A DNA stretch of 64,000 nucleotides from a virus. Location: positions 1-64,000 of the IMG/VR virus record IMGVR_UViG_3300047494_000229. The stretch is one strand, 5' to 3'. The notes below the pieces were generated by a model. That model saw only the letters and a list, made by a program, of their open reading frames with translations, ran no database searches and was not told the DNA's origin. This document shows positions 1 through 64,000 of this stretch, piece after piece (position 1 is the first letter of the stretch; the number at the start of each line of letters is the position of its first letter). The translations under genes were made by a program, and so were the position numbers.

Positions 1-747
1 GGTGGTAAAAAGGCAGTTACTTCAAAAGCGCAGAAACCTAAGTCTACTCAGAAAGAAAAAGTAACACTCCCCTCGTCACCATTAACACCTGTTGAAGTAG
101 GTAGTTTTGGGGGTGGGCATTCTTCCAATATTGGATATTTCTATAGAATTCCTTCAAATGAATTAGAAAATGATAAAAGCAAAATCAATACTAGTTTTGA
201 TAAACAGTTTAAAAGCGCAAAATCACATAATTTAACCCCCGGTATGGTTATAGAAACAAAGAGAGATGAGTTTAAAGCACTGGATGACGGTTTCAGTCAA
301 CAGCTTAATAATGCAGCCGTCTCAGCAAAAAAGGATTCGGCTTTCAATATAGTTGTTCCCAATGATAAGAAGCAAATTGATTTAGCTAAAGCATTACAAG
401 TGCCTGACAAGGATCAGCCATTGTATTTTCATGATGGCAGAGAAGGCATACAGTTCACTAATTACGGCTCTAGGATGTCTTTGCATGTCAATGAAATATC
501 TGCAAATCAAAAAGGACACGATGAAAGTGACGAAAAAGTAGAAAAAGTAGCTTACCAACTTAGGGAAGCGGGAGGTATTAACTGGGTTCCTGTGTTAGTT
601 AAAAATGTTGGGGAAGACAAGTATGAAGTAGTAGGCAATCACTTTGCTTACGATGTAGCTAAGAAAGCTAACATCACAAGAATACAAGCAATAGTTGTAG
701 GGGACGAAAGTAGCGGTATCAAGAAACCTCGGAAAAAGCGCGCTTGA
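1..747 (+). CDS. ParB/Srx N-terminal-domain-like protein, 5' truncated by the window
   Basis: Frame 1 is open from base 1; C-terminal PVLVK..GEDKYEVVGNHFAYDVAKKANITRIQAIV resembles the ParB-N fold. Confidence 0.55.
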   Translation, partial: GGKKAVTSKAQKPKSTQKEKVTLPSSPLTPVEVGSFGGGHSSNIGYFYRIPSNELENDKSKINTSFDKQFKSAKSHNLTPGMVIETKRDEFKALDDGFSQQLNNAAVSAKKDSAFNIVVPNDKKQIDLAKALQVPDKDQPLYFHDGREGIQFTNYGSRMSLHVNEISANQKGHDESDEKVEKVAYQLREAGGINWVPVLVKNVGEDKYEVVGNHFAYDVAKKANITRIQAIVVGDESSGIKKPRKKRA

Positions 748-828
748 GTAGAACAAGGCGGTTGCAAGGCGTAGTTTACCGCCGTAGGCGATCGCCCCGC
801 TAATTGTTAACTAACTTTAAAAACCACT

Positions 829-1182
829 ATGTCTTACGAACCATTAAACGACGCAATCAAAACAAAAGCAAAGTCTGAGGGATGGAGCGAGATACAGGAA
901 TCAGGTATACATTTGTGGGGCTACGAAAATCCAAGAGACGTAATGCCTTCGCCCATTCCGCTAGACATTCAAGTTACAGAAACTTGCAGAAGTGCGGGGG
1001 CGGTTATCGGATATTCTGGTGATGAAGTGGCAAAAGCGATCGCCTGTTTACTAAAACCTACAATTTCACCTTCATCAATTAACTTTGAAAAGTTTGAAAT
1101 TAAGCCCTTGAGAATCAAGAAAAATAAAAAGACGCGTATGAATCAAGCTAGAAATGTTAGCCAATCACGCGGTTTCTCGTAG
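829..1182 (+). CDS. hypothetical phage protein
   Basis: 117 aa ORF co-oriented with its neighbours. Confidence 0.5.
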   Translation: MSYEPLNDAIKTKAKSEGWSEIQESGIHLWGYENPRDVMPSPIPLDIQVTETCRSAGAVIGYSGDEVAKAIACLLKPTISPSSINFEKFEIKPLRIKKNKKTRMNQARNVSQSRGFS

Positions 1183-1225
1183 GCGATCGCCCTCACGTTA
1201 TCCCTTAGTCTTCTAGCAAAATGAT

Positions 1226-1456
1226 ATGAGTGAACTTAAAGCATTAATCCAAGAGTATTGTGTGCATCAACTGAATAATCAACTAGTTGACCTAGTTGAA
1301 CAGTATTATCCAGAAAAAAGCTTGACGTTGGATCAAAAGAACATTGTTCGGCAATTTTTACAAACAGCAGTAAATGCTTCGGCTGAAAAAATTGCAGAAG
1401 AATTTGAACAAGCTAGGCTTGCTATATCTCCAAGTAATCCACAGCTAAATCAGTAA
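1226..1456 (+). CDS. hypothetical protein
   Basis: 76 aa helical ORF. Confidence 0.45.
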   Translation: MSELKALIQEYCVHQLNNQLVDLVEQYYPEKSLTLDQKNIVRQFLQTAVNASAEKIAEEFEQARLAISPSNPQLNQ

Positions 1457-1850
1457 TATTTCTTTCATCGGTCTTACTTAATCGCCCGTCTGGTAATATC
1501 TGTCTTTGGGGCATTTTACGCGTACCTCGTTGGTGAAATTCACCGGGGAAAGCTATGGTTATTTTGACTGACTTTCCTTGAATTGTAGGTGTTGGACTTC
1601 TCCTCATATCCCCTTTGCGAGTTAGAATTTTCCGTGGATAACCCAAGCGTTCCTTCTCGGCGATCGTTGCTGGGGATAATGGGGCCCACTTCTGCCCATA
1701 AGGATCGGTTTCAGTCCTGAATCCTTGTTCTGCACGTTTCAAGAGATAGTCGCCAGTAGATTTGAGAAATTCAGTAGGTATAGAAAGTTTTCCGCCTAAA
1801 CGGGTGAGCGATCTTATAATGGGGTTTAAGTCTGCGAAAACTTCAATCAT
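1422..1850 (-). CDS. phage virion morphogenesis protein (Mu gpG / P2 gpS-like)
   Basis: F.TETDPYGQKWAPLSPAT...KIL...G.M..S and HQ.GT.KMPQRQIL motifs. Confidence 0.85.
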   Translation of the reverse strand: MIEVFADLNPIIRSLTRLGGKLSIPTEFLKSTGDYLLKRAEQGFRTETDPYGQKWAPLSPATIAEKERLGYPRKILTRKGDMRRSPTPTIQGKSVKITIAFPGEFHQRGTRKMPQRQILPDGRLSKTDERNITDLAVDYLEI

Positions 1851-2014
1851 GATTAAATATAACCGAACTACACCAGATTTGACACAATATCCTCTAGCCT
1901 TCCCAGAGTACTGTAATATTTTTTACGGGGCAGATGCCAATGGTAAGATAAAAACTTTTCACCCTTCTGGGGAGATTGCTTTACAACTTATTTCAGCAAG
2001 TAAAAAAATAATCA

Positions 2015-2779
2015 GTGAGCATAGCGATGGAAATAACTGTCAGGAATAAACAGTACAAGGCTGAACACTTAACAGATTTAAATTATCTAGCACTTGGCAA
2101 CTTATTTATTGATGATAGTGGTAACTTTTCATTGACTAATGTAGAGGACTATGAATCGCTATCTCAAGCTGATAAGTTACGATTGACTAAGCCAATTATG
2201 AAGCGGTTGATCGATCCAAAAGAGAAAGCAGCGATCGCCTCTTCCCTGTCTGCTATTTTTCCCAGCCTCCCCAGAGAACTTGTTAGCTATTCTTCAGGGG
2301 AATTCACTCTTAATATCACAATTGAAGAGTTACTGAGATTATCTTTGGCAGTGGCTAATGCTATAGGGAACAATACGACAAAACAAAAGCCTCAAGAAAT
2401 TACACCCGTACAGGAAGCTGCTATTGTAAGACTTTGGACAAATATTGAAGAAATTCAAAAAAGCGTTGATAGCATTGCTTTTGACGATTCAATTATTAAC
2501 ATTGATGTTCTTGAAAACTATAGGACTAGAATTGAATCGATTTTCCATGAATCTGTGAGTTTTGCTGCCGCATGGGCTGGAAGCGTTGCAGCAACCAAAT
2601 TACCTTCAAGAAAAGATGTCCTACCAATTCTTACTAGTATTCAGGGGCGGAAGGAGTACAAGCAATGGCAAGTCGGTAAAACTACATCAAGTCAAGAAGA
2701 ATTAGCACAGGCGGCGAATATTGCCCGACTTGAGGAAGAATTGAAGTTTGCTAAATCTGGTAGAGTCCTTGGGAAGTAA
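2015..2779 (+). CDS. hypothetical protein, possible tail assembly chaperone
   Basis: 254 aa ORF upstream of the tape measure gene; function inferred from position only. Confidence 0.4.
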   Translation: MSIAMEITVRNKQYKAEHLTDLNYLALGNLFIDDSGNFSLTNVEDYESLSQADKLRLTKPIMKRLIDPKEKAAIASSLSAIFPSLPRELVSYSSGEFTLNITIEELLRLSLAVANAIGNNTTKQKPQEITPVQEAAIVRLWTNIEEIQKSVDSIAFDDSIINIDVLENYRTRIESIFHESVSFAAAWAGSVAATKLPSRKDVLPILTSIQGRKEYKQWQVGKTTSSQEELAQAANIARLEEELKFAKSGRVLGK

Positions 2780-2797
2780 TGCCAACAGATCAATTTC

Positions 2798-2864
2798 TCA
2801 GGAACAATTGTTCCTGAGAAACGGCTGAAACCCTTATTATTTCGTGAGGAACAATTGTTCTTCA
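2798..2864. repeat. paired-palindrome dispersed repeat, copy A
   Basis: GAACAATTGTTC cores at 2802 and 2849 (47 bp apart) with linker GCTGAAACCCTTATT. Confidence 0.9.
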
Positions 2865-2895
2865 AAGTAATTAAAAACTAAAAGAAGTATACTTA

Positions 2896-3300
2896 TTACC
2901 AACCACGAGCGCCAATAGCGTGGCAAAAGTAAGTCATTGCTTGACTACCGGGGCTATCCGTTCTAACTTGAAGTGGTTGGCGTACTTTCTCTTCAGTCAG
3001 TTTTACTCCTTGGTTGTAGGTTCTAAGTCCCACGACCGACAAGTTTTCATCTCCGCACTCAGCGTTAAGTAATGTCTCGCTCATTATGTCATTTTTAATC
3101 TGGTAAACCCTCAAAACACTACCAAATCCAGCTTCTCTTTTTCCCATTGTGGTGGTATCCAATAAGAATGGATCACCATCACTGTCAGTCCCAACCTTGA
3201 CAAATTTTCCTGTATTCTGAGCAAGCGTAGCACTGCTAAGAATTAAAGTTGAAATTGCTACAACAGATAACACGCTGATGAAACGTTTAAGGTACTTCAT
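2896..3300 (-). CDS. secreted protein (possible moron or exclusion factor)
   Basis: Basic N-terminus, hydrophobic core and ATLA cleavage-like site; transcribed opposite to the tail genes. Confidence 0.6.
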   Translation of the reverse strand: MKYLKRFISVLSVVAISTLILSSATLAQNTGKFVKVGTDSDGDPFLLDTTTMGKREAGFGSVLRVYQIKNDIMSETLLNAECGDENLSVVGLRTYNQGVKLTEEKVRQPLQVRTDSPGSQAMTYFCHAIGARGW

Positions 3301-3484
3301 GTCAAATAAATAATTAATGCGTCATTTATTTGTAATCTTTTATACGCTAAAGCTGTTGTAGTGAAGACACTGAAAAATACTTGAAGCTTGTGTAAACTTG
3401 CAAAGATACTCATCAAAGCAAATAGGGCGATCGCTTACTGATCGCCCTATTTGCTAATACACTGGTTTTATCACAGAACTCAGG

Positions 3485-6400
3485 ATGTATAGATTATATC
3501 TTGGGAGCCTTGCTATGGCAGCAATTTCGCCTCTGACGCTGATTTTTCAAGCGGTCGATCAGGCATCGCCAGTAGTCAAAAATATAATCGCTGGACTCAA
3601 AGAGAATGTCGGCGTAGTCGGTGCTTTGAGTCTTGCGTACAACGAAACTCAGCAGGCGATCGCCTCATTCGCTGCCCAAGGTCAAAAAGCTTACGATCTA
3701 TTGATTGGTCAAAATGTCGAATTACAAGGGCAGTTATTGGCTACCCAAGCATCTCTAGTAGCCACTAATAAGGTAATCTCGGAAGGTTTCGAGGTTAAAG
3801 ACCCGACTAGGGCAATTCAGACATTAACTGAACCTGTAAATCAGGCGATCGCTGACTTGAGAAAAGGTTCCTTTGATTTAGTCGGTGTCACATCGAACGA
3901 TTTAATTCCACTATTTCAATCAGTAGCCAACGAAAGCTCGAAAATTGGAGCAAATCTAGAGCAATCTGCTCAGTTAGCTCTAGGATTTGGGGCAGCTACT
4001 CAGACCCTAAAAATCCCACTCCAGCAAACAAGCAATGAGCTAAAACTGATATTAGAGGGGCAAGTTTCCAGTGAAAATAGGTTAGCAACTGCCTTAAATT
4101 TGAATAACGAAACAGTTAATCGATGGAAATCTCAAAATATATTTGTTGAGGAACTGAATAAAAAACTGGCAGTATTTCGAGCCGGTAATGCTCTCGCTGC
4201 CCAAACAATTGATGGGGTTACAGCAAATATCAAAGAATTATTTTTAGAGTTTGGCAGGGTTGCGGGTGTGCCTTTGCTACAACCAGCTGTCACTCAATTA
4301 AATACTTTATATGAATTTATTAAAAACAATAAAGATGCTATTCAAGAGATCACGGTTTCTGTTGTCAATTTCTTTTTGGAGCTAGCTACAAAGGCAGGAT
4401 CGGTGTTAACAACCCTACAGCCAGTATTTCAAACTTTATCTGAGGCTGGATTTAGATTACTTGCAGCAGAAGGAGATGCAGCCGCCGACGCATTAACTTT
4501 GGTAGTGGATATAATTGTTAACTTAGTAACGGTGGCGACACCTTTATTGCAGGTATTGGCGAATATTGTCGATGCTTTAACAAAAATAGTTGATACCCCT
4601 TTTGGCAGAATATTACTTGAGACGATCGCTACCATAATTTTATTAAATAACGCTTTTACTGCGGCAACAGTAATTGTTAGTTTATTTACTGCGGCACTAG
4701 CTGCAAGTGGTGGTGGTGTAGTGGGATTTGGAACTGCATTGGTTGCAACATTCCCCATACTGGAAATATTCCCTGTAGCGATAACTGCTGGTACTACTGC
4801 ATTGACTGCGTTTACAGCATCGGCGGCGGCAGCAGGTGGTGGTGTAGCTGGTTTTGCTGCGGCAGCAGCGATCGCAGTTCTACCACTTGCAGCACTAGCA
4901 GCAGCCGTCGGGTTAGCTTTTACTGTCCGCGAAACCAAGCGGTTAGAGGAAGCAAACGACGCGCTCGACGAATTTAGCACTCAGGCGCAAGACTCAGGCG
5001 ATCGCGCCGTGGCTTTAGCATCAAAACTTAAGGCTCTCAACGATGCCGAACGTGATAATGGTAAACTGACCCAAGAGCAGGCAAAGCAACTCAAAACTTT
5101 ACAGATAGGTGCGGCTGGGCAATTAGAGGGATTAAAATCACAGTTGGCAGCTATTAAAGAATTAGTTCCCGCCAACGAAGACCAGAAAAATGCTCAAGCG
5201 GCACTTATTAAACAAACTGAAACTAGTATTAGTTTGTTACAAAAACAATCAGGTGCGGCCAGGCTTTTGTCTAAGGATTTACCCCAATTAGGGAATGATT
5301 ATGAGCAGCTGAGTAGAAAAGTTAGTAATGCCCTAGCTCAATTCAATAAACCAGCCAGCGCTGACCAGTTCAAAGCTTCAAGCAAAGAAATTGTCGATCT
5401 CAGTCAGAAACAATTTGAGATTGGACAGCTTACCGCAGAGCAGGTGATCGCCCAACTCAATCAAGTCCGAAATGACACACGCGTAGAATTTGAATTAAGG
5501 CGATCAGCAGCTGATGCCATCACCAAGATTCGCCAAGGTGAAACCGACAAACAAGTAAAAATCAGTGAGGAGCAACAGCAGAAAATCCAAGGGTTAATCG
5601 CCTCCGAGGGAATCTCCCAAGCGGAAGGGCAGAGGCAAATTACCCAAGCGAAATTCAAAGAGCTAAACCTACAATTGGATGCTGTCAGAGCTGCGATCGC
5701 CGCCGAAAATGCCTTGAGAAAATCCCAAGTAGATACCCAAGTAGCAGGAATTGACGCACAGATAGCAGAGGCGCAAAAACGCCTAGCAGAAGCACAAGGC
5801 AAAGGGGATAAGGGAGGAGCCAGAATTGCAAATGAAGATATTACTAGGCTTGAATCCCAGAAGGCAGCAGCCCAAGCATCCCTTGGGATTGATAGTGATC
5901 GCCTCTCCCAGTTAAAATCTCAACAACAGAAATTCTCCACTGAAATTGCTCAAACCGAGGGGCAAGAACGGCAACGAGTTAGGCAAGAACGGTTAAAAGA
6001 CTTTGATGAACAACAGCAAATATTAGATTCTCAAAACGCTCAAAGGTTAATTACTCAAGAGCAATTTAACGATCGCTCCCTTCAAATTGCCCAAGGTAAA
6101 GCGAAAACTGAACTCGCCCAACTGGAGGAACAGCGCGGTAAATTATCGGCTAATGATAAGGAGGGACAGGAGGCGATCGCCGCCAAGGAAGCGCAGGTCC
6201 GTCAAAAGTTGGCAGAGTCCACAGAGAAATTTGAAGCAGATAAATCCAAAATCAGGATCGCAGCTGTTGATACTGAGCAGAAACAATTGGCGGATAAATT
6301 AGCTGAAGGGGAAGTAACTCAGCAACAGTTTAACCAACAGTCCTTGGCATTGACCCAAAAGCGATTACAAGCTGAACTTGATGAGGTGCAACGTCAACGG

Positions 6401-7903
6401 GCCCGACTTAAGGCGGGGGATACCCAAAGGGCGGATGAACTCAATGCCCAAGAGGCAGATATTAGGAAGCGCTCGGTAGATGCGATCGCCCAGAATCAAG
6501 AAGCGCAAGTGCAACTTATTGAGCAGGCACAGAAGAAAGCGACTGATATCGTTAGTCAATCGGAGAGCGATCGCCTAGTTGAAATTGACAAACTTGAAGC
6601 CACCCAGACTATTCGCAAAGTTGAGGCTGAGAAATTACGAACGGATGCCATAGGCGATCGCATCAAAAAGGAATTACAACTTGAAAAGGATAATTTAGCC
6701 CAACTTGAAGCACTGCCAAAATTTAGTGATCCTGCCAAGGAAGAAGGAAGACAATCACAAATTCGAGCTTCTAGACTCAAAACTTCTCAGTTAACTAAAT
6801 CGCTCATTGACAATGAAATTGAGCAACGAGAGAAGGCTTATGCAGTTATTGAGGACAATTTAAACAGAGAGATTCAGGGGATTCAAAATACTGCGACTAT
6901 TCAAAATCAAGCTTTAGAAAAGCAAGAGCAACTTCAAGACTTCATCAGTAAATCCCTTGAAAATCAGATTAAGCTATTGCAGTCTAGGAAAGACTTGATT
7001 TCCTCTGTGGCTGGGTTTTACGAAGGTGAGCTTAATGTACTTAAGGAGACTACCAAAAACCAGAGACAACAAGCTCAATTAGGGGAGACAGCAGCCGAAA
7101 TTCGCCTCAATTCAGCTAGGGCATCATTTGAGATTGAAAAGCAGATTACCAAAGAGAAGCTTGAACAACAGCAGATTGACTTAGCCATTAAAGAATTGGA
7201 GTTACAAGGTGAGCAGGCTGGGGCAGCTTCAGCCACTTTAAAAGCACAGGCAGAACAGAAAAAAGTAGAGGCGAAACCTGGGGCGACACAAGGGGAGAAG
7301 GACGCGGCGGCGCTCGATGTACAGGCGGCGGTAGCCAAAGAGTTGGGATTACAGCTTAAAGGTGCGTTGCTGGGACAAGAGAAGGCGATCGCTGCTACTC
7401 AAGGTCAACAAGAATTAGATAATTTGGGGCGTACACAGCAATTACAGGATGATCAGAATGTGGCAGCTTTAGCGAATGCTAGAGTCAGCAAGGGGCAGGG
7501 GAGAAGGGAATTAGGAGATTTGCGGGATAATATTTTGAGGCGTGGAGCGGTTGATTCTACAAGAGATTATGCCAAGAATTTGAATTTCAATGCAGTTGGA
7601 GGCGGGTTAGTCTCTCAATTAAGCCAATTGCAAGCCATTTTACAAGGTGTACTACCCACCGGAACAATACCGCAAACTACCCAACGGTTAAGACCTGTTC
7701 CACTTGTCCGAGGATCGGGTCAGGGAACAGTAGGGAGTACCCAAGCAGCCGCTCCTAAGCCCGTGGGAACAGTGAACATTACCGTCAATAATCAATTTAC
7801 TAAAGATGATGCAACGATGGGGAAAGCCGCTGATAAAGTGACTCAGGGTGTCCGAAAAGAGCTTTACGATTTGGGCATACTTTTGACTAGGCAGACAAAT
7901 TAA
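3485..7903 (+). CDS. tail tape measure protein
   Basis: 1472 aa, Ala/Gln/Leu-rich and helical, central hydrophobic Ala/Gly segments, long coiled coil, TVNITVNN C-terminus; start may be 3515. Confidence 0.9.
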   Translation: MYRLYLGSLAMAAISPLTLIFQAVDQASPVVKNIIAGLKENVGVVGALSLAYNETQQAIASFAAQGQKAYDLLIGQNVELQGQLLATQASLVATNKVISEGFEVKDPTRAIQTLTEPVNQAIADLRKGSFDLVGVTSNDLIPLFQSVANESSKIGANLEQSAQLALGFGAATQTLKIPLQQTSNELKLILEGQVSSENRLATALNLNNETVNRWKSQNIFVEELNKKLAVFRAGNALAAQTIDGVTANIKELFLEFGRVAGVPLLQPAVTQLNTLYEFIKNNKDAIQEITVSVVNFFLELATKAGSVLTTLQPVFQTLSEAGFRLLAAEGDAAADALTLVVDIIVNLVTVATPLLQVLANIVDALTKIVDTPFGRILLETIATIILLNNAFTAATVIVSLFTAALAASGGGVVGFGTALVATFPILEIFPVAITAGTTALTAFTASAAAAGGGVAGFAAAAAIAVLPLAALAAAVGLAFTVRETKRLEEANDALDEFSTQAQDSGDRAVALASKLKALNDAERDNGKLTQEQAKQLKTLQIGAAGQLEGLKSQLAAIKELVPANEDQKNAQAALIKQTETSISLLQKQSGAARLLSKDLPQLGNDYEQLSRKVSNALAQFNKPASADQFKASSKEIVDLSQKQFEIGQLTAEQVIAQLNQVRNDTRVEFELRRSAADAITKIRQGETDKQVKISEEQQQKIQGLIASEGISQAEGQRQITQAKFKELNLQLDAVRAAIAAENALRKSQVDTQVAGIDAQIAEAQKRLAEAQGKGDKGGARIANEDITRLESQKAAAQASLGIDSDRLSQLKSQQQKFSTEIAQTEGQERQRVRQERLKDFDEQQQILDSQNAQRLITQEQFNDRSLQIAQGKAKTELAQLEEQRGKLSANDKEGQEAIAAKEAQVRQKLAESTEKFEADKSKIRIAAVDTEQKQLADKLAEGEVTQQQFNQQSLALTQKRLQAELDEVQRQRARLKAGDTQRADELNAQEADIRKRSVDAIAQNQEAQVQLIEQAQKKATDIVSQSESDRLVEIDKLEATQTIRKVEAEKLRTDAIGDRIKKELQLEKDNLAQLEALPKFSDPAKEEGRQSQIRASRLKTSQLTKSLIDNEIEQREKAYAVIEDNLNREIQGIQNTATIQNQALEKQEQLQDFISKSLENQIKLLQSRKDLISSVAGFYEGELNVLKETTKNQRQQAQLGETAAEIRLNSARASFEIEKQITKEKLEQQQIDLAIKELELQGEQAGAASATLKAQAEQKKVEAKPGATQGEKDAAALDVQAAVAKELGLQLKGALLGQEKAIAATQGQQELDNLGRTQQLQDDQNVAALANARVSKGQGRRELGDLRDNILRRGAVDSTRDYAKNLNFNAVGGGLVSQLSQLQAILQGVLPTGTIPQTTQRLRPVPLVRGSGQGTVGSTQAAAPKPVGTVNITVNNQFTKDDATMGKAADKVTQGVRKELYDLGILLTRQTN

Positions 7904-7907
7904 CCTT

Positions 7908-7974
7908 AAAAGAACAATTGTTCCTGACGAAACAATAAGGGTTTCAGCCATTTTTCAGGAACAATTGTTCCTGA
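7908..7974. repeat. paired-palindrome dispersed repeat, copy B (inverted relative to A)
   Basis: Cores at 7912 and 7959; linker is the reverse complement of the copy A linker. Confidence 0.9.
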
Positions 7975-7996
7975 AAATCACTTATAAACTCAATTT

Positions 7997-8572
7997 ATGA
8001 CCCTACTCTCAGAAATTCAAGCCGCACAGTCCCAGTTGCTACCGCCATTTATTAACAAACAATTGTTAGTGCGATCGCCCCTAACAGTTATCCAATTATT
8101 CAACCCCAATCATTACAATCTCTGGCAATTTGACTCTGGCAACTACGGAGACAGTAGCGATTACGTTTATTTGCGACTATTCCCAGGCTACGAAAGCGCC
8201 AACGAGGTGCAAGGGGACAGAGGATTTAAACCGAGTTTTAACGGGACTGTGGCGCAGCACACAACTACACGCCGAACGTTTACGGCAACAGTTCGACAAC
8301 AAACAGCTTTCATCTTCTACCTCGTTGAGAGGTTGGCGTTAATCGCCAATACTTCCTCTTACACTACTTACACACCCATTAAAATCGTCGATTTTTGTTC
8401 TCCTGAAGCGATTGACGATCCTAATACGGCTGCGTACAACGGCGAACTGGCAACGACTAGATACGGACGGATAGATATTGAAAAACGACCCGCGATCGTT
8501 CGGGGGTTTCAAATGGATTACTGCACTTCTGAGTGGGAGTTCAAGTTTAGTGAGGTCGATTTACGTCCTTAA
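7997..8572 (+). CDS. putative distal tail protein
   Basis: Beta-rich 191 aa ORF directly after the tape measure gene. Confidence 0.45.
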   Translation: MTLLSEIQAAQSQLLPPFINKQLLVRSPLTVIQLFNPNHYNLWQFDSGNYGDSSDYVYLRLFPGYESANEVQGDRGFKPSFNGTVAQHTTTRRTFTATVRQQTAFIFYLVERLALIANTSSYTTYTPIKIVDFCSPEAIDDPNTAAYNGELATTRYGRIDIEKRPAIVRGFQMDYCTSEWEFKFSEVDLRP

Positions 8573-8922
8573 CTGTTTTCTTGGGCATCACCAGCCGCAA
8601 TTAGAAAAGCATTTAAATCAACTTGATTGCCAATGCTTCCTTCCGACAAAGGAGGAGTTGAACCGCCAGCACTGTAAGTAGTTGCACTACCAGGAAACTT
8701 GTAGAAACCAGAACCAAGAATCATCTCATGCCCAACGATTACGTAGGGAATATTGACGCGAAACAAAGTCTTAGTGACTGTTGTTGTGTCGTCTTTTGTG
8801 ACAGTTAAATTCACGTCAACAATCCATTCTTTTGTTCCCTCGGCGATCGCTGCACTCAAACTCAAAGCTTTGCTGACAGTAGTCGCAGCTTTATCACGGG
8901 CGAATGTATCAGAAATGGTCAT
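8569..8922 (-). CDS. hypothetical protein
   Basis: 117 aa ORF. Confidence 0.5.
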   Translation of the reverse strand: MTISDTFARDKAATTVSKALSLSAAIAEGTKEWIVDVNLTVTKDDTTTVTKTLFRVNIPYVIVGHEMILGSGFYKFPGSATTYSAGGSTPPLSEGSIGNQVDLNAFLIAAGDAQENS

Positions 8923-8985
8923 AATATTTGTATTTTTAAATTGTTAGGAGTGCTGAATGTTTTCAGCACTCAATAGCTTTGAGAA

Positions 8986-9459
8986 TCAGTTTGTCGCGGT
9001 TTGAGGCTGTGCCGAAGCTGGGGTTTGTGGATCTGCTGTTGGCTGTGATGTTGGCTGTGGCTGTAACCTTGCAATTATGGCATCAACCTTGGCTGTGGAG
9101 TCAGCGATCGCCTGCTTCTCTTGTGCCAAATCTGCTGGGTCTACAGTTGTTCCAGATTGTGCTAGTAGTGCATTATATTTATCCTCAAGTGCGCTGTAAG
9201 CACTCGTTTGAGTTTGAGCCGCGCTTTGGTAGTCGCTTACAATTTGAGAGATTTGTGCATCTAACTTTTGAATCTCTGCATCTTCTGCTTGAATACCAGT
9301 AAGAATATCTGAAACCATTTTCTTGATCTCCTTTACATCTTCAAAAAGTGGGTGAAGTATTTCTCTAAATACTGTTGAAATAAAATTGATAGCAGTCTGA
9401 GTCATAAAGCTGACTTCGGTTTCAATAACTAACTTACTTGATTTTTTAGGCAGTGCCAA
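8986..9459 (-). CDS. coiled-coil hypothetical protein with Pro/Gln/Thr tail
   Basis: 157 aa ORF; start uncertain. Confidence 0.5.
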   Translation of the reverse strand: MALPKKSSKLVIETEVSFMTQTAINFISTVFREILHPLFEDVKEIKKMVSDILTGIQAEDAEIQKLDAQISQIVSDYQSAAQTQTSAYSALEDKYNALLAQSGTTVDPADLAQEKQAIADSTAKVDAIIARLQPQPTSQPTADPQTPASAQPQTATN

Positions 9460-9499
9460 TCTAAACTAATGACAACTTACTTGTCGGAGGTGGCGGAAG

Positions 9500-9979
9500 T
9501 TGTCGGAATTAAATAAAAAAGAGGCTCAAGCCTATCTCAATATTTCCGAACGCACTTTAGAGAGGTATGTGAAAAAACATAAAGTTGCTGTGCGCTATGA
9601 GAATACTGAGCATGGAAGACAGCCGTTTTTTCCCTTGAAGGAGTTGGAGAGAATCAAGGAGGAGCGATCGCCTACTTACCAAGGCGCAATTACTCATGAG
9701 TCTCCTGTTATTTTAGAAGAGCAAACCGCAATTCAATTGTGGGCAGAAGTGGCAGCACATACCCAACTGATGCAGCAGTTGGGTTTTAAACTGACTTTGA
9801 ATCTGAGTGAGGCGGCGATGATTTCAGGGGTGGGGCGATCGCGATTGGTTGATGCTGTAAAGTTGGGGAAATTGAAAGCTAAAAAACTGAGAGGTTGGCG
9901 AGTAAGGCAGCAAGATTTGAGAGAATATGTTGACGGGTTGTGGGAAAATTTTGGGATACTAGGGAGTGATCGCCCTTGA
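9500..9979 (+). CDS. double HTH_17 / excisionase-like DNA-binding protein
   Basis: LNKKEAQAYLNISERTLERYV and LNLSEAAMISGVGRSRL...GKLKAKK.RGWRV..QDL motifs. Confidence 0.8.
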   Translation: MSELNKKEAQAYLNISERTLERYVKKHKVAVRYENTEHGRQPFFPLKELERIKEERSPTYQGAITHESPVILEEQTAIQLWAEVAAHTQLMQQLGFKLTLNLSEAAMISGVGRSRLVDAVKLGKLKAKKLRGWRVRQQDLREYVDGLWENFGILGSDRP

Positions 9980-10095
9980 TCCCCTCTCCAGCTACTAAAA
10001 GTTGTGGGCGAAAAATTACAGAAGTCAAAACTGATTTCAGCGTCTTGAGGAAAGGTTTTTAATTTTTGAATTAGTTGCTCTAGGGTAATTGACAT
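9976..10095 (-). pseudogene. truncated phage gene
   Basis: MSITLEQLIQKLKTFPQDA...SWRG looks gene-like, then runs into the antisense of the HTH gene at a HIP1-like site. Confidence 0.4.
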
Positions 10096-10102
10096 TTATT
10101 TT

Positions 10103-11365
10103 TTAACACCGCCTAAATCTCAAATGCTTTGAAACGGGATTGGCAGACGCTATGCTATTTATCCCCGATGTCTCAATTACCGGGTAGTCATTCGATGTTA
10201 AGTTGGTCATCGCGTCACCTATCTGTCTTTTATTTCCACTTACATCATACAAAAATCCGCCTTGGGATTCAACTTTACGCCGCCAAAAAACATCAATTGA
10301 GCAGTAGCGCAGACATTTACGAATATATCTAGCTTCGTGCAATTCAGATATTTCCTCACCAAGCGATCGCCTATAGGTCAAAATCCAAGCAACACGCAAT
10401 AGGCGATCACGCTTCTCATCTTCAACAGCAGAATCAATTTGTTGGTAATTTAGTTCTGTCAGTGGTAGGTATTTTGCAAGTAATTCCCCAGCTTCTTTGG
10501 GGTAAGGGTTGGGAGCTTGGGGATACCAAGTACCAAATTCTGGATGCTTGGAGCGATCGCCACAGTTAATCCACAAATTTTGATGTTGTTTGTGATTGAG
10601 CTTTTTTAAAGATAATTCGCAAGTATTCCCGCAATCACAAAATAAACGCCAAGTTGGTTGATTGTATTTATCTTTTTTACCCGTGAGGGCGATCGCTTGC
10701 AAGTTTCCAAATCTTTGATTAGATATATCTACTGGGCGGCGTTTATTATCTATCAGACCCAATCGTTTTGCACACCCGCAAGATATCTGTCCTTTATCTT
10801 CAAAACTGTTTCTGGGGCGTTCAATAACTTTTCCGCAGTCACACTGTAATCGCCAAAGCTGAATAGAATAATTTCTTTTATCAGGTATAGATAGCCCCTT
10901 ACCCAAAACTACCAATCGCCCAAATCTCTGTCCAGTGCAATCAGGTTTTGCACGTTTTTGGTTATGCTCTATCCACGTTAGCCGTTTTTGGCAGCCGCAG
11001 GAAGGGTTGGGCTTGATTGCAAAATTACATCTAGGTCGTTCAATTACATTCCCGCAGTCGCATTGCAATTTCCAGAGTTGACGATCATCGGGCGATCTAC
11101 CAGCTTTCCCTAATACCGTCAAATACCCAAATCTTTGTCCTGTGCAATTAGGTTTTGCTCGATTTCTAGCATTCTCTTGTCTTCGACAACCGCACGAAAC
11201 ATTAGCTCTGTTGACAAAATTTCCCCTGGTTCTTTCGATTACGCTTCCGCACTTGCATTGCAGTTTCCAGAGTTGGCGGTTATCTGTAGGCGATCGCCCT
11301 CTCTTGCCTAGCACTGTTAAATATCCAAATCGCTCTCCTATGCAATCAGGTTTCGCCCTAGTCAT
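10103..11365 (-). CDS. protein with four tandem GxRFGxLxV...WxLxCxCG...SCGC repeats (homing-endonuclease-associated DNA-binding-type domain)
   Basis: Four repeats of about 68 aa visible in the translation; no HNH or GIY-YIG catalytic motif recognised. Confidence 0.7.
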   Translation of the reverse strand: MTRAKPDCIGERFGYLTVLGKRGRSPTDNRQLWKLQCKCGSVIERTRGNFVNRANVSCGCRRQENARNRAKPNCTGQRFGYLTVLGKAGRSPDDRQLWKLQCDCGNVIERPRCNFAIKPNPSCGCQKRLTWIEHNQKRAKPDCTGQRFGRLVVLGKGLSIPDKRNYSIQLWRLQCDCGKVIERPRNSFEDKGQISCGCAKRLGLIDNKRRPVDISNQRFGNLQAIALTGKKDKYNQPTWRLFCDCGNTCELSLKKLNHKQHQNLWINCGDRSKHPEFGTWYPQAPNPYPKEAGELLAKYLPLTELNYQQIDSAVEDEKRDRLLRVAWILTYRRSLGEEISELHEARYIRKCLRYCSIDVFWRRKVESQGGFLYDVSGNKRQIGDAMTNLTSNDYPVIETSGINSIASANPVSKHLRFRRC

Positions 11366-11690
11366 TTTCTACGAAATTTAGAACTTCAAAATCAAAATGC
11401 AATCCGCAAACTCTTACGCCGCCTGGGATAAAAGCCATAATTGCTAGCGCTTTGACTAACACAAACAAAGCTTTTTTGAAAGTCGCCTCATCCTTTGGAT
11501 AAAGCAGTAATACGTCAGCGCGACTCATCAGTCCCATTGGATAGTCGGGGTTATCATCGTCTTCGTGCTTTATCCACTTCCACTCTTCGGCGCTTACGCC
11601 GCCCCTTTGAGCAATGTGCTTGATAAATCTTGGGACATTGTAATGGAGGAGTGTTTTTATTTGCTCATACCATTTTTGATCGGAGTTCAT
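11358..11690 (-). CDS. hypothetical phage protein
   Basis: 110 aa with a LAIMAFIPGGVR motif; overlaps the next gene. Confidence 0.6.
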   Translation of the reverse strand: MNSDQKWYEQIKTLLHYNVPRFIKHIAQRGGVSAEEWKWIKHEDDDNPDYPMGLMSRADVLLLYPKDEATFKKALFVLVKALAIMAFIPGGVRVCGLHFDFEVLNFVEND

Positions 11691-11694
11691 AACA

Positions 11695-11738
11695 GTCCAT
11701 TTTGTAAACCTGTCAAGAGTAAGATTAACATAGTGGAC
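11695..11738. other. candidate attP site
   Basis: 44-bp imperfect inverted repeat (13 of the outer 17 pairs complementary) just upstream of the serine integrase. Confidence 0.5.
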
Positions 11739-11749
11739 ACAAACAAACT

Positions 11750-13114
11750 ATGAAAATCGGTTACGTCAGAGTTTCAACAAGAGAGCAGGATGAGGGCAAC
11801 GCCCTAGAGCAACAGACATCACGGGTCGAAAAGGCTGGTGCTGTTCTTATATTCTCAGATGTTGAGTCTGGGCGATCCGAAAAAAGGAAAGAATTCAATA
11901 AAATGCTTGCTTTATGTAAGCAAGGTAAAATAAATGAAATAATTGTTACGCGTATTGATCGGCTGGGACGTAGTGTAGTTGGAATCCACAAGGCGATCGC
12001 TACCTTTGAACAGCACAAAGTCAAGCTAACAATATTAGATGCCCCAGTCGATCCATCGTCACCGTTTGGCTGGTTTTCAATTAACCAAATGGCTGGACTA
12101 GCAGAATTTGAATCTAGGCTATTGTCCAACAGGATTAAGAATGGGCTAATTTATTTCCGGGAGCAAAAAAAAGCTTCATCACGTCCGCCTTTTGGATATT
12201 GTCGAGTAAATGAAAAATACGAGCCGGACATGAACTTGCACTTGGAAAAAAGCAAATGGGCAATCGCATCTGAATTTATTGAATATTTTTTAAGTGAAAG
12301 CACTACACTCAGAAGCACATCTCAATACATATTAAAAACTTTTGACATTTCATGGACGGCAGCAGGATTAAGATATTGGCTACTAAACCCAGTGTTGCAA
12401 GGACACACGGTTTATGGTGTTAAAAACAACCTAAGTAACCCGGAGAATTGGGATATTTATGAAAATACTCATGAACCTCTAATTGATAAAAATAAACTTA
12501 AATTAATACAGAAAAAACTTGAAGAAAATCGACACAAATATAGTTATGGCAATGGTAAAAAAGGGTCTGAATTATTACCTTTAGCTGGACAGATTATTTG
12601 TGGTGATTGCGGGTATAAGTGCTTTTGTAAAAAATCAAAGTATTTAACTTACAGAATTAGATGCAAAAAGCACGAAAATCTAGGAAAAGACTTTTGCAAG
12701 AACAGTAACAGCACTTATTTACCAGATGTCATCAAGGCAATAGATAGCGCCTTAATAGAGCGTTACAAGGAAATTCAAAAATATATAGCCGATAGTCTAG
12801 AGGCGAAGCAACAAGATAGCCTTGATGTGCTTGAAAGAACAGAACAATTAAAAATGCTTAAATCATTACCAAAAAATTCCATCATTCAAAATGCAATTGA
12901 TCAAACAATATTAGAAATACAAATCTTAAAGCAAGAAGAAATAACTGTAAAGCAAGTAAATAATGAGTTATTTGATATTCTTTCTTCTTCTTTTAGTAAT
13001 ATTTGCTACTGGAGTGAAATTGACTGGAAAGACAAGCGGTCGATTTATAAGGAGTTAGTCGCTTACGTAAAAGTCTTAAATGGAGAAATACTAGAAATCA
13101 AGCTACGGGTTTGA
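11750..13114 (+). CDS. large serine integrase (XisF-like)
   Basis: GYVRVST catalytic Ser, ESGR, TRIDRLGR, PPFGY recombinase domain, CGDCG...C...C zinc ribbon, coiled coil. Confidence 0.95.
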   Translation: MKIGYVRVSTREQDEGNALEQQTSRVEKAGAVLIFSDVESGRSEKRKEFNKMLALCKQGKINEIIVTRIDRLGRSVVGIHKAIATFEQHKVKLTILDAPVDPSSPFGWFSINQMAGLAEFESRLLSNRIKNGLIYFREQKKASSRPPFGYCRVNEKYEPDMNLHLEKSKWAIASEFIEYFLSESTTLRSTSQYILKTFDISWTAAGLRYWLLNPVLQGHTVYGVKNNLSNPENWDIYENTHEPLIDKNKLKLIQKKLEENRHKYSYGNGKKGSELLPLAGQIICGDCGYKCFCKKSKYLTYRIRCKKHENLGKDFCKNSNSTYLPDVIKAIDSALIERYKEIQKYIADSLEAKQQDSLDVLERTEQLKMLKSLPKNSIIQNAIDQTILEIQILKQEEITVKQVNNELFDILSSSFSNICYWSEIDWKDKRSIYKELVAYVKVLNGEILEIKLRV

Positions 13115-13259
13115 CAGATTTTACAAGCTTTTGAAATTCAAGCCTGAACTCTTTTTCTGGCATACGCATAAGCCATTTTCTCGTGTTTGAGTCTAAGTGA
13201 CTAATCTCGTGCCACCTTTGGGCAGTACGAAGTAATACTTCTGATGCTGTTTCTGTCAT
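13098..13259 (-). CDS. 53 aa ORF, candidate recombination directionality factor
   Basis: Manually translated MTETASEVLLRTAQRWHEISHLDSNTRKWLMRMPEKEFRLEFQKLVKSVKPVA; convergent with and overlapping the integrase 3' end. Confidence 0.4.
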   Translation of the reverse strand: MTETASEVLLRTAQRWHEISHLDSNTRKWLMRMPEKEFRLEFQKLVKSVKPVA

Positions 13260-13385
13260 TTTAGGCTAATGGGTTATCAACGTCATTTAAATCGAAAATT
13301 CAAATATTTTCTGCTTGAAATAAACTTTTACCTCAAGCAATTCTTACTACTAATTAGATAAAATAATCCAAAGGATTTTTAGGTA

Positions 13386-13859
13386 TCACAAACTTAAAAG
13401 CCTTTGCCATTTGGCATCGGTATCATGACCATCCCATTTACCCTCGTAAGTTGATAAAAACGCGAACAAGGGCAATTCACTATCATGGATGTGGAAACTG
13501 ATTTGACCTGTGAGTAAGTCTACAAAAACGATATTTCTCCAATCGTCGTCCCAGTTTTCACCCTTGTGCTGACCAATTCCAGCCGTAAAACCAGAGGCGA
13601 TCGCCATTCGACAAAATGCCGCCAGCATTTGATTGCGTTCTGAGTAGGCAAGATTTTTACTTTCAATCGCACTCTTGGCTTTGAATGCATCCAAGGTATT
13701 CAAATTGCTGGTAATACCGATCGCCCCTTGCGACATCCTTAATCGGTAAGAGGCGATCGCTTCTACATCTTCACTTGCTTGAATATAAACGGCATCACCT
13801 TGACACCAATAACCACCGTTGCCATGCATCACCTGAATTTGCTCTACAGTAAAATTCAT
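13386..13859 (-). CDS. hypothetical phage protein
   Basis: GQISFHIH...Y.GKWDGH motif; GGAGG RBS. Confidence 0.65.
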   Translation of the reverse strand: MNFTVEQIQVMHGNGGYWCQGDAVYIQASEDVEAIASYRLRMSQGAIGITSNLNTLDAFKAKSAIESKNLAYSERNQMLAAFCRMAIASGFTAGIGQHKGENWDDDWRNIVFVDLLTGQISFHIHDSELPLFAFLSTYEGKWDGHDTDAKWQRLLSL

Positions 13860-13896
13860 CTAAACCTCCACAAGATTTCTAGTAAAACTGAGTAAT

Positions 13897-14541
13897 TTAT
13901 GCTGGCAACAATTTCATTGCGTCTGCTTTCATTTGTTCCAGAGAGGCGATCGCCTTTTCTCCCTCAATAGCAGCCGCCTCATAAAGTATCGGGTAGCCAC
14001 TATCTATAGATTTCAACACTTCCTCACGCGTTGCTTCTCTCCCTTCCCTAAACCACTTGATTTGTAGCGGATCTCCCAATTTAAATATCAGCCCGTTCTC
14101 AACTTTCCAAATGTCGTATTTATTTGTAACCCAGAGACAAATTGCGCCAGGTTGACGGGCGATCACTATTCCTCCCGGCTCTTTTATCCCATCGGGGAGG
14201 TTAGTTTCACGCCTATACTCTTGCCTTTGAGCTAAAAAAGGACAGGCTTTGATTGACCACTCGGCGCACTCTGTATGTGACGGTGGCTCGGAAATGGTGC
14301 GATTTATACAGCACATAGGGCCAATTGGGAAAGCTAAGTAAGCACCCAGCCGTTGCCCACAAATCCAACATGATTTTCGTCTAATAGCCGATTCAAGTTT
14401 TCCTGGGCCAATTAATCGAAAATCATAAACTCCTTCACTAACCTCAGCTACGAACCAAGGGACTGGAAAACCGTTTTGGATTGGGAGCGATCGCAACCTT
14501 TGGGGAACTGGTTGTGGTAAGTCGTTTCTGTATTTATTCAT
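13897..14541 (-). CDS. conserved Cys/His-motif phage protein
   Basis: PVPWFV, CWICG, HTECAEW..CPFL. Confidence 0.65.
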   Translation of the reverse strand: MNKYRNDLPQPVPQRLRSLPIQNGFPVPWFVAEVSEGVYDFRLIGPGKLESAIRRKSCWICGQRLGAYLAFPIGPMCCINRTISEPPSHTECAEWSIKACPFLAQRQEYRRETNLPDGIKEPGGIVIARQPGAICLWVTNKYDIWKVENGLIFKLGDPLQIKWFREGREATREEVLKSIDSGYPILYEAAAIEGEKAIASLEQMKADAMKLLPA

Positions 14542-14542
14542 G

Positions 14543-14785
14543 CTACTTTAATTCTCCAATTAACTCTTTTAAAGCATCCCGATCAATTAAGGCTATTAAT
14601 CCCCTAGTTGCTGAATGCGGCGGATTAGTAAAAAACTCTTTTAAATCTTGACGGTCAATTAAATAACCACGTTGCTTTTTTGGGGTAGCCTTTAACCATT
14701 TGCAACCGATCCATCGGTTAATTGTGCCGCGCTTAATACCTGAAGCCTTTGATAGCTCCTTAATTGTATAATCTCTTTGCTTCAT
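14543..14785 (-). CDS. HTH_17 / excisionase-like protein
   Basis: YTIKELSKASGIKRGTINRWI..KWLKA...GYLIDRQDL. Confidence 0.75.
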   Translation of the reverse strand: MKQRDYTIKELSKASGIKRGTINRWIGCKWLKATPKKQRGYLIDRQDLKEFFTNPPHSATRGLIALIDRDALKELIGELK

Positions 14786-15203
14786 AAGCTTCCTCTAATC
14801 TTTGCCATTTATTGATATCAATTCCATACACTTTTTTAAATTGTTTTGCTACTTTTTGTTGCCACTCTTCAAAAACGCTCGGTTCGGGGGCGGTTAACTT
14901 CCTTGCTGGCTCATCTTCAAATTGATTCACCTCTAATCTGATAATTAGTTCGCCAAATTGAGCGGTGAATATAAATACTTGATTGATGTCTTTTTGAATA
15001 AACTCCGGGTCGTGTAATTTATTCCAGAGTTGAGCGATCGCCCATTGCCGTTCCATATTGCTATTTTTAAGTCTGGGTACTTCCAGTATCATGGTTTCGA
15101 TTAGTTCTTCTTGTTCTCCTGTGTCATCGCTTGGGGGGCGATGTTTTAATTCGCAGTAGAACGATCGCATGGGGACGTTGATTTGTTTAAACATCGTTTT
15201 CAT
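14760..15203 (-). CDS. hypothetical protein
   Basis: Overlapping member of the minus-strand operon. Confidence 0.55.
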   Translation of the reverse strand: MKTMFKQINVPMRSFYCELKHRPPSDDTGEQEELIETMILEVPRLKNSNMERQWAIAQLWNKLHDPEFIQKDINQVFIFTAQFGELIIRLEVNQFEDEPARKLTAPEPSVFEEWQQKVAKQFKKVYGIDINKWQRLEEAYEAKRLYN

Positions 15204-15489
15204 TGATTAACTTTTCAGCTTCAATCATTGGCCAATCTGGATTCTCACCTGGGCATTTTGTACGATCGCAGGCGTATCCGAAAGCAGTTATCCATCCACT
15301 ACCGACTGGACCACTAAGATTGACTAACCAATGTGGACGCACTTTGACTCCACAACCACCACAACGAGTCCCGCCCCATGTTTCCATTGACCAAAGCATG
15401 TTGCTTTGGATCTTCTTAAGGGCGATCACATCTAGCAAATTTTTCCTTTGCTGTCTCTCGCGGCGGCGTTTTCTAATTGAGATGTTCAT
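15187..15489 (-). CDS. small zinc-finger protein
   Basis: MNISIRKRRR...CGGCG...CDRTKC; likely internal start of the 15187..15654 ORF. Confidence 0.45.
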   Translation of the reverse strand: MNISIRKRRRERQQRKNLLDVIALKKIQSNMLWSMETWGGTRCGGCGVKVRPHWLVNLSGPVGSGWITAFGYACDRTKCPGENPDWPMIEAEKLINENDV

Positions 15490-16048
15490 GCAATGCCCCT
15501 TTGCTTTCATTAGGAAAGAAATAGGCGATCGCCGCGGCTTTGTCAGCCAAACAATAACTAACAAAATCTGGGCGATCGCTATACCAATGAGCCTCATAGT
15601 AAGAGCCAGGAAATTTGAAAGAAGCATAAGCTCTATCAGTCCCGACCATGACAAACAATTTAGTAATATCGGGGTAATTTGTAGTTAAAAACTTTGCCCA
15701 TTTCTCCTTTTCTCGCCTATTTCGTTCCCTCTCCTGTGACGCACTATCACGGCAATCTTGGCAGCAAAATATCCAATTATTTTCAAAAACTGGCTCAATA
15801 GCCTCATCTTCTTCATAATCCCAGCAATCCGAATCAATTTTTTTGTAGCAGTTTTGGCATTCAAACCACCAGCCATCATTTAAAAGCACTTGTTTGGGCA
15901 CATATCCAATGCTGGAGTATTGGTCATACTGCGATCGCCTCTCTACTGTTTCCCACTCTTCGCTTAATCCGTAAGCACTAGAAAGAAACAGTATTTGTCC
16001 TTCGCCTTCGTTGTCTACGTAATACGCTTTTACAGAGAGATTATTCAC
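15473..16048 (-). CDS. hypothetical Zn-binding phage protein
   Basis: GWWFECQNC...FCCQDC. Confidence 0.6.
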   Translation of the reverse strand: MNNLSVKAYYVDNEGEGQILFLSSAYGLSEEWETVERRSQYDQYSSIGYVPKQVLLNDGWWFECQNCYKKIDSDCWDYEEDEAIEPVFENNWIFCCQDCRDSASQERERNRREKEKWAKFLTTNYPDITKLFVMVGTDRAYASFKFPGSYYEAHWYSDRPDFVSYCLADKAAAIAYFFPNESKGALHEHLN

Positions 16049-16113
16049 GCGATCACCTCAAAATAAAGTTAATTGAATCAAGCTAGCCCAAGGTTGCCAG
16101 AGGGTAATCATTT

Positions 16114-16665
16114 TCATGATTTTTTAGGAATAGACATTTTATTTTTCAGTTCTTCCATTCGACGTTTAAGTGATTCTGGAGGTGGAGAAATAACAAATTC
16201 TTCTTTAGCCTCCGCTTTTTCAGATGTTGCTGGCGGCAAACTGCGGGCGTCATTGTCAGAGCATTGGCAGTAAACCGCTATAAAATTTTTCTCTAATTTT
16301 TCTCGTGGTCTTTCTTCGGACAACGCGATCACTCGTAGCCCACCAACCGCTTGTAACGCTACTTTACCTCTGGTTGATAAATAGGCGATCGCTTCTTCTC
16401 TGCCTGCGGCCGCAGTAACTACAGATTGCCACTCTCTGATTGCCTGAGCTTCTTTGTTCCCCTTGATTTTTTCTACAAACTCGCCGGCTGTCGGGAAAAA
16501 CCGCGAGTGCAAGATAACCTCTTTAACTGCTTGCTCAAACTCGTCTGTCGTTAACTCTGCATTTAGATATTCAGCCCAAACGCTCATTACTTCTGGCAAT
16601 AAGTCTTTTTGAAAATGCTTGGCTATCAGCAAAAGCTTAGTAGTCAAAACTTTTTGGTCAATCAT
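16114..16665 (-). CDS. replication accessory protein (helicase loader/inhibitor-like)
   Basis: W...L...EFEQAV...SRFFPTAGEF, W..V and AVGGL motifs; follows the initiator gene. Confidence 0.65.
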   Translation of the reverse strand: MIDQKVLTTKLLLIAKHFQKDLLPEVMSVWAEYLNAELTTDEFEQAVKEVILHSRFFPTAGEFVEKIKGNKEAQAIREWQSVVTAAAGREEAIAYLSTRGKVALQAVGGLRVIALSEERPREKLEKNFIAVYCQCSDNDARSLPPATSEKAEAKEEFVISPPPESLKRRMEELKNKMSIPKKS

Positions 16666-17828
16666 ATTCGGCCCAGTCCTTTCAGGATTGCAATGTGGTT
16701 CGGGTCTGTGATGCGATCGCCCGTGTCAGGGTCTATTACTCCGATCTCTCCGGTGTTCGTGTTGTAATTAGCGTCAGGATTAATTGCTCTGTAACTATCA
16801 GACAATTGTTGAATCCTGCCAGAAACAAGCAACCCATCTATGCAACGACTTGAATAAGTCTCACGCCACCAGCGATCGTGCTGGACAAAACACAAGGCTT
16901 CTTGCATTGTTTGGGCAGTGCGATCGCCTAACTCCTGATAAAGCCGTTTAAAGGCACGAAACCTTTTATCATTGAGGCTTTTGCACTCTGCCCAAGTAGT
17001 GGGCTTTACTTGGTTGTATATAGCCCGCAATGGCTCAAAAAATTCTACATCTTGTTTTGGTTTTTTCGCGGACGGCGGAACATTAGCCACCGAAACAATA
17101 ATTTTGGTTAAAGCGATTGGTTCTATTTTGCTAGGTGGCAAAGCGAGAGTACCTGCATTCTCCTCTCCCCCCTCCGAAATTTTTAATTCTGAAATTGGTT
17201 CGTTTCCCCCGTTGGGGGTAAGGGGGTATTCTTCTTTGTTTGTATTCTTTGTGTTTTCTTTGTATATGAATGTAGATTCCCTTTGGTCAGTTACGTAACT
17301 GCCCTTTGGTAAGTTACAGGTTTCCCGATGGTCATTTACTGTAACTGACTTTTGGGCAGTTACGGGAGAATCCAGACTAGATGGGCGCTTGCCTTGTCTT
17401 GGTGGTGACAGCTTGATTAGTTCTTCAATCAACGCGTCTACTTTCTCATGGTTGCGGAAGTACCATGTCAAACCTTTTTGCTTGTCGTGATAACTACAAT
17501 AGAATTTTTCTTCCCCACTTTCATCAATGAATGGGTTCGTAGACTGCATATAAGCTGTTTTGGAGCTATGACGAACGCCTATATGGCCAAATGCACAGCG
17601 AAATTCTTTTTCACTAAAGCCTAGTTCTTCAGTCCAGCTGTCACCCTCCCTATAATCTGGATGTTCTGGAACTGGTGAAAGGAATTTGTACAACCCATCG
17701 GGATATTTAGTAAAACGAAAATCAAGCTGCTGTATCAAAATGGTTGCAGTGACACTACCTGTGTATTGTCTTAAACTCTTTTTGTAGGGTATGCCTTCTT
17801 TGAAGTCAGCAAGATAGTTGTATTTCAT
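16662..17828 (-). CDS. phage replication initiator (lambda O-like organisation)
   Basis: N-terminal wHTH-like region, repeat linker and KENTKNTNKEEYPLTP segment; contains DNA iterons. Confidence 0.75.
   Translation of the reverse strand: MKYNYLADFKEGIPYKKSLRQYTGSVTATILIQQLDFRFTKYPDGLYKFLSPVPEHPDYREGDSWTEELGFSEKEFRCAFGHIGVRHSSKTAYMQSTNPFIDESGEEKFYCSYHDKQKGLTWYFRNHEKVDALIEELIKLSPPRQGKRPSSLDSPVTAQKSVTVNDHRETCNLPKGSYVTDQRESTFIYKENTKNTNKEEYPLTPNGGNEPISELKISEGGEENAGTLALPPSKIEPIALTKIIVSVANVPPSAKKPKQDVEFFEPLRAIYNQVKPTTWAECKSLNDKRFRAFKRLYQELGDRTAQTMQEALCFVQHDRWWRETYSSRCIDGLLVSGRIQQLSDSYRAINPDANYNTNTGEIGVIDPDTGDRITDPNHIAILKGLGRI
17229..17363. promoter_or_regulatory. candidate replication origin: four iterons plus AT-rich tract
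   Basis: TTTGGTCAGTTAC-like units at 17282, 17305, 17327 and 17351 beside the T-rich tract at 17229-17270. Confidence 0.65.
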
Positions 17829-18592
17829 GCTTCACTCCTAGTAGGCAAAAAAGCCACAATACCAACCCTGTTTTTGTAAGCCGTGGTATATCCATGAAAC
17901 GTTTTGATTGATGCCGATATTGCCGTTTTTATAAGTACAGTATCTTCAATGCCTGCATCAAGCATTTCAAAAACTACACCTATCAGACTCAAAAGATAGT
18001 TACTGGCATTGCATATATCATCAACGCTATTACAAGCTGAAAAAATCTCATAGACCCATTTTATGGGAATTGTATCTAATGGCATCCCTGTTGTTTGGAG
18101 TATATCTTCGGCAAATTCTATAGTGCCTCCTGCCGCGCAACCTTTATGTCCATTCAATTCAATAGACGATTTAAATGTGAACCATTCACCGTAGACACGA
18201 TCCGACTTGAAGTATATATGTAGTTTTTTTTCATCTGTGATCGCATCCGGTGTCCAGAAGCATTCAACAATCTGTAGCGGGTATGGTGATTGCTTCTTAA
18301 GAGTTTCCAGCCTTACTGGCGGGTTTACACTACGCCCAATCTTGTATCTATCCGTTCCTACAGCGTGAATCAAGTAAACATATCCTTGATTAGCACGATA
18401 GCGCCGAAGGACATCTTCGGTTAAAATCATGTGTATCGCTCCTGTCTGTGTTAAGAACTTCAGGTGTGTAACTCCCTCACGGTCGTCAGAAAACTGTGGG
18501 GGAATTTTTATGTCTATACCATTATCACATTTAAACTTAGAAAAAGCCAGTTTATTTATGTTATCATTAATCATGTATGTACCTGATTTCAC
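17825..18592 (-). CDS. T5orf172/MUG113 GIY-YIG-like protein
   Basis: GYVYLI...YKIGRS.NP..RL..L...E..LH..F...RV.GEWF. Confidence 0.85.
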   Translation of the reverse strand: MKSGTYMINDNINKLAFSKFKCDNGIDIKIPPQFSDDREGVTHLKFLTQTGAIHMILTEDVLRRYRANQGYVYLIHAVGTDRYKIGRSVNPPVRLETLKKQSPYPLQIVECFWTPDAITDEKKLHIYFKSDRVYGEWFTFKSSIELNGHKGCAAGGTIEFAEDILQTTGMPLDTIPIKWVYEIFSACNSVDDICNASNYLLSLIGVVFEMLDAGIEDTVLIKTAISASIKTFHGYTTAYKNRVGIVAFLPTRSEA

Positions 18593-18672
18593 GAATTAAT
18601 CTGTTGATTTTGTAACCGCATTTAATAACGACAAATGCGGTTATTTTGTGCTTTTTTAAAACTGCTGGCATA

Positions 18673-19290
18673 TTAACCTCCTAAATAAGTAATCGCGCTA
18701 CCAAGACCCGGACGGACATCAAAGACCGCATCATAAATTTGCCGCTTTGTCTGCGGTATCCCACTGGCATCTAAATAAGCCACACGCCCCATAATTCGAT
18801 ACTCGTGATGAATATGAGCATCTAGATTTTTCCACATAGTCCCTCGCTCAACTGAGCAGTTCCAATCAATCGGAAGTAGGAACAAAATTCGAGATTCCGG
18901 ATTGCTGGGATTTAGTAGAGTAAGCGATCGCCTAACGAATTCCACGCACAAACTAAACGGCGGGTTCCCAATAATTAAATCGAAATTACCAAGAATCTGA
19001 TCGTGAAGAAAATCAGCGTGTAACCAGTAGTGATGAGGGCGTAGTAGGGAGCAGCCATAAGTGTAGCGATCGCGGTTAAGTTCAACGCAAAATACTTCCC
19101 TATCTTCTTGCTCTGGAAGATATTTTACGATTTGACCCTTTCCCGCGCTGGGTTCTAGGATACGGCGATCGACTGGTCTGACTAATTTCGCCATCAATGA
19201 GGCAATCTCATTCGGTGTTTGCCAATCATCCGAACACCATTCGATTTGTGTTTCGGGAAATAAACTTAACTGCTGCATCTTGTTCCCCAA
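18673..19290 (-). CDS. amino (N6-adenine/N4-cytosine) DNA methyltransferase
   Basis: DDWQTP, ILEPSAGKG (motif I), IIGNPPF (motif IV). Confidence 0.85.
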   Translation of the reverse strand: MGNKMQQLSLFPETQIEWCSDDWQTPNEIASLMAKLVRPVDRRILEPSAGKGQIVKYLPEQEDREVFCVELNRDRYTYGCSLLRPHHYWLHADFLHDQILGNFDLIIGNPPFSLCVEFVRRSLTLLNPSNPESRILFLLPIDWNCSVERGTMWKNLDAHIHHEYRIMGRVAYLDASGIPQTKRQIYDAVFDVRPGLGSAITYLGG

Positions 19291-19517
19291 GGAAGGATTG
19301 ATTTTGAAGTTTGTAGACGTACAACTCGATAAAATAATGTCGCACTGGGCGGCGTATCTTTGAAATAATGCTCAATCTTGTTTTCTTTTTCAAGAGAAGC
19401 GATCGCCTCCCATAATTCTGGATATCGCTTAATTTGCAGGGCATCTTTCAATTCGCCCGCGTTGCGATCACTCTTACTTAACTCTCTGATGATTCCATCC
19501 CTAATCGATTCTTGCAT
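19266..19517 (-). CDS. small winged-HTH-like protein
   Basis: IIRELS...AGELKDAL....ELWEAIASLEKENKI. Confidence 0.5.
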   Translation of the reverse strand: MQESIRDGIIRELSKSDRNAGELKDALQIKRYPELWEAIASLEKENKIEHYFKDTPPSATLFYRVVRLQTSKSILPWGTRCSS

Positions 19518-19786
19518 TGCTCGTATATGTCAGGGTAAGTTAACTTTTCTTGCCTCAAATCTGAATCAACTTCTAGCCAACCGATAATAAATTCGGCTCG
19601 GACAAATTCAGAGAATAATTTTTCTTGCATTGCGATATGTCCAGCTTTTAAAAGGATTGCTCTGTCGGAATCACAATTTGATAAAGCTGTTTGATGTAAT
19701 GAGTGAAATAATGTGTATGCTTCATCTCTCTGGCTTTGATATCGCCAAAAAGCAAGCATTCTTAGATACTCGTATTCTGAATTCAC
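19478..19786 (-). CDS. hypothetical protein
   Basis: Overlapping operon member. Confidence 0.5.
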   Translation of the reverse strand: MNSEYEYLRMLAFWRYQSQRDEAYTLFHSLHQTALSNCDSDRAILLKAGHIAMQEKLFSEFVRAEFIIGWLEVDSDLRQEKLTYPDIYEQCKNRLGMESSES

Positions 19787-20151
19787 ATTGCCCTTTTTAA
19801 ATACTTACAATCGCCTAATTGGTAAATTTGGCGAGTCACGAAATTTCCCGTCGCTGTATTTACTATCCGGTAAACTTTACCAATTTCTCCTTCGGTAACT
19901 TTGACTCTTCTCCCCTTTAAAATTCGCTGATAGATTAAATCGCTAACTTCAATCTCTGGGGGAGATAAATCGCGTTTTGTTGGCTCAACCGGAAAATCGG
20001 ACTGATATAGATGGTTGCTATTTTTAAATTCGCCTGGATGACTTGGTATTTTAGTCGTTTCAATTACCTGGAAATTTTTCTTGTCTAGCATTTCAACAGG
20101 AATTCCCGCAGCAAGGGCGTTTGGGTCAACTTGGTAAATTACGCACCTCAT
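19783..20151 (-). CDS. hypothetical protein
   Basis: ATGA overlap with the upstream gene. Confidence 0.55.
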   Translation of the reverse strand: MRCVIYQVDPNALAAGIPVEMLDKKNFQVIETTKIPSHPGEFKNSNHLYQSDFPVEPTKRDLSPPEIEVSDLIYQRILKGRRVKVTEGEIGKVYRIVNTATGNFVTRQIYQLGDCKYLKRAM

Positions 20152-22079
20152 GAATTTGACTCCCTGACCCTTAGCTCATTTACGCCATACCACCGTGCAT
20201 CTGGGATTTCTTGCCACTGGATGCGGATTTCTTGTAAATCTGGATTGACACCTAAGACAATGCCGTGGAATTCATAAGCTTGTTTATTGATATCTGTATG
20301 AGCGATCGCCCCTTCAACTACCTTCCCTTCCTTCCAAGAATCCAACCAAGTTCGGGGATTGATGTACTTTTCTGTATCTGATGGAGGAATGGCTAGCCAT
20401 TGTTCATCATTAAATACCAGTGATAATTCGCCCATCTTGACGTATTTGCAGCTTCTACCTCCTGATTGCCAGGATTGGGGCGTGAGTAGCCACGGGGAAT
20501 CGTCATTAGGTATCAGGGATTGGTCAACGAAGTCAGAAGTCAGAGGGAAGAAGGAAGAAGGTCTTATTTCTTCTGACTTCTCGTGACCAAAGGGAGGAGG
20601 GGATTTAACCAAATTCATCCTTCTTCCTTCTTGGTCAAACTCTTTTTTGAGCAAAGTTATCAAGTTTCGCTCATCCTGGGTAAGATTTATCCAGTAAGCT
20701 TTTTTAATCGCTTCATACTCAGAAGCGATCGCCCAAAACCCATTCCAATCACATCCACTCTGTAACTCTCGCCGAATATCACCAACAGCTTGGTGAACCA
20801 TCTGATTTAACTCGACCTGGTAGGCGATCGCCTCCGGTGTCGGGTTGCATTTTAATAAGATGGCGGCGGCAGATAACGCCTGTGTATCGTTAAGCGCTTT
20901 GGCTAAATTCCCCATAGCCAAAGCCATCAATCTCAGAGCCTCGGTCGCGTCAGACGGTGGGGCAGTGGCTAACGCTCTGAGGTGCAATTCCGGCTCTAGA
21001 TTCTCAACCATTCTGATAACTTCGGCGTTAACTGCTTTCTGCGCCTGCTTAGTAAGAGTATTGCCCCATTCCTGCACAGGGCGATTTTCTAGGGCCCGTT
21101 CTAGTTCTCCAATTCGTTGTTGCAATTGCTGGTTTTGAACTTCCAGTGTCCGCAATGATTCAAGCTCTTCAATTTTTTGTTGAAGCTTGGCAACTTCCAG
21201 AGCTTTAGTAGAGGCGATCGCCTGGCTTGCTGCTAACTGTTCGTGGACTAGCTGTTGGGCCCTTTCCTCTGCCTCAGTCAGTAACCCGGCGCGAATATCA
21301 ACCTCTAATCGCTGTATCTCCTCTTTGTGCTGGAGTTGGAGTTGGGCGATCGCTTCTTCATATTCTTTGGGATATTTGCGCGGGGTAAATGGAGTACTGG
21401 AGGCATCTAAATCACTGATAGCAAACAACTCACTTTGTTCACTATCAGGAAAAACTATAAATAGATGTGTGTGGTTTGGGGGATCTCCGCTCACTATGCC
21501 AGCCTGCCCCTCTCTTGGATGTCCTTGTAATGAAATCTTGACTTCTGCTCCCGTCAGGAACAATTGTTCCTGAGATTTCTGAGATTTTGTTCTTTTGGGT
21601 AGGGGGACAACTTTCTCAGCAGCTTCTTTAAAGTCTTTGGCTGTAGGGTTAGGATTACTTTCCGAGGCAAGACGCTCCCGTTCGGTCGCTAACGCTACCG
21701 CTATCGCCACCGTCTCTTGTAATTTTTCAGGAGATTTGACGAGCCTTAGTAGTGGCCTAGCGTGACTTTCTCTACTTACGACCCCATCAAGCTCAGTCCC
21801 TCGAAGAACCTCAGCCACCAGTCCAAAACCTAATAACTGATTGACTCGGCGATATCCGCCCCACTGAAATAATTCTTTGTTGCAAAACTCCTCAAAAGTT
21901 TTGTATCCACCTTCCGTAAAGAGGCGATTGTCCCGCATCTTGCGGAGTTCCTCAGATAACTGTATCTCGAATCGATCAATGGAAGTAAACGATTCTTTAA
22001 TGACCTCTAACGCATACCGAAAAGCTGACTGCTGGGATGAAATTTGAGGATTGAAATCAACGACGTTTGCGTAAACCAT
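20148..22079 (-). CDS. large putative DNA-binding / coiled-coil phage protein
   Basis: N-terminal LRKMRDNRLF..GGYKTFEEFC and ESHARPL motifs; central coiled coil. Confidence 0.6.
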   Translation of the reverse strand: MVYANVVDFNPQISSQQSAFRYALEVIKESFTSIDRFEIQLSEELRKMRDNRLFTEGGYKTFEEFCNKELFQWGGYRRVNQLLGFGLVAEVLRGTELDGVVSRESHARPLLRLVKSPEKLQETVAIAVALATERERLASESNPNPTAKDFKEAAEKVVPLPKRTKSQKSQEQLFLTGAEVKISLQGHPREGQAGIVSGDPPNHTHLFIVFPDSEQSELFAISDLDASSTPFTPRKYPKEYEEAIAQLQLQHKEEIQRLEVDIRAGLLTEAEERAQQLVHEQLAASQAIASTKALEVAKLQQKIEELESLRTLEVQNQQLQQRIGELERALENRPVQEWGNTLTKQAQKAVNAEVIRMVENLEPELHLRALATAPPSDATEALRLMALAMGNLAKALNDTQALSAAAILLKCNPTPEAIAYQVELNQMVHQAVGDIRRELQSGCDWNGFWAIASEYEAIKKAYWINLTQDERNLITLLKKEFDQEGRRMNLVKSPPPFGHEKSEEIRPSSFFPLTSDFVDQSLIPNDDSPWLLTPQSWQSGGRSCKYVKMGELSLVFNDEQWLAIPPSDTEKYINPRTWLDSWKEGKVVEGAIAHTDINKQAYEFHGIVLGVNPDLQEIRIQWQEIPDARWYGVNELRVRESNS

Positions 22080-22115
22080 ATAATAGTTGTGATATATGAA
22101 ATTAGTAAAAGCACA

Positions 22116-22319
22116 TCAGTTATTTGCTGATGTGCTTATTTTTTCGTTATCTTCTCCAGTAATAGATAACTCCATCAATAAGTGCGAAGCTATCCCAAGA
22201 TGCAAAAGACTTTCTAGCATGGCATTTCTAGTTACGCCTTGCTGCTGGGCCAAAGTCCCTACGTATTGCTGTAGGTATTCAGATAGACGAACCCTTGGTT
22301 TGTCGCGTATCCTCTCCAT
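22116..22319 (-). CDS. small RHH-like regulator (Cro-like position)
   Basis: PRVRLSEYLQQYVGTLAQQQGVTRNAMLESLL; divergent from the XRE gene. Confidence 0.55.
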   Translation of the reverse strand: MERIRDKPRVRLSEYLQQYVGTLAQQQGVTRNAMLESLLHLGIASHLLMELSITGEDNEKISTSANN

Positions 22320-22541
22320 ATTGTGGCATCAAGAAGCGGGATGCCAAAATCATATCACAGTCAAAGTGCCTTTTGTAAAAAAAAGTGTGGGACACAGTAG
22401 CGCATTGTTTATATTGCCTGTATAGTTGATTCTGTCTATTACGCAGCACGATGCGAATTACAAGTGTGTCCCTCACTCTGTCGGACTTTTTCCCATCTTT
22501 GATTCTAAGCTGCCGATTTGTGATTACAGCGAGGCAAATTT

Positions 22542-23138
22542 ATGCGGCCTAAGCTTTGGACAAAGGCGGGACTGTCTAATCTTGGACAATTGATTAGACT
22601 TTGTAGAAAATCTCGAAAACTATCCTCGGAAGATGCTGCTGCATTTATTTATAGTGAGACGGGGGAAGCGATCGCTTCACGGACTTTATTAAGTATTGAA
22701 ACTGCGACTGGCAAGCCTGAATATAATACCTTGGCAATCATTGCAGCGGCTGGCTTTGTTAAAAAGAACGGTAAAGTACTGGATATTTGGGACTTTATAA
22801 ATATCGCTTCTGAGTCTGAATCTGAACCTAATACAGGTGTATTACCCGAACTAATCTACGCTTATTTGGAGAAAAATAACCTTGATTTTGAAGGGTTCTC
22901 CAGAATTTGTGGCGTGACTGCTGAGGATTTGAGGGCGATCGCCTCCGGAAATCAAACTCAAGATTACGAAGGAGATTTGATTCTACTTTCAGGATATTTG
23001 GATAACCCCGTAACCGGACAGAAATTTAGTAACCACCCGGAATTGATGGAGTATTGTTTTGGGAAGAAAGATGCCAAAAATAAAGAAGCGATATCAGACC
23101 AAGACTTCCCGCTCAATAGTTTTCACAATTCGGGCTGA
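22542..23138 (+). CDS. XRE-family repressor with two HTH domains
   Basis: LGQLIRLCRKSRKLSSEDAA...RTLLSIE..GKPEYNTL plus a second HTH-like segment. Confidence 0.75.
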   Translation: MRPKLWTKAGLSNLGQLIRLCRKSRKLSSEDAAAFIYSETGEAIASRTLLSIETATGKPEYNTLAIIAAAGFVKKNGKVLDIWDFINIASESESEPNTGVLPELIYAYLEKNNLDFEGFSRICGVTAEDLRAIASGNQTQDYEGDLILLSGYLDNPVTGQKFSNHPELMEYCFGKKDAKNKEAISDQDFPLNSFHNSG

Positions 23139-23726
23139 CTCCCCATGCCACTTGATTACACGCGCATCTACTGTTAACTTAACGGGCCGCCCATCAAATA
23201 ATTTTGCCGTATAAGAATAGTTGCGTAGTTCTGAATCTTTTAGAAGCCTTGAGATATAAGTTTCAAGCTCATCTTCGTACCAATAATCTGACATCTTCTT
23301 GCCCAACCAATCATTTGGTTTAGCGCTGCTGGAATACATAATCCTCTCATTAGAAAATAGCCCTTTGTGGTCAGACATCCTGACAATGCCGCAGGAGCCT
23401 TTGTGGGAAAGGCATTCTTGAATGAGGTTGCTGAATTCGTTCGGAGTAATAATTTTATCCATCAAAATACTTTTTTGCGATTCTTCGATAATATTAAAGC
23501 AAACTTTTGCTTCATCGCCCTTAATCAATATTGTTACCCATTTGACATAAAGAATATCCTCTTTTGAGATGAAGCTCACAGCCTGATGGATGTTTTTTCT
23601 GTTTTGAATTAAAAAGCTCCTATCGTTATCGTGATAACACATAATGAAGATGTGATCTAAGGAAACCAATATCTTGCATCTGTGAAGAATTAAATCGACC
23701 AGTTCGTTGATATTAATAATAGGCAT
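23094..23726 (-). CDS. PAS-fold-like protein
   Basis: LFSN..., DWLGKKMSDYW, YSYTAKLFDGRPVKLTVDARVI resemble PAS/PAC elements; start uncertain. Confidence 0.55.
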   Translation of the reverse strand: MPIININELVDLILHRCKILVSLDHIFIMCYHDNDRSFLIQNRKNIHQAVSFISKEDILYVKWVTILIKGDEAKVCFNIIEESQKSILMDKIITPNEFSNLIQECLSHKGSCGIVRMSDHKGLFSNERIMYSSSAKPNDWLGKKMSDYWYEDELETYISRLLKDSELRNYSYTAKLFDGRPVKLTVDARVIKWHGESARIVKTIEREVLV

Positions 23727-24126
23727 TTAATAAAAATATCTTAGGTTGCCGCAGGGATCTTGAATATTGTAGTTTAAAATTACACAATTTTAAGTCGCGG
23801 CTATTTTTGTTAATCAGCAACCGCATAATTTCAATCTTAAAGCATAAAACGTTTGCCAGTAAAGAATTACAGCCGCCTACTTCTTCTGCATAGTTTTGTT
23901 TATTAGTGCTAAACAATAAATAAAAATTAATTAATCAATAGTAATTTCAAGGAGCAATATAGTCTTTGAAAATACAAATTGTCTTGCAAAACAAAAACTT
24001 ATGTAATCGTTGTTACTTGCTGTTTAATATCTGTTTAATTCGCTCATCTCAGTAAATAGGATAAGTGCGATGCCGAAAACCTGACTGTCACTAATCCTAT
24101 CCGTGTGATTTTAAAAATATATTAAT

Positions 24127-24174
24127 TTTTTGACTGCTATTTAATTCACTCTTGAATTAAATAGCAGTCAAAAA
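24127..24174. promoter_or_regulatory. perfect 22-bp inverted repeat upstream of the repressor
   Basis: TTTTTGACTGCTATTTAATTCA-CTCT-TGAATTAAATAGCAGTCAAAAA. Confidence 0.6.
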
Positions 24175-24221
24175 GACTACATTAAGTTTAAGTAAATCTG
24201 CCTTTTTAGTACAACAATGGA

Positions 24222-24575
24222 ATGTTGCAAGAAATTCTCTTTTTGGTGATGGTGGACGATGGGGCGCGGGAGCGGTTAATGGAATTGATTAAAAAAGTGA
24301 AGGGCGATCGCGACCAGAGGAAGTTTGCCAAGGATACAGGGGTAAGTCTTGGTGCAGTTCAAGGCTGGCTAAAAGGAAAAATCCCGCGCTCTGACAATTT
24401 ACAGAAAATTGCCATAGCTGCGGGGATGAGCGTAGATGAGCTTTTAGCCGAGGTGAGGGGAGAAGGAGTGGCACGTACTCCCAAAGTGGCTGAAGAAGTT
24501 TTGCAGGCGGCCCTGCAACTTGACGAGGAGGAACAGAGGCGGTTGATTAAGTTATTGGTGAATCGGGTGCTTTAG
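24222..24575 (+). CDS. XRE-family (CI-like) repressor
   Basis: DQRKFAKDTGVSLGAVQGWLKGKIPRSDNLQKIA. Confidence 0.85.
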   Translation: MLQEILFLVMVDDGARERLMELIKKVKGDRDQRKFAKDTGVSLGAVQGWLKGKIPRSDNLQKIAIAAGMSVDELLAEVRGEGVARTPKVAEEVLQAALQLDEEEQRRLIKLLVNRVL

Positions 24576-24599
24576 TTTAGTGGGAGAGGCGATCGCTCC

Positions 24600-24674
24600 C
24601 AGGAACAATTGTTCCTGACGAAAGAATAAGGGTTTCAGCAATATTTCAAGAACAATTGTTCTTGAAATATTGCT
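24600..24674. repeat. paired-palindrome dispersed repeat, copy C
   Basis: Cores at 24603 and 24650; the second extends into a 38-bp palindrome. Confidence 0.9.
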
Positions 24675-24723
24675 TGTACTTACAAATAACATATTTGTAT
24701 TTACATGGGTATGCACAAAAGTT

Positions 24724-24749
24724 AACCCGCCTCATTAGGGGCGGGTTTT
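24724..24749. terminator. intrinsic terminator between convergent genes
   Basis: AACCCGCC-loop-GGCGGGTTTT. Confidence 0.6.
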
Positions 24750-24810
24750 CCTTTGTTAAGCAGGTTTAGTAATTCAGTATGGGTTTGCCTGAGAGATTCG
24801 TTTTCCTCTC

Positions 24811-25083
24811 TCAGGCGGCTAATTCCCCCAATAGTTGAATATTTTCGCCTCCCAGTTTTTCTTTAACCACAGCCAAATCTCCTTCAACAACCGCTAGGCG
24901 TTTAGACATTTCTAATATTTCTGAGTCTGAATCTTTTGATTCTCCCTCAGAGTGCAAATATTCATTGATGAACTGCTTTAGTACGCCAGTGATTGTCTTG
25001 CCCTCTAATTTTAAGCGATCGCCGAATGCCTCCCTGATTTCTGGATCGATCTCAAAAGTTATAAAAGTCCGTTGTTTGGACAT
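24811..25083 (-). CDS. RHH-type regulator
   Basis: FITFEIDPEIREAF....EGKTITGVLKQFINEYL. Confidence 0.7.
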   Translation of the reverse strand: MSKQRTFITFEIDPEIREAFGDRLKLEGKTITGVLKQFINEYLHSEGESKDSDSEILEMSKRLAVVEGDLAVVKEKLGGENIQLLGELAA

Positions 25084-25149
25084 AGGTTTAGGTTTTTATC
25101 GCTTTACATCATTAATCTATCTTTTATTGCTGTACATCGCAATACCGTA

Positions 25150-25178
25150 TTGACAGTGTACAGTAAATTATGTACAGT
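25150..25178 (+). promoter_or_regulatory. sigma70 promoter with TGTACAGTA operator repeats
   Basis: TTGACA-N17-TACAGT with extended TG; two TGTACAGTA repeats overlap it. Confidence 0.65.
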
Positions 25179-25418
25179 AGATACATACACCAAAAGGGTG
25201 ATCGCCCCACAAAAGCCATGACACAAGTAATTAATCAAGAAACCGTTGAACTTTTAGCTTTTGAAGAAAATCTGCAACTGAGCAATGGATGCTCAGAGTA
25301 TCTATTACAAACTGGCGCAAAGCTATACCCGCGCCAGGGAATTAAACCTTGGCGAATTGTAGGGTATACCGCTACAGATGTTCGGTATTACATTGATCGC
25401 TATGAGTTGGATGCCTAG
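25170..25418 (+). CDS. hypothetical protein
   Basis: Probable start at MTQVIN (25218). Confidence 0.45.
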   Translation: MYSRYIHQKGDRPTKAMTQVINQETVELLAFEENLQLSNGCSEYLLQTGAKLYPRQGIKPWRIVGYTATDVRYYIDRYELDA

Positions 25419-25545
25419 CAGTGGTCTTTTGAGTGGGTTACTCTCACTCAATTGACAACTCTTTGTTGTCACACCTATCAAAAGAGCGATCGCCCCCTGC
25501 CAAGAGTAGCGATCGCTCTTTAAACACCACAACGGGTACTTAAAC

Positions 25546-26955
25546 ATGACATATCCAGCTTACACCCGCATTCAGTTAGAGTCCAAGAAATTAGTTGAGT
25601 TGAAGGCGATCGCCCTGCAACTCCATGCCGCTCCACTTAGCAATAAGCGCGTTACTGGCAATTGGGTAGAGGCAATTCTTGCCGCTCAACCTCAGCAAGT
25701 AAAGATGGCTGAGGTTGAGCAAGCTGATGATTACTTGTTCCACGATGACCCTCAACCAGTTAACTTACCTGAAGTTGGAGATTCACACTTCATAGGCGAT
25801 TACCTACTGCGCTGCATTCAGGTTGGTGGCGAGTACGTCACAGTATGGGATGTTCTACTAAATGCAAGTCTTTCGATGGGCGAAATTCGCATGGGCTGGG
25901 ATTGCCTCTGGAGCCATACATTGACCCTTGCTACATTCGCTACGCCACAAGAAGCGGTTGTTGATTTGCATGAATCAGCATTGGAATTTGCAAATTCCAA
26001 TGCTCCATATGATCAAAATTTAGAAGAAGAATGTTTTTCTGAGTATCCTGATCTTGCAAACGAACGAGAAAACGCAATGACGAAAATTATTTACCATCAA
26101 ACAAAGCCAGGAACAGACTGCCCAGATGGCATCGCCTCAGCTTGGGTGTGTCATAAAGCTTTTCTAGATGCCGATATCGAAGGGTGTGTGCATCAGGGTG
26201 AGCTACCTGATGTTAGCGGGTATGATCGCCTAGTAATTGTTGATTTTTCTTTCTCTGCCCAAATTTTGGAAGAGTGGGCAAAAACTAAAAAAGTGATCGT
26301 GATTGATCACCACAAAACAGCAATGAACGACTTATCTCAATTAAGCGATCACGTACTTCAAAAATTTGATATGGGTGAGTGCGGGGCAACTTTAGCTTGG
26401 AAGTATTTCTTCCCGAATGAGCCAATCCCCTCATTTTTAAGTTACGTCAAAGACCGCGATTTGTGGAATTTTGATTTACCTTTTTCGGAGGAGATTCACG
26501 AGGCGATCGCCTCCCTCAAATATCAGGCATATGCTGATATTGACAAGCAAAAACGCACTTTTGCAATCTTTGACATGATTGCGGATATGAGTGCAGAACA
26601 GTTACAAACGGTGTTTGCACCTTGGGGATATCAATTATTAAAGCCCAAGCGCGAACGGATCGCCGAATTAGCGGTATCTGCTAGCCAACAACTTTTAGAT
26701 GGCCACAAAATCATAGTGGTGGAAGTGCCAGAAAAAGAAGGGCGACTCATCAGCGATTTGTGTAGTTATCTATATAGAAATAATCCCGAATCTGCCTTTG
26801 TAGTGGCTTATTACTACTCGGAATCAGATATTAATTTGAGCTTCCGCAGCGACAAAAAAGGCAGCAATTTTGATGTATCAGCGATCGCCAAAAGCCTGGG
26901 AGGCGGCGGACATCACAACGCAGCAGGTGCATTAGTCCAAGTATTGCCTTGGTAA
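25546..26955 (+). CDS. DHH/DHHA1 phosphoesterase with 177 aa N-terminal extension
   Basis: YH...DCPDG, VDFS, IDHH, DRDLW, SFRS, GGGGHHNAAG; DHH domain starts at ATG 26077. Confidence 0.9.
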   Translation: MTYPAYTRIQLESKKLVELKAIALQLHAAPLSNKRVTGNWVEAILAAQPQQVKMAEVEQADDYLFHDDPQPVNLPEVGDSHFIGDYLLRCIQVGGEYVTVWDVLLNASLSMGEIRMGWDCLWSHTLTLATFATPQEAVVDLHESALEFANSNAPYDQNLEEECFSEYPDLANERENAMTKIIYHQTKPGTDCPDGIASAWVCHKAFLDADIEGCVHQGELPDVSGYDRLVIVDFSFSAQILEEWAKTKKVIVIDHHKTAMNDLSQLSDHVLQKFDMGECGATLAWKYFFPNEPIPSFLSYVKDRDLWNFDLPFSEEIHEAIASLKYQAYADIDKQKRTFAIFDMIADMSAEQLQTVFAPWGYQLLKPKRERIAELAVSASQQLLDGHKIIVVEVPEKEGRLISDLCSYLYRNNPESAFVVAYYYSESDINLSFRSDKKGSNFDVSAIAKSLGGGGHHNAAGALVQVLPW

Positions 26956-27047
26956 TGTCTTGGTAAAGTTCAGTGGCTGGGTGCGATCGCCATCAAAATC
27001 CGCACGCTTAAATTAACACAGGAAAAGGAAAAAACAAGGAAAAAACA

Positions 27048-27437
27048 ATGATCGTAAATTTGACACCTCACGCCATAAACATTTTGGCTAAAGAATCTTG
27101 CGTAAATTTAAAACAAGATCCCAAAACAAGGCAATGGGTTGCAGATGAAGCAACTCCAATTCGGACAATTGAAAGCTCTGGAGTTGCTAGAGTATCCGTT
27201 TCTAGTAGTTATGGGGAACCCCTAGAAGGGATTCCCACCCAAGTTCCAGTCTATGGGGAGATAGAAGGACTCCCCGATTATAAAGAGGGAACTTCATACA
27301 TTGTTTCGCTGCTAACCGTTAGTGCAGCGAAAGCCGGAGAACGTACCACAGAAGACTTATTTACTCCTGGGGTAATAGTTAGGAGTGCTGCAAATCAGTC
27401 CCTAATTTTGGGGTGTTTTGATTTAAATCGGCAGTAG
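27048..27437 (+). CDS. conserved phage protein (NLTPH motif)
   Basis: NLTPH, SGVARV, YGEIEGLP..GT.YIVS, IILGC-like motifs. Confidence 0.7.
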   Translation: MIVNLTPHAINILAKESCVNLKQDPKTRQWVADEATPIRTIESSGVARVSVSSSYGEPLEGIPTQVPVYGEIEGLPDYKEGTSYIVSLLTVSAAKAGERTTEDLFTPGVIVRSAANQSLILGCFDLNRQ

Positions 27438-27453
27438 AGAGTTCCAAAAATAG

Positions 27454-28056
27454 TTGAATCGCAAAGTGAGTACTATGCGATTCAACACGATGACCACAGA
27501 AACGAAGATAACACCAATGGCAAAATTTACCGACACTCCAATACTTACCGATCGCTTCTCTCAAGCTCTAGTTTTTGCAAGCCAAGCGCATTCTCATCAA
27601 GTTCGTAAGGGTAATAGAGAAGTGCCTTACGTTTCTCACCTGTTGGCTGTAGCCTCTTTAGTTTTGGAATCTGGAGGGGATGAAGATGAGGCGATCGCCG
27701 CCCTACTCCACGATGCGATTGAAGATATCCAAATTCATCCTGCATTAATTGATCAGAAGTTTGGTTGTTTTGTTCTTGGGTTTGTCCAAGAACTAACCGA
27801 AGACAAGTCTTTGCCTAAGCCAGAACGCAAAGCCGCTTATGTTAAGTCAATTCTTTCAATGTCGGAATCGGCGCTGAGAATCAGTATCGCCGACAAGCTC
27901 CACAATATCCGATGCTACAGCATAAACCCTCAATTGTGGGGGCAAGAGCAACATGAATTTTATGGAGCCTTGCTCGACAATTACGAACAACGCGAACTCG
28001 AAGGCGTTGAAGAACAACTAGTTGAGATGAATTTGCTGTTTGAGCAATTATCTTGA
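27454..28056 (+). CDS. HD-domain hydrolase, RelA/SpoT hydrolase (Mesh1/SAH)-like
   Basis: AH..Q.RK...PY.SH...V, AALLHD.IED, ELTEDK, ADKLHN; true start probably downstream of 27454. Confidence 0.85.
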   Translation: MNRKVSTMRFNTMTTETKITPMAKFTDTPILTDRFSQALVFASQAHSHQVRKGNREVPYVSHLLAVASLVLESGGDEDEAIAALLHDAIEDIQIHPALIDQKFGCFVLGFVQELTEDKSLPKPERKAAYVKSILSMSESALRISIADKLHNIRCYSINPQLWGQEQHEFYGALLDNYEQRELEGVEEQLVEMNLLFEQLS

Positions 28057-28172
28057 ATCAAGTTTTAGACAACTGCTCAATGTAGTTGATTACCTCACAA
28101 AATTAAGAGCGATCGCCTGCCCCGTCAAGAACGGCGATCGCTTGTCCACCCTATAAACAAAAAGTGAACACT

Positions 28173-28385
28173 ATGAAGTATACATCTCTAGCTACAGTTA
28201 TTTTATTGGTTGTATCGTCAACACCAGTACTTGCTGATTACACACCTCCGAATAACGGTGGGCCCGATTGCAATCCCTGCTTAGGGAGTGGTACGAGGTT
28301 TGTTGACAAGCCCAGTAAAACAGAAATGCACGAAATTGATTGCAAGCATCGTGGTTACGATCGCCGTAATTGCCCAAGTCTTTAG
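28173..28385 (+). CDS. small secreted peptide
   Basis: Signal peptide ending PVLA, then YTPPNNGGP..GSGTR...HRGYDRR. Confidence 0.6.
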   Translation: MKYTSLATVILLVVSSTPVLADYTPPNNGGPDCNPCLGSGTRFVDKPSKTEMHEIDCKHRGYDRRNCPSL

Positions 28386-28440
28386 GGAATAAGGCAGCCT
28401 AGATAAAATATATTGTAGGGGCGATCGCCCCTACTTTCTT

Positions 28441-29160
28441 ATGATCACAGAAAATATCAGAGACGAATTGCGGCGCATTCATGTTGAACTCAAAAAACCT
28501 TTCCCTGCGAACTTACACGAGTTCAGAGAGTTACCTGGCGGTAAAAAATGGGTATTTCTGCGATGGCAGACTATCCGTGAAAGGTTGGATGAAGTTGCCC
28601 CAGAGTGGATATCTGATTATTCAGAAGTTCAGTATCTTAATAATGATGCCATTTGTCGATGCGGCATCACAATATTAGGAATTCGGAAAGAGGCGATCGC
28701 TTCTGTTCCAATCTCAATTACTAGCAGTGGTGGTAAAGAAATGAGTCGCGGTAGTGCAGCCGATAGGCTAGCAGCGGAAGCATTGAAGAATACCGCAGAG
28801 GCTTGGGGCGTAGGGCGGTATCTAGACGATCAAGTTTTCACCATCCGTTACCTTTGGGATCGGATGCACGAACTTGATGACGCGGCGTGTGGAGAGGTTC
28901 GCCGTCTTTCCGAGCAGTACAAACTTGGGATAAAAGCTGCTACTAAACCAGCTTCACTGGTTAAACCTCAAGCTCCCAGAATTGACCGAAATTCTCTGAT
29001 GGCTCAAAGTGATTGCCTGATTGCTGGACTGTTATGGACTCCGGCTCAAGGCAAAGAATACCTTGAGAAAAATTATGGGAAGGGGGGGCGATCGCTCCTA
29101 ACTGATGCAGAATTATTAGATTTTATTGGCAAGCTTCAAAGGATGGGTGCTAGTGTCTAA
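28441..29160 (+). CDS. Rad52/Rad22 (Sak-type) single-strand annealing protein
   Basis: LKKPFP...IRERLDEV...W, AEALKNTAEAWGVGRYL. Confidence 0.85.
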   Translation: MITENIRDELRRIHVELKKPFPANLHEFRELPGGKKWVFLRWQTIRERLDEVAPEWISDYSEVQYLNNDAICRCGITILGIRKEAIASVPISITSSGGKEMSRGSAADRLAAEALKNTAEAWGVGRYLDDQVFTIRYLWDRMHELDDAACGEVRRLSEQYKLGIKAATKPASLVKPQAPRIDRNSLMAQSDCLIAGLLWTPAQGKEYLEKNYGKGGRSLLTDAELLDFIGKLQRMGASV

Positions 29161-29419
29161 AATTATTCCATTTAGTAACGCTACTGATTATCAATGTTGG
29201 CTCTATGCCAACTGCGAAAAATGCAAAAAATACCACGAGGATTTAGACGAACACGGCTACTCAAAATGTGAAATTGAAGGGGCGATCGTCTTGTCTAGTT
29301 GTGGAGAAGGTTTAACTGAAGAGATGGTTCAAAGAATGGGCGGCGTGCAGTCTGAGCAATGCCTACAAGATTACAATTTTTTTTCAACGGAAGTGTACAG
29401 AATTAGAGCCAGTAAATAA
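29126..29419 (+). CDS. Cys-rich hypothetical protein
   Basis: PFSNATDY..W...NCEKC...C motif. Confidence 0.5.
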   Translation: MASFKGWVLVSKIIPFSNATDYQCWLYANCEKCKKYHEDLDEHGYSKCEIEGAIVLSSCGEGLTEEMVQRMGGVQSEQCLQDYNFFSTEVYRIRASK

Positions 29420-29542
29420 TGAGTGAAATTAACTTATTTGGAGTCGAAATAAGGACTAATAGAAAAGTCAAAATTCTTTCTAAAAATAGCTTTCTGTATT
29501 TTGTTGCATACGTGAACGAACTCAATCAAGAAATTCACCCTA

Positions 29543-30613
29543 ATGCAATCGCTTGGGTATCTCATGCAAGTATCAACTTTTAAAATTGGCTCCATTGCCT
29601 CTGGTATGGGGATGCATCTGCACGGGTTAAAAAAGATTGGTGGGGTTCCCGTGTGGGCGATTGAATGCGATGAGGCGATCACCCGTTGTTACCAGCAAAA
29701 CCATCCAGAGTCCCGCATTATTTGTAATAAAGTCCAAGATGTGGCGATTGATGATTTAGAAGATATCGATTGCCTCACAGTTACACTCAGCTGTAAAAAT
29801 GCCTCAATTAGTCGAGGTGCTGATTGGGGTGAGACTGAGCAAGATACAGCAGCAGCAACGGCAGCGGCGAATATTCTTCGGGGTAAGCTACCAAAGTTCT
29901 TTTTGCTAGAAAATGTCTGGAGATATCGCACATTTGAATCTTTCCGCATTTTCAAGTCTGCACTGGCTGAATGCGGCTACTATTTCCGTTACTACAAACT
30001 TAATTGCAAAGATTGGGGCGTGGCCCAATCACGCGATCGCCTCTATGGAGTTGGCGTAAGACACGGAGCATTTTGGGACATCACTGAGCCTTCACTTCCT
30101 ATCTTGGGATGGTATGAGGCGATCGCTGATATGATTCCAGAATTGCCTCTTGTCAAGCTTGCACCTTGGCAGATAAAGAAGTTTCCATGTCTGGACTCTA
30201 CTTGTTTAATCCCCGACCATTCCAACTGGACAAGCCTTGTTTCTGTTGCTCAACCTGCACTAACGGTAAGAGCGGGGCATCAATCATTCAAAGCATTGAT
30301 TAAACACGCTGGGGGCGGTCGGGACAATGATCGCCTCTACCACTCTGACGAACCATCATTTACGATTCGGGCGCTAGGAAGAAGCGCAGATCACCATTCA
30401 AAATTGGCGGATGCGATTATAGGGGATAGAGTCGTTGCAGTCACTCCCCGCGCTTGTCTACGCTTCTTTGGGGACAAGGAAACAGCAGATAGTATTTGGT
30501 TGCCTCCTACCAAGTCACTGGCTATGGAGGTAGTGGGGAATGGGGCATCATGGGTGATGTTTGAGGCATTGGGGCGATCGCTATTTTCGACCCCAAACTG
30601 TCGGGGTACGTAG
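29543..30613 (+). CDS. C5 cytosine DNA methyltransferase
   Basis: SIASGMG (I), TLSCK (IV variant), LLENV (VI), QSRDRLY (VIII), VGNG (X). Confidence 0.85.
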   Translation: MQSLGYLMQVSTFKIGSIASGMGMHLHGLKKIGGVPVWAIECDEAITRCYQQNHPESRIICNKVQDVAIDDLEDIDCLTVTLSCKNASISRGADWGETEQDTAAATAAANILRGKLPKFFLLENVWRYRTFESFRIFKSALAECGYYFRYYKLNCKDWGVAQSRDRLYGVGVRHGAFWDITEPSLPILGWYEAIADMIPELPLVKLAPWQIKKFPCLDSTCLIPDHSNWTSLVSVAQPALTVRAGHQSFKALIKHAGGGRDNDRLYHSDEPSFTIRALGRSADHHSKLADAIIGDRVVAVTPRACLRFFGDKETADSIWLPPTKSLAMEVVGNGASWVMFEALGRSLFSTPNCRGT

Positions 30614-30760
30614 TTTCCATTACTCACGATCCAGAATACGAACTGGGCTTAGTTTTGAACGATTGAAGAATTACACTGAATCGATCACTCTTCTAGATAA
30701 TTGGTGGCTAATTTATTCAATTGAGGAAAAATTTACGCCGAATTTGTAAGTGTGACAGTT

Positions 30761-30993
30761 ATTGTGCCACTTTCTCTACTAGATATCTTGCAAATAATCT
30801 CAGTTAGATATATAGTAGATATATACCGAAGAGGAGAGCAAACAAATGAACATCACAATCACAGCACAAAAGCCAGTAAGCGAATTTTTAAAAGTAGCAC
30901 AAGAGCTAGTTACTGAAGTTCAAGAATGGGCAAAAGTTTTGTGGGTGCGGGTTCTTGGTTGTCGTCCTCAATTTGTAAGTAAAAAGGTAATTA
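30761..30993 (+). repeat. 233-bp direct repeat, copy 1 (promoter + RBS + about 50-codon leader)
   Basis: Near-identical to 31655-31887; contains TTGCAA-N17-TATAGT and a GAGGAG RBS. Confidence 0.9.
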
Positions 30994-31301
30994 AAAATCA
31001 AATGACACCCTTTCCCTTTGAACAACTCAAACAAGAAGTCGTCTCACGCTTCAATGAAGCTGCCTGGCAGCATTTATTGGAATGGTCAACTGAACTGACA
31101 GAGAAAAATGATAATTGGTTCCTTTCTAAAATTGCGCCATCTGGTCGCCTAGAATTCCGAGCTTTTTACGAGCGTCTGCAAGCGCTTGAAGTGGCAGTGG
31201 CGACAAACGATCATACCAAAGAAAAAGCCTTTCGGCTTTCTGTTATCACCCCTGAAGAAATGGTGGCACGCAAGGCACGCGCTGCTATGTTTTTACCCTA
31301 G
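30846..31301 (+). CDS. early protein: shared N-terminal leader plus unique C-terminus
   Basis: First ~49 aa paralogous to 31740..32159. Confidence 0.65.
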   Translation: MNITITAQKPVSEFLKVAQELVTEVQEWAKVLWVRVLGCRPQFVSKKVIKNQMTPFPFEQLKQEVVSRFNEAAWQHLLEWSTELTEKNDNWFLSKIAPSGRLEFRAFYERLQALEVAVATNDHTKEKAFRLSVITPEEMVARKARAAMFLP

Positions 31302-31449
31302 TGAATACTGAAAAATCCTGGCAGGAGATAGAATCCTGCCCCGAACAAATACCTGATTTGTTTCAGTCCCAAAAAGAGCAAGATGCTTGGTTTGATTCTG
31401 AGGTTGAGCCAAGCCTAAAAATAGAAGAAATTAAGGAGGAAGAAAAAGA

Positions 31450-31653
31450 ATGAAAACTTACGGATTTTGTTACGTTCCTAATCGCGGCTATTGGGTTGGA
31501 GGATTTGGTGAAAATGCTGAATTTGCTCCACGCATTGAGGGTGCAGGGATGTTTGCATTAGATTCTCCATCACTAAAAAAAGCCATCAATGATTTTGGTG
31601 GCAAGCTTGAAAAACTTTCATTTAACCAGCCAATGCAAGCGCAATGTAATTAA
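31450..31653 (+). CDS. small hypothetical protein
   Basis: AGGAGG RBS, 67 aa. Confidence 0.55.
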   Translation: MKTYGFCYVPNRGYWVGGFGENAEFAPRIEGAGMFALDSPSLKKAINDFGGKLEKLSFNQPMQAQCN

Positions 31654-31654
31654 A

Positions 31655-31887
31655 ATTGTGCCACTTTCTCTACTAGATATCTTGCAAATAATCTCAGTTA
31701 GATATATAGTAGATATATACCGAAGAGGAGGGCAAACAAATGAACATCACAATCACAGCACAAAAACCAGTAAGCGAATTTCTGCAAGTAGCACAAGAAC
31801 TAATCACTGAAATTCAAGAGTGGGTGAATGTGTTGTGGGTGCGTATCGTTGGTTGCCGTCCTCGGTTTGTAAGTAAAAAGGTAATTA
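31655..31887 (+). repeat. 233-bp direct repeat, copy 2
   Basis: Paralogue of 30761-30993. Confidence 0.9.
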
Positions 31888-32159
31888 TGTCAAATCTAAT
31901 TCAAGTTGCAGTATCAAAAGAGGCTGTAATTTTAGATAGAAATCAATCCATAGCTTATGTAATTAGGCAGAATTTCGCTAAAAAATTCAATCCTATTAAT
32001 AGGGATTTAAGAATGATTGATTATTCTTCGGTTGATGGTGAAAAAATTGAGCAAGGCAGTGAAGAATACAAATCGGTATTTGCAGCCTACGGCTGGCATT
32101 TACCGTATTTAGAGGTGCATGGGGAGCCATACACTTGCAAGTATCCTGTAGGTTACTAA
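31740..32159 (+). CDS. early protein: shared N-terminal leader plus unique C-terminus
   Basis: First ~49 aa paralogous to 30846..31301. Confidence 0.65.
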   Translation: MNITITAQKPVSEFLQVAQELITEIQEWVNVLWVRIVGCRPRFVSKKVIMSNLIQVAVSKEAVILDRNQSIAYVIRQNFAKKFNPINRDLRMIDYSSVDGEKIEQGSEEYKSVFAAYGWHLPYLEVHGEPYTCKYPVGY

Positions 32160-32168
32160 TCAAAAAAA

Positions 32169-32450
32169 ATGAAAATGACCATAGCGCAAATTAAAAATAC
32201 AATCAATGACACAACAGATAAACGACTGTTAAATAATCTAGAATTTGCCAAAACTCTAATGAATTTGGCATTGCCAGAATCACTAAAAAACGAGCAACAG
32301 CAACGCTCAATTTTAGCTGATACCATCTACTGCATGATCCAATGCAAATTGGATGAGATTTCAAATTGCAACAAACTTTACACATTAGGGGAATTGTATT
32401 TTTCTTTAAAAATCCCCAAACAATTCTTAGAGACAAATGCCAAAAGGTGA
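32169..32450 (+). CDS. hypothetical protein
   Basis: 93 aa operon member. Confidence 0.5.
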   Translation: MKMTIAQIKNTINDTTDKRLLNNLEFAKTLMNLALPESLKNEQQQRSILADTIYCMIQCKLDEISNCNKLYTLGELYFSLKIPKQFLETNAKR

Positions 32451-32820
32451 AAATCCCAACTCCCAGCGCAACTTAGTTGCTGGGAAGAACAAAAAACCCA
32501 ACTCAAAAAAAACGCCCATGCAACTTTCTGGAGTCGCTAGGGAGACAGCTAAAAGAGCTGGAAATGGCAATATGACAGAAGGTGTAGAGCGATCGCTTGC
32601 ACTATATGAGCAAATGAATCAAGATAGACTGTTTGTGCAGTCTCCAGTGTTTGTCAGAGTTAAGTTTTTGATAGAAGTGATCGCTCATTCTAAATCTGAA
32701 TTTTCAGAGCAGGCGGAAGCATTGCTTTATGAATTAGAAGATTTATTTATTGAAGAATCCCATCATGATGCGGTGTTAGATGGGGCGATTGAATTGAAGG
32801 GTGGTGCATATATAGTCTAA
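32437..32820 (+). CDS. putative small DNA-binding regulator
   Basis: Basic NPNSQRNL...KKTPMQL and GNGNMTEGVE segments; last gene of the cluster. Confidence 0.5.
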   Translation: MPKGENPNSQRNLVAGKNKKPNSKKTPMQLSGVARETAKRAGNGNMTEGVERSLALYEQMNQDRLFVQSPVFVRVKFLIEVIAHSKSEFSEQAEALLYELEDLFIEESHHDAVLDGAIELKGGAYIV

Positions 32821-32826
32821 TAATTG

Positions 32827-32860
32827 TTGCAGAGTACTAGCAATACTCTGCAATGTTTTT
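32827..32860 (+). terminator. hairpin plus T tract upstream of the cas operon
   Basis: TTGCAGAGTA-N7-TACTCTGCAA-TGTTTTT. Confidence 0.5.
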
Positions 32861-32894
32861 AGTTGAAAGGTAAGAGGAGTAGAGGAGTAAACTT

Positions 32895-33413
32895 GTGCTT
32901 TATAACCATTACGGCATACCCCAAACACGCGATCGCTCCTATGGCGCAGTCGCAGCCCTCACCTATTGGGTTTTTAAGTGCAGGGATAGAAGAAAGTCCC
33001 CAGCGATGGGGATAAAAACCTGGACTTTCTTGGAATCCAGTATCAGAAATTCGGCAGAGATATCTTCTACTTTGGAAGATTATTTACAGCGACTTTGTGA
33101 CAAACTTTTCTCCCAACTCCGTCCAGTGGAGTTGACTAAAATAATTCAGCCACAGCAGCGCATCTTGAGAGTAAATCTTGATGCAACTGAAATCAAAGAA
33201 TTGCCAATTGACCAAAACTTAGTTTTTATGGGCTGGCTAGATTTGGTTGCTGATATTGCGCCTCACGGTTTTAGTGAGTGGGACTTACTTGAGTTATGTC
33301 GCACCAAAGCGGGGATAATTCAAGTGCTTTGTCGCCTCAAATTTGAAGAGGATCGGGCATTAAGGATGGATGAGCCGGAAGATGCTATTGAGGTAGGAGC
33401 AATTGAATTATGA
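32895..33413 (+). CDS. cas11: type IV-B small subunit (Cas11-like)
   Basis: Helical 172 aa ORF (W.F....IRNSA..SSTLEDYLQRLCDKL) directly upstream of csf2. Confidence 0.6.
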   Translation: MLYNHYGIPQTRDRSYGAVAALTYWVFKCRDRRKSPAMGIKTWTFLESSIRNSAEISSTLEDYLQRLCDKLFSQLRPVELTKIIQPQQRILRVNLDATEIKELPIDQNLVFMGWLDLVADIAPHGFSEWDLLELCRTKAGIIQVLCRLKFEEDRALRMDEPEDAIEVGAIEL

Positions 33414-33571
33414 AGGAAATCAAAGAAGTCGCTAGCGCCCTAATTAATTTGCAAGATCACGGTGGTGATTGTATGTGCAATATCTGCCAAAAAGACCAAC
33501 AAACGATTGAGAAAAATCCTGAGATAGCGGAACAACTTACTGTATTGGTGAACAAAAAAATAAATGTTTGA
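33410..33571 (+). CDS. 53 aa HxxxCxCxxC microprotein, copy 1
   Basis: MKEIKEVASALINLQDHGGDCMCNICQKDQQTIEKNPEIAEQLTVLVNKKINV; ATGA overlap with cas11, overlaps the csf2 start; paralogue at 42276-42443. Confidence 0.85.
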   Translation: MKEIKEVASALINLQDHGGDCMCNICQKDQQTIEKNPEIAEQLTVLVNKKINV

Positions 33572-34703
33572 AAATTACGACATCTGTGATCGTTGCCGCC
33601 TAACTCTCCACTGCGTTTTCACCCCCCAACTTCCTTTGTCTCACATTGGGGAAGTGTCAGGAAATGTCAGCAACTTAAAAACAGTGAAGCTGCTTGATTT
33701 GGAGGGACAATCAAGACAGTGCTTTGTGTATTCAGGGAACGCCATTCGCAACGGTATTTTGCGGCGGGTTGGTGTAGCAGCTGCCCTTACAGATTTGGAA
33801 TTACAAGTCAACCCCGACGTGCATCAAACCATGTTCGCCGGTGGACGAATTGACGGTAGCACCGCATCAGACATGGAGTTAGACAAGAAAATCCGTACCT
33901 TTTTGCCGTGGCTTTCAGTGCTGGGAACCGCCAAACCCACAAAAGTATTTGGTTCCAAGGATCCTCAAATGGTTGCAGGGCGGATTAATGTCGGCTCTGC
34001 TCATTTAATCTGTTACGAATCAGCTGCTTACATTTACAATCAAATGCCAGGGATGCTGCCTCCAGAGGCGTTAGAGGGAATTGGGAAAATATTGGAGGCG
34101 CAGAAGGCGATCACCCTTGACCCAATGAGTTTACCAACAGCAGAGGCGATCGCCGCTTACAACGAGGTGAAGGCACAGTATCTACCATTGCTCCGTAAAG
34201 TGCTGCGGACATGGACAGAATTTATCACGGTTGACCAAACTACCCGCCGTGACAGTCTTCTTGACCCCAATTTAATTAAGTTTCTTCCCCCTGAAGCACA
34301 GAATTTATTGAAAGGGGAAGGGGGGAAGGAGAAGAAGTCTGACCAAATGATTGCGGGCGATCGTTTGATTATGGCGGGGTCAAAACTTTACTCGCGTTGG
34401 GATTTAAACACGACATCCGTGGAAGAAGGTTGGGTGTATGATGCATTACTGAAGTTCGATGAATCTCCGTACCTTGGAGGGAAGGGGCAAAGGGGTAACG
34501 GGCTTATATCCCTAGATATTTGGTATCAATCGGGTAAAGATTCTGGGATATTGTGCAGCATTGGTAAGCGTGCAGAGTCGGGGTTGTTGAGCGATAGATT
34601 CCAAGAACAGCACGGACGTTACAGAGAGTATATCAATCAATACCGCGAGTTCTTGACGGAAGCAAAAGACTCCAGCGAGTTAAAAAGTTTGTTAGGAAAT
34701 TAA
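33564..34703 (+). CDS. csf2: type IV CRISPR Cas7-family backbone protein Csf2
   Basis: PLSHIG, SGNAIRNGILRR, MFAGG, P.LSVLG, TRRD, YLGGKGQRGNG glycine loop. Confidence 0.9.
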   Translation: MFENYDICDRCRLTLHCVFTPQLPLSHIGEVSGNVSNLKTVKLLDLEGQSRQCFVYSGNAIRNGILRRVGVAAALTDLELQVNPDVHQTMFAGGRIDGSTASDMELDKKIRTFLPWLSVLGTAKPTKVFGSKDPQMVAGRINVGSAHLICYESAAYIYNQMPGMLPPEALEGIGKILEAQKAITLDPMSLPTAEAIAAYNEVKAQYLPLLRKVLRTWTEFITVDQTTRRDSLLDPNLIKFLPPEAQNLLKGEGGKEKKSDQMIAGDRLIMAGSKLYSRWDLNTTSVEEGWVYDALLKFDESPYLGGKGQRGNGLISLDIWYQSGKDSGILCSIGKRAESGLLSDRFQEQHGRYREYINQYREFLTEAKDSSELKSLLGN

Positions 34704-34791
34704 TTTGAATTGGTACTTGCCAATTCAAAAACACTTTGCTGCTATTGGTACATACCAAAATAAAAGGGCGGTAGAGCCCAAAGGATAAAAA

Positions 34792-34905
34792 ATGAAGCTA
34801 ATCAAAGAAACAGTGAATGGACAAGAGTGGACTAACGGTCACAGGGATTCATGGGTGCAGCTTGCCATCCTGGAGAAAGGCAAGAAGGCGGTTCTCACTG
34901 CATGA
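34792..34905 (+). CDS. 37 aa micro-ORF coupled to csf3
   Basis: MKLIKETVNGQEWTNGHRDSWVQLAILEKGKKAVLTA; AAGGA RBS; ATGA overlap with csf3. Confidence 0.55.
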   Translation: MKLIKETVNGQEWTNGHRDSWVQLAILEKGKKAVLTA

Positions 34906-35624
34906 AACCATTGAAAATAACTGCCGTAATGGGAAGTGCGATCGCCTGCTACGACTCCTATTCTCCAAGTTTAGATTCGCTCCTTGAGTGGCTAATACTG
35001 GATAAATTAAACCTCACTTCTCCCAATCCCACACCGGAACAAGTAGAAGCGACGCGCCCCATAGTTGACCGAGAGATGCCATTAGCCAAAGGCGAAGTTA
35101 TGGGTGAATGGTATTGGCAGGTTTCTTCACCCTGCTACCGCATTGTGAGCGAATATACAGATAGATACCGCAAGCGCTGGCAGCCAGGAATTGACAGTCC
35201 TCCTCCAGCGTGGGGAAAACGTAAGGCTAAATGGTCAACTTCTGAAGGGGCAGAGAAGAATTACGATCTGCCTTTATATTGTCGTAATACTCCGGCAATT
35301 AATTGGTATGCGGTGGGGGATAGGGAGGCGATCGCCCAACTCCTACAAAACTGTACCCATATTGGCAAGAAGCGATCTTATGGCAATGGACAGGTTTTGC
35401 GATGGCAAGTTGAACCAATAAAAGAAGACTGGCATCTGTGGCGTGATGATAAACTTATGCGTCCTATGCCATACAGGTTGTTATATTCAGATCCGCGAAT
35501 TTTGCAAAATGAACCTGTAATGATGAATTGGGGATGGCGTCCGCCTGCGTGGTTGCCTAGCAATAAAGAAGTGTGTGTAATGCCAAAGGGGAGTGTATGC
35601 CACTTAACTACGGCACAGGTTTGA
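34902..35624 (+). CDS. csf3: type IV CRISPR Cas5-family protein Csf3
   Basis: LKITA.M, LDSLL, WYAVGD...I..LL...HIGKKRSYGNG.V..W.VE, RPMP, GWRPPAW. Confidence 0.9.
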   Translation: MKPLKITAVMGSAIACYDSYSPSLDSLLEWLILDKLNLTSPNPTPEQVEATRPIVDREMPLAKGEVMGEWYWQVSSPCYRIVSEYTDRYRKRWQPGIDSPPPAWGKRKAKWSTSEGAEKNYDLPLYCRNTPAINWYAVGDREAIAQLLQNCTHIGKKRSYGNGQVLRWQVEPIKEDWHLWRDDKLMRPMPYRLLYSDPRILQNEPVMMNWGWRPPAWLPSNKEVCVMPKGSVCHLTTAQV

Positions 35625-36346
35625 CCGCGCCTTGGATGAAGAAAAAAGTAGATAGGGCGATCGCTTGTATTGAAGACTGGGTAAGTAAGTGTGATCGCCT
35701 CTGCTATACCTCAACTAGTGGTGGCAAGGATTCCTTGGTAACTGCTCACCTCATCCGCCACGTTTACCCTAGCTGCCCAATGGTGTGGATCAATCAAGGG
35801 CATTTAGCAGAGTGGCCTGACTGCATTGAACTATTGCAGTTTTTAAAAACTCAGGGATGGAACATCGTTGAACTATGTCCAGTGCGCGATTTGTGGCATT
35901 TGTACCTCGACTTGGGCATTCCATTGGAAGGGAAAATGGACACCAAAGCAGATAAAATAATAAACCAACGGTTAATGTACGACCCGTTGGAAGAGTACCA
36001 AGAGCTTAACAATATCAAGGGTTACGCTTGGGGTATTCGTAAAGATGAAAGTCGCAACCGCGCTTTTTACTTGCGGAAGTGGGGAGAATTACACCAACTG
36101 AAAAACGGACTGTGGTGTTGTTCGCCTGTGGCATTTTGGACGGTACAAGATATCTGGCTATATATTGACCAGCAGAAATTGCCTTATCCTGCCATGTATG
36201 ACCGCGATCGCCTCACCATCCGCAACGGGCCACCCATTGGTACAACCGGGGTAAACTGGGGGCGGTTGGCGGAACTCAGAAAACACCACCCTGATTTGTG
36301 GCAGCAGTTTGTAGAGAAATTTCCAGAGGTGCGAGATTATGGCTGA
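35597..36346 (+). CDS. cysH: CysH-like PAPS-reductase-family (PP-loop) protein
   Basis: SGGKDS PP-loop, WGIRKDESRNR, P.AFWT..DIW.YI....LPY..MYD. Confidence 0.9.
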   Translation: MPLNYGTGLTAPWMKKKVDRAIACIEDWVSKCDRLCYTSTSGGKDSLVTAHLIRHVYPSCPMVWINQGHLAEWPDCIELLQFLKTQGWNIVELCPVRDLWHLYLDLGIPLEGKMDTKADKIINQRLMYDPLEEYQELNNIKGYAWGIRKDESRNRAFYLRKWGELHQLKNGLWCCSPVAFWTVQDIWLYIDQQKLPYPAMYDRDRLTIRNGPPIGTTGVNWGRLAELRKHHPDLWQQFVEKFPEVRDYG

Positions 36347-36995
36347 TTTGTGTTACCTCTGCGGAAAACCTGCAACCAAACCACTAGAACTCAAGGATAG
36401 TTTCACCAGCCATTCTCAATGCCGCATCCCCACATCAAATAAGATGTGCGATCGGTGTCACTCAACAATTGCCGGCGACCAAAAACAACTCTGGTACTGG
36501 AACGAGGGTAAAAATAAGTGGAGCAAATTGTGGGGGCGATCGCTCTCCCGAATTTATCAAGGCGATAAACTACTCGCTCCCGTGATTGAAGGGGAAAAGG
36601 AAGGTTTGCCAATAGTCAAAAACCTGCTTACCCGTGTTGAACTTCGCGGTTTTTTACTTAATCCCCCACAACCGCCATTTACTATAGCGATCGCCGAGTC
36701 AGGGCAGAAGCATATTCTGCCGTGGGCACAAGAGGCGTTAAACCGTGTCATTTTCCCAGTACAATTCGAGCTTGATACTGTGTATATAGTTTACGCCCAA
36801 TTTACTGTGCTACTGGGCTTTTATGAGCAGATGATGACGCTGGGATTTTCAAAAACTGAGATTGACACTGGGGATTATCGGAGCGACAGATTGATGCAAA
36901 ATCTAGAAATTTGGGAGCCACTGGAAGAGGTGATCGCCCCGATGCGTGGAACGAGATTGTTACAGTTAATTTCTTTTGTGGGACAAATTCAGTGA
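36339..36995 (+). CDS. csf1: type IV CRISPR large subunit Csf1 (Cas8-like)
   Basis: CYLCG...SFT...CDRC zinc finger; NPPQPPF.IAIAESGQKH. Confidence 0.85.
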   Translation: MADLCYLCGKPATKPLELKDSFTSHSQCRIPTSNKMCDRCHSTIAGDQKQLWYWNEGKNKWSKLWGRSLSRIYQGDKLLAPVIEGEKEGLPIVKNLLTRVELRGFLLNPPQPPFTIAIAESGQKHILPWAQEALNRVIFPVQFELDTVYIVYAQFTVLLGFYEQMMTLGFSKTEIDTGDYRSDRLMQNLEIWEPLEEVIAPMRGTRLLQLISFVGQIQ

Positions 36996-37801
36996 AACCC
37001 TACAAACTGCCTAAAGGTTATTTGAATTTCCAACAATTCAATAACCACTTGAGTCAAATACAATTAGTTAAACCCAAACCTATTAATGTTTTGGGAATGC
37101 CAGAGGTAGCAAATAATCTATCCCATATCTATAGTAAATGGTCACAGGGATACCCTTTATACTGCGTCAGACCTAATCTACTAGAAGAGATGTTAGAAAC
37201 CGATGTTGGCGAAAATCTAGCACTATTTACTGACATCAATTTAGCAATCCCATCTTATGTTTTGTTTTTACCTCAATATCAGATTAAATCCCCTTGCGGT
37301 AAGGGTTGTATTGATTATCTGGTTATCAATCATGAAGAGTTAGATTTGCCAGAACATAAACACGCGATCGCTTGGGGCGGTGTTGATTCCAATGATGGAT
37401 TGTTCTTAGCGTACAAGCGAATTCGCAGGGATGGAACCTTACAGCGATCGCGCTTTGGGACTGAGGATAAAGAACAACAAGAACAGTCTTTATTACTCAG
37501 AAATATAGCATTGCAATCAGTTCTTCTGCTGCAATACTATCCAGAAATTGAAGAGCAAATTACCATTGTGCCTGGGAAAGAAAAGGGATTTGGTGGGAAT
37601 AAATTAGAATCCCCTTTTCTACTCCCTCGCTGGTTAGGGAAAGAATCAAAATCGTCGCCAAGCTCAAGCACCGGTAAAAGTGGTGCATCTAAAGCTACGC
37701 ATTTTCGGCGGGGGCACTGGAGGGCGCAGCCATGCGGAAAAGGTAGGGCAGAAACAAAAATAACCTGGGTACGCCCTGCATGGGTAGCTGGCAACAATTA
37801 G
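36992..37801 (+). CDS. HxRRGHWR-motif protein coupled to csf1
   Basis: GTGA overlap; C-terminal HFRRGHWRAQPCGKGR...WVRP.WV. Confidence 0.7.
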   Translation: MKPYKLPKGYLNFQQFNNHLSQIQLVKPKPINVLGMPEVANNLSHIYSKWSQGYPLYCVRPNLLEEMLETDVGENLALFTDINLAIPSYVLFLPQYQIKSPCGKGCIDYLVINHEELDLPEHKHAIAWGGVDSNDGLFLAYKRIRRDGTLQRSRFGTEDKEQQEQSLLLRNIALQSVLLLQYYPEIEEQITIVPGKEKGFGGNKLESPFLLPRWLGKESKSSPSSSTGKSGASKATHFRRGHWRAQPCGKGRAETKITWVRPAWVAGNN

Positions 37802-37815
37802 AGCCACTTTGGAAT

Positions 37816-37840
37816 ACCCGACTTCTGCAAGAAGTCGGGT
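37816..37840. terminator. hairpin ending the cas operon
   Basis: ACCCGACTTC-TGCAA-GAAGTCGGGT. Confidence 0.5.
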
Positions 37841-38074
37841 AAAGGGTAAAGGAAAATTCTATCCTTTTCCCCTTTAACCTTTCCCCCTTTCCCTACAAGA
37901 GTACAAAAGGTACTTTTGCACTCTTGTCTACTCATCCTCCCTACTTCCCGTAAAAATTATTGGGTAAGGGGTTGACATTTACCCGTCACTTACCCGATAC
38001 TATTTACATACGAGGGCGATGGCGATCGCCTTCCAAACAATTGAAAAACCAAAAGTGAAATATAGGAGAAAAAC

Positions 38075-38791
38075 ATGATTGAGTCAATTTTGAAACTTGC
38101 TAACTTCGGATTTGTAAAACCATTTACAGCATTAATAGAGCAAAGATGCCAAGGCAGTATGCTTGATGTGATTGATGGAGTTCTAGAATTTGATTTGTCC
38201 TTGATAGACAGACAAGAAATAGATAGCTCCTACAAGATTGAAAACACAGTAAAATTAGTCGCACACCAAACCAAGTGGTTAAAATCAAAATATTTATCTT
38301 GGTATCCAATGATGGATGCTCGGCATCCTGGTAAAGGATTTGATGAAAAGCCACCAATAGAATTGGTGGAAAAAATTAATCAAATTGACGCGCTTCTTGA
38401 CATAGCAAGAGCCAAGAAACTTGAACTGCTTCTCCCAACACTCGATAACAATACGCCTGATCCATCCAGAGAAGAAAGAGTGTATATCTGTAAAGTTGTG
38501 GTTAATGATGGGCGCACTGGAGAGGCAATTTATACACCATTGAGATACTCGCTAGAACCTTCTTGCATAGATATCAGATATCTAGAAGAAGTAATTTACA
38601 AAGTGCCCTACTATTGGCATGGCAAGTCTGGTTTTTCTGAAATCTACTATTCAGATAAAGAAGTAGTAGAAGTGGTGGCGATAGATCCATCATTTGAAGG
38701 ATTAGACCCGCTAGTCTATGGCGGCTGGCAACTGGACAAGGTATTTACTAAAAAAGCCTCCCTCAACAGAGAGGGGTATAAAGAATACTAA
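38075..38791 (+). CDS. hypothetical protein
   Basis: AGGAG RBS, 238 aa. Confidence 0.6.
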   Translation: MIESILKLANFGFVKPFTALIEQRCQGSMLDVIDGVLEFDLSLIDRQEIDSSYKIENTVKLVAHQTKWLKSKYLSWYPMMDARHPGKGFDEKPPIELVEKINQIDALLDIARAKKLELLLPTLDNNTPDPSREERVYICKVVVNDGRTGEAIYTPLRYSLEPSCIDIRYLEEVIYKVPYYWHGKSGFSEIYYSDKEVVEVVAIDPSFEGLDPLVYGGWQLDKVFTKKASLNREGYKEY

Positions 38792-38847
38792 CTCTCACCC
38801 TGTAACATTGCGATCGCCAAAAGCGTGATGCCGCTTCATCGAATGAA

Positions 38848-39135
38848 GTGCGATCGCCTGCCACAGGGCAACTTAAAATCAAAGCAATGAAGTTCCTTAT
38901 TTGTAATCATCAAACCCCTGAACAAGTAGCCCAGATGTTGAGGGAGGGAAGGGCAGAAGAAGCGATCGCGCTTATCCGCCAAACCTACTTCTATAAATCC
39001 CCGTATTGTCCAAAATGCGGGGGGAAAATGCGAAAAGACAACAAAACTGGCATTTGCTCAAGATGCCAGAAAAATAAATTACCTAATTCAAAATACCGGA
39101 GGAAAGACCTGCCGGAGAATGAGTTGAGCAACTAG
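38848..39135 (+). CDS. small zinc-ribbon protein
   Basis: CPKCG...CSRCQ. Confidence 0.55.
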   Translation: MRSPATGQLKIKAMKFLICNHQTPEQVAQMLREGRAEEAIALIRQTYFYKSPYCPKCGGKMRKDNKTGICSRCQKNKLPNSKYRRKDLPENELSN

Positions 39136-39279
39136 ATTTGCTTTTTCGGGGTGTAGCCGAATGGAATTTTGGAAGTTAAAAATACTTAAAGCTACGAGAA
39201 ATCGTAGCTTTTCACTTTTGGTATCAATGCTGAGGGCGATCGCCTCCCCACTCCGGTAACATAAAATTTTACTTTCATT

Positions 39280-39513
39280 ATGAAACCTGAAACCATCCAA
39301 GCTATTACTCCTTTGTTCTTGGGGGCGATCGGGGGAGTTTTGGGACTTGCTGTAATTCTCTCGCCACATATCAGTGATGCAAAGTGGGCAGCAGGTTTTG
39401 GACTGGCAGGAACCGCGATCGCTGGGGCTTCTGGTTTAGCTCAAAATAGAAACGCTGAGTCTGCCAACATCCAAGGAAGTAGCGTTTCTATTGAAAACAA
39501 AACTGAAGATTAG
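39280..39513 (+). CDS. small two-TM membrane protein (holin-like)
   Basis: Two hydrophobic segments and a polar tail. Confidence 0.5.
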   Translation: MKPETIQAITPLFLGAIGGVLGLAVILSPHISDAKWAAGFGLAGTAIAGASGLAQNRNAESANIQGSSVSIENKTED

Positions 39514-39597
39514 CTATCAATTAACAGCTTGCTTTCCATCGCCAAATAGCTCAAGAAAGGAATAAAAATCTTTGTAATTCGTCGTTTAATAAAAAAG

Positions 39598-40005
39598 TTG
39601 AGCGCACGAATTCCTATGAAATTTATTTTATCTGTTTGTCTAACTGAAGATGTTCCAGCTATTAATTACATTCTTGAAAAGAGTACTTACGTATTAGGGC
39701 GGCACTCTAGCTGCGACATTCTAATTCTCGATCGGTTCCTCTCAAGGTATCACTGTACCTTGATTCTGATGGAACCAAGTAGTACTTGCAAACAGCCTTG
39801 TTACATAATCTATGATGGGCTGCTTCTATCGCAAGAGCGAAGTCGAAACGGGATTTGGGTAAATGGAGAAAGGGTAAAGGTGTTGCGGGAATTAAACCAT
39901 CAAGACGTAATTACTTTTGGCTCTCAGAGTTTCCCCAAAGCAATTTTCATAATAGATTCTATTGACAAAGACAAGGGGACTATCCCGAATGAATTTGAAA
40001 ATTAG
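39598..40005 (+). CDS. FHA-domain protein
   Basis: LGR...CDI....LSR.HC, SRNG.WVNG, LNHQDVITFG. Confidence 0.9.
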   Translation: MSARIPMKFILSVCLTEDVPAINYILEKSTYVLGRHSSCDILILDRFLSRYHCTLILMEPSSTCKQPCYIIYDGLLLSQERSRNGIWVNGERVKVLRELNHQDVITFGSQSFPKAIFIIDSIDKDKGTIPNEFEN

Positions 40006-40459
40006 CAATAAACAAAAATATTTAATATTGACAGTTCTGATTGTGATGGGGGCGATCGCCTGTCTCCAACTAAACATCAAAATATCCGGTGATTGGGTGG
40101 CGATCGCCGGACTGCTATTTGCACTTTGGCAAATTGTGATTGCCATTAATGGGGCTGAGGAAGGGCGAATTGATAAATTGCGGGAGGCGATCGCTAAACT
40201 GGAAGAAGCTTCTCTTAAGCGCGATTTTTATCACGATCAAGTACTTTCTCAAATCCAGAGGGAGTTGGTGATGCTGACTACTCAGTTTGAACATCATCAA
40301 CAAGCGCACGGACACAAGGGTTTGATTGAGGAAACGCTGAGAATAAAAGATGAGCTTGCTAGACTTGGGGCAGGTTTGGCAGGGTTGGCGCGATCAGCTG
40401 AGACAGTCCGAAGGTTGGAGAGACTTGAAGAAAAAATCAATGCGCTGCAAAATCCGTGA
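39989..40459 (+). CDS. membrane-anchored coiled-coil protein
   Basis: Two TM segments followed by a coiled coil. Confidence 0.6.
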   Translation: MNLKISNKQKYLILTVLIVMGAIACLQLNIKISGDWVAIAGLLFALWQIVIAINGAEEGRIDKLREAIAKLEEASLKRDFYHDQVLSQIQRELVMLTTQFEHHQQAHGHKGLIEETLRIKDELARLGAGLAGLARSAETVRRLERLEEKINALQNP

Positions 40460-40531
40460 TTTTGCTCAGGTCATGAGGGCGATCGCGTGTCTAGTATAGC
40501 AGCGACATGATTTTGGGTAATGGGTAAAAAT

Positions 40532-40690
40532 ATGCACATCAATGTTTCTACTATTCGCCAAGCTTTTCAGCTAGCTGCCACTTTTATTCTGGATATCGAA
40601 ACACTTTTTGGTGGTTCGGCTCCTGCACCTAGTGGCAACCTGCAAGCGCCAGAAGCATCGGCTAGCGCTAGTTCAACTGCCGCTCAGTAA
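40532..40690 (+). CDS. 52 aa hypothetical protein
   Basis: Manually translated MHINVSTIRQAFQLAATFILDIETLFGG...AAQ. Confidence 0.4.
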   Translation: MHINVSTIRQAFQLAATFILDIETLFGGSAPAPSGNLQAPEASASASSTAAQ

Positions 40691-40880
40691 TCCTTAATCC
40701 TTGTTGATGGGCGATCGCTGCTAGGCGTTCTATGTCATTAGCGATCGCCACTCCTACTTGTGCAGAAGTGATTGGCAAGATTTCTATAGCCAAAATCTTC
40801 GTATTCTACCCACCTGATAGATTTGCTTTTAAGGACTTTTTCTCTAGGTAGTAGAGACTTTTCAGTTAATAAGCTATAAA

Positions 40881-41777
40881 CTACATTCTTCTTTGAATTG
40901 CGGCATTAATCACTTCTTGACTACTAGAAGAACTGGTGATGTTTGCCAAATTCAGGAATAAGTTTACTTTATCCCTAGCCTGCTCAAATGTTAGTCTTGG
41001 CGGATTATTGATCACCAACTTGACTAAATCTGAGTACCAGTATCGGGGCGATCGCAAAGTCAACCCCGCATCAATAACTTTCTCGCGCCACCCATCTTCG
41101 GGCAGGATTTCTTGGTCTTCTTTCCCCAAATACCAATGTTTGCTAACTTGGGGCATCCAAGACCCCATATTCGCATCACAATACCTTAACCCTTTCACAT
41201 CCATGAAATCATATCCCATCGCCTTGATTTCTCTAAGAAACGACAATTCAGAAACCCCAGCAATATAAGGATGGCAGATGGGAAGAGTTAAAACTCCGTA
41301 GTCCTTTGCCAACTGCAAAGTTTTGAGGTGCTGTTTAACCGTAAACCGTTCAATAGGCGGTTCATTTCCAGTGATGCCCAAGACAAGGGCAAAATTGGGA
41401 ATTTTGGCAAGCCTCGACATAATGCGATCACTAATTGTCCATTTGCTGACACAAGTAATGAGCTTGGCGATAGGCGAAACTTTCTCAACCCAATGCCACA
41501 AATACTCATCAAGTACTGGGAAAAATGGATCTGTGATGGCTGTGAATCCAACGATATCCCCAGCCAGGATACCCCACGGAAAACTATAAAAACGTTCTTG
41601 CTCTTGGGGATTGTCCTTAATGAAGGGAGAAACATTAACAAAGCTACAAGCCTTGTTAATGCCCGCAATTGGGTTCTTATTCCACACCTCCCGACGGGTG
41701 TCATGCTCTGTTATAAAGCAATATTTGCAAGCCACGGGGCAAGCAGATTTGCCGACTTCAAAACGGAAGGATTGCAT
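40881..41777 (-). CDS. radical SAM protein (SPL-like TIM barrel)
   Basis: CPVACKYC (CxxxCxxC), TDPFF, VSKW, PICHPYIAG. Confidence 0.85.
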   Translation of the reverse strand: MQSFRFEVGKSACPVACKYCFITEHDTRREVWNKNPIAGINKACSFVNVSPFIKDNPQEQERFYSFPWGILAGDIVGFTAITDPFFPVLDEYLWHWVEKVSPIAKLITCVSKWTISDRIMSRLAKIPNFALVLGITGNEPPIERFTVKQHLKTLQLAKDYGVLTLPICHPYIAGVSELSFLREIKAMGYDFMDVKGLRYCDANMGSWMPQVSKHWYLGKEDQEILPEDGWREKVIDAGLTLRSPRYWYSDLVKLVINNPPRLTFEQARDKVNLFLNLANITSSSSSQEVINAAIQRRM

Positions 41778-42279
41778 CTAATATCTCCGAAAATACTGAA
41801 TCTTGATCAAGTTCACCATTGATGGTGATTAATTTGTTTTTTTGTTGCCAAAACTCTAGTAACGGAGGAAGGCGATCGCTCTCTAGCAATAGTCTTTCCG
41901 CGCTACTTAGTTCATCTCCTCTAGCTCGAATTTGACAACGTAATACTGCAATATTTGGGGAAATTTTAAGATAGATAACAAAATCTACCTCTTGAACGAC
42001 TTTGGCTTGATTGATATTGCGAGGAAAGCCATCGATTATCCAAGAATTTTTAGCACATATTGGCTTGGCTATTTCAATGGCGATCGCGTCTGGCAACGGA
42101 AGCCAAGTTTTACTATCGCCCCAATACGAACTAATTCTTTGGCTGAGTTCGGTTTTATTTTGAAATTCCGCTCTCACTAAATCCCCCATACTATAATGGA
42201 GGACTGTATAAAACTCAGATAGATTCTTACCCTGAGTGCTTTTTCCAGCACTGGGAAGACCTAAGAGAACTATCTTCAT
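41758..42279 (-). CDS. adenylate-kinase-family NMP kinase
   Basis: GLPSAGKSTQ P-loop, SMGDLVR, IDGFPR...QA. Confidence 0.9.
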   Translation of the reverse strand: MKIVLLGLPSAGKSTQGKNLSEFYTVLHYSMGDLVRAEFQNKTELSQRISSYWGDSKTWLPLPDAIAIEIAKPICAKNSWIIDGFPRNINQAKVVQEVDFVIYLKISPNIAVLRCQIRARGDELSSAERLLLESDRLPPLLEFWQQKNKLITINGELDQDSVFSEILDAILPF

Positions 42280-42443
42280 TTGTTTTTTGTAGTTAAACTA
42301 GCAACGGCGCTAGCGACCTCTGGATTTTTTGAAATCGTTTCCTTGTCTCCCTGACATTGACTACATCCGCAATCAGCACCGTGATCTTGCACGTTTGCGA
42401 TCGCTTCACAAACCTGCTTAATTTGATTAACTTCTTTTGACAT
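42276..42443 (-). CDS. 55 aa HxxxCxCxxC microprotein, copy 2
   Basis: MSKEVNQIKQVCEAIANVQDHGADCGCSQCQGDKETISKNPEVASAVASLTTKNK; ATGA overlap with the kinase gene; paralogue of 33410-33571. Confidence 0.85.
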   Translation of the reverse strand: MSKEVNQIKQVCEAIANVQDHGADCGCSQCQGDKETISKNPEVASAVASLTTKNK

Positions 42444-43638
42444 TAGCTATCTCCAAAATTTGTACAGGACTCATACCCACTGTTACTTGTAGTTCGGGAG
42501 GCAAGACATCCTGAAACATCGACAAAAAACAGTAGGCGCATTTTAAGCATTTATTCTTAGGGATATACTCACTCCAAACCATCCAGCTATTGACTGCATA
42601 TAAATCATTGGCTAGCCCAAAGCGCGGGTGTAGCCGAATGTTAGAATTTTCACCTGGTGGAATTGCGGGGTCTGTTGCTAGCATTCCCCCGGTGATAAAC
42701 CGAGCAAAGCTCATCTCGCCCCAAGAGGGCATTTTGTTATCCCAAGTGCGAATATTGATGTAAGGCATCCCCATGTCGGGAGCTTTTGGGCAGTTTGTGC
42801 AGCACAAGCTACACTGCGATCGCACTTCTACCGCGCATTTTTGATATCTTTCTGATGCTGTATGCACTTCAACTTGAAAGCCCAAATAACGCAGCAATTC
42901 CACACTATGCGGAACTGGCTGCACAAATTGAGCAGTTCCTGCACAAGAATCAGAAATAGGACAAGAATTGCAATCAACAAAGTTTGGCGCGTTGTAATAC
43001 GGCGAGAGCGATCGCTTTTTTTCTGACAACGCCGTAACCGCGCACTGGGTTCTAGTCCAATATGGGACTTTTAGCCATTGGGCTAATTCCCGCATATATC
43101 CTGATGTTGCCTGCGGGGTAATTTTGAGTGTTCGCATCCACTCTTGGTTGTCAGGTGCAGAGATACCCTGCATCCCAGCGTCTCTAACAACTTGTTCATC
43201 ACCACGGAAGCCACTTGAGACAACCGCGTGGCATCCCGCATCAACCGAACGTGTAAACATCTCTTTGATAACCCGTGGATCATCGTTGAGAGTGTGAATA
43301 ATTGGGCGAATATAGGCGATCGCCTTTGCTCCCGACTCACGCGCAGCACTCAAAGTCTTGTACCTTGATTCAGTTGGTGCTGGCTCCATCTCCTTGGGAA
43401 GGTGGGAGATGGAAGCAAATACAAACAAGTTTAAATTAGCTGCCCAATATTTCAAGCGCTCTCGCCACCAAGGGCTAGACAAATCGCCTTTGGTAATCAG
43501 GGCAACTGGCCCCGTATGGTGATCGCTCACCAATTGATTCAATTTAGCTGCTGTACTTTCCCTCAAAATAGAGGGATCAGCCAAATTATTTACACTGACG
43601 GGCAAATCTCTGAGCAATCTTAGCCATTCTTCCTGCAT
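42427..43638 (-). CDS. radical-SAM-like barrel protein with C-terminal Cys clusters
   Basis: ADP, LITKG, SIS.LP..MEP, IAYIRPII..LND; no N-terminal CxxxCxxC; CNSC..C, CSLCCTNC and CLKCAYC in the C-terminal half. Confidence 0.65.
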   Translation of the reverse strand: MQEEWLRLLRDLPVSVNNLADPSILRESTAAKLNQLVSDHHTGPVALITKGDLSSPWWRERLKYWAANLNLFVFASISHLPKEMEPAPTESRYKTLSAARESGAKAIAYIRPIIHTLNDDPRVIKEMFTRSVDAGCHAVVSSGFRGDEQVVRDAGMQGISAPDNQEWMRTLKITPQATSGYMRELAQWLKVPYWTRTQCAVTALSEKKRSLSPYYNAPNFVDCNSCPISDSCAGTAQFVQPVPHSVELLRYLGFQVEVHTASERYQKCAVEVRSQCSLCCTNCPKAPDMGMPYINIRTWDNKMPSWGEMSFARFITGGMLATDPAIPPGENSNIRLHPRFGLANDLYAVNSWMVWSEYIPKNKCLKCAYCFLSMFQDVLPPELQVTVGMSPVQILEIANVKRS

Positions 43639-44087
43639 AATTTAAAAGACTCCTTTGGATATACAAGACAATGTGGGTCGCTGAAGGGGATGAACGGATT
43701 GTGCAGGCTCTCAACCACCAATCCCTCATTCCCTGATTTAAATGTGTGGAGTATCCCCCTTGGCATCCACACCCGGATACCGGGATGGAGAGGATAATGC
43801 AGAATATTTTTGTCTCTATAACAGACAAACTCGCCACTACCTTCAAGGACAGTTACTCTGCGATCGCTCTTGGGATGAGTGTGGAGGCGATTATCTTCTG
43901 TCGATTCCGGGGGGAATCGGACAATTAGCTGGCCCAACTCTCCCCACACTGCCTTGATTAGCAGGGCTTCCATGTATTCTTCGTAGGCTACCCAATCGCC
44001 TTGAGGGATTGGCGCACAAGAAAGTTCAACTTTTTCAACGCCGCCACGCTTCCAATTTTGACGGCATTGTTCAGCAAAATTAATCAA
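43620..44087 (-). CDS. cupin-domain protein
   Basis: LHTHP....VTVLEGSG and LHPG..VWMPRGILHTF cupin motifs. Confidence 0.85.
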   Translation of the reverse strand: MINFAEQCRQNWKRGGVEKVELSCAPIPQGDWVAYEEYMEALLIKAVWGELGQLIVRFPPESTEDNRLHTHPKSDRRVTVLEGSGEFVCYRDKNILHYPLHPGIRVWMPRGILHTFKSGNEGLVVESLHNPFIPFSDPHCLVYPKESFKLCRKNG

Positions 44088-44144
44088 AATTTACTCCTTT
44101 GACCGCAAATGGAATAGATTTTTCTCTATTAATTAAATCCACTC

Positions 44145-44396
44145 TTATCTCCAAACAAAATAAGTTTTCTTAATATCATCATCACTTCCCTCCACGAATT
44201 CTTCTTGTCTCTTGCTTGAGAAGCTGTGCAGACTTAACAACAGCGTCCCGATCACACCTTTTCTGTGCTGCTGCTGAAAACTGCGCCACTGAAGGCGGTT
44301 TTGAACTCTTTCTCTAGCATCAATAAGGTTATTTGTATCTTGGTAGTTCATTTCTGCTTCTACTTCAGCAAGTAAATCAGTAAAAAAATCAGACAT
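44145..44396 (-). CDS. hypothetical protein
   Basis: 83 aa, overlaps the HNH gene. Confidence 0.5.
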   Translation of the reverse strand: MSDFFTDLLAEVEAEMNYQDTNNLIDARERVQNRLQWRSFQQQHRKGVIGTLLLSLHSFSSKRQEEFVEGSDDDIKKTYFVWR

Positions 44397-44829
44397 TACG
44401 TACTCCTTCGCTTAATAATTTAAACCCTAACTTCAATCGCTCTTCCCATTTCTTGGTAGCGTGGTTATCCCAGACTGGGTTGCTTTTACTCTTAATCCAG
44501 TTTTCGCTTTTGTGACTGCGATCATGGCAAGCTTTACAAAGGGGGAAAACAGTAACACCAGGGCGATCACTCCCATACTTTGTGTGATGAACTTCAGTTG
44601 AATTTCGCTTCAGGCAACAACAGCAAAAACCTTTAGTGGACTTATGGGTGATCGCGCACAACTGTTTATATTTTTCTAAATCCCCATAGCGATCGTCCCA
44701 GCTTAATCCAATCCCAGTTCTTTTAGTAGATACTCTAGCCCTCGGTCGTTTAGTTGTTTTCCTGTTAGCTCTTCCCACTTTGCCCTTACTTGTTCTCGGT
44801 TTGGCAATTGAAGTTGTGCGTTTAGCCAT
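44389..44829 (-). CDS. HNH endonuclease-like protein
   Basis: CCCC....TEVHH..Y......PLCKACHDRSH. Confidence 0.75.
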   Translation of the reverse strand: MAKRTTSIAKPRTSKGKVGRANRKTTKRPRARVSTKRTGIGLSWDDRYGDLEKYKQLCAITHKSTKGFCCCCLKRNSTEVHHTKYGSDRPGVTVFPLCKACHDRSHKSENWIKSKSNPVWDNHATKKWEERLKLGFKLLSEGVRNV

Positions 44830-46163
44830 TGTTTGATTTCCTCAAGCCAGTCAGTACTAGGCTGTGGCGATTGTTTTTCCCTCTGTTTTTCGCTCGCCCC
44901 TGCCTTAATTTTGGGGATAGCTTCAACAAAAGGCTGTCCAACATTAGGAATACAAACGCAACAACGAGCGTCCTTACCAATCCAATAATTTAAATCACTT
45001 TGCAAATCAGGAGCGATCACCTTGAATGGGAAACCTGGGTCTTGCACCCATTTTAAAGCTTCGTTGCCCACAACTAACCGAGTAGCCGAGTTGAGGTCAG
45101 ACCGACTAAATCCGTTAGTTGTAGACAAAGGAGACTGCCCAATTATTACCAGAGTGAAGTTATAGGCAGCTGCTTCCTTGAGGATGCGTAATGTCATTGA
45201 GCGAATCTCAACTGCGTCATCTTTAGGGATTATGTCGCCGTAACCTTTGCCTTCACCCCAGATAGAATCCCACTCGTCAATTATCAAAACGTAGCGTGGG
45301 AAATCAGGGTGCGAGATACCCTTCTCTTCAGCCTCAACACACTGCTTTTTCCGAATATCAAGCGCCTTAATAGCTGTCTCCACACCAGCTTTTACCTGCT
45401 CAAAGCCAATGAAGCTAGGTTTAATTGTCCATCTGGTTTTTGGGTATTTGGGGTCAATTAGGTTGGTTACGAGCTTGCTACCATTGTGAGCGATCGCCTG
45501 ATTGAGTAAATCTAGAATGCAGCTAAATAGTGTAGATTTCCCTGATTGCGAACCACCATCAATTTTTAAATGGTGATGCTTGCGGCGATCGGGGTCAATT
45601 TCTGCCATCTCTTCAACAAGCGCATAAATCCAATCCATGTTGGCCACAGGGTCGGGTTCTGGCTCGTATTCAACAGATTCAGGAGACGCATTGCTCGATA
45701 CCCATCCCGGAACAGAGGGGGAAGTGGGGGCATCAACAGTAACAGACGGCAATATCCCTTGTAGCCCAAACATAACAATCCATCTCTGCTGCTCATGCAA
45801 TGGTTTTTGAGCAATATAAGCTGCTAATTCCCTTTGCGCCTCCATTCGCTGTGTCGCCGTATTAAAAGTTAACTCTGATTTTAGCCCTTCTTTGAGCATC
45901 AAATTTTGAGCATCACTCAGTGACTGGTACAAACGTTCTTTTTTCTGACGCAGATAAGCACAACTTGTAAAAGCTGCCCCGCTAGTTACGCCGTAGAGCA
46001 TTTGCAGGAGTTTTGTTACTTTGTCTTGCTGAGGAATCAACACCGGAGAGAAGGTACAGGCGATCGCCCCTAGCGCCAATCCTCCCATAATTAAGCGTTC
46101 GGCGTTGACTTGGCGTTCAATTAAGGTTTGTAATCCCTGAAAAATATTAGTTGACTGCTGCAT
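44703..46163 (-). CDS. membrane-anchored FtsK/coupling-protein-like ATPase
   Basis: Two N-terminal TMs, GGSQSGKST Walker A, IDPK, LIIDEW Walker B, IIGQS. Confidence 0.8.
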   Translation of the reverse strand: MQQSTNIFQGLQTLIERQVNAERLIMGGLALGAIACTFSPVLIPQQDKVTKLLQMLYGVTSGAAFTSCAYLRQKKERLYQSLSDAQNLMLKEGLKSELTFNTATQRMEAQRELAAYIAQKPLHEQQRWIVMFGLQGILPSVTVDAPTSPSVPGWVSSNASPESVEYEPEPDPVANMDWIYALVEEMAEIDPDRRKHHHLKIDGGSQSGKSTLFSCILDLLNQAIAHNGSKLVTNLIDPKYPKTRWTIKPSFIGFEQVKAGVETAIKALDIRKKQCVEAEEKGISHPDFPRYVLIIDEWDSIWGEGKGYGDIIPKDDAVEIRSMTLRILKEAAAYNFTLVIIGQSPLSTTNGFSRSDLNSATRLVVGNEALKWVQDPGFPFKVIAPDLQSDLNYWIGKDARCCVCIPNVGQPFVEAIPKIKAGASEKQREKQSPQPSTDWLEEIKQWLNAQLQLPNREQVRAKWEELTGKQLNDRGLEYLLKELGLD

Positions 46164-46437
46164 AAACACCACACACCACGGCGATAATTGCAATTGTCCC
46201 AAGGGCGATCGCGGGAGCAAATCCTAAAACCATTTGCCACTGGTCAATATATGAATATCCTTGGTCATAGCGTTTACACCAGTTTTCATATCCAGTTACC
46301 AGAATACCGATAAAGCCCAAAACTAAGATTAATAATGCACCACCACGAGCTATTGGGAAAGCAGCGGCGATATAGCCGAATAGTTGAAATAGGGAATACC
46401 CAGTGAGCAACATTCCTCCCCAGAATAGTGTTTTCAT
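46147..46437 (-). CDS. three-TM membrane protein
   Basis: Hydrophobic 96 aa ORF in the ATPase operon. Confidence 0.6.
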   Translation of the reverse strand: MKTLFWGGMLLTGYSLFQLFGYIAAAFPIARGGALLILVLGFIGILVTGYENWCKRYDQGYSYIDQWQMVLGFAPAIALGTIAIIAVVCGVYAAVN

Positions 46438-46859
46438 CAGAAATTAATTATCTCCGCAGCCCGTTGCATCTCAGAGTCAAAGCCAGATAAATTTGCCTTA
46501 TTTTCAGCAACTCCTAGATGGAATCGGGTGATTGCCTTACTTTGCTGTGCATCGAGTTGCTGCACTTCCCTTTCAATTTTCATCATTGCTTTGGAATGCT
46601 CAACTCGAGTTTTGAGAATCGCAACCAAGTTGCCAGCAACGCGTTGTTGATGCCTGGAAAGCTGTGCCAATAACTGAGATTGTGCTTCTGTTCGCCCTGC
46701 CATCCCTGAAGCTTCCACTACAGTAGAAGCGTTGGTTTTAGTTGGCAGGACAGCGCGACTTGCTAGAAGGCGTTTTTCATTCCCGACAATCTTTGTGGGG
46801 TCAGACCCAGTACCCAAAGATGAGGAGCGATCGCCCCCACCGCCAAAAATACTTAACAT
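46437..46859 (-). CDS. coiled-coil protein
   Basis: Overlapping operon member. Confidence 0.55.
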   Translation of the reverse strand: MLSIFGGGGDRSSSLGTGSDPTKIVGNEKRLLASRAVLPTKTNASTVVEASGMAGRTEAQSQLLAQLSRHQQRVAGNLVAILKTRVEHSKAMMKIEREVQQLDAQQSKAITRFHLGVAENKANLSGFDSEMQRAAEIINF

Positions 46860-47146
46860 TGCCTCTCCTGTTGATGACTAAAATTTGAAATTCCTCGCAT
46901 CACTGAGAGCGTGACGCAAAATAAACCAAGAAGAATCATAAATGCAGTGATCGCCCCTATCCACTTAGAATCTGCCGTTGTCATTCGCTCCACTTGATTG
47001 GTCAATTGCTTCCTGTAATCGCTGGCGTTTACTAGGCTTTGTACGACTTCCATCTGTTCGGGCGTTGTTATTTCTCCCGTAAAAGATAACTGTCCGCTGG
47101 GGTGGAGCGTAAATTGGATTGCTTGCTGAGTTTTGACTTGCTCCAT
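46853..47146 (-). CDS. membrane protein
   Basis: C-terminal TM segment. Confidence 0.55.
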   Translation of the reverse strand: MEQVKTQQAIQFTLHPSGQLSFTGEITTPEQMEVVQSLVNASDYRKQLTNQVERMTTADSKWIGAITAFMILLGLFCVTLSVMRGISNFSHQQERQC

Positions 47147-47214
47147 AAATTAGAGATGTGGCGACAATTGCGAGTAAAAAGAAATGGGCGATCGCTATCG
47201 GTACAAGCCATTTA

Positions 47215-47697
47215 CTAGGCTGCGTTTGTGCCGATACTCGGGAAAATAGCTTGAGCGATTTCGTTACCGAGTTGGCGAAATCCCTCCGGATCTCCCTCGT
47301 AATCTTGGGCTAAATCTGCAAAGTATTGTACTGATTGGTTAGGAACGTTTGCCAAAGCATCAAGCATTTTTTGGGCTTGAGCTTGGCTGTATTGCTCTGC
47401 TCCCTGTTCAATAGCGTTGGTTAATTCGTTTAGATCAAGAGTTGTTTGGTGAGCAACTTTTTTGATAGCTGCGTCTAAATTGTTGGGAGACTTGGGCGAT
47501 CGCTTGCTCTTGGCTGTGGCTTTCCCGCTTTTGGATTGAGTAATCTTGCTATTACCGATTAAAGCGTTAGCTAAGTTAACTACCTCTGTATCGCCAATAG
47601 CGTCGGGGTCTATCCCTCTACTTTCAACATAATGGCGTAACTCTTCATCTGTTCTACTTACGCCATTAGACTCAAGAATTGCCTTTAATTTTTCCAT
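47215..47697 (-). CDS. hypothetical protein
   Basis: 160 aa, helical. Confidence 0.55.
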   Translation of the reverse strand: MEKLKAILESNGVSRTDEELRHYVESRGIDPDAIGDTEVVNLANALIGNSKITQSKSGKATAKSKRSPKSPNNLDAAIKKVAHQTTLDLNELTNAIEQGAEQYSQAQAQKMLDALANVPNQSVQYFADLAQDYEGDPEGFRQLGNEIAQAIFPSIGTNAA

Positions 47698-48106
47698 CTT
47701 TGAACCTGAAACTGGTTTGTGTAATTACTTTTTCTACCCAAAGCTGAAGCTCTTTTTCTGAGTAGGCTTTGCGTTTTCGCATGGGGCAACCGATTTCTGT
47801 GCCCCATCTGTAAATAGTTGCTCTTGACGGCGTTGGTGTCATGCGTTGCAATGACTCGTACAGTTGCTCACCAGTGCATCTGAGCTTGGGTAAATTTTGC
47901 TTAATAAAGGCGTAACGACGAACATCTGATAAGCGAATTGCTCCGTAACGGTTCAGCTTTCTTAACTCGGCATAGGCAGAAACTACGGGCAGTAGCTTCG
48001 TGTCAGACTCATCCTTGATCTGCAACCGCCCTTTAATTCGCCGCCAGGTGCGATCACTAAAATCTCCGTAAACTCTTTTGTATTCAAGGGCTAAAACTGA
48101 AGAAAT
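47672..48106 (-). CDS. putative HTH DNA-binding protein (possible ATT start)
   Basis: Frame is open to ATT at 48106 behind an AAGGAGGTG RBS; SDRTWRR and PSRATIYRW motifs. Confidence 0.55.
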   Translation of the reverse strand: MSSVLALEYKRVYGDFSDRTWRRIKGRLQIKDESDTKLLPVVSAYAELRKLNRYGAIRLSDVRRYAFIKQNLPKLRCTGEQLYESLQRMTPTPSRATIYRWGTEIGCPMRKRKAYSEKELQLWVEKVITQTSFRFKDGKIKGNS

Positions 48107-48133
48107 AGGACAACCACCTCCTTATTTTCTTAA

Positions 48134-48167
48134 TGGTCATTGGTCATTGGTCATTGGTCATTGGTCA
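48134..48167. repeat. STRR-type heptamer tandem repeat, (TGGTCAT) x about 5
   Basis: tggtcat repeated; matches the STRR2 family of heterocystous cyanobacteria. Confidence 0.85.
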
Positions 48168-48335
48168 AAATTAGAGAGCTGTCAAGCAATCACAATTATT
48201 GAGAATTTGATTGATATGAGGGGCGATCGCCCTTGAATTGCGTTCTCTTAGTCCGGACAAGTCTTGCGGCTTGTCCTTGCCTCTACATACTAAAAAACCC
48301 AGACAAGCTGGGCAATTCTCTATGAGACTCTTTAT

Positions 48336-48545
48336 TTAATTGAGAGGTGGGGGCGGCTCTAATCCTGAATCTCGAATAAAAGTTAATAGCTGTACAGTCC
48401 TTAACGTAAGGTCGCTAGGCTGCCGCCTGTTACTAGTATTCATAAACCACTGGGCGATCGCGTGGGGCGTAACTCCCAACTCTTGAGCGAATTCCGGGTA
48501 AGAGCGATCGCCTATGCAAGCGCGAATGTAGTCAATTCGGTTCAT
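48336..48545 (-). CDS. XRE-like HTH protein
   Basis: RSYPEFAQELGVTPHAIAQWF...RQPS. Confidence 0.7.
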   Translation of the reverse strand: MNRIDYIRACIGDRSYPEFAQELGVTPHAIAQWFMNTSNRRQPSDLTLRTVQLLTFIRDSGLEPPPPLN

Positions 48546-48738
48546 AATAAAATTGCCCTCCATAGGCTGATTCTGTGGTGGGTGGAAACCTAGCAAGCGT
48601 CTGATCCACGTTTGCTAGGCAACTGTTTTCGGTGCGATACCGCACCGAAAACCGCGATCGTAATTCTTAATTATTGGGATTATAGCACCGTTATTGTCGG
48701 AGTGGTACGATTAAACGGACGCTATTAAAAACAGAGTT

Positions 48739-49317
48739 ATGGTAAAAAAACCACAAACAGCCGAAGAATTACTAGCAGACGAGCAACAACATCCAAATCG
48801 CGGCAAAATCAATGGGGAATATGTTGCAGACATCGGTACAACAGAGTTAAGTATTTTTATTGATGGGGATCTGTACAATAAGCTGATTCAAATCCGAGGG
48901 GCGATCGGCTTAACTAAGAGTCAGTTAGCGCAAGAGTCAGTTTTTGCCGCGCTTCGTTTTCTGAAGCAATTGACTGGAAACCAAGGTATTACTATCGACT
49001 TAAGCGTTGAGGGGAAAAGTAATTTTCGCGGCAACGTTCCTCGATACGCATACGAGCGAGTGTTGAGCTTAGGAGAATTGCATAGGTTAGACAAGCGTCA
49101 AGCTACTTATTTAGGTTTGTACTTGTTCGCCAATGATCCAGTAATTCAAGATGAGTACAAACTATTCATTGATAATCGCGCTACCCAGTTGAACTCTAGT
49201 GTCGAAGAGGTACAAGAATCTTTGTACGGCTTATCCAAGGCTTTGAGCAGAAAAGAGCGTATTAAATTACTTAGCTCAGGCGACTCATCAGCAAATGAGC
49301 CAAAAATGAATATTTGA
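48739..49317 (+). CDS. hypothetical protein (possible RHH-type)
   Basis: 192 aa; followed by an AAGCCAGT/ACTGGCTT hairpin. Confidence 0.55.
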   Translation: MVKKPQTAEELLADEQQHPNRGKINGEYVADIGTTELSIFIDGDLYNKLIQIRGAIGLTKSQLAQESVFAALRFLKQLTGNQGITIDLSVEGKSNFRGNVPRYAYERVLSLGELHRLDKRQATYLGLYLFANDPVIQDEYKLFIDNRATQLNSSVEEVQESLYGLSKALSRKERIKLLSSGDSSANEPKMNI

Positions 49318-49508
49318 TAAAAAAGCCAGTAACATCACTGGCTTAAGTATCGAATGGATTTATCGCTACAACTATAGCTAATTGTATTATGTCCCCAAGC
49401 GATCGCCTGCGCCTCATCCAAATCCAAGAAAAATTCGCCAAACTCGGATGGCTGCCACGCGAAGACGTAATATGGTTGATAGAGATTTTGGAGCAACTAT
49501 GCAGAACT

Positions 49509-49633
49509 TGAGGAACAATTGTTCCTGAAAAACGACTGAAAGCCTTATTATTGCGTTAAGAACAATTGTTCTTTAGGGGCGATCGCTCAGGACGGGCCGC
49601 GCCAACGCCAACTCCAGGAACAATTGTTCCTGA
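49509..49633. repeat. paired-palindrome dispersed repeat, copy D, plus a third core
   Basis: Cores at 49513, 49560 and 49618. Confidence 0.9.
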
Positions 49634-50124
49634 AGAATCAGAGAAAGTACTGTCTCTACGTTAGAAACACCGTGAAATTGTTTATCATCGCCAATTCTAA
49701 CCAGCTAATAAACTGCTACTATCACTCTGAATTTAAAACGTCTCGTTTTTGTAACAAAGCTAAATAAATTCCACTTTTCAGACTCAAGAAAACGATAGAA
49801 TTTCAGTATTGCTACTATTGAGTTTGATGAAGAGACTGCTGAGTAATTCAGAGTTGCAAATTCTTACTGATGAATTTCACGTTTTAGATGGCGAGATTCC
49901 CTTACTCATCAAGCTTTTATGGGATATTCGCCATTTTCAGGAAGATTTGCTAGCACTTCCCATACATAAATTAGAGTTGTTAATGCGACAGGTTTGGGAA
50001 ATTGATCAAGCGATCGCCTTGGAAATCCTAAAGTTAGTATAAAATGAACATAGCTTGTCACAGAAAAACACACGAAGCCGAGACGAACTTTAGGCTTGTG
50101 TGTAAATTGTGATGAATGCTTCGT

Positions 50125-50461
50125 GTGAACTACCCCGCCGTAAGACAGACGGGGCTTCCCAATTCATCGGGAATAGCTTCCAGAACTTCGTAGTACTAAA
50201 AAGTCTTAGATTCCCTCCAAGGGCAGGAGTCCTGGTTCCCAAGACCCAAATTTTTCTCTTGCAACATATACCTATTAGCTTGGTTTTCGCTTGCGGCATT
50301 GATGGTCAAGACATTAGTTATCTTACCAGAAAATTTTGGGGATTCGTCATACATCCAGTATTTGTTTTTGCGTCAGCAAAAACAAATACGGGATGTATGA
50401 CGAATCCCCGCTCACAATCCCCACCTTATGAGTACATTGAAGGTGGGGACTTCCGCAACAC
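50125..50461 (-). mobile_element. non-autonomous IS200/IS605-family remnant (PATE-like) with tnpB 3' end / omegaRNA region
   Basis: On the minus strand: left-end hairpin TCCCCACCTT..AAGGTGGGGA, decayed tnpB-like tail (INAA..., EAPSVLRRGSSH) and right end GAAGCCCCGTC..GGCGGGGTAGTTCAC. Confidence 0.7.
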
Positions 50462-50484
50462 GTTAACGAAGGTGAAGTATAACT

Positions 50485-50814
50485 ATGTCTTTTTGGGATA
50501 TTGACGAAATTCAGCAGATTTTTGATGAGACAACAGAGTTGTGTGTCAGTAAGTCTGAAATTAAGCAAATTGGCGATCGCCTACAATCTGAAGGATATAG
50601 GCTAATCAAAACTGCGGTTTTTGTCCCTGATTCGTCACCACAGCCTCGTACTAGTTTTGTTCTGGAGATGAGAGAAAAATTACATCCTTTACTGGAAAGT
50701 GCGATCACTATCCTTAGAGAATCTTTGGAGCATAATGCTATCGACGAAAGAAAGGTACAAATCGCACTGGAAGTACTGGGAATCGCTTTTACAAGTGGAG
50801 TTATAGATTTATGA
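50485..50814 (+). CDS. hypothetical protein
   Basis: 109 aa. Confidence 0.5.
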   Translation: MSFWDIDEIQQIFDETTELCVSKSEIKQIGDRLQSEGYRLIKTAVFVPDSSPQPRTSFVLEMREKLHPLLESAITILRESLEHNAIDERKVQIALEVLGIAFTSGVIDL

Positions 50815-50990
50815 AAATGGCAAACAGCAATTTAAACGAAAAAACTATTGATGATACCACTTATTGGTACAACGAACTTGGCTATATTCTCCGCACAGAA
50901 ACCAAATTGGAGCGCACTGGATACTCAGAGGTGAAAGAATCAGATGTGAGCATAATCGCCTAGAATAAATCAACACTTTCTACCTCCACA

Positions 50991-53723
50991 ATGCTCACGA
51001 TCGCCTCCGCATTCCTCCCCACCAAATCCCTTGGTCATTACCGCGCACATTTGGCGGAAGTTTGCCTTGAGGAAAATAACTACGCGCCTTTGGTGGTGGT
51101 GGATTTTGGAGAAACAGAGACAATTACGGTTGAGGCATCTACGGGGGCAATCGCCCTTCCCGCAGGTTGGACAAGTGTAACAGCGATCGCCTGTAACGGA
51201 CAAACTTTTACCCCAACAAGTACCCCAGAATCGCCTCAATCTGGGGAATTTTTGTACAATCCCTACACCAATACAGTGCAGGTTTATGGTGCGAGTGGGC
51301 AAAGTTTCCAAGTTTATGGAGCAACCGAGCAGATTAAATTTGCCCCGCCGTTACTTCCTCCTCCCTACCCACAGCTATTTACTAATCTGCCTCTCAAGGG
51401 AACTATTCAAATTAATTGTCAGTTTGAGCAACAACCTAGCGGACAGTTTGAGTTTGAAGTGGCGCTTCCAAAAGGTGTGATACAAGGTATCCTTGCTCCA
51501 GGTACAGAAATTGACCTTTACAATGTGCCTTTGAGAATCAATAGCCTGAGAATTACTGAACTACCAAGAAGTATTTACCCAGATGGGCGGTGTATCGTAA
51601 CCGCGTCACTTGGTGGCAGGTGGGATAATTATTTGAGTGAGCCGTGCTTCTTAAGGGCAGATGGCAAGAATAACTTTCCTAGTAATGTACCTTTCCAAGA
51701 TCCAGACTGTACTACAGGTAGCACTACAAGCTCAACTAATCCCAATATCTCAACAACTATTCAACAGTTACTAGCTAAAATTGGGATTTCTTACACTGGG
51801 CCCAATCTTGCAGTTGTTCCCATCCCTTCTGGAACGTTGGTAGATACTGTGGTGAATCCGGTGCAGTTGATGAGCGATCGCCTCCGGGTTGCAAATTCTT
51901 TTATCCGTTGGAGTAACGCGGCTGCTGTTGAGGTGGTTCCCATTAATAGTATGCGGGTGTGGAACTACCAAGAATCAGACATTTTGGAGCAAACGGAGAC
52001 AAGTTACGAGGCGATCGCCAAGACAAGCAAACGGCGTTTAACTTCCATTGCTAATTACAATCCGCCATCTCCTGATTTGGTGAATTTCCCCAGCACAGTG
52101 CAAAGCCCACCAATACCACAGATGGCAAGCGAAGCTGCGACGGCGCTAGCTTTTGAATATCCTAATACCGAATTAACACTAAATCTTCCTGAAACTCAAA
52201 CCCAGAATTCTTCTCAGCAAGAATTAAATCAAGGGCAATCAACGCCAAGGTATGTGCGCTTACCTAGTAAGCGGGAAGTACGGATTGATGGCGATCCAAA
52301 CGCTCAGATTCCCCTTGAAGGAGTGGCATTGATTCAGCAAATGAGTTTGATTTTTGATATTGGAGGGCAAACGAAAACCCGTTCAACTACCACGACTGAA
52401 GATGGGACGACTACTCAAGTAATTGACGAGATTTGGGGGTTTGCTTGCTATGCTGATCAAATTTACAATACTGAGGATGATAAACTTTATGGAAATCCCA
52501 ATACTTATTGGGTTTGCTTGAAGCTGACAACCACTACCTATACTTACGATTTAGGAACTGGTTATTTACTCGCTACTTATACTTCTGGTTACAATACTAT
52601 CCGTTACCGCCAAGAAACAGCTGATAATCCAGAAACTCTGGGATTAGATCCTAGCGATTCTGAGTATAGTCTATACGCCTTTTTTCGCATTCCAGTAATT
52701 TCACGAACTAGCTATTATTTACAATTAATGCCCGATTACAATGACGATGGGCAATTTGAATTGGTAAAAGTTTGTAACCGAGATGGCACTAGCTCTGTCC
52801 AACCATTAATAAATCCAGATTACGCGCCTCCCTACTATGTAGAGTACGAGCGCACTGAATCAGTAGCTTTTGCCTCTACTCCCAATCCGGATAATGAAGG
52901 ATTGACGGCGGATTCTGATACTCCATTTGCACCAGATATTGTAGGTGGTGAAGAGTCGCGTTTTGAATCCCTTGTGCAAGTCACGGAAGCGACTTATGAA
53001 CAAATTTTAACGGGCTTTGATAACGGTATCCCGATTTATAAACAGGGAGCGGAGATTACACCGCAAAAGTGGACGAAATATATTAAGCAATTCAAAGCTC
53101 AAGGACAGGCGATCGCCTCTGCCTTAGAGCAAATTTCCGTGGAGGAAGGCACAGGGGAACTACCTGTTGCAACTAGACGAGCGAATCTTTACACCAAAGA
53201 GCAACCCGCACCAAGTCCATCTCAAGCAACTCAAATACCCCAGCAGCAATACCGCTACTTCTTGCAAACTGCGGGATACACGGCAGCGAATCCCATACAG
53301 GGAACTGAGAATTTCCCGGTGGCCCAAACTTTTCAGCAATCACTGACGGCAGCTAAATGCAAATTAGCGATTGAGAACTGGCGAAATGGATTTACCGAGA
53401 CATTGCAGATAGCTGGGAATTTACAGATTAGGGATGGCGATCGCTTCAACTATTTGTGCGATGGTGAATATCGCCAAAGGGTGGTTTTGGGCGTGCAAAC
53501 TACATTGAATATCTTGGGCGTGGTTAACGGGATACCCCAAGTAACTGCTAGCACATCGCTGACTCTGGGGCGATGGATGTTACCAGCAGTTAGTTATACT
53601 CAAATACCAGTCCTCCCAAAGCCGAAAGCACCAGGATATGACATTACGGTGACAAACGTGATTAGTGCAAATCTGGGATCTACGATAGATTGGACAACAG
53701 TTAGAAGTCGGAGAAATCCTTAA
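50991..53723 (+). CDS. large tail tip / baseplate-like structural protein
   Basis: 910 aa, Thr/Pro/Tyr-rich and beta-rich; C-terminal GNLQIRDGDRFNY hub-like segment. Confidence 0.6.
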   Translation: MLTIASAFLPTKSLGHYRAHLAEVCLEENNYAPLVVVDFGETETITVEASTGAIALPAGWTSVTAIACNGQTFTPTSTPESPQSGEFLYNPYTNTVQVYGASGQSFQVYGATEQIKFAPPLLPPPYPQLFTNLPLKGTIQINCQFEQQPSGQFEFEVALPKGVIQGILAPGTEIDLYNVPLRINSLRITELPRSIYPDGRCIVTASLGGRWDNYLSEPCFLRADGKNNFPSNVPFQDPDCTTGSTTSSTNPNISTTIQQLLAKIGISYTGPNLAVVPIPSGTLVDTVVNPVQLMSDRLRVANSFIRWSNAAAVEVVPINSMRVWNYQESDILEQTETSYEAIAKTSKRRLTSIANYNPPSPDLVNFPSTVQSPPIPQMASEAATALAFEYPNTELTLNLPETQTQNSSQQELNQGQSTPRYVRLPSKREVRIDGDPNAQIPLEGVALIQQMSLIFDIGGQTKTRSTTTTEDGTTTQVIDEIWGFACYADQIYNTEDDKLYGNPNTYWVCLKLTTTTYTYDLGTGYLLATYTSGYNTIRYRQETADNPETLGLDPSDSEYSLYAFFRIPVISRTSYYLQLMPDYNDDGQFELVKVCNRDGTSSVQPLINPDYAPPYYVEYERTESVAFASTPNPDNEGLTADSDTPFAPDIVGGEESRFESLVQVTEATYEQILTGFDNGIPIYKQGAEITPQKWTKYIKQFKAQGQAIASALEQISVEEGTGELPVATRRANLYTKEQPAPSPSQATQIPQQQYRYFLQTAGYTAANPIQGTENFPVAQTFQQSLTAAKCKLAIENWRNGFTETLQIAGNLQIRDGDRFNYLCDGEYRQRVVLGVQTTLNILGVVNGIPQVTASTSLTLGRWMLPAVSYTQIPVLPKPKAPGYDITVTNVISANLGSTIDWTTVRSRRNP

Positions 53724-53734
53724 GCGGTGATCAC

Positions 53735-54076
53735 ATGGCACTTACTTTGACAAAAGTTATTCAGACAGAAGAAAGTTTTACTGTTGGCGAAAACTTGGAA
53801 AAATTAATTATTTACACTAAGTCTGAGATAGTGGCAATAATCAATAGACAGCAAGTAGCAATAGTACCTCATCCTTCAAAAGAAAATTTAATTAAAAATA
53901 AAATAAAAAATAATCTGCTTAGTTTTGGATGGTACTACTTTCCAGAAAAAGAGCTAGAAGAGATAGAAGAAAAACTTGATGAAATAGCAGATTTTTTCGC
54001 TAATGCCGATTCTGGAGAGAAGACAATCGGGGAGGGCGAGGTTAAATCATCTTTAATGATTTTAGTTAAAGACTAA
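53735..54076 (+). CDS. hypothetical protein
   Basis: 113 aa. Confidence 0.5.
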   Translation: MALTLTKVIQTEESFTVGENLEKLIIYTKSEIVAIINRQQVAIVPHPSKENLIKNKIKNNLLSFGWYYFPEKELEEIEEKLDEIADFFANADSGEKTIGEGEVKSSLMILVKD

Positions 54077-54291
54077 ACTAGAGGTAATTATTTATCATAC
54101 TACAATATAAAATACAGAATGTACACACTAGCTAAAGTTGCTGAACCTTGGGCGAAGCTCTTCCCTACAATTACGGAAAATGACACTAGCCTTAAAGTGA
54201 CGGTGCGGGGACAGAGTTTTACGATTGCGATACCGAAGAAAGTTAATCAGATCACGTCCAACAGGAATTTATCATACCGATAATGCGGTTT

Positions 54292-56178
54292 CTACTTGTA
54301 ATAACTAGCAGCATATAATGTAGCATTTTTGGGAATCCTGGATAATTTTTGAGTTAATGTTTTTTGATATAGTATTTTACCGTCACTTCCAATATTCCAT
54401 ACTTCTATATATGCTACTAAATTACCACCTTTATTAAAATCAGGAATATTTGTTATGTAAATATTATTTTTATTTAAATTATCTTTTTGAATTCGGGTAT
54501 TTATTAAATTAGTGGTGGGAACCAATGTAGGTCTACTTACATTATTTTCAGTTAAATAAGGTATCTCAACCGGAGTAGTGTAAGAAAAAAGTGTATTATT
54601 ATTAATTGCTAAATTACCATAACTAAAACCCTGTTCATTTATTTCTTCTAAATGTAAATAAGTATAAATGGAACCTTCGTTCATAATTAATGTTCCATTT
54701 ACTGAGGCAAAACTTATAAATGGTTTTGTTTCGACACTATTAATAGTTATATTACAAGTAATAGACAGAACTACTTCATCCCCGATATCTTTTGTATATA
54801 CAATGCTATTTAATACACCTCTATATAAAACATAACCATTACTATTTTTCTTACCGATTAATATTTGTTTATTAACAAATTCACTTTCATTAGGTAAACT
54901 TGTTAGCAAATTATAATTAGAATAAGTGGGATTAATTAAATTAGAAATAAATATTGTAATACCAGATGATACATTAAATGATGTATTAGATTCTAATCTT
55001 AATATTGAACTATTATTTAATGTAATAATATTATCATTAGAATCTTTATAGTAATATTCAATATTTCTTGAGATACTTATTATTCGTCCAAAGTCTATAT
55101 TACTATTATTAGGGTGTTGTCTTTTTTTAGAAATGCTTGAATTGTTTTCAGAACTATAAATAATACCTTTTTTAAAACATATTATTGGAAAAATACTAGT
55201 ATACGTATAGTTTTCTAAAACTATATCATTATTTTCAGTAGTTGTTAAAGTAAAAGAATAATCAAAATTGTCTGTATCTATATTAGAAGTATTTATACTA
55301 TTTACTGTATTGTTTTGTGTACTTCTACTATCATGAAAACCATAATCAAAAGAATTAAATAAATAACTAACTGAACCAGTTTTAAATTGATCTATATCAT
55401 AATCTAATGTATAAAAATATGTGGGTGAATTAAAGTTACCCGTGTAATTATAACCTGACACATCGTTACCAGTTCGTATTATTGAACCAGAAGCAAGACT
55501 ATCAAATGGATATACACCATTATATAAAACATTATTAAATTCTCCTGAAGATGATATTCTATTTACAACAGGAGATAAATTATTACTTTTCCATATACAG
55601 GAACCTTTGTAATCAATACTATTATATATTGTTATACCGTCTATATTATTTTGAATAGATGTCAAAATACCGTCTATGTTTTTTTGATGATAACTAAATT
55701 TATTTGCGTAATTTAAAATTATAGTTCCAGCATTATCTATATTATTTGAAAACGCCAATCTATATTTACCACCATCATTATGAATATACGATCGAACATA
55801 ATTACTGCCAAAATTATCAGGTAATGTAATTAAATCAGTTGTAATATTATTAGATGCGTATACTTTATTATTTAGCGAGTAGAGATAATAGAGGTTTGAA
55901 ATTTTAGTTCTTATACTATCAGTTTTTCTATATTCAATAATTCTCCTTGTAGACTGGACTATGTTTAAAGTCGGTTCCCCCACTAAATACCAATTACCCT
56001 TATTAGTCAGGAGGGCGATCGCCTCTCCCGCATCTAAATCCACTAAATAAGTTGCACTAACATCAGCACCATTAATTTTTAAGCTGACGTTTTGCCCCGC
56101 GACACCCTTGGGAATACTCATGGGAATCATGTTGGCGATCGTGAATAGGCTTTTAAGCTGGCGATCGGTTATTTCCAT
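54292..56178 (-). CDS. putative receptor-binding / tail protein with AT-rich variable body
   Basis: Ordinary N-terminal ~85 aa, then Asn/Ile/Ser/Tyr-rich sequence in AT-rich DNA. Confidence 0.55.
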   Translation of the reverse strand: MEITDRQLKSLFTIANMIPMSIPKGVAGQNVSLKINGADVSATYLVDLDAGEAIALLTNKGNWYLVGEPTLNIVQSTRRIIEYRKTDSIRTKISNLYYLYSLNNKVYASNNITTDLITLPDNFGSNYVRSYIHNDGGKYRLAFSNNIDNAGTIILNYANKFSYHQKNIDGILTSIQNNIDGITIYNSIDYKGSCIWKSNNLSPVVNRISSSGEFNNVLYNGVYPFDSLASGSIIRTGNDVSGYNYTGNFNSPTYFYTLDYDIDQFKTGSVSYLFNSFDYGFHDSRSTQNNTVNSINTSNIDTDNFDYSFTLTTTENNDIVLENYTYTSIFPIICFKKGIIYSSENNSSISKKRQHPNNSNIDFGRIISISRNIEYYYKDSNDNIITLNNSSILRLESNTSFNVSSGITIFISNLINPTYSNYNLLTSLPNESEFVNKQILIGKKNSNGYVLYRGVLNSIVYTKDIGDEVVLSITCNITINSVETKPFISFASVNGTLIMNEGSIYTYLHLEEINEQGFSYGNLAINNNTLFSYTTPVEIPYLTENNVSRPTLVPTTNLINTRIQKDNLNKNNIYITNIPDFNKGGNLVAYIEVWNIGSDGKILYQKTLTQKLSRIPKNATLYAASYYK

Positions 56179-56882
56179 AGAAATTGAATTATGTCAATTA
56201 CTAAACCCCATTTCGTCCACCACAATCTACTTTGCCATTTATCGATTGCGGCTTGTGGGATTGGGGCAAAGTTAGCAAGCGCCAATTTCAAGTAATTAGC
56301 ATGATTAAATTCATCGCTGACAATTTGAGAAGCGATCGCCCTGAGTGCTAAATCATCACACTTCGTCAACTCTTGATAAAAAGCTGCTGTCGCCTCCTCT
56401 AAAACGTACATAAAGGCTAATTTATCTTCCCAAGGGTAATCAAAAGCAGCACGATTCTTGAATAGCAGCCGCGCAGAAATATAACGTTTAGAAATGCCAT
56501 CAAAGTTCTCAAATAGCCCAGTTAACTGTTCTCCAGGAAACTTGTAGGAATCCCAAGTAACAGATTTAGGGATAGCGGTATTATCTGGGCGATTAACTAT
56601 AGTTTCTCCTGATGGGCGTGTTACCTCAATCCACCGTCCAGAATTTTCAGTCAAAGAGACGCGATCGCCACACCCATCAGCTAGGGATGCCAACATTTTC
56701 CCGTGTTTATTCTCTTCTTTACGGTGAGTTTCAAGCATAGTGGCAAGATTTGGACGATTCTCGGCTAACGCTTGACCTTGTAACTTAAAACAAAATATAG
56801 CAATTCCAAATTCAATCTTTGCAAGCAGCCTCAAAAAACGTTGCTTGTCACGCAATCCTAAATAGATCAACAATTTCAGCAT
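56169..56882 (-). CDS. ferritin-like (diiron four-helix) protein
   Basis: E...EENKH and EE...DEFNH paired ExxH motifs. Confidence 0.75.
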   Translation of the reverse strand: MLKLLIYLGLRDKQRFLRLLAKIEFGIAIFCFKLQGQALAENRPNLATMLETHRKEENKHGKMLASLADGCGDRVSLTENSGRWIEVTRPSGETIVNRPDNTAIPKSVTWDSYKFPGEQLTGLFENFDGISKRYISARLLFKNRAAFDYPWEDKLAFMYVLEEATAAFYQELTKCDDLALRAIASQIVSDEFNHANYLKLALANFAPIPQAAIDKWQSRLWWTKWGLVIDIIQFLWK

Positions 56883-57274
56883 TAGCTAAAAGTTTGAGGA
56901 ACAAATAATCGGGATTGAGGAATGTATTTAAAACAAATAGCTTTAAAACTTCCACTGCTGTTTTTTTTAAATAGTGATAAGTATTTTTGGCTGGGAGTAG
57001 GTTGAAAATAGAAGGAACTACCACCTACTGGAATGTTGGCTAGCCAAACTCGGTTAGTAAAAGGGGGAGCAGATGGGGGAATGGATGTCCAATAGTGAAC
57101 TTGTATTATTCCAGTACTACTTGGCGGCCCACTGCTTGTATCAACGAAGAAGCGAATTGGAAAAGACGGGAATTCCAAGAATTGAATATATTTCAGTAAT
57201 CCAGAAGGGCACTGATTACAACTACTTAGAACTGGAATTGGACTAGCTTCTCTATATAACGAATCTCGCCACAT
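56882..57274 (-). CDS. hypothetical virion-module protein
   Basis: Stop/start-coupled operon member. Confidence 0.5.
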   Translation of the reverse strand: MWRDSLYREASPIPVLSSCNQCPSGLLKYIQFLEFPSFPIRFFVDTSSGPPSSTGIIQVHYWTSIPPSAPPFTNRVWLANIPVGGSSFYFQPTPSQKYLSLFKKNSSGSFKAICFKYIPQSRLFVPQTFS

Positions 57275-57846
57275 TAGCTTCTGGTAATTTGTAGTTTTAT
57301 ATTAATTGAAGCAGATGATAGAGTGCGAGAGGAAGCAGACGTATTTAATACTAATATTCCAGTTAAAGCGTTCAACGTCGCTTCACACACATACTTCAAA
57401 TTTAGTGTATTTACACTAAATAGATTTCTACCTGAAACCGTCAGCGCATTAGCAAAAGTAATCGAGCCGATATAGCTGTTTGCTTCGGTGTCAGACAAGG
57501 TTAGCGCTGAAAGGCTGGTGGCATTAATGCCTGAAGCGGCTGGAGTAATCGAAAACAGCAGCAGACTCAGAGTATCTGCCGCTAATACGGTATTGTTGAT
57601 CTGAAGCGCCGCACCAGCGATCGCCCCTCCCCAACCGACGTTTGCAGCGACTGAGGCGAAGCTGAAATAACTGCCAACGATTTGTCCGTTGGCGTAAGTC
57701 CCCGAAATACCAGTTTGAGCAACATTGATTACATTGTCATCAAACCGCACTAAGGGATAATTTATATTATTTGAATCTTGCAGCACTCCCGACTTTTGTT
57801 GAGCGCCATTGAAGTCTGGAATCAGAATCGAACTAGGGGTTGGCAT
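57274..57846 (-). CDS. putative tail structural protein
   Basis: Beta-rich, Ser/Ala/Thr-rich. Confidence 0.5.
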   Translation of the reverse strand: MPTPSSILIPDFNGAQQKSGVLQDSNNINYPLVRFDDNVINVAQTGISGTYANGQIVGSYFSFASVAANVGWGGAIAGAALQINNTVLAADTLSLLLFSITPAASGINATSLSALTLSDTEANSYIGSITFANALTVSGRNLFSVNTLNLKYVCEATLNALTGILVLNTSASSRTLSSASINIKLQITRS

Positions 57847-57849
57847 TAA

Positions 57850-58245
57850 TTAACTACGCTCCGCGATAGAAATTGAAATATGAGCCACTTGATTTGGTAC
57901 TGATTGCAAAGGATCAAAATAGCATGGTAATCCAAATAATCCAACGGCTCTCACAGTTTTAACTGTTAAAGCTTGGGCAAATAGCTTTTCGCCCGACAGC
58001 AGAATTAACTTATTAAGTTGAGGGGAATAAACATCTTGATAATTGGCAGGGATTTGTTTTCCCGGAATTAACGTAATAAAAGTATTATCAGTTTTTTGTC
58101 TACTTAAAAATATTTGAATTGCTTGTGCTACTACTGGAGAAATGGTAACAAGTAATGCGATCGCCGTTGCTCCTGTAGGTACTTGGTAGATTTGAGTTCG
58201 AGTGTTATTGATTGGAAGCGAAACGCTGTTTAAGTTTGTTGGCAT
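57850..58245 (-). CDS. putative tail structural protein
   Basis: IYQVP.G.TAI...KLIL.SGEKL motif. Confidence 0.55.
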   Translation of the reverse strand: MPTNLNSVSLPINNTRTQIYQVPTGATAIALLVTISPVVAQAIQIFLSRQKTDNTFITLIPGKQIPANYQDVYSPQLNKLILLSGEKLFAQALTVKTVRAVGLFGLPCYFDPLQSVPNQVAHISISIAERS

Positions 58246-60182
58246 TAGCTAAATATTAAAGCATTAATAAAACTATCTTCCTGCGATTCAATGTAAACAT
58301 TCTTATCAAATATAGCCGCAAAGTTACCAGTAAACTCAAATATGCAAGGTGGTGATGCGTGGGAAATGCTAGTTATTTCATTCCCATCATAAACAAAACT
58401 ATAAGCCACACGGTAGCTAGTGGACGGAAAATTACCTGTAATTGCAGAGGCGATCGCTCCTGTCAAGGGTGAAAACAACGAAAAATCGCTATCAGCAGTA
58501 GGAAGCGTAGCAACTACACCTGTTGTCCAATTAGAAATAGTAAATTGTTGTGTAGTATTTGGTACAACAGTAAAGCCGGAGAACTTGCGGATCTCTAGGG
58601 TATCTTGTCGTTGCAGATAAATATTAACGCCAAAGGGGTTGAACGAGCCTTTGCTATTATTGGCGATTACGTCTGGGTAGTCAGCGCGGATGGTTCCTGT
58701 TCCAGTCGCCGTACAAGGATAGGAAAGAGTTAGGGTGACTCCGTTGGTGATGGCAACATAGCTACTCCATGCGCCTGCTAGACTTTCACCAGATACCGTA
58801 GAGACGATTGCCCTAATCGCTTCACTCGCTGATGGGGTGTAAGTAGATGGTTCCGTGAATACCGCCGCGTTGCCGTTGATAATAACTTGCTGTCCTGCGG
58901 TGTTGGCTTGCAATCCCCCAAAAGCCCGTTGGGGCATTAGGGGGAAGTCGTAAGAACCAACTAACGCGTAACCAGCTAAAACATAGTAGCTCAACCCAAC
59001 GTTCGGGGCTACACGATACCAGTCCGCCTCACCATACACAACCCCAGCAGGTATCAGTTTCCCTAGCGGATTGTAATCACCGGATTGAGCGCGGGTAACT
59101 GGGTATGCCCCAAAGATTGAATTGGGCGTAACTTCATTATTGAGTTCGGCTACGGAGAAGAACGGTTTAATTGCCAGGGAGATCGCCTCCCCTGGCTGCA
59201 AATCATCAGAGGTGATAAACGGGGCTGTTAGCCTTGGTGTCCACGGGAAAAATGCTCCAAAATTCTGAAAATCCCTGCCACTACTATCTTGGGTTCTCAC
59301 ACTCCCATCGGTTCCGACAAAACCAATAAATTTGACCAGAACTAAGCCACTGAGCAAATCAGGGCTGCGCTGGTTATTGTATTCAAGTTCAATGCCGAAT
59401 TGCGTCCCTGATGGTAGCGCGTTTGGTAAATCATTATAAATCCAATACTGTGCCTCCCAACTGGGAAGAAACTTACTCAGGGTTTCGCCTGGGTATTTTG
59501 GGGTGGGGACTGTGGTAACAGGATTAATTGCAGCGATAGGGCGATCGCTCCCAACTCCCGTACTGGTATCACTCACATAAGTTGATGCGCCGCCAATTCG
59601 CACCCACCTACCAAGTGGGTATGGAAGGATTTGGGGTACATCCGAAGGCAAAATAACATCTGGGCTAGCACTTGGCGGACTCGGATCTCGATCCGAGTCG
59701 GCACGATATTCAAACCATTTTGAGGTGCTAGTTGCCCATCGTACCTGCCCATCTAGCCTGTCTCCGCCTGTGGGAAAACTCGTTAAATCGGCGACTGAGG
59801 GAGCCAAGGATAAATGAGAATCCCTGCTCAGTGCTAGTGTGGTTGGAAGGACGGTTTGCACCGATTGTGGTTGAATCCCTGTTCCGTATTGATAGGCTGG
59901 AACACGGGCGATTTGGACATGGGTGGAAGGGTCATTTGTTGCCCCCGCCGAAATCATGAAATACCGGACATCCCACCCCGCAGGCATTGTTGGGATGGTT
60001 ATGGTGATTTGTTGATTGGTGGTGTAGGCGATCGCCTCTGATACCGCAGGGATGTTAAATCCGGCGCGGTTTTGTAATTGGAATGAGAAATATAAGCTGC
60101 CTGCGGTGAGGTTTCCACCACTAGTTACCGCTATTCCAAATTGTGGGCAAGTTTGACCAACTCCGGCGTATTGTGCAAGCAT
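58245..60182 (-). CDS. tail fibre / tail-associated protein
   Basis: 645 aa beta-rich; GGNLTAGSLYF N-terminus; FINALIFS C-terminus. Confidence 0.6.
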   Translation of the reverse strand: MLAQYAGVGQTCPQFGIAVTSGGNLTAGSLYFSFQLQNRAGFNIPAVSEAIAYTTNQQITITIPTMPAGWDVRYFMISAGATNDPSTHVQIARVPAYQYGTGIQPQSVQTVLPTTLALSRDSHLSLAPSVADLTSFPTGGDRLDGQVRWATSTSKWFEYRADSDRDPSPPSASPDVILPSDVPQILPYPLGRWVRIGGASTYVSDTSTGVGSDRPIAAINPVTTVPTPKYPGETLSKFLPSWEAQYWIYNDLPNALPSGTQFGIELEYNNQRSPDLLSGLVLVKFIGFVGTDGSVRTQDSSGRDFQNFGAFFPWTPRLTAPFITSDDLQPGEAISLAIKPFFSVAELNNEVTPNSIFGAYPVTRAQSGDYNPLGKLIPAGVVYGEADWYRVAPNVGLSYYVLAGYALVGSYDFPLMPQRAFGGLQANTAGQQVIINGNAAVFTEPSTYTPSASEAIRAIVSTVSGESLAGAWSSYVAITNGVTLTLSYPCTATGTGTIRADYPDVIANNSKGSFNPFGVNIYLQRQDTLEIRKFSGFTVVPNTTQQFTISNWTTGVVATLPTADSDFSLFSPLTGAIASAITGNFPSTSYRVAYSFVYDGNEITSISHASPPCIFEFTGNFAAIFDKNVYIESQEDSFINALIFS

Positions 60183-60253
60183 AAAATTTGTTTTTTATTT
60201 AGGGATTGAAAATAGCGTTGCTCCCAAAATGATGCAGGCGATCGCTAGATTAT

Positions 60254-61879
60254 TCAAACAACAATTTTTGCATCAAATCTATTAAAAGATAAATTATTTG
60301 TTATTGTCTCTATTGCCGAAAAAATGGCAGTAGAGGCAATACCAGCCATGATGTTATATCCAACATCAGTGAAGTGAACCAAATCACTGCTACTGTAGTA
60401 AATGCTATTAGTACAAGATGCATATAAACCCATAGGAATATTATCTCCAATGTTGGCCACTGCATCAGCAAAAGTTTTCCAGTTAGTTAATATTAGTTGA
60501 TTTACTGCAAGCCTATTAGTTTCTTGATTCGCAGGAGTCCCAGTATTCTGCCTTGGTGTTAAAGTACAAATAACTACTTTATATCCTTTCGCTTTTCTTC
60601 CTAAACAATAAGTAACTAAATTATTATAAGCTTGGGTAATAGTCGCCCCAAAATATAAATCGTTTATGCCCTCCCAGCAAACTACAATATTATAATTTTT
60701 TGATGGATCATAAGCCCCATCAATTTGTGAATTTGCATCTGAAATCATTTGGACAGTAGTTTGTCCAGAAACACCGAAATTAGATGAGATTACACTATAT
60801 TGAGAATTAATAAGCGATTGAACACAATTTATGGAATAAGGCTGAGAACCGCCAACTCCAGCAGTTAAAGAATTGCCATCAAATACAATATTTAAAGTGA
60901 CAAGAGGAGCAAAAACGGTAATAGATATTGATGAAGGATTTGTTAATCCCCCATTATTAATGCAAGAAATTACTGTGGTTCCTACATTATTTGAAGTATA
61001 GGTTACTATTACTGAAGAAATTGATGGAGTTAACTGGACATTATTGCTGCTAAAAGTCCCGCCAGCCCCATTATCAGAAAAAGTAAAACTAATTGTATTA
61101 GTTAACTCAGTATTGTTGGGTAGTGATAAAGTTAAATTTAAAGATGATCCAACACTAGTACTATTAGCATTTGTAGAAAAATTATACGTTGTTGGAAGTG
61201 AAGGAGGTTGGTATGCATAAATTTGACATTCCGCAATAGTCCCATATTGTCCTAAAGGAGGTTTTAATTGAATATATCTTACAGATGACCCACTATTACT
61301 AAAAACAATTCCATAATCACCATTGCTATCGGATAATAAAGTTCCTCCTATATTTTCAGAAACAATAGGAGATGATAAATCTGAATTTTGACTCCAATAA
61401 ACATCAGCATTTTCTATTCTAGTGTCATAGGCATTAGAGATAGAATAGAACCTAGTTTCAAAAACTAAAAAATTAGCTCCTAAATCAACCTGCCAAGTAG
61501 ACCTAACTGTATCAGTATTACCACTCCAAAAAGTAGCATAATTTCCATCTATTGCTTTATCTGGAGTATAACTACTACTATAAGAATCACTAGCAGACGC
61601 TACCCCTATTAAAGCAATATTGACGGCAACATATAAAGGCTGTGTACTGGAAGTAGAGGGATCTGTAATAGTTAACTCAGAACTTATAGAGCCAATAGAA
61701 ACAGTAATAGTAGCACTAGTATTAGTAGTAATATTTTGTGCTGTAATCATGTTTCCACTTTTACCAGTTAAGGTAAAAACTGGATTAGTTAAAAGCCAAA
61801 AAGTGCCTACACCTGTTAAGGTAATGACATTTCCAGAAGTATTGGCAATTACATAAGATTTGTTTAGAGAAAAAGTCAT
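60254..61879 (-). CDS. discoidin (F5/8C) + SGNH hydrolase protein
   Basis: ASASDS..PDKAIDG...W...WQVDLG...RYIQL..AECQIY; SGNH blocks GNSLT, GVSGQ, GINDL, DLVHF. Confidence 0.8.
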   Translation of the reverse strand: MTFSLNKSYVIANTSGNVITLTGVGTFWLLTNPVFTLTGKSGNMITAQNITTNTSATITVSIGSISSELTITDPSTSSTQPLYVAVNIALIGVASASDSYSSSYTPDKAIDGNYATFWSGNTDTVRSTWQVDLGANFLVFETRFYSISNAYDTRIENADVYWSQNSDLSSPIVSENIGGTLLSDSNGDYGIVFSNSGSSVRYIQLKPPLGQYGTIAECQIYAYQPPSLPTTYNFSTNANSTSVGSSLNLTLSLPNNTELTNTISFTFSDNGAGGTFSSNNVQLTPSISSVIVTYTSNNVGTTVISCINNGGLTNPSSISITVFAPLVTLNIVFDGNSLTAGVGGSQPYSINCVQSLINSQYSVISSNFGVSGQTTVQMISDANSQIDGAYDPSKNYNIVVCWEGINDLYFGATITQAYNNLVTYCLGRKAKGYKVVICTLTPRQNTGTPANQETNRLAVNQLILTNWKTFADAVANIGDNIPMGLYASCTNSIYYSSSDLVHFTDVGYNIMAGIASTAIFSAIETITNNLSFNRFDAKIVV

Positions 61880-62256
61880 TAGTAATTAATTAACTCCGCA
61901 GCTAATGATATCTGGGTATTAGATTGATCTATTCTTCTGATACCTATTTGAGAAGCATTAGTAATGCCAGTAATTGTTTTTGCTGATTGTGCGGGAATTG
62001 GAAATGCACTTCCCACCCCTAATCGCTGATATTCAATATCAACGCTGGTATTATTAGCTAAAATTATTTGCTTACATTGGGTGCTAGGAAAAACATTGAA
62101 ATTAGTACCAGTAGCATTTGTTTGAATTGATGCAATGCTTACTGAATAATTGGTTTCCAACGAACCAGAAACTTGAACTGTCCCATCAAGGGCAACCGCG
62201 ATCGCCACTAAGTTTCCATTTTCATCAATCCCTCCCATTAATCTTGGGCTACTCAT
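61879..62256 (-). CDS. putative tail structural protein
   Basis: 125 aa, beta-rich. Confidence 0.5.
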   Translation of the reverse strand: MSSPRLMGGIDENGNLVAIAVALDGTVQVSGSLETNYSVSIASIQTNATGTNFNVFPSTQCKQIILANNTSVDIEYQRLGVGSAFPIPAQSAKTITGITNASQIGIRRIDQSNTQISLAAELINY

Positions 62257-62882
62257 AAATTAAACCCTGCCTTTTTTAATTGCTCAAATCCTTGTTGTTC
62301 TTCAAACATTTTTAAATCATGCTCACGCTGCAATTCTTCTAGAGCTTCTTTTCCACGCAAGCGATCGCCTACCTGTTTAGCTAATGCTGCTAATTGCGAG
62401 GGCGATCGCTCCTTACATAACCACTCAATTTGCCCAGGATTGGGCAGTAGTAGTAGTTCAGCCAACACATCAATCTCAAATTCCCCCGAAGTAATCCTAA
62501 CTTCCTTTCTTCCACTTCCGACTTCCGACTTCTCATAGTCATACCCCATCAGTAATTCCAGTCCTGAAATCCAAAATTCCCCTCGACTTTCAGCAGCCAC
62601 AAAGAAACTATGGCGAGATGCGGGAGATAGAGATGATGGATCGAAGTTTGGTAAGAGGCGTTCGCCCTTGGCGTGCTGGAGGCAATCGCCTATCTTCTGG
62701 TAATACTTTGCAAAGTTCTCAAACAGTAAGCTGTCGGTTTCTACAAGGTGATGGTGCGGGAGTGATCGCACTCGATTCAGGAGTTCTAGGTGATACGCAC
62801 GGGCGATCGGTGCTAATTCCAAGCTGGGTGCGCCAACCAAGAAAAAGTCATCATGAGTATCTAATCGCCAAAAATTTAGCAC
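62253..62882 (-). CDS. putative tail assembly chaperone
   Basis: Follows the candidate tail tube gene. Confidence 0.4.
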   Translation of the reverse strand: MLNFWRLDTHDDFFLVGAPSLELAPIARAYHLELLNRVRSLPHHHLVETDSLLFENFAKYYQKIGDCLQHAKGERLLPNFDPSSLSPASRHSFFVAAESRGEFWISGLELLMGYDYEKSEVGSGRKEVRITSGEFEIDVLAELLLLPNPGQIEWLCKERSPSQLAALAKQVGDRLRGKEALEELQREHDLKMFEEQQGFEQLKKAGFNL

Positions 62883-63691
62883 GCTAACTGCTCTGTGGTG
62901 TAATACATTTGATAGCCCAATCCAGTGCCGTCGTTGGGGTCGGGAAGGACGCGTAATTTAACTTCCCTTTTTGGATCTGTTCCCAACTGTCCTGCGGGAA
63001 GTCTTGAACAGTTATTAGCTTGAAAGCCTGCAAAGTTACCGTTAAAATCAACACCCATCGCCTTTACTGTGACTACATCCAAGAGTTGGGATGTAATAAT
63101 TGTGGCTTGGCTAAAGACGCAAGGAACCCAGCCGCGAATTGTGGCGTTAGATGCTGCCAAACTCTCACTGAGAGTAACAGCTAAATGTGCGCCGATAGTA
63201 ATTTGATCGCCCGTTGGAGCGGAAGTTACGATCGCCACTTGTCGAGCCAATTTTGTTTCTGGGTCAATGTAGTAAATTTCAGGATTAGCGTTTGCAGTTT
63301 GGGCTACCACTTCGTATCCCGCTTGCCCCGTAGCTCTAGGGGCGATCGCTGCCGAGTTCATGACAGCTTCAAAATAAACGAATCCATTGACGTTGCTAGC
63401 AGATGCTAGTATGCGCCCGTGAGTAAAGGTATCAATCTCCGGCGCACCAACCGAAAATTCCAGCGATATCTCTGGTTTGAATCCTTGGATGTAGGTAAAA
63501 GCAGTAACATCCTCACCTTGACAGGTGACATCCCCTAACTCTTTTAAATCTTCGTTTTGGGAAATCGTCAGTGTTGTAGGTGCAACAATGATTGGGAAAG
63601 GAAACAACACAGGACTGCCAGAGATGATCGCCTGTCTTGAAAGTGAAATACGAGAAACGGTTCTTAATCCATACTTGGAATCTACAGACAT
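62876..63691 (-). CDS. putative major tail tube protein
   Basis: 271 aa beta-rich; lies between the terminator-like and chaperone-like genes. Confidence 0.5.
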   Translation of the reverse strand: MSVDSKYGLRTVSRISLSRQAIISGSPVLFPFPIIVAPTTLTISQNEDLKELGDVTCQGEDVTAFTYIQGFKPEISLEFSVGAPEIDTFTHGRILASASNVNGFVYFEAVMNSAAIAPRATGQAGYEVVAQTANANPEIYYIDPETKLARQVAIVTSAPTGDQITIGAHLAVTLSESLAASNATIRGWVPCVFSQATIITSQLLDVVTVKAMGVDFNGNFAGFQANNCSRLPAGQLGTDPKREVKLRVLPDPNDGTGLGYQMYYTTEQLAC

Positions 63692-63692
63692 A

Positions 63693-64000
63693 TTACTTAA
63701 CCAATACGCAGGGAACAGTTAAACTGACAACATAAAAATAAATACCACTGTCGTTTTTCGCAAAGCGATCGCTCTCTAAATAAGCTTCTCCAATTGCACC
63801 ATTGACGCATGGGTGGAATCCCATTAATAAATTTTCTATATCTTCAACTAGGGCGATCGCCTTATTTTCATTTCTAAAATCCTTAATTTCAACTGATACT
63901 TGAAAAGTCCGATTGCAAGGTTGAAATCCGACCGATTCAACAGTATCCGGTGGCGTGAAAGTGGCAGACGTATAACCAATTCTTAAGGTGTAATCACTGG
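63693..64000 (-). CDS. tail terminator-like protein (Mu gp37-like), partial
   Basis: Manual translation ...TFQVSVEIKDFRNENKAIALVEDIENLLMGFHP...GIYFYVVSLTV; 5' end lies outside the window. Confidence 0.5.
   Translation of the reverse strand, partial: SDYTLRIGYTSATFTPPDTVESVGFQPCNRTFQVSVEIKDFRNENKAIALVEDIENLLMGFHPCVNGAIGEAYLESDRFAKNDSGIYFYVVSLTVPCVLVK

What the first reader, a model, noticed from the sequence alone, without database searches (positions are those of the whole stretch)
33410..42443. Paralogous Cys/His microproteins link a type IV-B CRISPR operon to a radical-SAM/kinase operon: candidate new system
Seen: two ORFs absent from the ORF track, 33410-33571 (+, between cas11 and csf2) and 42276-42443 (-, between a radical-SAM-like gene and the NMP kinase). 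They share IKxVxxAxxNxQDHGxDCxCxxCQxDxxTIxKNPExA, with 22 of 37 core residues identical. Each has an ATGA overlap with a neighbour, although the operons are 9 kb apart on opposite strands. Established: type IV-B loci lack arrays and carry a CysH-like PP-loop enzyme of unknown role; PAPS-reductase-family proteins act in DNA modification (DndC); radical SAM enzymes modify nucleotides and Cys-containing peptides. Inference: the microprotein is a shared metal-binding adaptor, sulfur carrier or RiPP-like substrate. The Csf complex, CysH, two rSAM proteins, kinase and cupin could then form one nucleic-acid or nucleotide modification or counter-defence system.
Basis: partly seen in the sequence, partly recalled or inferred. 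Interest (0 to 1): 0.9.

Follow-up and report, generated by a model that had tools for sequence, protein, structure and literature searches.

The report
Paralogous His-Cys3 microproteins in cyanophage operons
A cyanophage carries two old, well-conserved copies of a previously undescribed 55-residue metal-binding mini-protein, one inside a type IV-B CRISPR operon and one inside a radical-SAM/kinase operon, but related phages run both operons without it, so it looks like swappable accessory cargo and not a link that joins the two operons into one system.

Summary
Both ORFs exist at the stated coordinates, share 24/47 residues (E 2e-18) and are under purifying selection. They belong to a rare, unnamed family of about 20 clusters with invariant H-x3-C-x-C-x2-C. 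AlphaFold2 models a three-helix bundle (pLDDT 90.5) with the His/Cys ligands at the helix 1-helix 2 junction.

The neighbours are as described: a type IV-B set (cas11, csf2, csf3, cysH-like, csf1) and cupin / rSAM-fold protein / adenylate-kinase-like / canonical rSAM.

The 'one system' reading is not supported:
- Fourteen related phage loci with the same IV-B operon lack the microprotein. One is a complete 95-kb genome that also lacks the rSAM operon.
- Five relatives of the rSAM operon lack it too.
- In both operons the microprotein sits in a variable junction slot that relatives leave empty or fill with unrelated small ORFs.
- Overlapping junctions are the norm in this genome.

Best reading: an exchangeable, probably zinc-stapled, protein-binding accessory microprotein of unknown target.

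This scan has reported type IV-B operons in cyanophages before on other DNA; only the microprotein family is new here.

The parts
32895..33413 (+). cas11 (type IV small subunit), 172 aa
   Evidence: PADLOC typeIV_Cas11 E 2.8e-6. It is 74-79% identical to the gene upstream of csf2 in most related phage loci, 67% in L015. Its C-terminal tail differs from that of relatives without an insert.
33410..33571 (+). Microprotein 1 (P0001, 53 aa), His-Cys3 three-helix-bundle family
   Evidence: It occupies the cas11|csf2 junction slot, which is empty in 9 of the 14 related loci.
33564..34703 (+). csf2 (type IV Cas7), 379 aa
   Evidence: PADLOC typeIV_Cas7 E 1.4e-29. TIGR03115 is weak. There are 291 homologues, some named from Dolichospermum MAGs.
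34851..35624 (+). csf3 (type IV Cas5), 257 aa
   Evidence: TIGR03116 E 5.8e-17, below the curated cut-off.
35573..36346 (+). cysH-like PP-loop enzyme (CasCysH), 257 aa
   Evidence: PF01507 PAPS_reduct E 1.2e-14, above the cut-off. NCBIfam cysH families.
36339..36995 (+). csf1 (type IV large subunit), 218 aa
   Evidence: TIGR03114 E 2.7e-8, below the cut-off. Conserved at 54-68% identity in the related loci that reach it.
40881..41777 (-). Radical SAM protein with canonical N-terminal CPVACKYCF motif (rsamB), 298 aa
   Evidence: CX3CX2C at residues 13-20. Weak PF04055 match over the motif. Conserved at 50-52% identity in L017 and L039-L042.
41758..42279 (-). Adenylate-kinase-like NMP kinase, 173 aa
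   Evidence: PF00406 E 5e-20. TIGR01351 E 1.3e-27, below the cut-off. Present at 35% identity in L039 and as a remnant in L017 and probably L040-L042.
42276..42443 (-). Microprotein 2 (P0002, 55 aa), paralogue of microprotein 1
   Evidence: It occupies the slot between the rSAM-like gene and the kinase. L039 has an unrelated 55-aa ORF there.
42427..43638 (-). Radical-SAM-fold protein without the N-terminal Cys triad, with C-terminal CX2CX2C (rsamA), 403 aa
   Evidence: AF2 pLDDT 86. The 22 best VIA-align matches are radical SAM enzymes, led by SkfB (Z 11.4, rmsd 2.9, 174 aligned). The family has 86 clusters and 11 invariant Cys.
43620..44087 (-). Cupin-fold protein, 155 aa
   Evidence: PF07883 and PF00190, weak matches at or below the cut-offs. 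59% identical in L017 and L039-L041, directly upstream of rsamA.

Best explanation
The two ORFs encode anciently diverged paralogues of a rare, unnamed family of ~55-residue proteins. The family folds as a three-helix bundle held together by one metal ion, most likely zinc. The ligands would be the invariant His at the end of helix 1, two Cys in the loop and one Cys at the start of helix 2 (H-x3-C-x-C-x2-C).

Each gene is exchangeable cargo inserted into a variable slot at a gene junction: cas11|csf2 in the type IV-B operon, and rSAM-like|kinase in the other operon. The insert inherits the translational coupling of the old junction, so the microprotein is made together with that operon's products.

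Only the metal site and the helix 2-3 turn (N36, and P37 in most members) are conserved; the helix surfaces vary. From this I infer that the protein works as a small metal-stabilised protein-binding module, in the manner of zinc anti-sigma domains or small phage inhibitors. Each paralogue would have its own partner, either a product of its own operon or a host protein.

Shown: the genes, the family, selection, the fold model, the variable slots, and the operons' independence from the microprotein. Inferred: metal binding, protein binding and the choice of partner. It is not a core part of either operon and does not join them into one system.
For: - Family: 18 small members in 1.84 billion representatives, with A10, H17, C21, C23 and C26 invariant and N36 nearly so.
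- Selection: pS 0.79 against pN 0.34.
- Fold: AF2 pLDDT 90.5, helices 2-17, 24-35 and 37-51.
- No named family: no Pfam, NCBIfam, PHROG, PADLOC or PDB-sequence match.
- Missing from IV-B relatives: none of the 14 related IV-B loci has it, and neither do 5 whole records, one of them a complete genome.
- Missing from relatives of the rSAM operon.
- Slot contents vary: empty, an unrelated 111-aa ORF (L003/4/7/16) or the microprotein at cas11|csf2; an unrelated 55-aa ORF (L039) or the microprotein at rsamA|adk.
- Insertion signature: relatives end cas11 with ...TNV* on AATGTTTGA, and the window's microprotein ends ...INV* on the same junction. The L003 insert is flanked by a GAAGTTGAG duplication.
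- Local stability: a ~95% identical contig from another study keeps microprotein 1 between cas11 and csf2.
- Most family members are acidic or neutral, which does not suggest DNA binding.
Against: - No partner has been identified.
- The genomic contexts of the other ~16 family members are unknown, so enrichment near csf or rSAM genes elsewhere cannot be excluded.
- Two diverged copies kept in one genome, each tightly coupled within an enzyme or complex operon, fit an operon-linked role better than random cargo.
- Metal binding is inferred from sequence only. Three Cys plus one His could also hold iron or a 2Fe-2S cluster.
- The fold match to an anti-sigma domain (Z 6.1) is within the noise for helical bundles.
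Confidence: 0.5

Rival explanations
1. The microprotein is a shared cofactor-type adaptor (electron, sulfur or metal/Fe-S carrier) that serves the CysH-like PP-loop enzyme and the radical SAM proteins. This would make the Csf complex, CysH, two rSAM proteins, kinase and cupin one nucleic-acid or nucleotide modification system.
For: - Paralogues lie in both operons of one genome.
- Both operons contain enzymes that normally need a redox or Fe-S partner: the PAPS-reductase family, and rSAM with many invariant Cys.
- The Cys3-His ligand set could in principle bind iron. This is my own knowledge and was not tested.
- An earlier scan note reports a cupin attached to a IV-B operon in another cyanophage. 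I did not check it.
Against: - A complete related phage has IV-B but neither the rSAM operon nor the microprotein.
- All 14 IV-B relatives and all 5 rSAM-operon relatives lack the microprotein.
- The IV-B loci show no cupin, rSAM or kinase genes within the flanks fetched, up to 10 kb a side.
- There is no C-terminal Gly-Gly and no rubredoxin- or ferredoxin-like fold.
- The literature says CasCysH lacks the catalytic Cys of sulfur-transfer enzymes (PMC8175902).
Confidence: 0.12
2. A host-directed take-over or counter-defence factor, for example a mini anti-sigma-like or inhibitor protein. Its position inside these operons would then be incidental and reflect only where small cassettes can insert.
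For: - The slots hold unrelated small ORFs in relatives, as in phage accessory hot spots.
- Only structural residues are conserved and the surfaces vary.
- The best structural match is the PupR anti-sigma domain, Z 6.1, rmsd 2.6, 51 residues aligned.
- Zinc anti-sigma domains are three-helix bundles with a CHCC or HHCC centre at a helix junction (PMC11506125).
Against: - No zf-HC2 match, and the motif spacing and the helix junction differ from ZAS domains.
- No sigma factor is encoded by the phage record.
- Z 6 is not significant for helical bundles.
- It does not explain why two diverged copies are kept.
Confidence: 0.2
3. A RiPP-like precursor peptide whose Cys residues are modified by the adjacent radical SAM and cupin enzymes.
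For: - It is a small Cys-containing ORF directly downstream of an rSAM-fold gene.
- The best fold matches of that gene include the RiPP maturases SkfB and SuiB.
Against: - It is not conserved with the rSAM operon. L039 has a Cys-free unrelated ORF, and L017/L040-42 have only a kinase remnant.
- The second copy sits in a CRISPR operon with no rSAM gene.
- The invariant residues form one compact ligand set in a confidently folded bundle, not a leader plus variable core.
- The SkfB and SuiB matches reflect the general rSAM barrel; NifB, LipA and PFL-AE score alike.
Confidence: 0.04
4. The ORFs are not translated genes, and the similarity is a DNA repeat or chance.
For: Both are short and were absent from the ORF track. 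No proteomic or ribosome-profiling data exist. The RNA-library contigs did not cover them.
Against: - E 2e-18 between the copies.
- Saturated synonymous sites with conserved protein sequence.
- 18 homologues from independent samples with invariant ligands.
- An SD-like GGAG upstream of both.
- High-confidence fold model.
Confidence: 0.02

Closest known systems
Type IV-B CRISPR-Cas (Csf1-Cas11-Csf2-Csf3 plus CasCysH), e.g. Mycobacterium sp. JS623 Csf complex (PMC7937560; review PMC8175902)
   Same: All five signature genes are present and no CRISPR array is found in the window. The function of this subtype is still unknown in the literature.
   Different: The operon is phage-borne and ordered cas11-csf2-csf3-cysH-csf1. 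It has an extra 53-aa His-Cys3 microprotein inserted between cas11 and csf2. That insert is absent from the nearest 14 phage relatives, and I did not meet it in the parts of the type IV-B papers I read.
Zinc-binding anti-sigma domains (ZAS, Pfam zf-HC2; e.g. DdvA, RslA, RsiW; PMC11506125)
   Same: Small three-helix bundle with one His/Cys metal centre: a ligand at a helix C-terminus, one in the loop and one at the next helix's N-terminus. The surfaces vary. The best VIA-align match is the non-zinc anti-sigma domain of PupR.
   Different: The motif is H-x3-C-x-C-x2-C at the helix 1-2 junction, not [C/H]...H-x3-C-x2-C at the helix 2-3 junction. There is no zf-HC2 match, no cognate sigma factor nearby and no membrane or sensor part.
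TAZ-type HCCC zinc sites (CBP TAZ2)
   Same: His-Cys3 ligands staple consecutive helices. TAZ2 was the top but insignificant Foldseek row. The ligand chemistry is from my own knowledge.
   Different: E 4.9, probability 0.07: no demonstrable relationship. TAZ is a eukaryotic domain with three zinc sites.
RiPP precursor plus radical SAM maturase pairs (SkfA/SkfB, SuiA/SuiB, SCIFF)
   Same: A short Cys-bearing ORF lies next to an rSAM-fold gene whose best fold matches include SkfB and SuiB.
   Different: The microprotein is folded, is not co-conserved with the rSAM genes, and has a paralogue in an operon without rSAM genes.

Membership tests
Type IV-B CRISPR-Cas | Csf2 (Cas7) backbone protein | tested here: met
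   PADLOC typeIV_Cas7 E 1.4e-29. TIGR03115 is only weak.
Type IV-B CRISPR-Cas | Csf3 (Cas5) and Csf1 (large subunit) | tested here: met
   TIGR03116 E 5.8e-17 and TIGR03114 E 2.7e-8. Both are below NCBIfam's curated cut-offs but are specific matches.
Type IV-B CRISPR-Cas | Cas11-like small subunit | tested here: met
   PADLOC typeIV_Cas11 E 2.8e-6.
Type IV-B CRISPR-Cas | cysH-like accessory gene in the operon | tested here: met
   PF01507 E 1.2e-14, above the cut-off, between csf3 and csf1.
Type IV-B CRISPR-Cas | No CRISPR array at the locus | tested here: met
   No array-like repeats in the 64-kb window. I did not search explicitly for cas6, cas1 or cas2.
Type IV-B CRISPR-Cas | The microprotein as a regular component of the module | tested here: not met
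   Absent from 14 related phage IV-B loci and from 5 whole records, one of them a complete genome.
ZAS anti-sigma domain (zf-HC2) | H-x3-C-x2-C motif and a match to PF13490 | tested here: not met
   The motif is H-x3-C-x-C-x2-C. No PF13490 match by hmmscan or by the genome search.
ZAS anti-sigma domain (zf-HC2) | Three-helix anti-sigma fold | tested here: inconclusive
   AF2 models a three-helix bundle. The best VIA match, the PupR anti-sigma domain at Z 6.1, is within the noise for helical bundles.
ZAS anti-sigma domain (zf-HC2) | Cognate sigma factor encoded alongside | tested here: not met
   No Sigma70_r2 match, and only a sub-threshold r4-like HTH elsewhere in the record.
RiPP precursor with radical SAM maturase | Precursor co-conserved with its maturase | tested here: not met
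   Five relatives of the rSAM operon lack it, and their slot holds an unrelated ORF or a kinase remnant.
RiPP precursor with radical SAM maturase | Post-translational modification of the peptide | not testable with these tools
   Needs mass spectrometry after co-expression.
Radical SAM superfamily (the neighbouring genes) | CX3CX2C cluster motif | tested here: met
   The gene at 40881-41777 has CPVACKYCF at residues 13-20. The gene at 42427-43638 does not: it has CX2CX2C near its C-terminus.
Radical SAM superfamily (the neighbouring genes) | Partial TIM-barrel rSAM fold | tested here: met
   For 42427-43638, the 22 best of 48,161 chains are rSAM enzymes: SkfB Z 11.4, NifB 10.0, PFL-AE 9.8, SPL 8.6. 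40881-41777 was not folded.

The most novel reading that the evidence does not exclude
The two paralogues are operon-specific, metal- or redox-sensitive regulatory subunits. One would dock on the Cas11/Csf2 filament of the type IV-B complex, the other on the rSAM-like enzyme or its kinase. Both modules would then answer to the same intracellular signal (zinc, oxidative stress) and act as a coordinated nucleic-acid modification or counter-defence programme. This would give type IV-B its first known small accessory subunit.
Probability: 0.08. Interest if true: 0.75.

Novelty: new variant of a known kind. Interest (0 to 1): 0.35.

Why it matters
Type IV-B CRISPR-Cas has no known function. Natural variants that add or drop a small subunit next to Cas11 and Csf2 are cheap handles for biochemistry: the complex can be purified with and without the microprotein.

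The microprotein family itself is new, rare and confidently folded, with an unusual His-Cys3 site. It shows how phages slip tiny genes into overlapping gene junctions while keeping translational coupling. If it turns out to bind the Csf filament or the rSAM enzyme, it would be a useful probe. If it is only cargo, the finding is a modest addition to the catalogue of phage microproteins.

Tried and rejected
**Contexts of the other family members**
- The search for related loci with the family alignment or with single members found nothing in viral, genome or metagenome contigs.
- A degenerate DNA pattern for DHGxDCxCxxC in IMG/VR gave 18 loci, none a convincing member.
- tblastn against phages and plasmids gave nothing, except a chance hit inside a 215-aa P-RSM1 protein.
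- No cyanobacterial genome handle could be obtained.

**Contig-length matching as a proxy for co-location**
- Only one coincidence appeared: the 29-aa fragment P0014 and the rSAM-like homologue P0030 are both on record with a 3310-base Logan contig. This is suggestive, not proof.

**Complex prediction**
- Complex prediction of Cas11 with microprotein 1 returned no answer, score 0.00. It is no evidence either way.

**Other searches without result**
- ESM Atlas: no usable hit.
- PDB sequence profile: nothing.
- Foldseek against PDB and BFVD: nothing significant.
- Pfam zf-HC2 and sigma-factor searches: negative.
- Rfam: nothing in the window.
- Literature search for cupin + rSAM + kinase in phages: no paper.

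**Laid contigs**
- RNA-library contigs (X4 and X5, probably one data set filed twice) lie on cas11, csf2, cysH, the FHA region and the 3' end of the canonical rSAM gene, but not on the microproteins. They may be DNA carry-over.
- Parts of the stretch left uncovered in X2 and X3 prove nothing.

Full report
**Observation**

The two ORFs are real.
- window:33410-33571 (+) gives a 53-aa protein, P0001. window:42276-42443 (-) gives a 55-aa protein, P0002.
- They align without gaps over 47 residues with 24 identities, E 2e-18.
- P0001's ATG overlaps the stop of the upstream gene (ATGA), and its stop overlaps the ATG of the downstream gene (AATGTTTGA).
- P0002 starts 17 nt before the stop of the upstream gene and ends in an ATGA overlap with the kinase gene. 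Both have a GGAG 7-10 nt upstream of the ATG.
- The relationship is at protein level. Nucleotide identity is 57%, synonymous sites are saturated (pS 0.79) while pN is 0.34, and half of the identical residues use different codons. No DNA similarity extends beyond the ORFs.
- So these are old paralogues under purifying selection, not a recent duplication.
- The ATGA overlaps carry little weight. By a crude gene call, 37 of 71 same-strand neighbours in the window overlap, nine of them by ATGA.

**Setting**

The window belongs to a 74-kb IMG/VR virus record estimated 69% complete, assembled from a moss metagenome.

The plus-strand operon is a type IV-B effector set:
- Cas11, PADLOC E 2.8e-6.
- Csf2, PADLOC typeIV_Cas7 E 1.4e-29.
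- Csf3, TIGR03116 E 5.8e-17, and Csf1, TIGR03114 E 2.7e-8.
- A PAPS-reductase-family CysH-like protein, PF01507 E 1.2e-14.
- No array-like repeats in the window.

The minus-strand operon reads as follows:
- A cupin.
- A 403-aa protein with no family match. Its AF2 model (pLDDT 86) is most similar to radical SAM enzymes: the 22 best of 48,161 chains are rSAM enzymes, led by SkfB at Z 11.4. It carries CX2CX2C near its C-terminus and not the N-terminal triad.
- P0002.
- An adenylate-kinase-like protein.
- A 298-aa protein with the canonical CPVACKYCF motif.

This scan has reported cyanophage type IV-B operons several times before on other DNA, and their function is still unknown in the literature.

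**The microprotein family**

- A profile search of 1.84 billion representatives found 21 proteins at E <= 0.001. Most are 44-59 aa, one is 89 aa, one is a 29-aa fragment, and three long repetitive proteins are spurious.
- In the 18-member alignment, A10, H17, C21, C23 and C26 are invariant and N36 nearly so. The motif is H-x3-C-x-C-x2-C.
- P0001, P0002 and P0004 are about 50% identical to one another. P0003 is 84% identical to P0001.
- Nothing matches in Pfam, NCBIfam, PHROGs, PADLOC or PDB sequences.
- AlphaFold2 with this alignment gives a confident three-helix bundle: pLDDT 90.5, helices 2-17, 24-35 and 37-51. The His lies at the end of helix 1, two Cys in the loop and the third Cys at the start of helix 2.
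- Foldseek finds nothing significant.
- VIA-align's best row is the anti-sigma domain of PupR (Z 6.1, rmsd 2.6 A, 51 residues aligned). That is within the range expected by chance for helical bundles.
- Most members are acidic or neutral.

**Test of the link**

IV-B side:
- Fourteen IMG/VR loci carry the same cas11-csf2-csf3-cysH-csf1 operon, with Csf2 64-68% identical. A family HMM finds the microprotein in none of them.
- It is also absent from five of the whole records, including a complete 95-kb genome with terminal repeats. That complete genome also lacks the rSAM-like gene.
- In nine loci cas11 abuts csf2 directly. Four loci have an unrelated 111-aa ORF in the gap, and L015 has rearranged, duplicated csf genes.

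rSAM side:
- Five loci carry cupin / rSAM-like / rSAM (one, L042, is cut inside the rSAM-like gene), and none has the microprotein.
- L039, whose rSAM-like protein is 83% identical, has an unrelated Cys-free 55-aa ORF followed by a different adenylate kinase.
- L017 has only a 62-aa remnant of that kinase in the slot; L040-L042 have the same spacing.

The junction sequences show how the inserts sit:
- Relatives without an insert end cas11 with ...EVEVTNV* on AATGTTTGA, which holds the csf2 ATG.
- In the window the microprotein ends ...KKINV* on the same junction, while cas11 has acquired a new tail.
- The L003 insert is flanked by a duplicated GAAGTTGAG.
- Likewise, the tail of the rSAM-like protein diverges right after ...SPVQIL in the window, L039 and L017.

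Both positions are therefore cassette slots. Within close kin the arrangement is stable. A ~95% identical contig from another study keeps microprotein 1 between cas11 and csf2, with a 5-nt insertion that only changes the tail. A P0002-like fragment is on record with a contig of the same length, 3310 bases, as an 80%-identical rSAM-like homologue.

**Interpretation**

- Neither operon needs the microprotein, and the IV-B operon occurs in a complete genome without the rSAM operon. The proposal that these genes form one system through a shared adaptor is not supported.
- A RiPP-substrate role is unlikely. The protein is predicted to be folded, its invariant residues form one compact ligand set, it is not co-conserved with the rSAM genes, and one copy lies in an operon with no rSAM gene.
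- A carrier role (electrons, sulfur, Fe-S) cannot be excluded chemically, but no comparative evidence supports it.
- The best-supported reading is a probably zinc-stapled three-helix protein-binding module. It is inserted as exchangeable cargo and expressed with its host operon.
- Conservation limited to the metal site and the helix 2-3 turn, with variable surfaces, resembles zinc anti-sigma domains. Those are three-helix bundles with a CHCC or HHCC centre at a helix junction (PMC11506125).
- Membership in that family fails: the motif spacing and the junction differ, there is no zf-HC2 match, and no sigma factor is encoded by the phage record.
- It remains open whether each paralogue binds products of its own operon or a host protein. 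Keeping two diverged copies in one genome mildly favours different partners.

**Limits**

- The single complex prediction (Cas11 with P0001) gave no answer and is not evidence either way.
- Metal binding, translation and any interaction remain untested.

**Verdict**

The family is new, rare and credible. The 'new linked system' interpretation is mostly not supported. Interest is moderate.

Noticed in passing
L003:9620-10020 (also L004, L007, L016) versus L005:9920-10020 and window:33340-33585: The cas11|csf2 junction is an insertion hot spot. An unrelated 111-aa ORF in four relatives is flanked by a duplicated GAAGTTGAG. Both it and the window's microprotein inherit the ancestral ...NV* / ATG overlap with csf2.
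   Followed up: partly
L015:1399-8605: One related phage locus has a rearranged, partly duplicated IV-B region. It holds short cas11 and csf2 fragments, then cas11-csf2-csf3, a divergent cysH-like gene (23% identity), a second csf3, csf1, and then a third csf3-cysH-csf1 set.
   Followed up: no
L006:13364-14915 and L010:11806-13207: Two relatives carry a very divergent CysH-like gene (27-28% identical, still PF01507). An extra ~230-aa ORF of unknown family lies between it and csf1. L006 also has about 1.5 kb of extra genes between csf2 and csf3.
   Followed up: partly
L017:9228-9416 (L040-L042 have the same spacing) versus L039:9385-10032: The 62-aa ORF between the two rSAM genes in L017 is a remnant of the adenylate kinase...RGDKKEAIA..LERQ.FP.LIE... 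matches the middle of the L039 kinase. The kinase was therefore ancestral in the operon and was partly deleted in these phages.
   Followed up: partly
window:42427-43638 (-): This is an rSAM-fold protein with no N-terminal Cys triad but a C-terminal CX2CX2C and 11 invariant Cys. Structural alignments to rSAM enzymes start after their cluster-binding loop, which fits the circular-permutation idea noted elsewhere in this scan. The family has more than 80 clusters, some from cyanobacterial MAGs, and one source calls it 'DNA repair photolyase'.
   Followed up: partly
window:2789-2860 and 49505-49669: The palindrome AGGAACAATTGTTCC(T) recurs in paired direct repeats at two distant intergenic places. 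It may be an operator of a phage regulator.
   Followed up: no
window:42396-42403 and 33428-33439 / 42306-42317: The P0002 gene contains the cyanobacterial HIP1 palindrome GCGATCGC. The 12-mer GTCGCTAGCGCC (encoding VASA) occurs in both microprotein genes, but in helix 1 of one and helix 3 of the other.
   Followed up: no
P0009 (89 aa, ENA contig of 38 kb): One family member has a basic 40-residue N-terminal extension. It carries an RGRP (AT-hook-like) stretch and a strand-helix segment reminiscent of ribbon-helix-helix proteins. It could be a DNA-binding fusion or a miscalled start.
   Followed up: no
window:33110-33312, 33752-33897, 36042-36193, 39878-41092: Two metatranscriptome libraries from moss/plant samples, apparently one data set filed twice, hold near-identical short contigs (at most one difference each) on cas11, csf2, cysH, the FHA-domain region and the end of the canonical rSAM gene. 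This is a weak hint of transcription, and DNA carry-over is not excluded.
   Followed up: partly

Follow-up and report, generated by a model that had tools for sequence, protein, structure and literature searches.

The window, the whole 64,000-nt stretch of DNA analysed here, carries a genuine, though rearranged and guide-less, type IV-B CRISPR-Cas gene set that is borne by a cyanophage and belongs to a distinct type IV-B clade of cyanophages and cyanobacterial plasmids. The set is part of a translationally coupled operon that features the five-gene cassette and three lineage-specific extras, namely two small ORFs and an AcrVA2/FinQ-family gene at the 3' end. To our knowledge, no type IV-B system has a known function, and type IV-B is the only CRISPR-Cas subtype in that position. 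The likeliest role of the cassette, which we hold at about even odds, is conflict with host CRISPR or rival mobile elements rather than adaptive immunity of its own.

Carrier phage

The window corresponds to positions 1–64,000 of record IMGVR_UViG_3300047494_000229 (74,272 b), and the absence searches covered the whole record, whose completeness according to CheckV is ~69%. The record features a major head protein, scaffold, and protease as phage hallmarks, a serine integrase gene, and 144 HIP1 (GCGATCGC) sites where ~1 is expected, and relatives fall in bins with Dolichospermum. These features support a temperate, HIP1-rich cyanophage as the carrier, in agreement with the cyanophage origin proposed in an earlier sequence-only reading. 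The cassette is located in the non-structural region of the phage, where genes for a C5 DNA methyltransferase, an HD_4 hydrolase, and a DHH phosphoesterase are among its neighbours. Additionally, a short segment upstream of the cassette is matched at 34 of 35 positions by a CRISPR spacer from public sequencing run X5 (coded organism B), in which a 102-nt contig reads repeat-spacer-repeat with the spacer between two 37-nt repeats, GTTGCGACCTCTGTTGAAGGGGAAAAGGTGCTGAAAC. The match shows that the phage is targeted by a CRISPR array in public data.

Operon organization

The genes cas11, csf2, csf3, cysH-like, and csf1 form a single overlapping plus-strand operon (32895–36995), and the order of the whole operon is cas11, 53-aa ORF, csf2, 37-aa ORF, csf3, cysH-like, csf1, and AcrVA2-like gene (Table 1). 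It is read as one operon because there are overlaps at every junction (ATGA, GTGA, and 8-nt overlaps), with a terminator on the 5' side and a hairpin on the 3' side.

Table 1. Positions of the operon genes and associated features in the window
Feature	Position	Strand	Evidence or remark
Protospacer	31700..31734		spacer match 34/35, run X5
Terminator-like hairpin and T-run, closes upstream gene	32825..32855	+	cassette begins 40 nt further on
cas11 (type IV small subunit), 172 aa, GTG start	32895..33413	+	PADLOC typeIV_Cas11
53-aa HCCC microprotein gene	33410..33571	+	ATGA overlap with cas11, ATGnnTGA overlap with csf2
csf2 (type IV Cas7), 379 aa	33564..34703	+	PADLOC typeIV_Cas7, PDB profile search, Foldseek
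10-bp inverted repeat, immediately 3' of csf2 stop	34704..34729
37-aa ORF in variable csf2-csf3 slot (putative gene)	34792..34905	+	ATGA overlap with csf3
csf3 (type IV Cas5), 240 aa from most likely start, ATG 34902	34902..35624	+	Csf3_0_IV, TIGR03116
cysH-like PP-loop ATP pyrophosphatase (CasCysH type), probable start	35597..36346	+	PF01507, phrog_424, alignment
csf1 (type IV large subunit), 218 aa, CxxC...CxxC zinc finger	36339..36995	+	Csf1_0_IV
AcrVA2/FinQ-family gene (assigned), 269 aa	36992..37801	+	PF26125, 7ci1 profile match, Foldseek
Hairpin 3' of the operon's last gene	37817..37839	+	read from sequence
55-aa paralogue of the 53-aa microprotein	42276..42443	-

The gene order and coordinates of the sequence-only reading were borne out, with three starts corrected. 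The csf3 gene most likely starts at ATG 34902, which overlaps the stop of the 37-aa ORF as ATGA and is the point where the alignment of relatives begins, and the probable start of cysH is ATG 35597. For the last gene, the start codon is GTG 36992, in a GTGA overlap with the csf1 stop, which gives a product of 269 aa instead of 296. Short contigs that are 100% identical to cas11, csf2, and cysH were found in a metatranscriptome library, which is a weak hint that the cassette is expressed; the reads of this library could be DNA carry-over.

The 53-aa protein is a member of a real, rare HCCC microprotein family. Its paralogue is likewise wedged into place, with a radical-SAM gene on one side and a kinase-like gene on the other, and the 53-aa ORF is retained in a 95%-identical relative (run X2). 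No relatives of the 37-aa ORF were found, and in the X2 relative its slot holds 1133 other bases. The possibility that the 37-aa ORF is a cas6 remnant was rejected. Both ORFs are absent from all 33 other related loci. The two ORFs had been taken as interleaved parts of the system, but their absence from these loci, the replacement in the 37-aa slot, and the occurrence of the 53-aa paralogue in an unrelated operon indicate that they are lineage-specific additions, not type IV-B components.

Gene identities and type IV-B membership

The genes were identified with CRISPRCasTyper-type HMMs (PADLOC/CCTyper models), a profile search against the PDB, and fold comparison. The HMM check called for in the sequence-only reading, which proposed a type IV-B effector accompanied by cysH, assigns Csf1 (Csf1_0_IV, E = 2.8e-24), Csf2 (typeIV_Cas7, E = 1.4e-29), Csf3 (Csf3_0_IV, E = 6.9e-47), and Cas11 (typeIV_Cas11, E = 2.8e-6), all with PADLOC. 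The Csf2 profile matches only the Csf2 chains 7jhy and 8rc2 in the PDB, and the best Foldseek matches are type IV-A Csf2 proteins (3.6e-9), with 7jhy matched too; the protein bears an extra helical insert relative to canonical Csf2. The Cas11-like subunit is the weakest of the five components and has no sequence match in the PDB; it is 58–85% identical in the 33 related loci, where its gene is immediately upstream of csf2 in every case. Alignment of Csf1, the small Cas8-like large subunit, with its relatives reveals that C5, C8, C37, and C40 are invariant and that the C-terminal QLSLF tail of many relatives is missing in the phage protein. The cysH product matches PF01507 (E = 1.2e-14) and phrog_424 (2.6e-27) and, by alignment, keeps the SGGKDS PP-loop motif and lacks a C-terminal catalytic Cys motif of ECGLH type. 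A kept PP-loop and a missing reductase Cys are the features described for CasCysH (PMC8175902).

The curated NCBIfam equivalog models TIGR03114–03116 score only 18–62 bits against cut-offs of 130–140. TIGR03115 matches Csf2 with E = 1.3e-3, far under the model cut-off, and TIGR03116 matches Csf3 with 5.8e-17 (62 bits, cut-off 140). By these scores, the cyanobacterial and cyanophage clade is divergent from the curated type IV models. The locus features Csf2, Csf3, Csf1, Cas11, and a Cys-less cysH product, with no helicase or adaptation genes and no array or cas6 in the 74-kb record, and is confirmed as a type IV-B gene set.

These absences had been reported from the window. No CRISPR array was found in the 74,272-b record by k-mer spacing or repeat search, and no repeat-like unit is present in these 74 kb. 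Neither a model search nor tblastn found Cas6 in the 74 kb; the control for the Cas6 model matched nowhere, so tblastn carries the weight here. Models for Cas1, Cas2, and a DEAD_2 (DinG-type) helicase matched nothing in the 74-kb record, and their control models did match. Cas12 was not found in the record by searches that included tblastn, and the pairing of a Cas12p nuclease with a 37-nt-repeat array does not occur in it. A PADLOC scan of the operon genes matched none of them to RecD or Cas10-HD. The lack of array, cas6, dinG, cas1, and cas2 holds across the available 74 kb, and as the record is only ~69% complete an array may lie in the rest of the phage genome.

The AcrVA2/FinQ-family gene

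The last gene product had been left unnamed as an HxRRGHWR protein. It matches PF26125 AcrVA2-like (precomputed) with an Atlas score of 0.98, and its sole profile match in the PDB is 7ci1. The AF2 model (pLDDT 82) gives significant Foldseek matches only to 7ci1 and 7ci2 (7.5e-5 over ~300 columns), the next match having E ~0.1, which places the predicted structure in the AcrVA2 fold. The H237-x-R239-x-x-H242 motif is located at 37700–37717, and HFRRGHW of the phage protein aligns with HIRRGHW of 7ci1 (AcrVA2 H286/R288/H291); R239, W243, and R244 do not vary among 18 homologues, and H237 is nearly invariant. In AcrVA2 these His/Arg/His residues are required for the co-translational destruction of cas12a mRNA (bioRxiv 10.1101/2022.11.29.518452). 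The predicted fold and the aligned motif assign the protein to the AcrVA2/FinQ anti-CRISPR family, with the H-x-R-x-x-H motif essential in AcrVA2 retained.

No description of an AcrVA2/FinQ gene translationally coupled to a type IV-B csf1 was found in the literature searched. None of the 33 other loci carries the gene, and csf genes are lacking around the single further viral copy (L018), so the link to the cassette is a facultative one that may reflect no more than proximity within a variable island. The coupling to csf1 is a concrete lead that the cassette is part of the repertoire of counter-defence and inter-element conflict.

Clade and function

More than 290 Csf2 homologues were found at 58–87% identity, and intact five-gene cassettes are present in 33 other loci and in the Gloeobacter plasmid pGMOR1, which speaks for selection on the cassette. 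The sequence-only reading was right that csf1 comes last, but this is not peculiar to the phage; csf1 holds the last position in 30 of the 31 related loci that retain it and in pGMOR1, and is the standard order of the clade. All public annotations seen for clade proteins are "hypothetical", so the clade may escape standard pipelines.

Inter-element conflict or counter-defence is the best-supported reading of what the cassette may do, since its island holds phage Cas12p weapons elsewhere and an anti-CRISPR-family gene here. The context that points to it consists of the coupled AcrVA2-like gene, the Cas12p-type nucleases and arrays 0–7 kb downstream of csf1 in relatives, the spacer against the phage, and the DNA methyltransferase, HD_4, and DHH neighbours. 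By analogy with the solved Mycobacterium complex, Cas11 and Csf2 would assemble into a filament that binds RNA and has Csf3 and Csf1 as its cap, and the CysH-like enzyme, through its PP-loop, would use ATP to adenylate or otherwise modify the nucleic acid that the filament holds. The crRNA sponge and CysH scaffold ideas put forward in the sequence-only reading are hypotheses already published (PMC7038947, PMC8175902). In a two-pronged form of the conflict reading, which we consider decidedly unlikely as specified, the Csf filament would capture crRNAs of host class 1 systems or of the Cas12p arrays of rival phages, CysH would adenylate or disable them, and the AcrVA2-like protein would destroy the mRNA of a Cas nuclease such as Cas12p during translation. 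If true, this would be the first function for type IV-B, an anti-CRISPR made of CRISPR parts. Against the conflict reading, the presence of arrays and cas6 genes in relatives suggests that part of the clade does use guides.

These same arrays bear on a tentative and rather improbable alternative, in which the Csf complex loads crRNAs made elsewhere, binds matching DNA or RNA, and silences it as type IV-A does. The crRNAs would come from a Cas12p-type array in the third of the genome that the record lacks, a co-resident phage, or host arrays processed by the host's own Cas6. In at least five related lineages, arrays whose 37-nt repeats end in GAAAC are present at 0–7 kb from the cassette (~850 nt after csf1 in L006). 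A true cas6 is located inside the cassette in L033 and pGMOR1, Csf3 (Cas5) and Csf1 are fully conserved, and the record is incomplete. The clade is not uniformly guide-less, and the relatives' Cas12p arrays and in-cassette cas6 weaken the premise that it is. However, the 74 kb of this phage lack an array, repeat-like unit, or cas6, and most clade members have neither array nor cas6 within the fetched flanks. Additionally, every one of the neighbouring arrays has a Cas12p-type nuclease at its flank, that of L010 featuring W44, Y45, W47, and L51, the TrxA-pocket residues named for Cas12p, and such arrays are credited to Cas12p (bioRxiv 10.1101/2025.01.20.633832). The solved IV-B complex also did not load co-expressed crRNAs (PMC7937560).

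Another reading, which we judge unlikely, is that the Csf filament is a carrier for the CysH-like enzyme, which in relatives would be assisted by cupin or Coq4-like proteins, and delivers it to the DNA or RNA of the phage for marking or protection, possibly at the replication fork. The cysH gene is embedded between csf3 and csf1 and occurs as two paralogue types, L015/L032 carry a block duplication of the csf3-cysH-csf1 unit, and a cupin or HDxxH protein is encoded between cysH and csf1 in L029, L010, L034, and pGMOR1. The QLSLF tail in which many relatives' Csf1 proteins end is the consensus sliding-clamp-binding peptide, and the PADLOC scan gave weak BrxP and SspD matches. The phage Csf1, however, lacks this peptide, the phage cassette lacks a cupin, and no CasCysH is known to have a demonstrated modification chemistry. 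That the cassette is a decaying or selfish passenger, now functionless in this phage, is very improbable: the missing array, the highly variable island, and a cassette copy in run X5 with csf3 fused to csf1 by a 1537-b deletion are outweighed by five intact, tightly coupled ORFs with 46–87% amino-acid identity across dozens of phages and invariant motifs.

The clade offers natural test settings for IV-B function, in phages of bloom- and symbiosis-forming cyanobacteria and a plasmid of cultured Gloeobacter. Its variety is useful for such tests, as members feature or lack cas6, carry either of two CysH types, and adjoin Cas12p arrays or an anti-CRISPR-family gene.

Comparison with known systems

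The actinobacterial IV-B systems of Mycobacterium sp. JS623 (7JHY) and Rhodococcus opacus pROB01 share Csf1, Cas11, Csf2, Csf3, and a PP-loop protein akin to CysH that lacks the reductase Cys, and, like the phage locus, they are on a mobile carrier without array, cas6, helicase, or adaptation genes. However, identity is only ~27–31% over part of Csf2, the phage Csf2 is ~80–95 aa longer with a helical insert, and the actinobacterial carrier is a plasmid rather than a tailed phage. The JS623 order is csf1-cas11-csf2-csf3 (PMC7937560), whereas the phage has cas11-csf2-csf3-cysH-csf1 in one overlapping operon; in pROB01 cas11-csf2-csf3 are co-directional, cysH is divergent, and an upstream gene for a 217-aa hypothetical protein is probably csf1. 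The IV-B locus of the "Fuxiviridae", viruses of Bathyarchaeia, is also virus-borne with an adjacent CysH-like gene and was read as counter-defence or inter-element conflict (PMC10848311), but it is in an archaeal virus with a mini-array, while the carrier here is a cyanobacterial phage whose 74 kb include a coupled AcrVA2-like gene and lack an array.

AcrVA2 (7CI1)/FinQ proteins of PF26125 have the fold and the C-terminal H-x-R-R-G-H-W in common with the operon's last gene product, at ~13% identity, and no Cas12a is known in the setting of the phage. The Cas12p ("Cas12 hacker") islands (bioRxiv 10.1101/2025.01.20.633832) of L005, L006, and L010–L013 agree with the phage in cassette, clade, gene order, and the variable island that follows csf1, whereas the 74 kb of this phage have the AcrVA2-like gene instead of Cas12p or an array, and its Csf1 lacks QLSLF. 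Plasmid pGMOR1 of Gloeobacter morelensis (NZ_CP063846.1, 72.7–89.9 kb) has the same five-gene order at 37–51% identity (25% for its type-2 cysH), with all csf genes annotated as hypothetical. The strain is cultured. Unlike the phage locus, this one is on a plasmid, with a cas6 of I-MYXAN type separating csf2 from csf3 and a cupin gene separating cysH from csf1.

Identity of the Type IV-B Cassette

The sequence-only reading described the genes cas11, csf2, csf3, cysH and csf1 (window 32895-36995) as a type IV-B CRISPR effector, and re-reading of the ORFs showed that its plus-strand positions are correct. It had called for an HMM check, and the CRISPRCasTyper-derived PADLOC models assign Cas11 (typeIV_Cas11, E = 2.8e-6), Csf2 (typeIV_Cas7, 1.4e-29), Csf3 (Csf3_0_IV, 6.9e-47) and Csf1 (Csf1_0_IV, 2.8e-24), which settles the identity as type IV-B. 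The curated NCBIfam Csf models score far under their cut-off (Csf3 5.8e-17, Csf1 2.7e-8, Csf2 1.3e-3). The PAPS-reductase domain is the only Pfam match in the cassette, and the Pfam version used, which is without PF26125, has no model matching the Csf proteins or the last gene (36992-37801). A Csf2 profile built from 19 homologues matches only two sequences across the PDB, namely Csf2 of the IV-B complex 7JHY (1.1e-4) and type IV-A Csf2, and a fold search with the AlphaFold model of Csf2 (pTM 0.70) ranks type IV Csf2 chains at the top, followed by Csm3 and 7JHY. A Cas11 profile has no match among PDB sequences, and PDB searches with the single sequences of Csf2, Cas11 and the last gene returned nothing useful. 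Alignment of the CysH-like protein shows that the PP-loop SGGKDS and a G-x-R-x-x-E-S motif are kept and that the C-terminal reductase cysteine motif is absent, in agreement with the published "CasCysH", which has a PP-loop without the reductase cysteine (PMC8175902).

The absence of an array, Cas6, Cas1, Cas2 and a DinG-type helicase holds across the whole parent IMG/VR virus record (74,272 b, of which the window is bases 1-64000; 69% complete by CheckV), in which no Cas12 was found. The type IV-B observation is thus confirmed, with the caveat that the record lacks about one third of the phage genome.

Operon Organization and Micro-ORFs

The cas11 stop overlaps the start of a 53-amino acid ORF (33410-33571) in ATGA, and the stop of this ORF overlaps the csf2 start in ATGTTTGA. 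The stop of a 37-amino acid ORF (34792-34905) overlaps ATG 34902, the point where csf3 relatives start aligning. The csf3/cysH and cysH/csf1 junctions are both overlaps, and the csf1 stop overlaps the GTG start of the last gene in GTGA. One metatranscriptome library, filed twice, contains short contigs that match segments of cas11, csf2 and cysH at 100% identity, a weak hint that these genes are transcribed. In the comparison with public runs, stretches without cover carried no evidential weight.

The micro-ORFs had been taken for interleaved parts of the system, a view that did not hold. Both ORFs, as well as the last gene, are absent from all 33 related loci compared (14 from IMG/VR, 17 from metagenomes and 2 from cyanobacterial bins; the closest Csf2 relatives, at 87% and 75% identity, lie outside this set), and the flanking genes also differ, so the module is made up of the five genes and everything else is local cargo. 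The 53-amino acid protein has a paralogue (42276-42443, minus strand, 51% identity) that similarly overlaps between radical-SAM and kinase-like genes, and an exhaustive profile search found about 20 more stand-alone proteins of 50-59 amino acids with an invariant H-x(4-8)-C-x-C-x-x-C (mostly H-x4); a pattern scan of IMG/VR did not find the microprotein. The ORF is also retained in a 95%-identical relative from another run. From this conservation the protein is judged to be real, and the paralogue, the relatives and the retention together indicate a rare zinc-knuckle-like, operon-inserting microprotein rather than a Csf subunit. The minus-strand operon at window 40881-44087 encodes a cupin, a radical-SAM protein, a 55-amino acid HCCC microprotein, an NMP-kinase-like protein and a second radical-SAM protein, and has the microprotein family in common with the IV-B operon.

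The 37-amino acid ORF, for which no relatives were found, is a putative gene and unproven. The csf2-csf3 slot in which it lies is a hot spot that is vacant in most relatives, holds cas6 in pGMOR1 (a plasmid of Gloeobacter morelensis) and contains 1133 unrelated bases in the 95%-identical relative. That the slot holds a cas6 remnant here was ruled out, since there is no similarity to Cas6 proteins. Other small genes occupy the slot in four loci (L006, L022, L029, L037), where a conserved ORF of 110-120 amino acids (VSGNWFITPHAV...) with no family match occurs with opposite-strand genes.

The Last Gene

The last gene had been described as an "HxRRGHWR protein"; its position and motif stand, the GTG start at 36992 shortens it from 296 to 269 amino acids, and its identity can be added. 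PF26125 is the precomputed Pfam label of its homologues, a family that the protein atlas lists as AcrVA2-like (score 0.98). A profile of 18 homologues has a single PDB match, AcrVA2 (7CI1), with HFRRGHW aligned to HIRRGHW, and the confidently predicted structure (pLDDT 82) has AcrVA2 as its sole significant structural match (E = 7.5e-5 over ~300 columns; next E ~0.1). By profile and predicted structure the last gene is assigned to the AcrVA2/FinQ family. R239, W243 and R244 are invariant in the family alignment, and all three AcrVA2-essential motif residues (H/R/H) are kept. In AcrVA2, H286, R288 and H291 are required for translation-dependent loss of cas12a mRNA, and AcrVA2 homologues, of which the plasmid fertility inhibitor FinQ is one, are widespread among mobile elements not confronted with Cas12a (bioRxiv 10.1101/2022.11.29.518452; PMC13728456).

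Among other viral contigs only one was found to carry an AcrVA2-like gene, and it has no csf genes nearby. The homologues P0130 (AcrVA2-like) and P0118 (Csf2) come from one 13,960-b Logan contig, a hint that the AcrVA2-like gene and csf2 may co-occur elsewhere. The core of the CRISPR repeat of L010, a related locus, matches window 37452-37469 within the AcrVA2-like gene at 17/18 nt (E = 0.006, one query); it is the sole match of the relatives' repeats in this genome and is probably due to chance.

Arrays, Cas12p and Spacers in Related Loci

The clade is not uniformly array-less. L005, L006, L010, L011/L012 and L013 have arrays of 2-28 repeats of 37 nt at 0-7 kb downstream of csf1. The adjoining proteins of 520-625 amino acids score between 1e-56 and 1e-166 against Cas12u2/Cas12f models, and W44, Y45, W47 and L51 of the L010 protein are the thioredoxin-pocket residues reported for Cas12p, a phage nuclease known as the "Cas12 hacker" (bioRxiv 10.1101/2025.01.20.633832). 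Cas12p is therefore the simplest assignment for the arrays, and the Cas12p-type nucleases are of two kinds (~622 and 523-587 amino acids). The 66 unique spacers of these arrays have no full-length match in this phage or the fetched loci. In L033 (2.9e-48) and pGMOR1 the cassette itself contains a true cas6, placed after csf2, and no array was found in the fetched flanks of either. This phage is without Cas12p, array and cas6 in 74 kb, and the island downstream of csf1 holds the AcrVA2-family gene instead.

A 102-nt contig of the public run X5, from an organism coded B, is a repeat-spacer-repeat whose spacer matches window 31700-31734 at 34/35, so this phage, or one closely related to it, is the target of a CRISPR array in nature. 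Another X5 contig of organism B, in window 34899-36995, joins 35242 to 36780 and is a cassette remnant from which the end of csf3, cysH and the greater part of csf1 are missing, with a sequence like a tRNA 3' end ahead of it. The isolated Cylindrospermopsis phage Cr-LKS4 (L021, OQ625504.1) carries a distant Csf3-like gene on its own (26% identity) and, ~3.5 kb away, an annotated "transposase" with 45% identity to the L010 Cas12p-type protein.

Phage and Host

Genes for a major head protein (phrog_1005, 3e-67), a scaffold protein, a maturation protease and a serine integrase mark the record as a temperate tailed phage. The cyanobacterial HIP1 palindrome GCGATCGC is present in 144 copies versus ~1 expected, and the nearest Csf2 relatives include Dolichospermum-bin proteins. 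Assignment as a cyanophage is well supported by these sequence features, which do not fix the host genus. The whole stretch is present in one run only, a moss metagenome. A second palindrome, AGGAACAATTGTTCCTGA, occurs in pairs 47 or 105 b apart. The locus has no real blastn match in phage or plasmid collections, and Rfam on window 32400-38200 gave nothing better than chance.

Features of the window and of related loci (L numbers; L039 is pGMOR1)
Feature	Positions	Strand	Remark
Palindrome pairs	window 2800/2847, 7912/7959, 49511/49616		3' of plus-strand genes
Serine integrase	window 11750-13114
DHH/DHHA1 phosphoesterase, HD_4 hydrolase, Rad52-like protein, C5 DNA methyltransferase	window 25546-30613	+	block upstream of cassette
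Hairpin and T-run	window 32825-32855		closes upstream gene
Hairpin	window 37817-37839		3' of last gene
Cas12p-type nuclease and array	L005:17737-21104, L006:16612-17080, L010:16339-19316, L011:14188-18023, L012:14188-20849, L013:13310-14964
cas6	L033:2077-2673, L039:9207-9998
Csf1 with QLSLF-type tail	L003:12542-13294, L006:14972-15760, L010:13211-13978, L011:12545-13306, L015:7955-8665, L035:3750-4487, L036:3306-4031
Type-2 cysH arrangement	L010:12515-13207, L034:3797-4432, L006:14223-14915, L029:9344-9712
Tandem block	L015:3387-8665, L032:7139-12369
Conserved slot ORF	L006:11124-11486, L022:3187-3519, L029:7124-7456, L037:400-732
Csf3-like gene and "transposase"	L021:4848-5561 and 8850-10558

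Gene Order and Variation in the Clade

More than 290 Csf2 homologues have 58-87% identity, and none is named. That csf1 comes last had been noted for this phage; the order cas11-csf2-csf3-cysH-csf1 is found in 30 of the 31 loci that retain csf1 and in pGMOR1, which makes it a clade trait. Deviations are L033, in which cysH precedes csf3, and L034, in which csf1 is first, like in canonical systems. L015 and L032 feature a tandem block, csf3-cysH(type 2)-csf3'-csf1-x-csf3''-cysH(type 1)-csf1', an arrangement which suggests that Csf3, CysH and Csf1 may be a functional unit. Complex prediction for Csf3 and Csf1 with CysH as partner gave a median of 0.15 (runs 0.49/0.00/0.15), values that speak neither for nor against binding. 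In four loci type-2 cysH (SWGKDS) is followed by an HDxxHxL-motif protein of 211-230 amino acids or a 122-amino acid cupin, and then csf1. In many relatives the C-terminus of Csf1 is extended by a variable, Pro-rich stretch that ends in QLSLF (QLLLF in L015), which we take to be the consensus beta-sliding-clamp-binding peptide.

Possible Function

The setting consists of five conserved coupled genes, an intact PP-loop enzyme, a phage under CRISPR pressure and a variable island that holds CRISPR weapons in relatives and a gene of an anti-CRISPR family in this phage. We infer that the cassette serves in conflicts with CRISPR systems of the host or with rival elements. Csf2 and Cas11 of the Mycobacterium complex are known to assemble into a filament with bound RNA, and the RNA loaded is heterogeneous (PMC7937560). 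By analogy, such a filament would assemble here, and CysH would use ATP to act on the nucleic acid held by it. It is possible, if unlikely, that the complex uses guides made elsewhere, a reading to which the arrays and cas6 of relatives lend support. Rather doubtful is a Csf complex that serves nucleic acid modification; the two cysH paralogue types, the duplicated csf3-cysH-csf1 block, the cupin or HDxxH partners of cysH and the clamp-binding-type tail in relatives speak for it, whereas Csf1 of this phage is without that tail.

Comparison with Known Systems

Array-less IV-B systems with cysH have been reported from plasmids, prophages, some lytic phages and an archaeal virus, and the sponge and scaffold ideas for IV-B have also been published (PMC7038947, PMC8175902, PMC10848311). 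For cyanophages, the literature searched contains only the solitary Csf3-like fold of CrV-01T (PMC12481020). The window adds the coupling to an AcrVA2/FinQ-family gene, the microprotein family, the spacer match, and a clade member without Cas12p, array and clamp tail. Canonical Rhodococcus and Mycobacterium systems have only 27-31% identity over part of Csf2. The published JS623 system differs in its csf1-cas11-csf2-csf3 order (PMC7937560), and in pROB01 cysH is divergent and upstream of cas11-csf2-csf3. In contrast, pGMOR1, a complete plasmid from cultured Gloeobacter morelensis whose csf genes are all annotated as hypothetical, has the identical order at 37-51% identity.

Follow-up and report, generated by a model that had tools for sequence, protein, structure and literature searches.

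What does an operon do that joins two radical-SAM-type genes to a nucleotide kinase, a cupin and a small peptide? The operon lies in IMG/VR virus record IMGVR_UViG_3300047494_000229 (74,272 nt), of which positions 1 to 64,000 form the window. A preliminary description had called the operon phage-borne and had proposed that it makes a modified nucleotide or matures the peptide encoded within it. We confirmed that it is phage-borne: the record has strong PHROG matches, and close relatives adjoin portal and Mu-F genes. The phage is moss-associated. The described layout was also correct, with five minus-strand open reading frames at positions 40881-44087, each overlapping the next by 19, 17, 4 and 20 nt. 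A scan for promoters and terminators gave a signal no better than that from shuffled sequences. Contigs from RNA libraries cover only positions 40523-40681 and 40845-41092 (probably one data set filed twice). These contigs do not demonstrate transcription of the operon. Contigs of a DNA sequencing run (X2) did not align to the window.

We found that the core of the cassette is two genes only. One encodes a 403-aa Cys-rich protein (42427-43638, minus strand) and the other a 298-aa canonical radical SAM (rSAM) protein (40881-41777, minus strand). Linkage was counted in 26 non-redundant loci with enough flanking sequence and in a wider set of 40 groups that includes truncated contigs. The two genes were adjacent and co-oriented in every one of the 26 loci (26/26), and the pair was linked in 35/40 groups when truncated contigs were counted. 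The idea that the genes are conserved together therefore holds for the radical-SAM pair, whose grouping is not chance. It holds only partly for the kinase (6/26) and the cupin (6/26), and the peptide has no share in it. A fixed five-gene operon is not supported, as the cupin and the kinase are each in a minority of loci and the closest cyanophage relatives retain only a 62-aa remnant of the kinase. The commonest third member is a SufS-like cysteine desulfurase (19/26 loci), in which the PLP lysine and the catalytic cysteine are kept in 25/25 sequences. Flanking genes are otherwise unrelated between loci.

Few genomes carry the cassette. The 298-aa rSAM partner (profile A2) occurred in 5/401 genomes searched, all in one phylum (~1%), and there were only 35 representatives at E<=1e-30 among 1.84 billion. 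The nearest ESM Atlas clusters of both families are mostly viral, and a tblastn search of the GenBank phage collection matched neither radical-SAM protein. The cassette was also found in tiny cellular genomes without phage context. It is best read as a rare, self-contained cassette that moves between phages and ultra-small bacteria, with the cyanophage version in the window.

The 298-aa protein has the motif of a canonical radical SAM enzyme. All homologues (22/22) keep C13, C17, Y19 and C20 of its CX3CX2C motif, and the residue preceding the last cysteine (Y19) is aromatic, as in the radical SAM signature. The protein scored 15.1 bits against Pfam PF04055, below the cut-off of 29.5, and had no match in an NCBIfam search; some of its homologues have a precomputed PF04055 match. 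Compared through its AF2 model (pLDDT 87.6), it matched PFL-AE, SkfB, viperin, NifB and BioB with Z of 10-11.3 over ~190-220 residues. The predicted fold is a generic partial TIM-barrel radical-SAM fold. Sequence searches of the PDB gave nothing useful for either radical-SAM protein, and BFVD fold searches returned generic radical-SAM phage proteins only.

Radical SAM enzymes form one of the largest enzyme superfamilies, and we found that the 403-aa protein is a rearranged member. A Pfam search gave no match. Judged from sequence, the 403-aa and 298-aa proteins are radical-SAM paralogues: residues 6-193 of the former align to residues 68-282 of the latter (hhalign 95.8%, E 8e-9). The 403-aa protein has no N-terminal cluster motif and instead has CX2CX2C at residues 364-370, preceded by a strand (353-357). 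Its AF2 model (pLDDT 88.8) matched solved folds of the PFL-AE domain, NifB, LIAS and SPL with Z of 10-12.4, and the alignments begin at strand 2 of the radical-SAM barrels. A Foldseek search of the PDB with the same model gave weak, mixed TIM-barrel matches. BLASTP against a non-permuted relative, P0226, returned two HSPs in swapped order (query 9-317 to subject 113-422, E 4e-36; query 348-401 to subject 57-101, E 0.003). The segment 'W.V...N..KC..C.YC' is C-terminal in the permuted forms and N-terminal in the non-permuted sisters. Because the sisters carry this segment at the N-terminus, we conclude that the 403-aa protein has undergone circular permutation and is not a canonical member. In P0224, a non-permuted form of the 403-aa family is fused to a 298-type rSAM.

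The permutation had gone unnoticed in the preliminary description, and a literature search turned up neither a permuted radical SAM protein nor this gene combination. ThiC, a radical-SAM-related enzyme, carries its SAM-handling Fe-S motif at the C-terminal end. To our knowledge, ThiC is not a simple permutant of the canonical radical-SAM core, and it is unrelated in sequence to the 403-aa protein. In contrast, the permutation here is a true one, as the sisters with an N-terminal copy of the segment show.

The permuted protein is also rich in conserved cysteines. Besides the three-cysteine motif it has two further groups, C199/C223/C226/C232 and C276/C280/C283, and all ten cysteines are invariant in 37/37 sequences. 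These would be enough for about three Fe-S clusters.

The radical-SAM proteins had been described as looking like SPL and not like viperin. This was right for sequence, in which they are nearer to SPL/COG1533 than to viperin, but SPL does not stand out among the fold matches. Among annotated sequences, the nearest are SPL and the COG1533 'SplB-like' (Rv2578c) family: source names, ESM Atlas and a weak NCBIfam match of the 403-aa protein to Rv2578c all point to 'DNA repair photolyase'-type sequences. However, that match scored 17.1 bits, far under the family cut-off of 430, and the fold matches to SPL (4fhc, Z 10.0 and 10.2) tie with those to many unrelated radical-SAM enzymes. In contrast to SPL, the 403-aa protein is permuted and has multiple clusters, and its genes and those of its partner are linked to desulfurase and kinase genes; DNA repair is not indicated.

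The SPL-like sequences might also indicate that the pair acts on a polynucleotide, either modifying bases of phage DNA or RNA (possibly by thiolation) as a protection against restriction, or carrying out an SPL-like repair. The same phage has a gene for a C5 DNA methylase as well as further genes for DNA handling, and the desulfurase of the relatives matches PADLOC SspA/DndA (E 1e-27), a type of desulfurase that also serves DNA phosphorothioation. However, the cassette lacks a linked DNA-binding domain, glycosylase or transferase, the family median pI of the two proteins is near neutral (7.3 and 7.6), and the tiny cellular genomes have the cassette outside any phage. Fusions to the kinase, together with a NUDIX gene that adjoins one distant relative, suggest soluble nucleotides instead. 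We regard action on a polynucleotide as possible but unlikely.

The desulfurase, which the preliminary description had missed, points towards sulfur chemistry, since most cassettes have it as their third member. In P0214 and P0216 it is fused to the permuted protein. The two invariant extra cysteine groups and the linked desulfurase recall BioB, LipA and MiaB/RimO, which have conserved cysteine groups beside the SAM cluster and depend on a cysteine desulfurase for sulfur. The cluster motifs differ from those of these enzymes, and the genes here are viral or mobile and not housekeeping. In fold searches, neither radical-SAM protein was closer to BioB, LipA, MiaB or AbmM than to other radical-SAM enzymes. 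The desulfurase might only assemble clusters on proteins that have about four Fe-S sites, and not provide sulfur for the substrate.

These similarities raise the possibility of an auxiliary metabolic module, on the model of LipS1/LipS2 or BioB, whose sulfur goes to a non-nucleotide target such as a cofactor or protein, with the kinase and cupin as unrelated additions. Two radical-SAM proteins with a desulfurase recall two-enzyme lipoyl synthases (named in PMC10332631). In LipS1/LipS2, a pair of radical-SAM proteins acts jointly. Auxiliary clusters are typical of sulfur-inserting enzymes, and in most loci the core cassette is without any nucleotide-related gene. However, no carrier protein, ligase or cofactor gene was found among the neighbours of the cassette, specific similarity to LipA or BioB was not found, both protein families are enriched in viruses, and kinase-rSAM fusions occur. 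We consider such a module quite unlikely.

Part of the evidence for a nucleotide substrate comes from the kinase (173 aa; 41758-42279, minus strand), a short-LID member of the adenylate kinase / NMP kinase family (72.5 bits against PF00406, cut-off 26.8). Its best solved relatives are Bacillus adenylate kinases (E 4e-21), and the P-loop, GD..R and GFPR..Q motifs are all recognizable in an alignment to the Bacillus enzyme. The NMP-binding lid differs from that of the Bacillus enzymes by T31->M and a 3-residue insertion. The protein falls below all NCBIfam adk equivalog cut-offs (best PRK02496, 95.8 bits versus 262), and its sequence is still compatible with an ordinary AMP kinase. The kinase is not essential, since most cassettes lack it and the closest cyanophage relatives have it only in decayed form. 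In P0093 and P0096, an ADK-type kinase is fused to the 298-type rSAM. These fusions tie the kinase functionally to the pair and favor a nucleotide substrate, so that the earlier proposal of a modified nucleotide is strengthened by the fusions and weakened by the small number of cassettes that have a kinase. Upstream neighbours in two other loci (L025:2325-3281 and L013:3519-4523) were considered as PfkB kinases and rejected, as they have no PDB relatives.

The first gene of the operon (155 aa; 43620-44087, minus strand) has a TTG start with AAGGAG 7 nt upstream. Its product just passes the Pfam cut-off for Cupin_1 (22.2 versus 22 bits) and falls short of that for Cupin_2 (23.8 versus 27.2 bits), both matches being marginal. 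Both cupin metal motifs are visible, and H69, H71, D75 and H114 are kept in all 5 homologues compared. On this basis we assign the protein as a small metal-binding cupin, an accessory in the slot of the desulfurase. Searches with PDB profiles assigned no cupin subfamily (all matches E>0.7). The cupin never co-occurs with the desulfurase, and the two have been exchanged at least 3 times on the tree. No class-V aminotransferase is present in the 74 kb of the record, so this phage has no desulfurase. The strict alternation of cupin or desulfurase is an unexplained and testable clue. A ~130-aa domain ('X') that is fused to some kinases looks cupin-like (H.HP motif); hhalign comparison with the cupin was not significant (E 0.13), and Pfam gave only Ectoine_synth (E 0.2).

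Between the 403-aa gene and the kinase is a small, translationally coupled ORF for a 55-aa Cys-containing microprotein (42276-42443, minus strand; H-x3-C-x-C-x2-C). Its position suggested that the operon could be a RiPP cluster in which the radical-SAM enzymes mature the peptide, and the maturases SkfB and SuiB are among the structure-search matches. However, these matches tie with those to all other radical-SAM folds, and neither an RRE nor a SPASM family was detected. Related loci all lack the peptide and have unrelated small ORFs, the kinase remnant or no gap in its place, and no homologue was found among 5.8 billion proteins. Its sole relative is a 53-aa paralogue (BLASTP E 2e-18, 51% identical across 47 aa), which is encoded inside another accessory module of the same phage (33410-33571, plus strand), ~9 kb from the operon; the record has no further copy. 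The peptide is therefore lineage-specific and outside the conserved cassette. We rejected the proposed maturation, which is very improbable and close to refuted, because the peptide is not conserved beside its supposed maturase.

We compared the cassette with known systems and found that no described system matches it. Viperin and the prokaryotic viperins also couple, and sometimes fuse, a radical SAM enzyme to a nucleotide kinase in mobile or variable loci, and the viperin structure is among the fold matches of the 298-aa protein (Z 10.9). The kinase gave weak matches to PADLOC pVip-kinase (E 2.5e-4) and to VakA; PADLOC assigned no defence family to either radical-SAM protein or to the cupin, and there was no pVip match. 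In contrast to viperin loci, there are two radical-SAM proteins here, one of them permuted with extra clusters, and the desulfurase is the commonest partner whereas the kinase is optional.

Two other known systems make sulfur-containing nucleosides. In Photorhabdus, 4'-thiothymidine is made by thmABC, which encode a radical SAM enzyme, a nucleoside kinase and an NTPase, and in albomycin synthesis AbmM donates sulfur from its own Fe-S cluster (PMC12691670). Like the cassette, thmABC and AbmM/AbmG are compact combinations of a radical SAM enzyme and a nucleoside or nucleotide kinase, although for ThmA the likeness is by description only. AbmM (8wm2) is a mid-list fold match to the 298-aa model (Z 7.8). 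The kinase families differ, AbmG being dNK-like and the kinase here ADK-like. Unlike the cassette, the thm and Abm clusters have neither a second rSAM partner nor a desulfurase.

We suggest, at somewhat less than even confidence, that the cassette is a self-contained, mobile unit for nucleotide modification, with sulfur insertion as the probable reaction. The two paralogous radical-SAM proteins of its core would work together. The 298-aa enzyme would bind SAM on its N-terminal CX3CX2C cluster and start radical chemistry on the nucleotide. The 403-aa partner, with its cluster-binding strand and loop relocated to the C-terminal CX2CX2C and with two extra putative Fe-S sites, would be a second radical catalyst, a component that donates or carries sulfur, or both. 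In most cassettes, the dedicated SufS-like desulfurase would feed this partner. In the present phage, the cupin would replace the desulfurase, and sulfur would be provided by the host or in some other way. Where present, the ADK-like kinase would raise or channel the phosphorylated nucleotide substrate, like the kinases found with viperins. The product would most likely be a nucleotide that has been modified with sulfur or rearranged in some other way, and it would serve in virus-host conflict or to mark nucleic acid. A more specific version, which we put forward with low confidence, is that the cassette encodes a hitherto unknown radical-SAM machine of two components, which phages and tiny-genome symbionts have spread and whose product is a thio-modified nucleotide that serves in virus-host conflict. 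The auxiliary clusters of the permutant would deliver the sulfur, and the cupin would take the role of the desulfurase by supplying or processing the atom that is inserted.

A natural permutation that has non-permuted sisters informs how the SAM-binding cluster loop is positioned in radical SAM enzymes. Its mobility, its desulfurase partner and its occasional kinase fusion make the cassette a good candidate for new nucleotide chemistry, for example thionucleotides, in a field in which viperin products and 4'-thionucleosides have both biological and drug relevance.

The five genes overlap consecutively on the minus strand, as the preliminary description stated, and they are carried by a phage, as it also held. 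The ORFs encode a cupin (155 aa; 43620-44087), a 403-aa protein (42427-43638), a 55-aa peptide (42276-42443), a kinase (173 aa; 41758-42279) and a 298-aa protein (40881-41777), with successive overlaps of 19, 17, 4, and 20 nt. The cupin ORF begins with TTG, 7 nt downstream of an AAGGAG box. The source is an IMG/VR virus record (74,272 nt; estimated completeness 69%) from a moss metagenome. It encodes phage-type genes, and in close relatives portal and Mu-F genes lie directly downstream of the cassette.

Minus-strand genes run on to about 48025, so transcription may extend over a unit longer than the operon. Directly upstream, on the same strand, the gene for an HNH-type protein (146 aa) overlaps that for a 505-aa P-loop ATPase; the two genes together span 44389-46220. 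Contigs from RNA libraries overlapped the operon at its 3' end alone, which does not show that the operon is expressed. The same phage encodes a large serine recombinase (11750-13114, plus strand) and a C5 cytosine DNA methylase (29543-30613, plus strand), consistent with a temperate lifestyle and DNA modification. Positions 54001-56000 form a low-GC patch (0.27 versus about 0.43 elsewhere); a 628-aa ORF there (54292-56178) had no match in Pfam or PHROG.

We found that the conserved unit is the pair of radical-SAM genes rather than all five. From collections of viruses, genomes and metagenomes we took about 60 loci, scored them with a profile for each of the five gene families, merged them into groups at 95% identity and kept those with sufficient flanking sequence, 26 in all. 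The 403-aa family adjoined the 298-aa family in all 26. A SufS-like class-V PLP enzyme was present in 19/26 loci, the adenylate kinase (ADK)-like kinase in 6/26 and the cupin in 6/26, and the 55-aa ORF had no counterpart. As a conserved grouping, the five-gene operon held for the pair, in part for the kinase and the cupin, and not for the peptide. Remaining neighbors varied by locus, with phage structural genes at one extreme and, at the other, housekeeping genes in tiny genomes. Relatives in metagenomes were numerous (403-aa protein, 86 clusters; 298-aa protein, more than 128), and the two families often occurred on common contigs. In one phylum of tiny bacteria, the profile of the 298-aa family matched 5 of the 401 genomes searched. 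Neither gene was found in the isolated GenBank phages searched.

Alignments and a structure model show that the 403-aa protein is a circularly permuted radical-SAM protein. Its sole match in Pfam and NCBIfam was weak, between residues 42-141 and a central part of the Rv2578c radical-SAM model. In hhalign, residues 6-193 matched positions 68-282 in the 298-aa family (95.8%, E 8e-9). The AF2 model (pLDDT 88.8) matched radical-SAM barrels from the second strand on (PFL-AE domain, Z 12.4; NifB, 11.6; LIAS, 11.0; SPL, 10.0). The N-terminus has no Cys motif; an invariant CX2CX2C (C364, C367, C370, followed by Y-C-F) lies after a strand close to the C-terminal end. When 1.84 billion representatives were searched with a profile, just 297 relatives emerged, of which 35 reached E<=1e-30. 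Among the 297 is a sister group that has the barrel and internal Cys groups in common, with the motif W.V...N..KC..C.YC at the N-terminus and absent from the C-terminus. In a BLASTP comparison with one sister, P0226, the aligned segments were in swapped order: residues 9-317 of the 403-aa protein matched 113-422 of P0226 (E 4e-36), and residues 348-401 matched 57-101 (E 0.003). This swapped order is the signature of circular permutation.

Among 37 diverse permuted members, ten cysteines never varied (C199, C223, C226, C232, C276, C280, C283, C364, C367, and C370), which suggests a three-Cys SAM-type site and two auxiliary clusters. The permuted form was paired in every case; its non-permuted sisters, which combine the internal Cys groups of the permuted form with an N-terminal CX2CX2C, were mostly solitary genes of jumbo phages (loci L071, L073-L079, and L083; viral contigs as long as 545 kb) and had no conserved neighbors there. 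The profile search also returned P0229 (171 aa), which fuses the N-terminal half of the cupin with the final 90 residues of the permuted protein and arose either by deletion or as an artefact of assembly.

The 298-aa protein matched only the Cys-motif part of PF04055 in Pfam, and fold searches placed both proteins generically in the radical-SAM superfamily. They had been thought SPL-like and not viperin-like. On the tests applied, neither qualified as SPL, as viperin or as a member of any defence family. A literature search of limited scope found no description of this cassette or of a permuted radical-SAM protein.

The 403-aa protein was 76-83% identical to its counterparts on related viral contigs (L001-L004 and L063-L066), whereas the 298-aa protein was only 50-52% identical to those on the same contigs, and in a tree of its family it clustered with other lineages. 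As judged from these comparisons the cassette is a mosaic, and the mismatch in identity and the tree placement suggest recombination within it.

The cupin and the desulfurase were mutually exclusive (6 and 19 of the 26 loci, never both), and the tree of the 298-aa family required at least three exchanges between them. The cupin, for which no specific relatives were found, had a marginal Pfam/NCBIfam match and a full set of metal ligands. In 25/25 SufS-like sequences both the catalytic Cys loop and the PLP lysine (S-x-H-K) were intact; this phage's record contains no class-V aminotransferase. The kinase has a clear adenylate-kinase-family domain (72.5 bits, under every adk equivalog cut-off), with the catalytic residues of adenylate kinase kept and the NMP-binding lid altered. 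Cassettes can lack it, and in the nearest cyanophage relatives it has degenerated. Each component is linked to the core by natural fusions: ADK-type kinase with 298-type radical SAM (P0093; two proteins of 486-487 aa join these families), desulfurase with permuted protein (P0214 and P0216), and the non-permuted form with 298-type radical SAM (P0224). Some cassettes also have a conserved domain of ~130 aa with an H.HP..F motif, either fused to the kinase N-terminus or free-standing (L008, 9214-9618; L020, 3061-3507; L046, 4183-4605; L051, 6451-6915). A family search with it gave no significant match; perhaps it is another cupin-like accessory.

The 55-aa peptide had been proposed as a product matured by the operon. 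It had no match in Pfam or NCBIfam and no homolog among 5.8 billion proteins, and at related loci its position held an unrelated small ORF, a 62-aa kinase remnant or no gap at all. Its sole relative is a 53-aa paralog in the same phage (33410-33571, plus strand; 51% identity, E 2e-18). Because of these results peptide maturation finds no support, and despite the small ORF in its midst the cassette is most improbably a RiPP cluster. Both paralogs have the motif H-x3-C-x-C-x2-C and could be a common adaptor that binds metal or carries sulfur; one lies in the radical-SAM operon and the other in a separate accessory module with a PAPS-reductase-like gene. In that region (32895-36995), 33564-34703 and 34851-35624 had phrog matches and the PAPS-reductase-like protein lies at 35573-36346; the Csf2 model TIGR03115 had no match in the record.

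L014, a MAG contig of the DPANN archaeon Nanoanaerosalina, encodes a remote relative of the 403-aa protein (3106-4272), preceded by a P-loop kinase-like gene and followed by a NUDIX hydrolase (4269-4694). No 298-type radical SAM was found in that incomplete genome.

From the anatomy of the cassette we infer its chemistry, substrate and role. The kinase fusions, the NUDIX neighbor, and analogies with thmABC/AbmM and with viperin-kinase pairs, in which a radical SAM is likewise coupled with a kinase, point to a nucleotide as the most likely substrate. Action on DNA or RNA instead seems to us unlikely. The desulfurase linkage and auxiliary clusters suggest sulfur insertion; they would also fit insertion into a non-nucleotide target, which we consider quite unlikely. 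We tentatively favor a mobile, self-contained cassette in which both radical-SAM proteins would cooperate on a small universal substrate, most likely a nucleotide, and insert sulfur into it.
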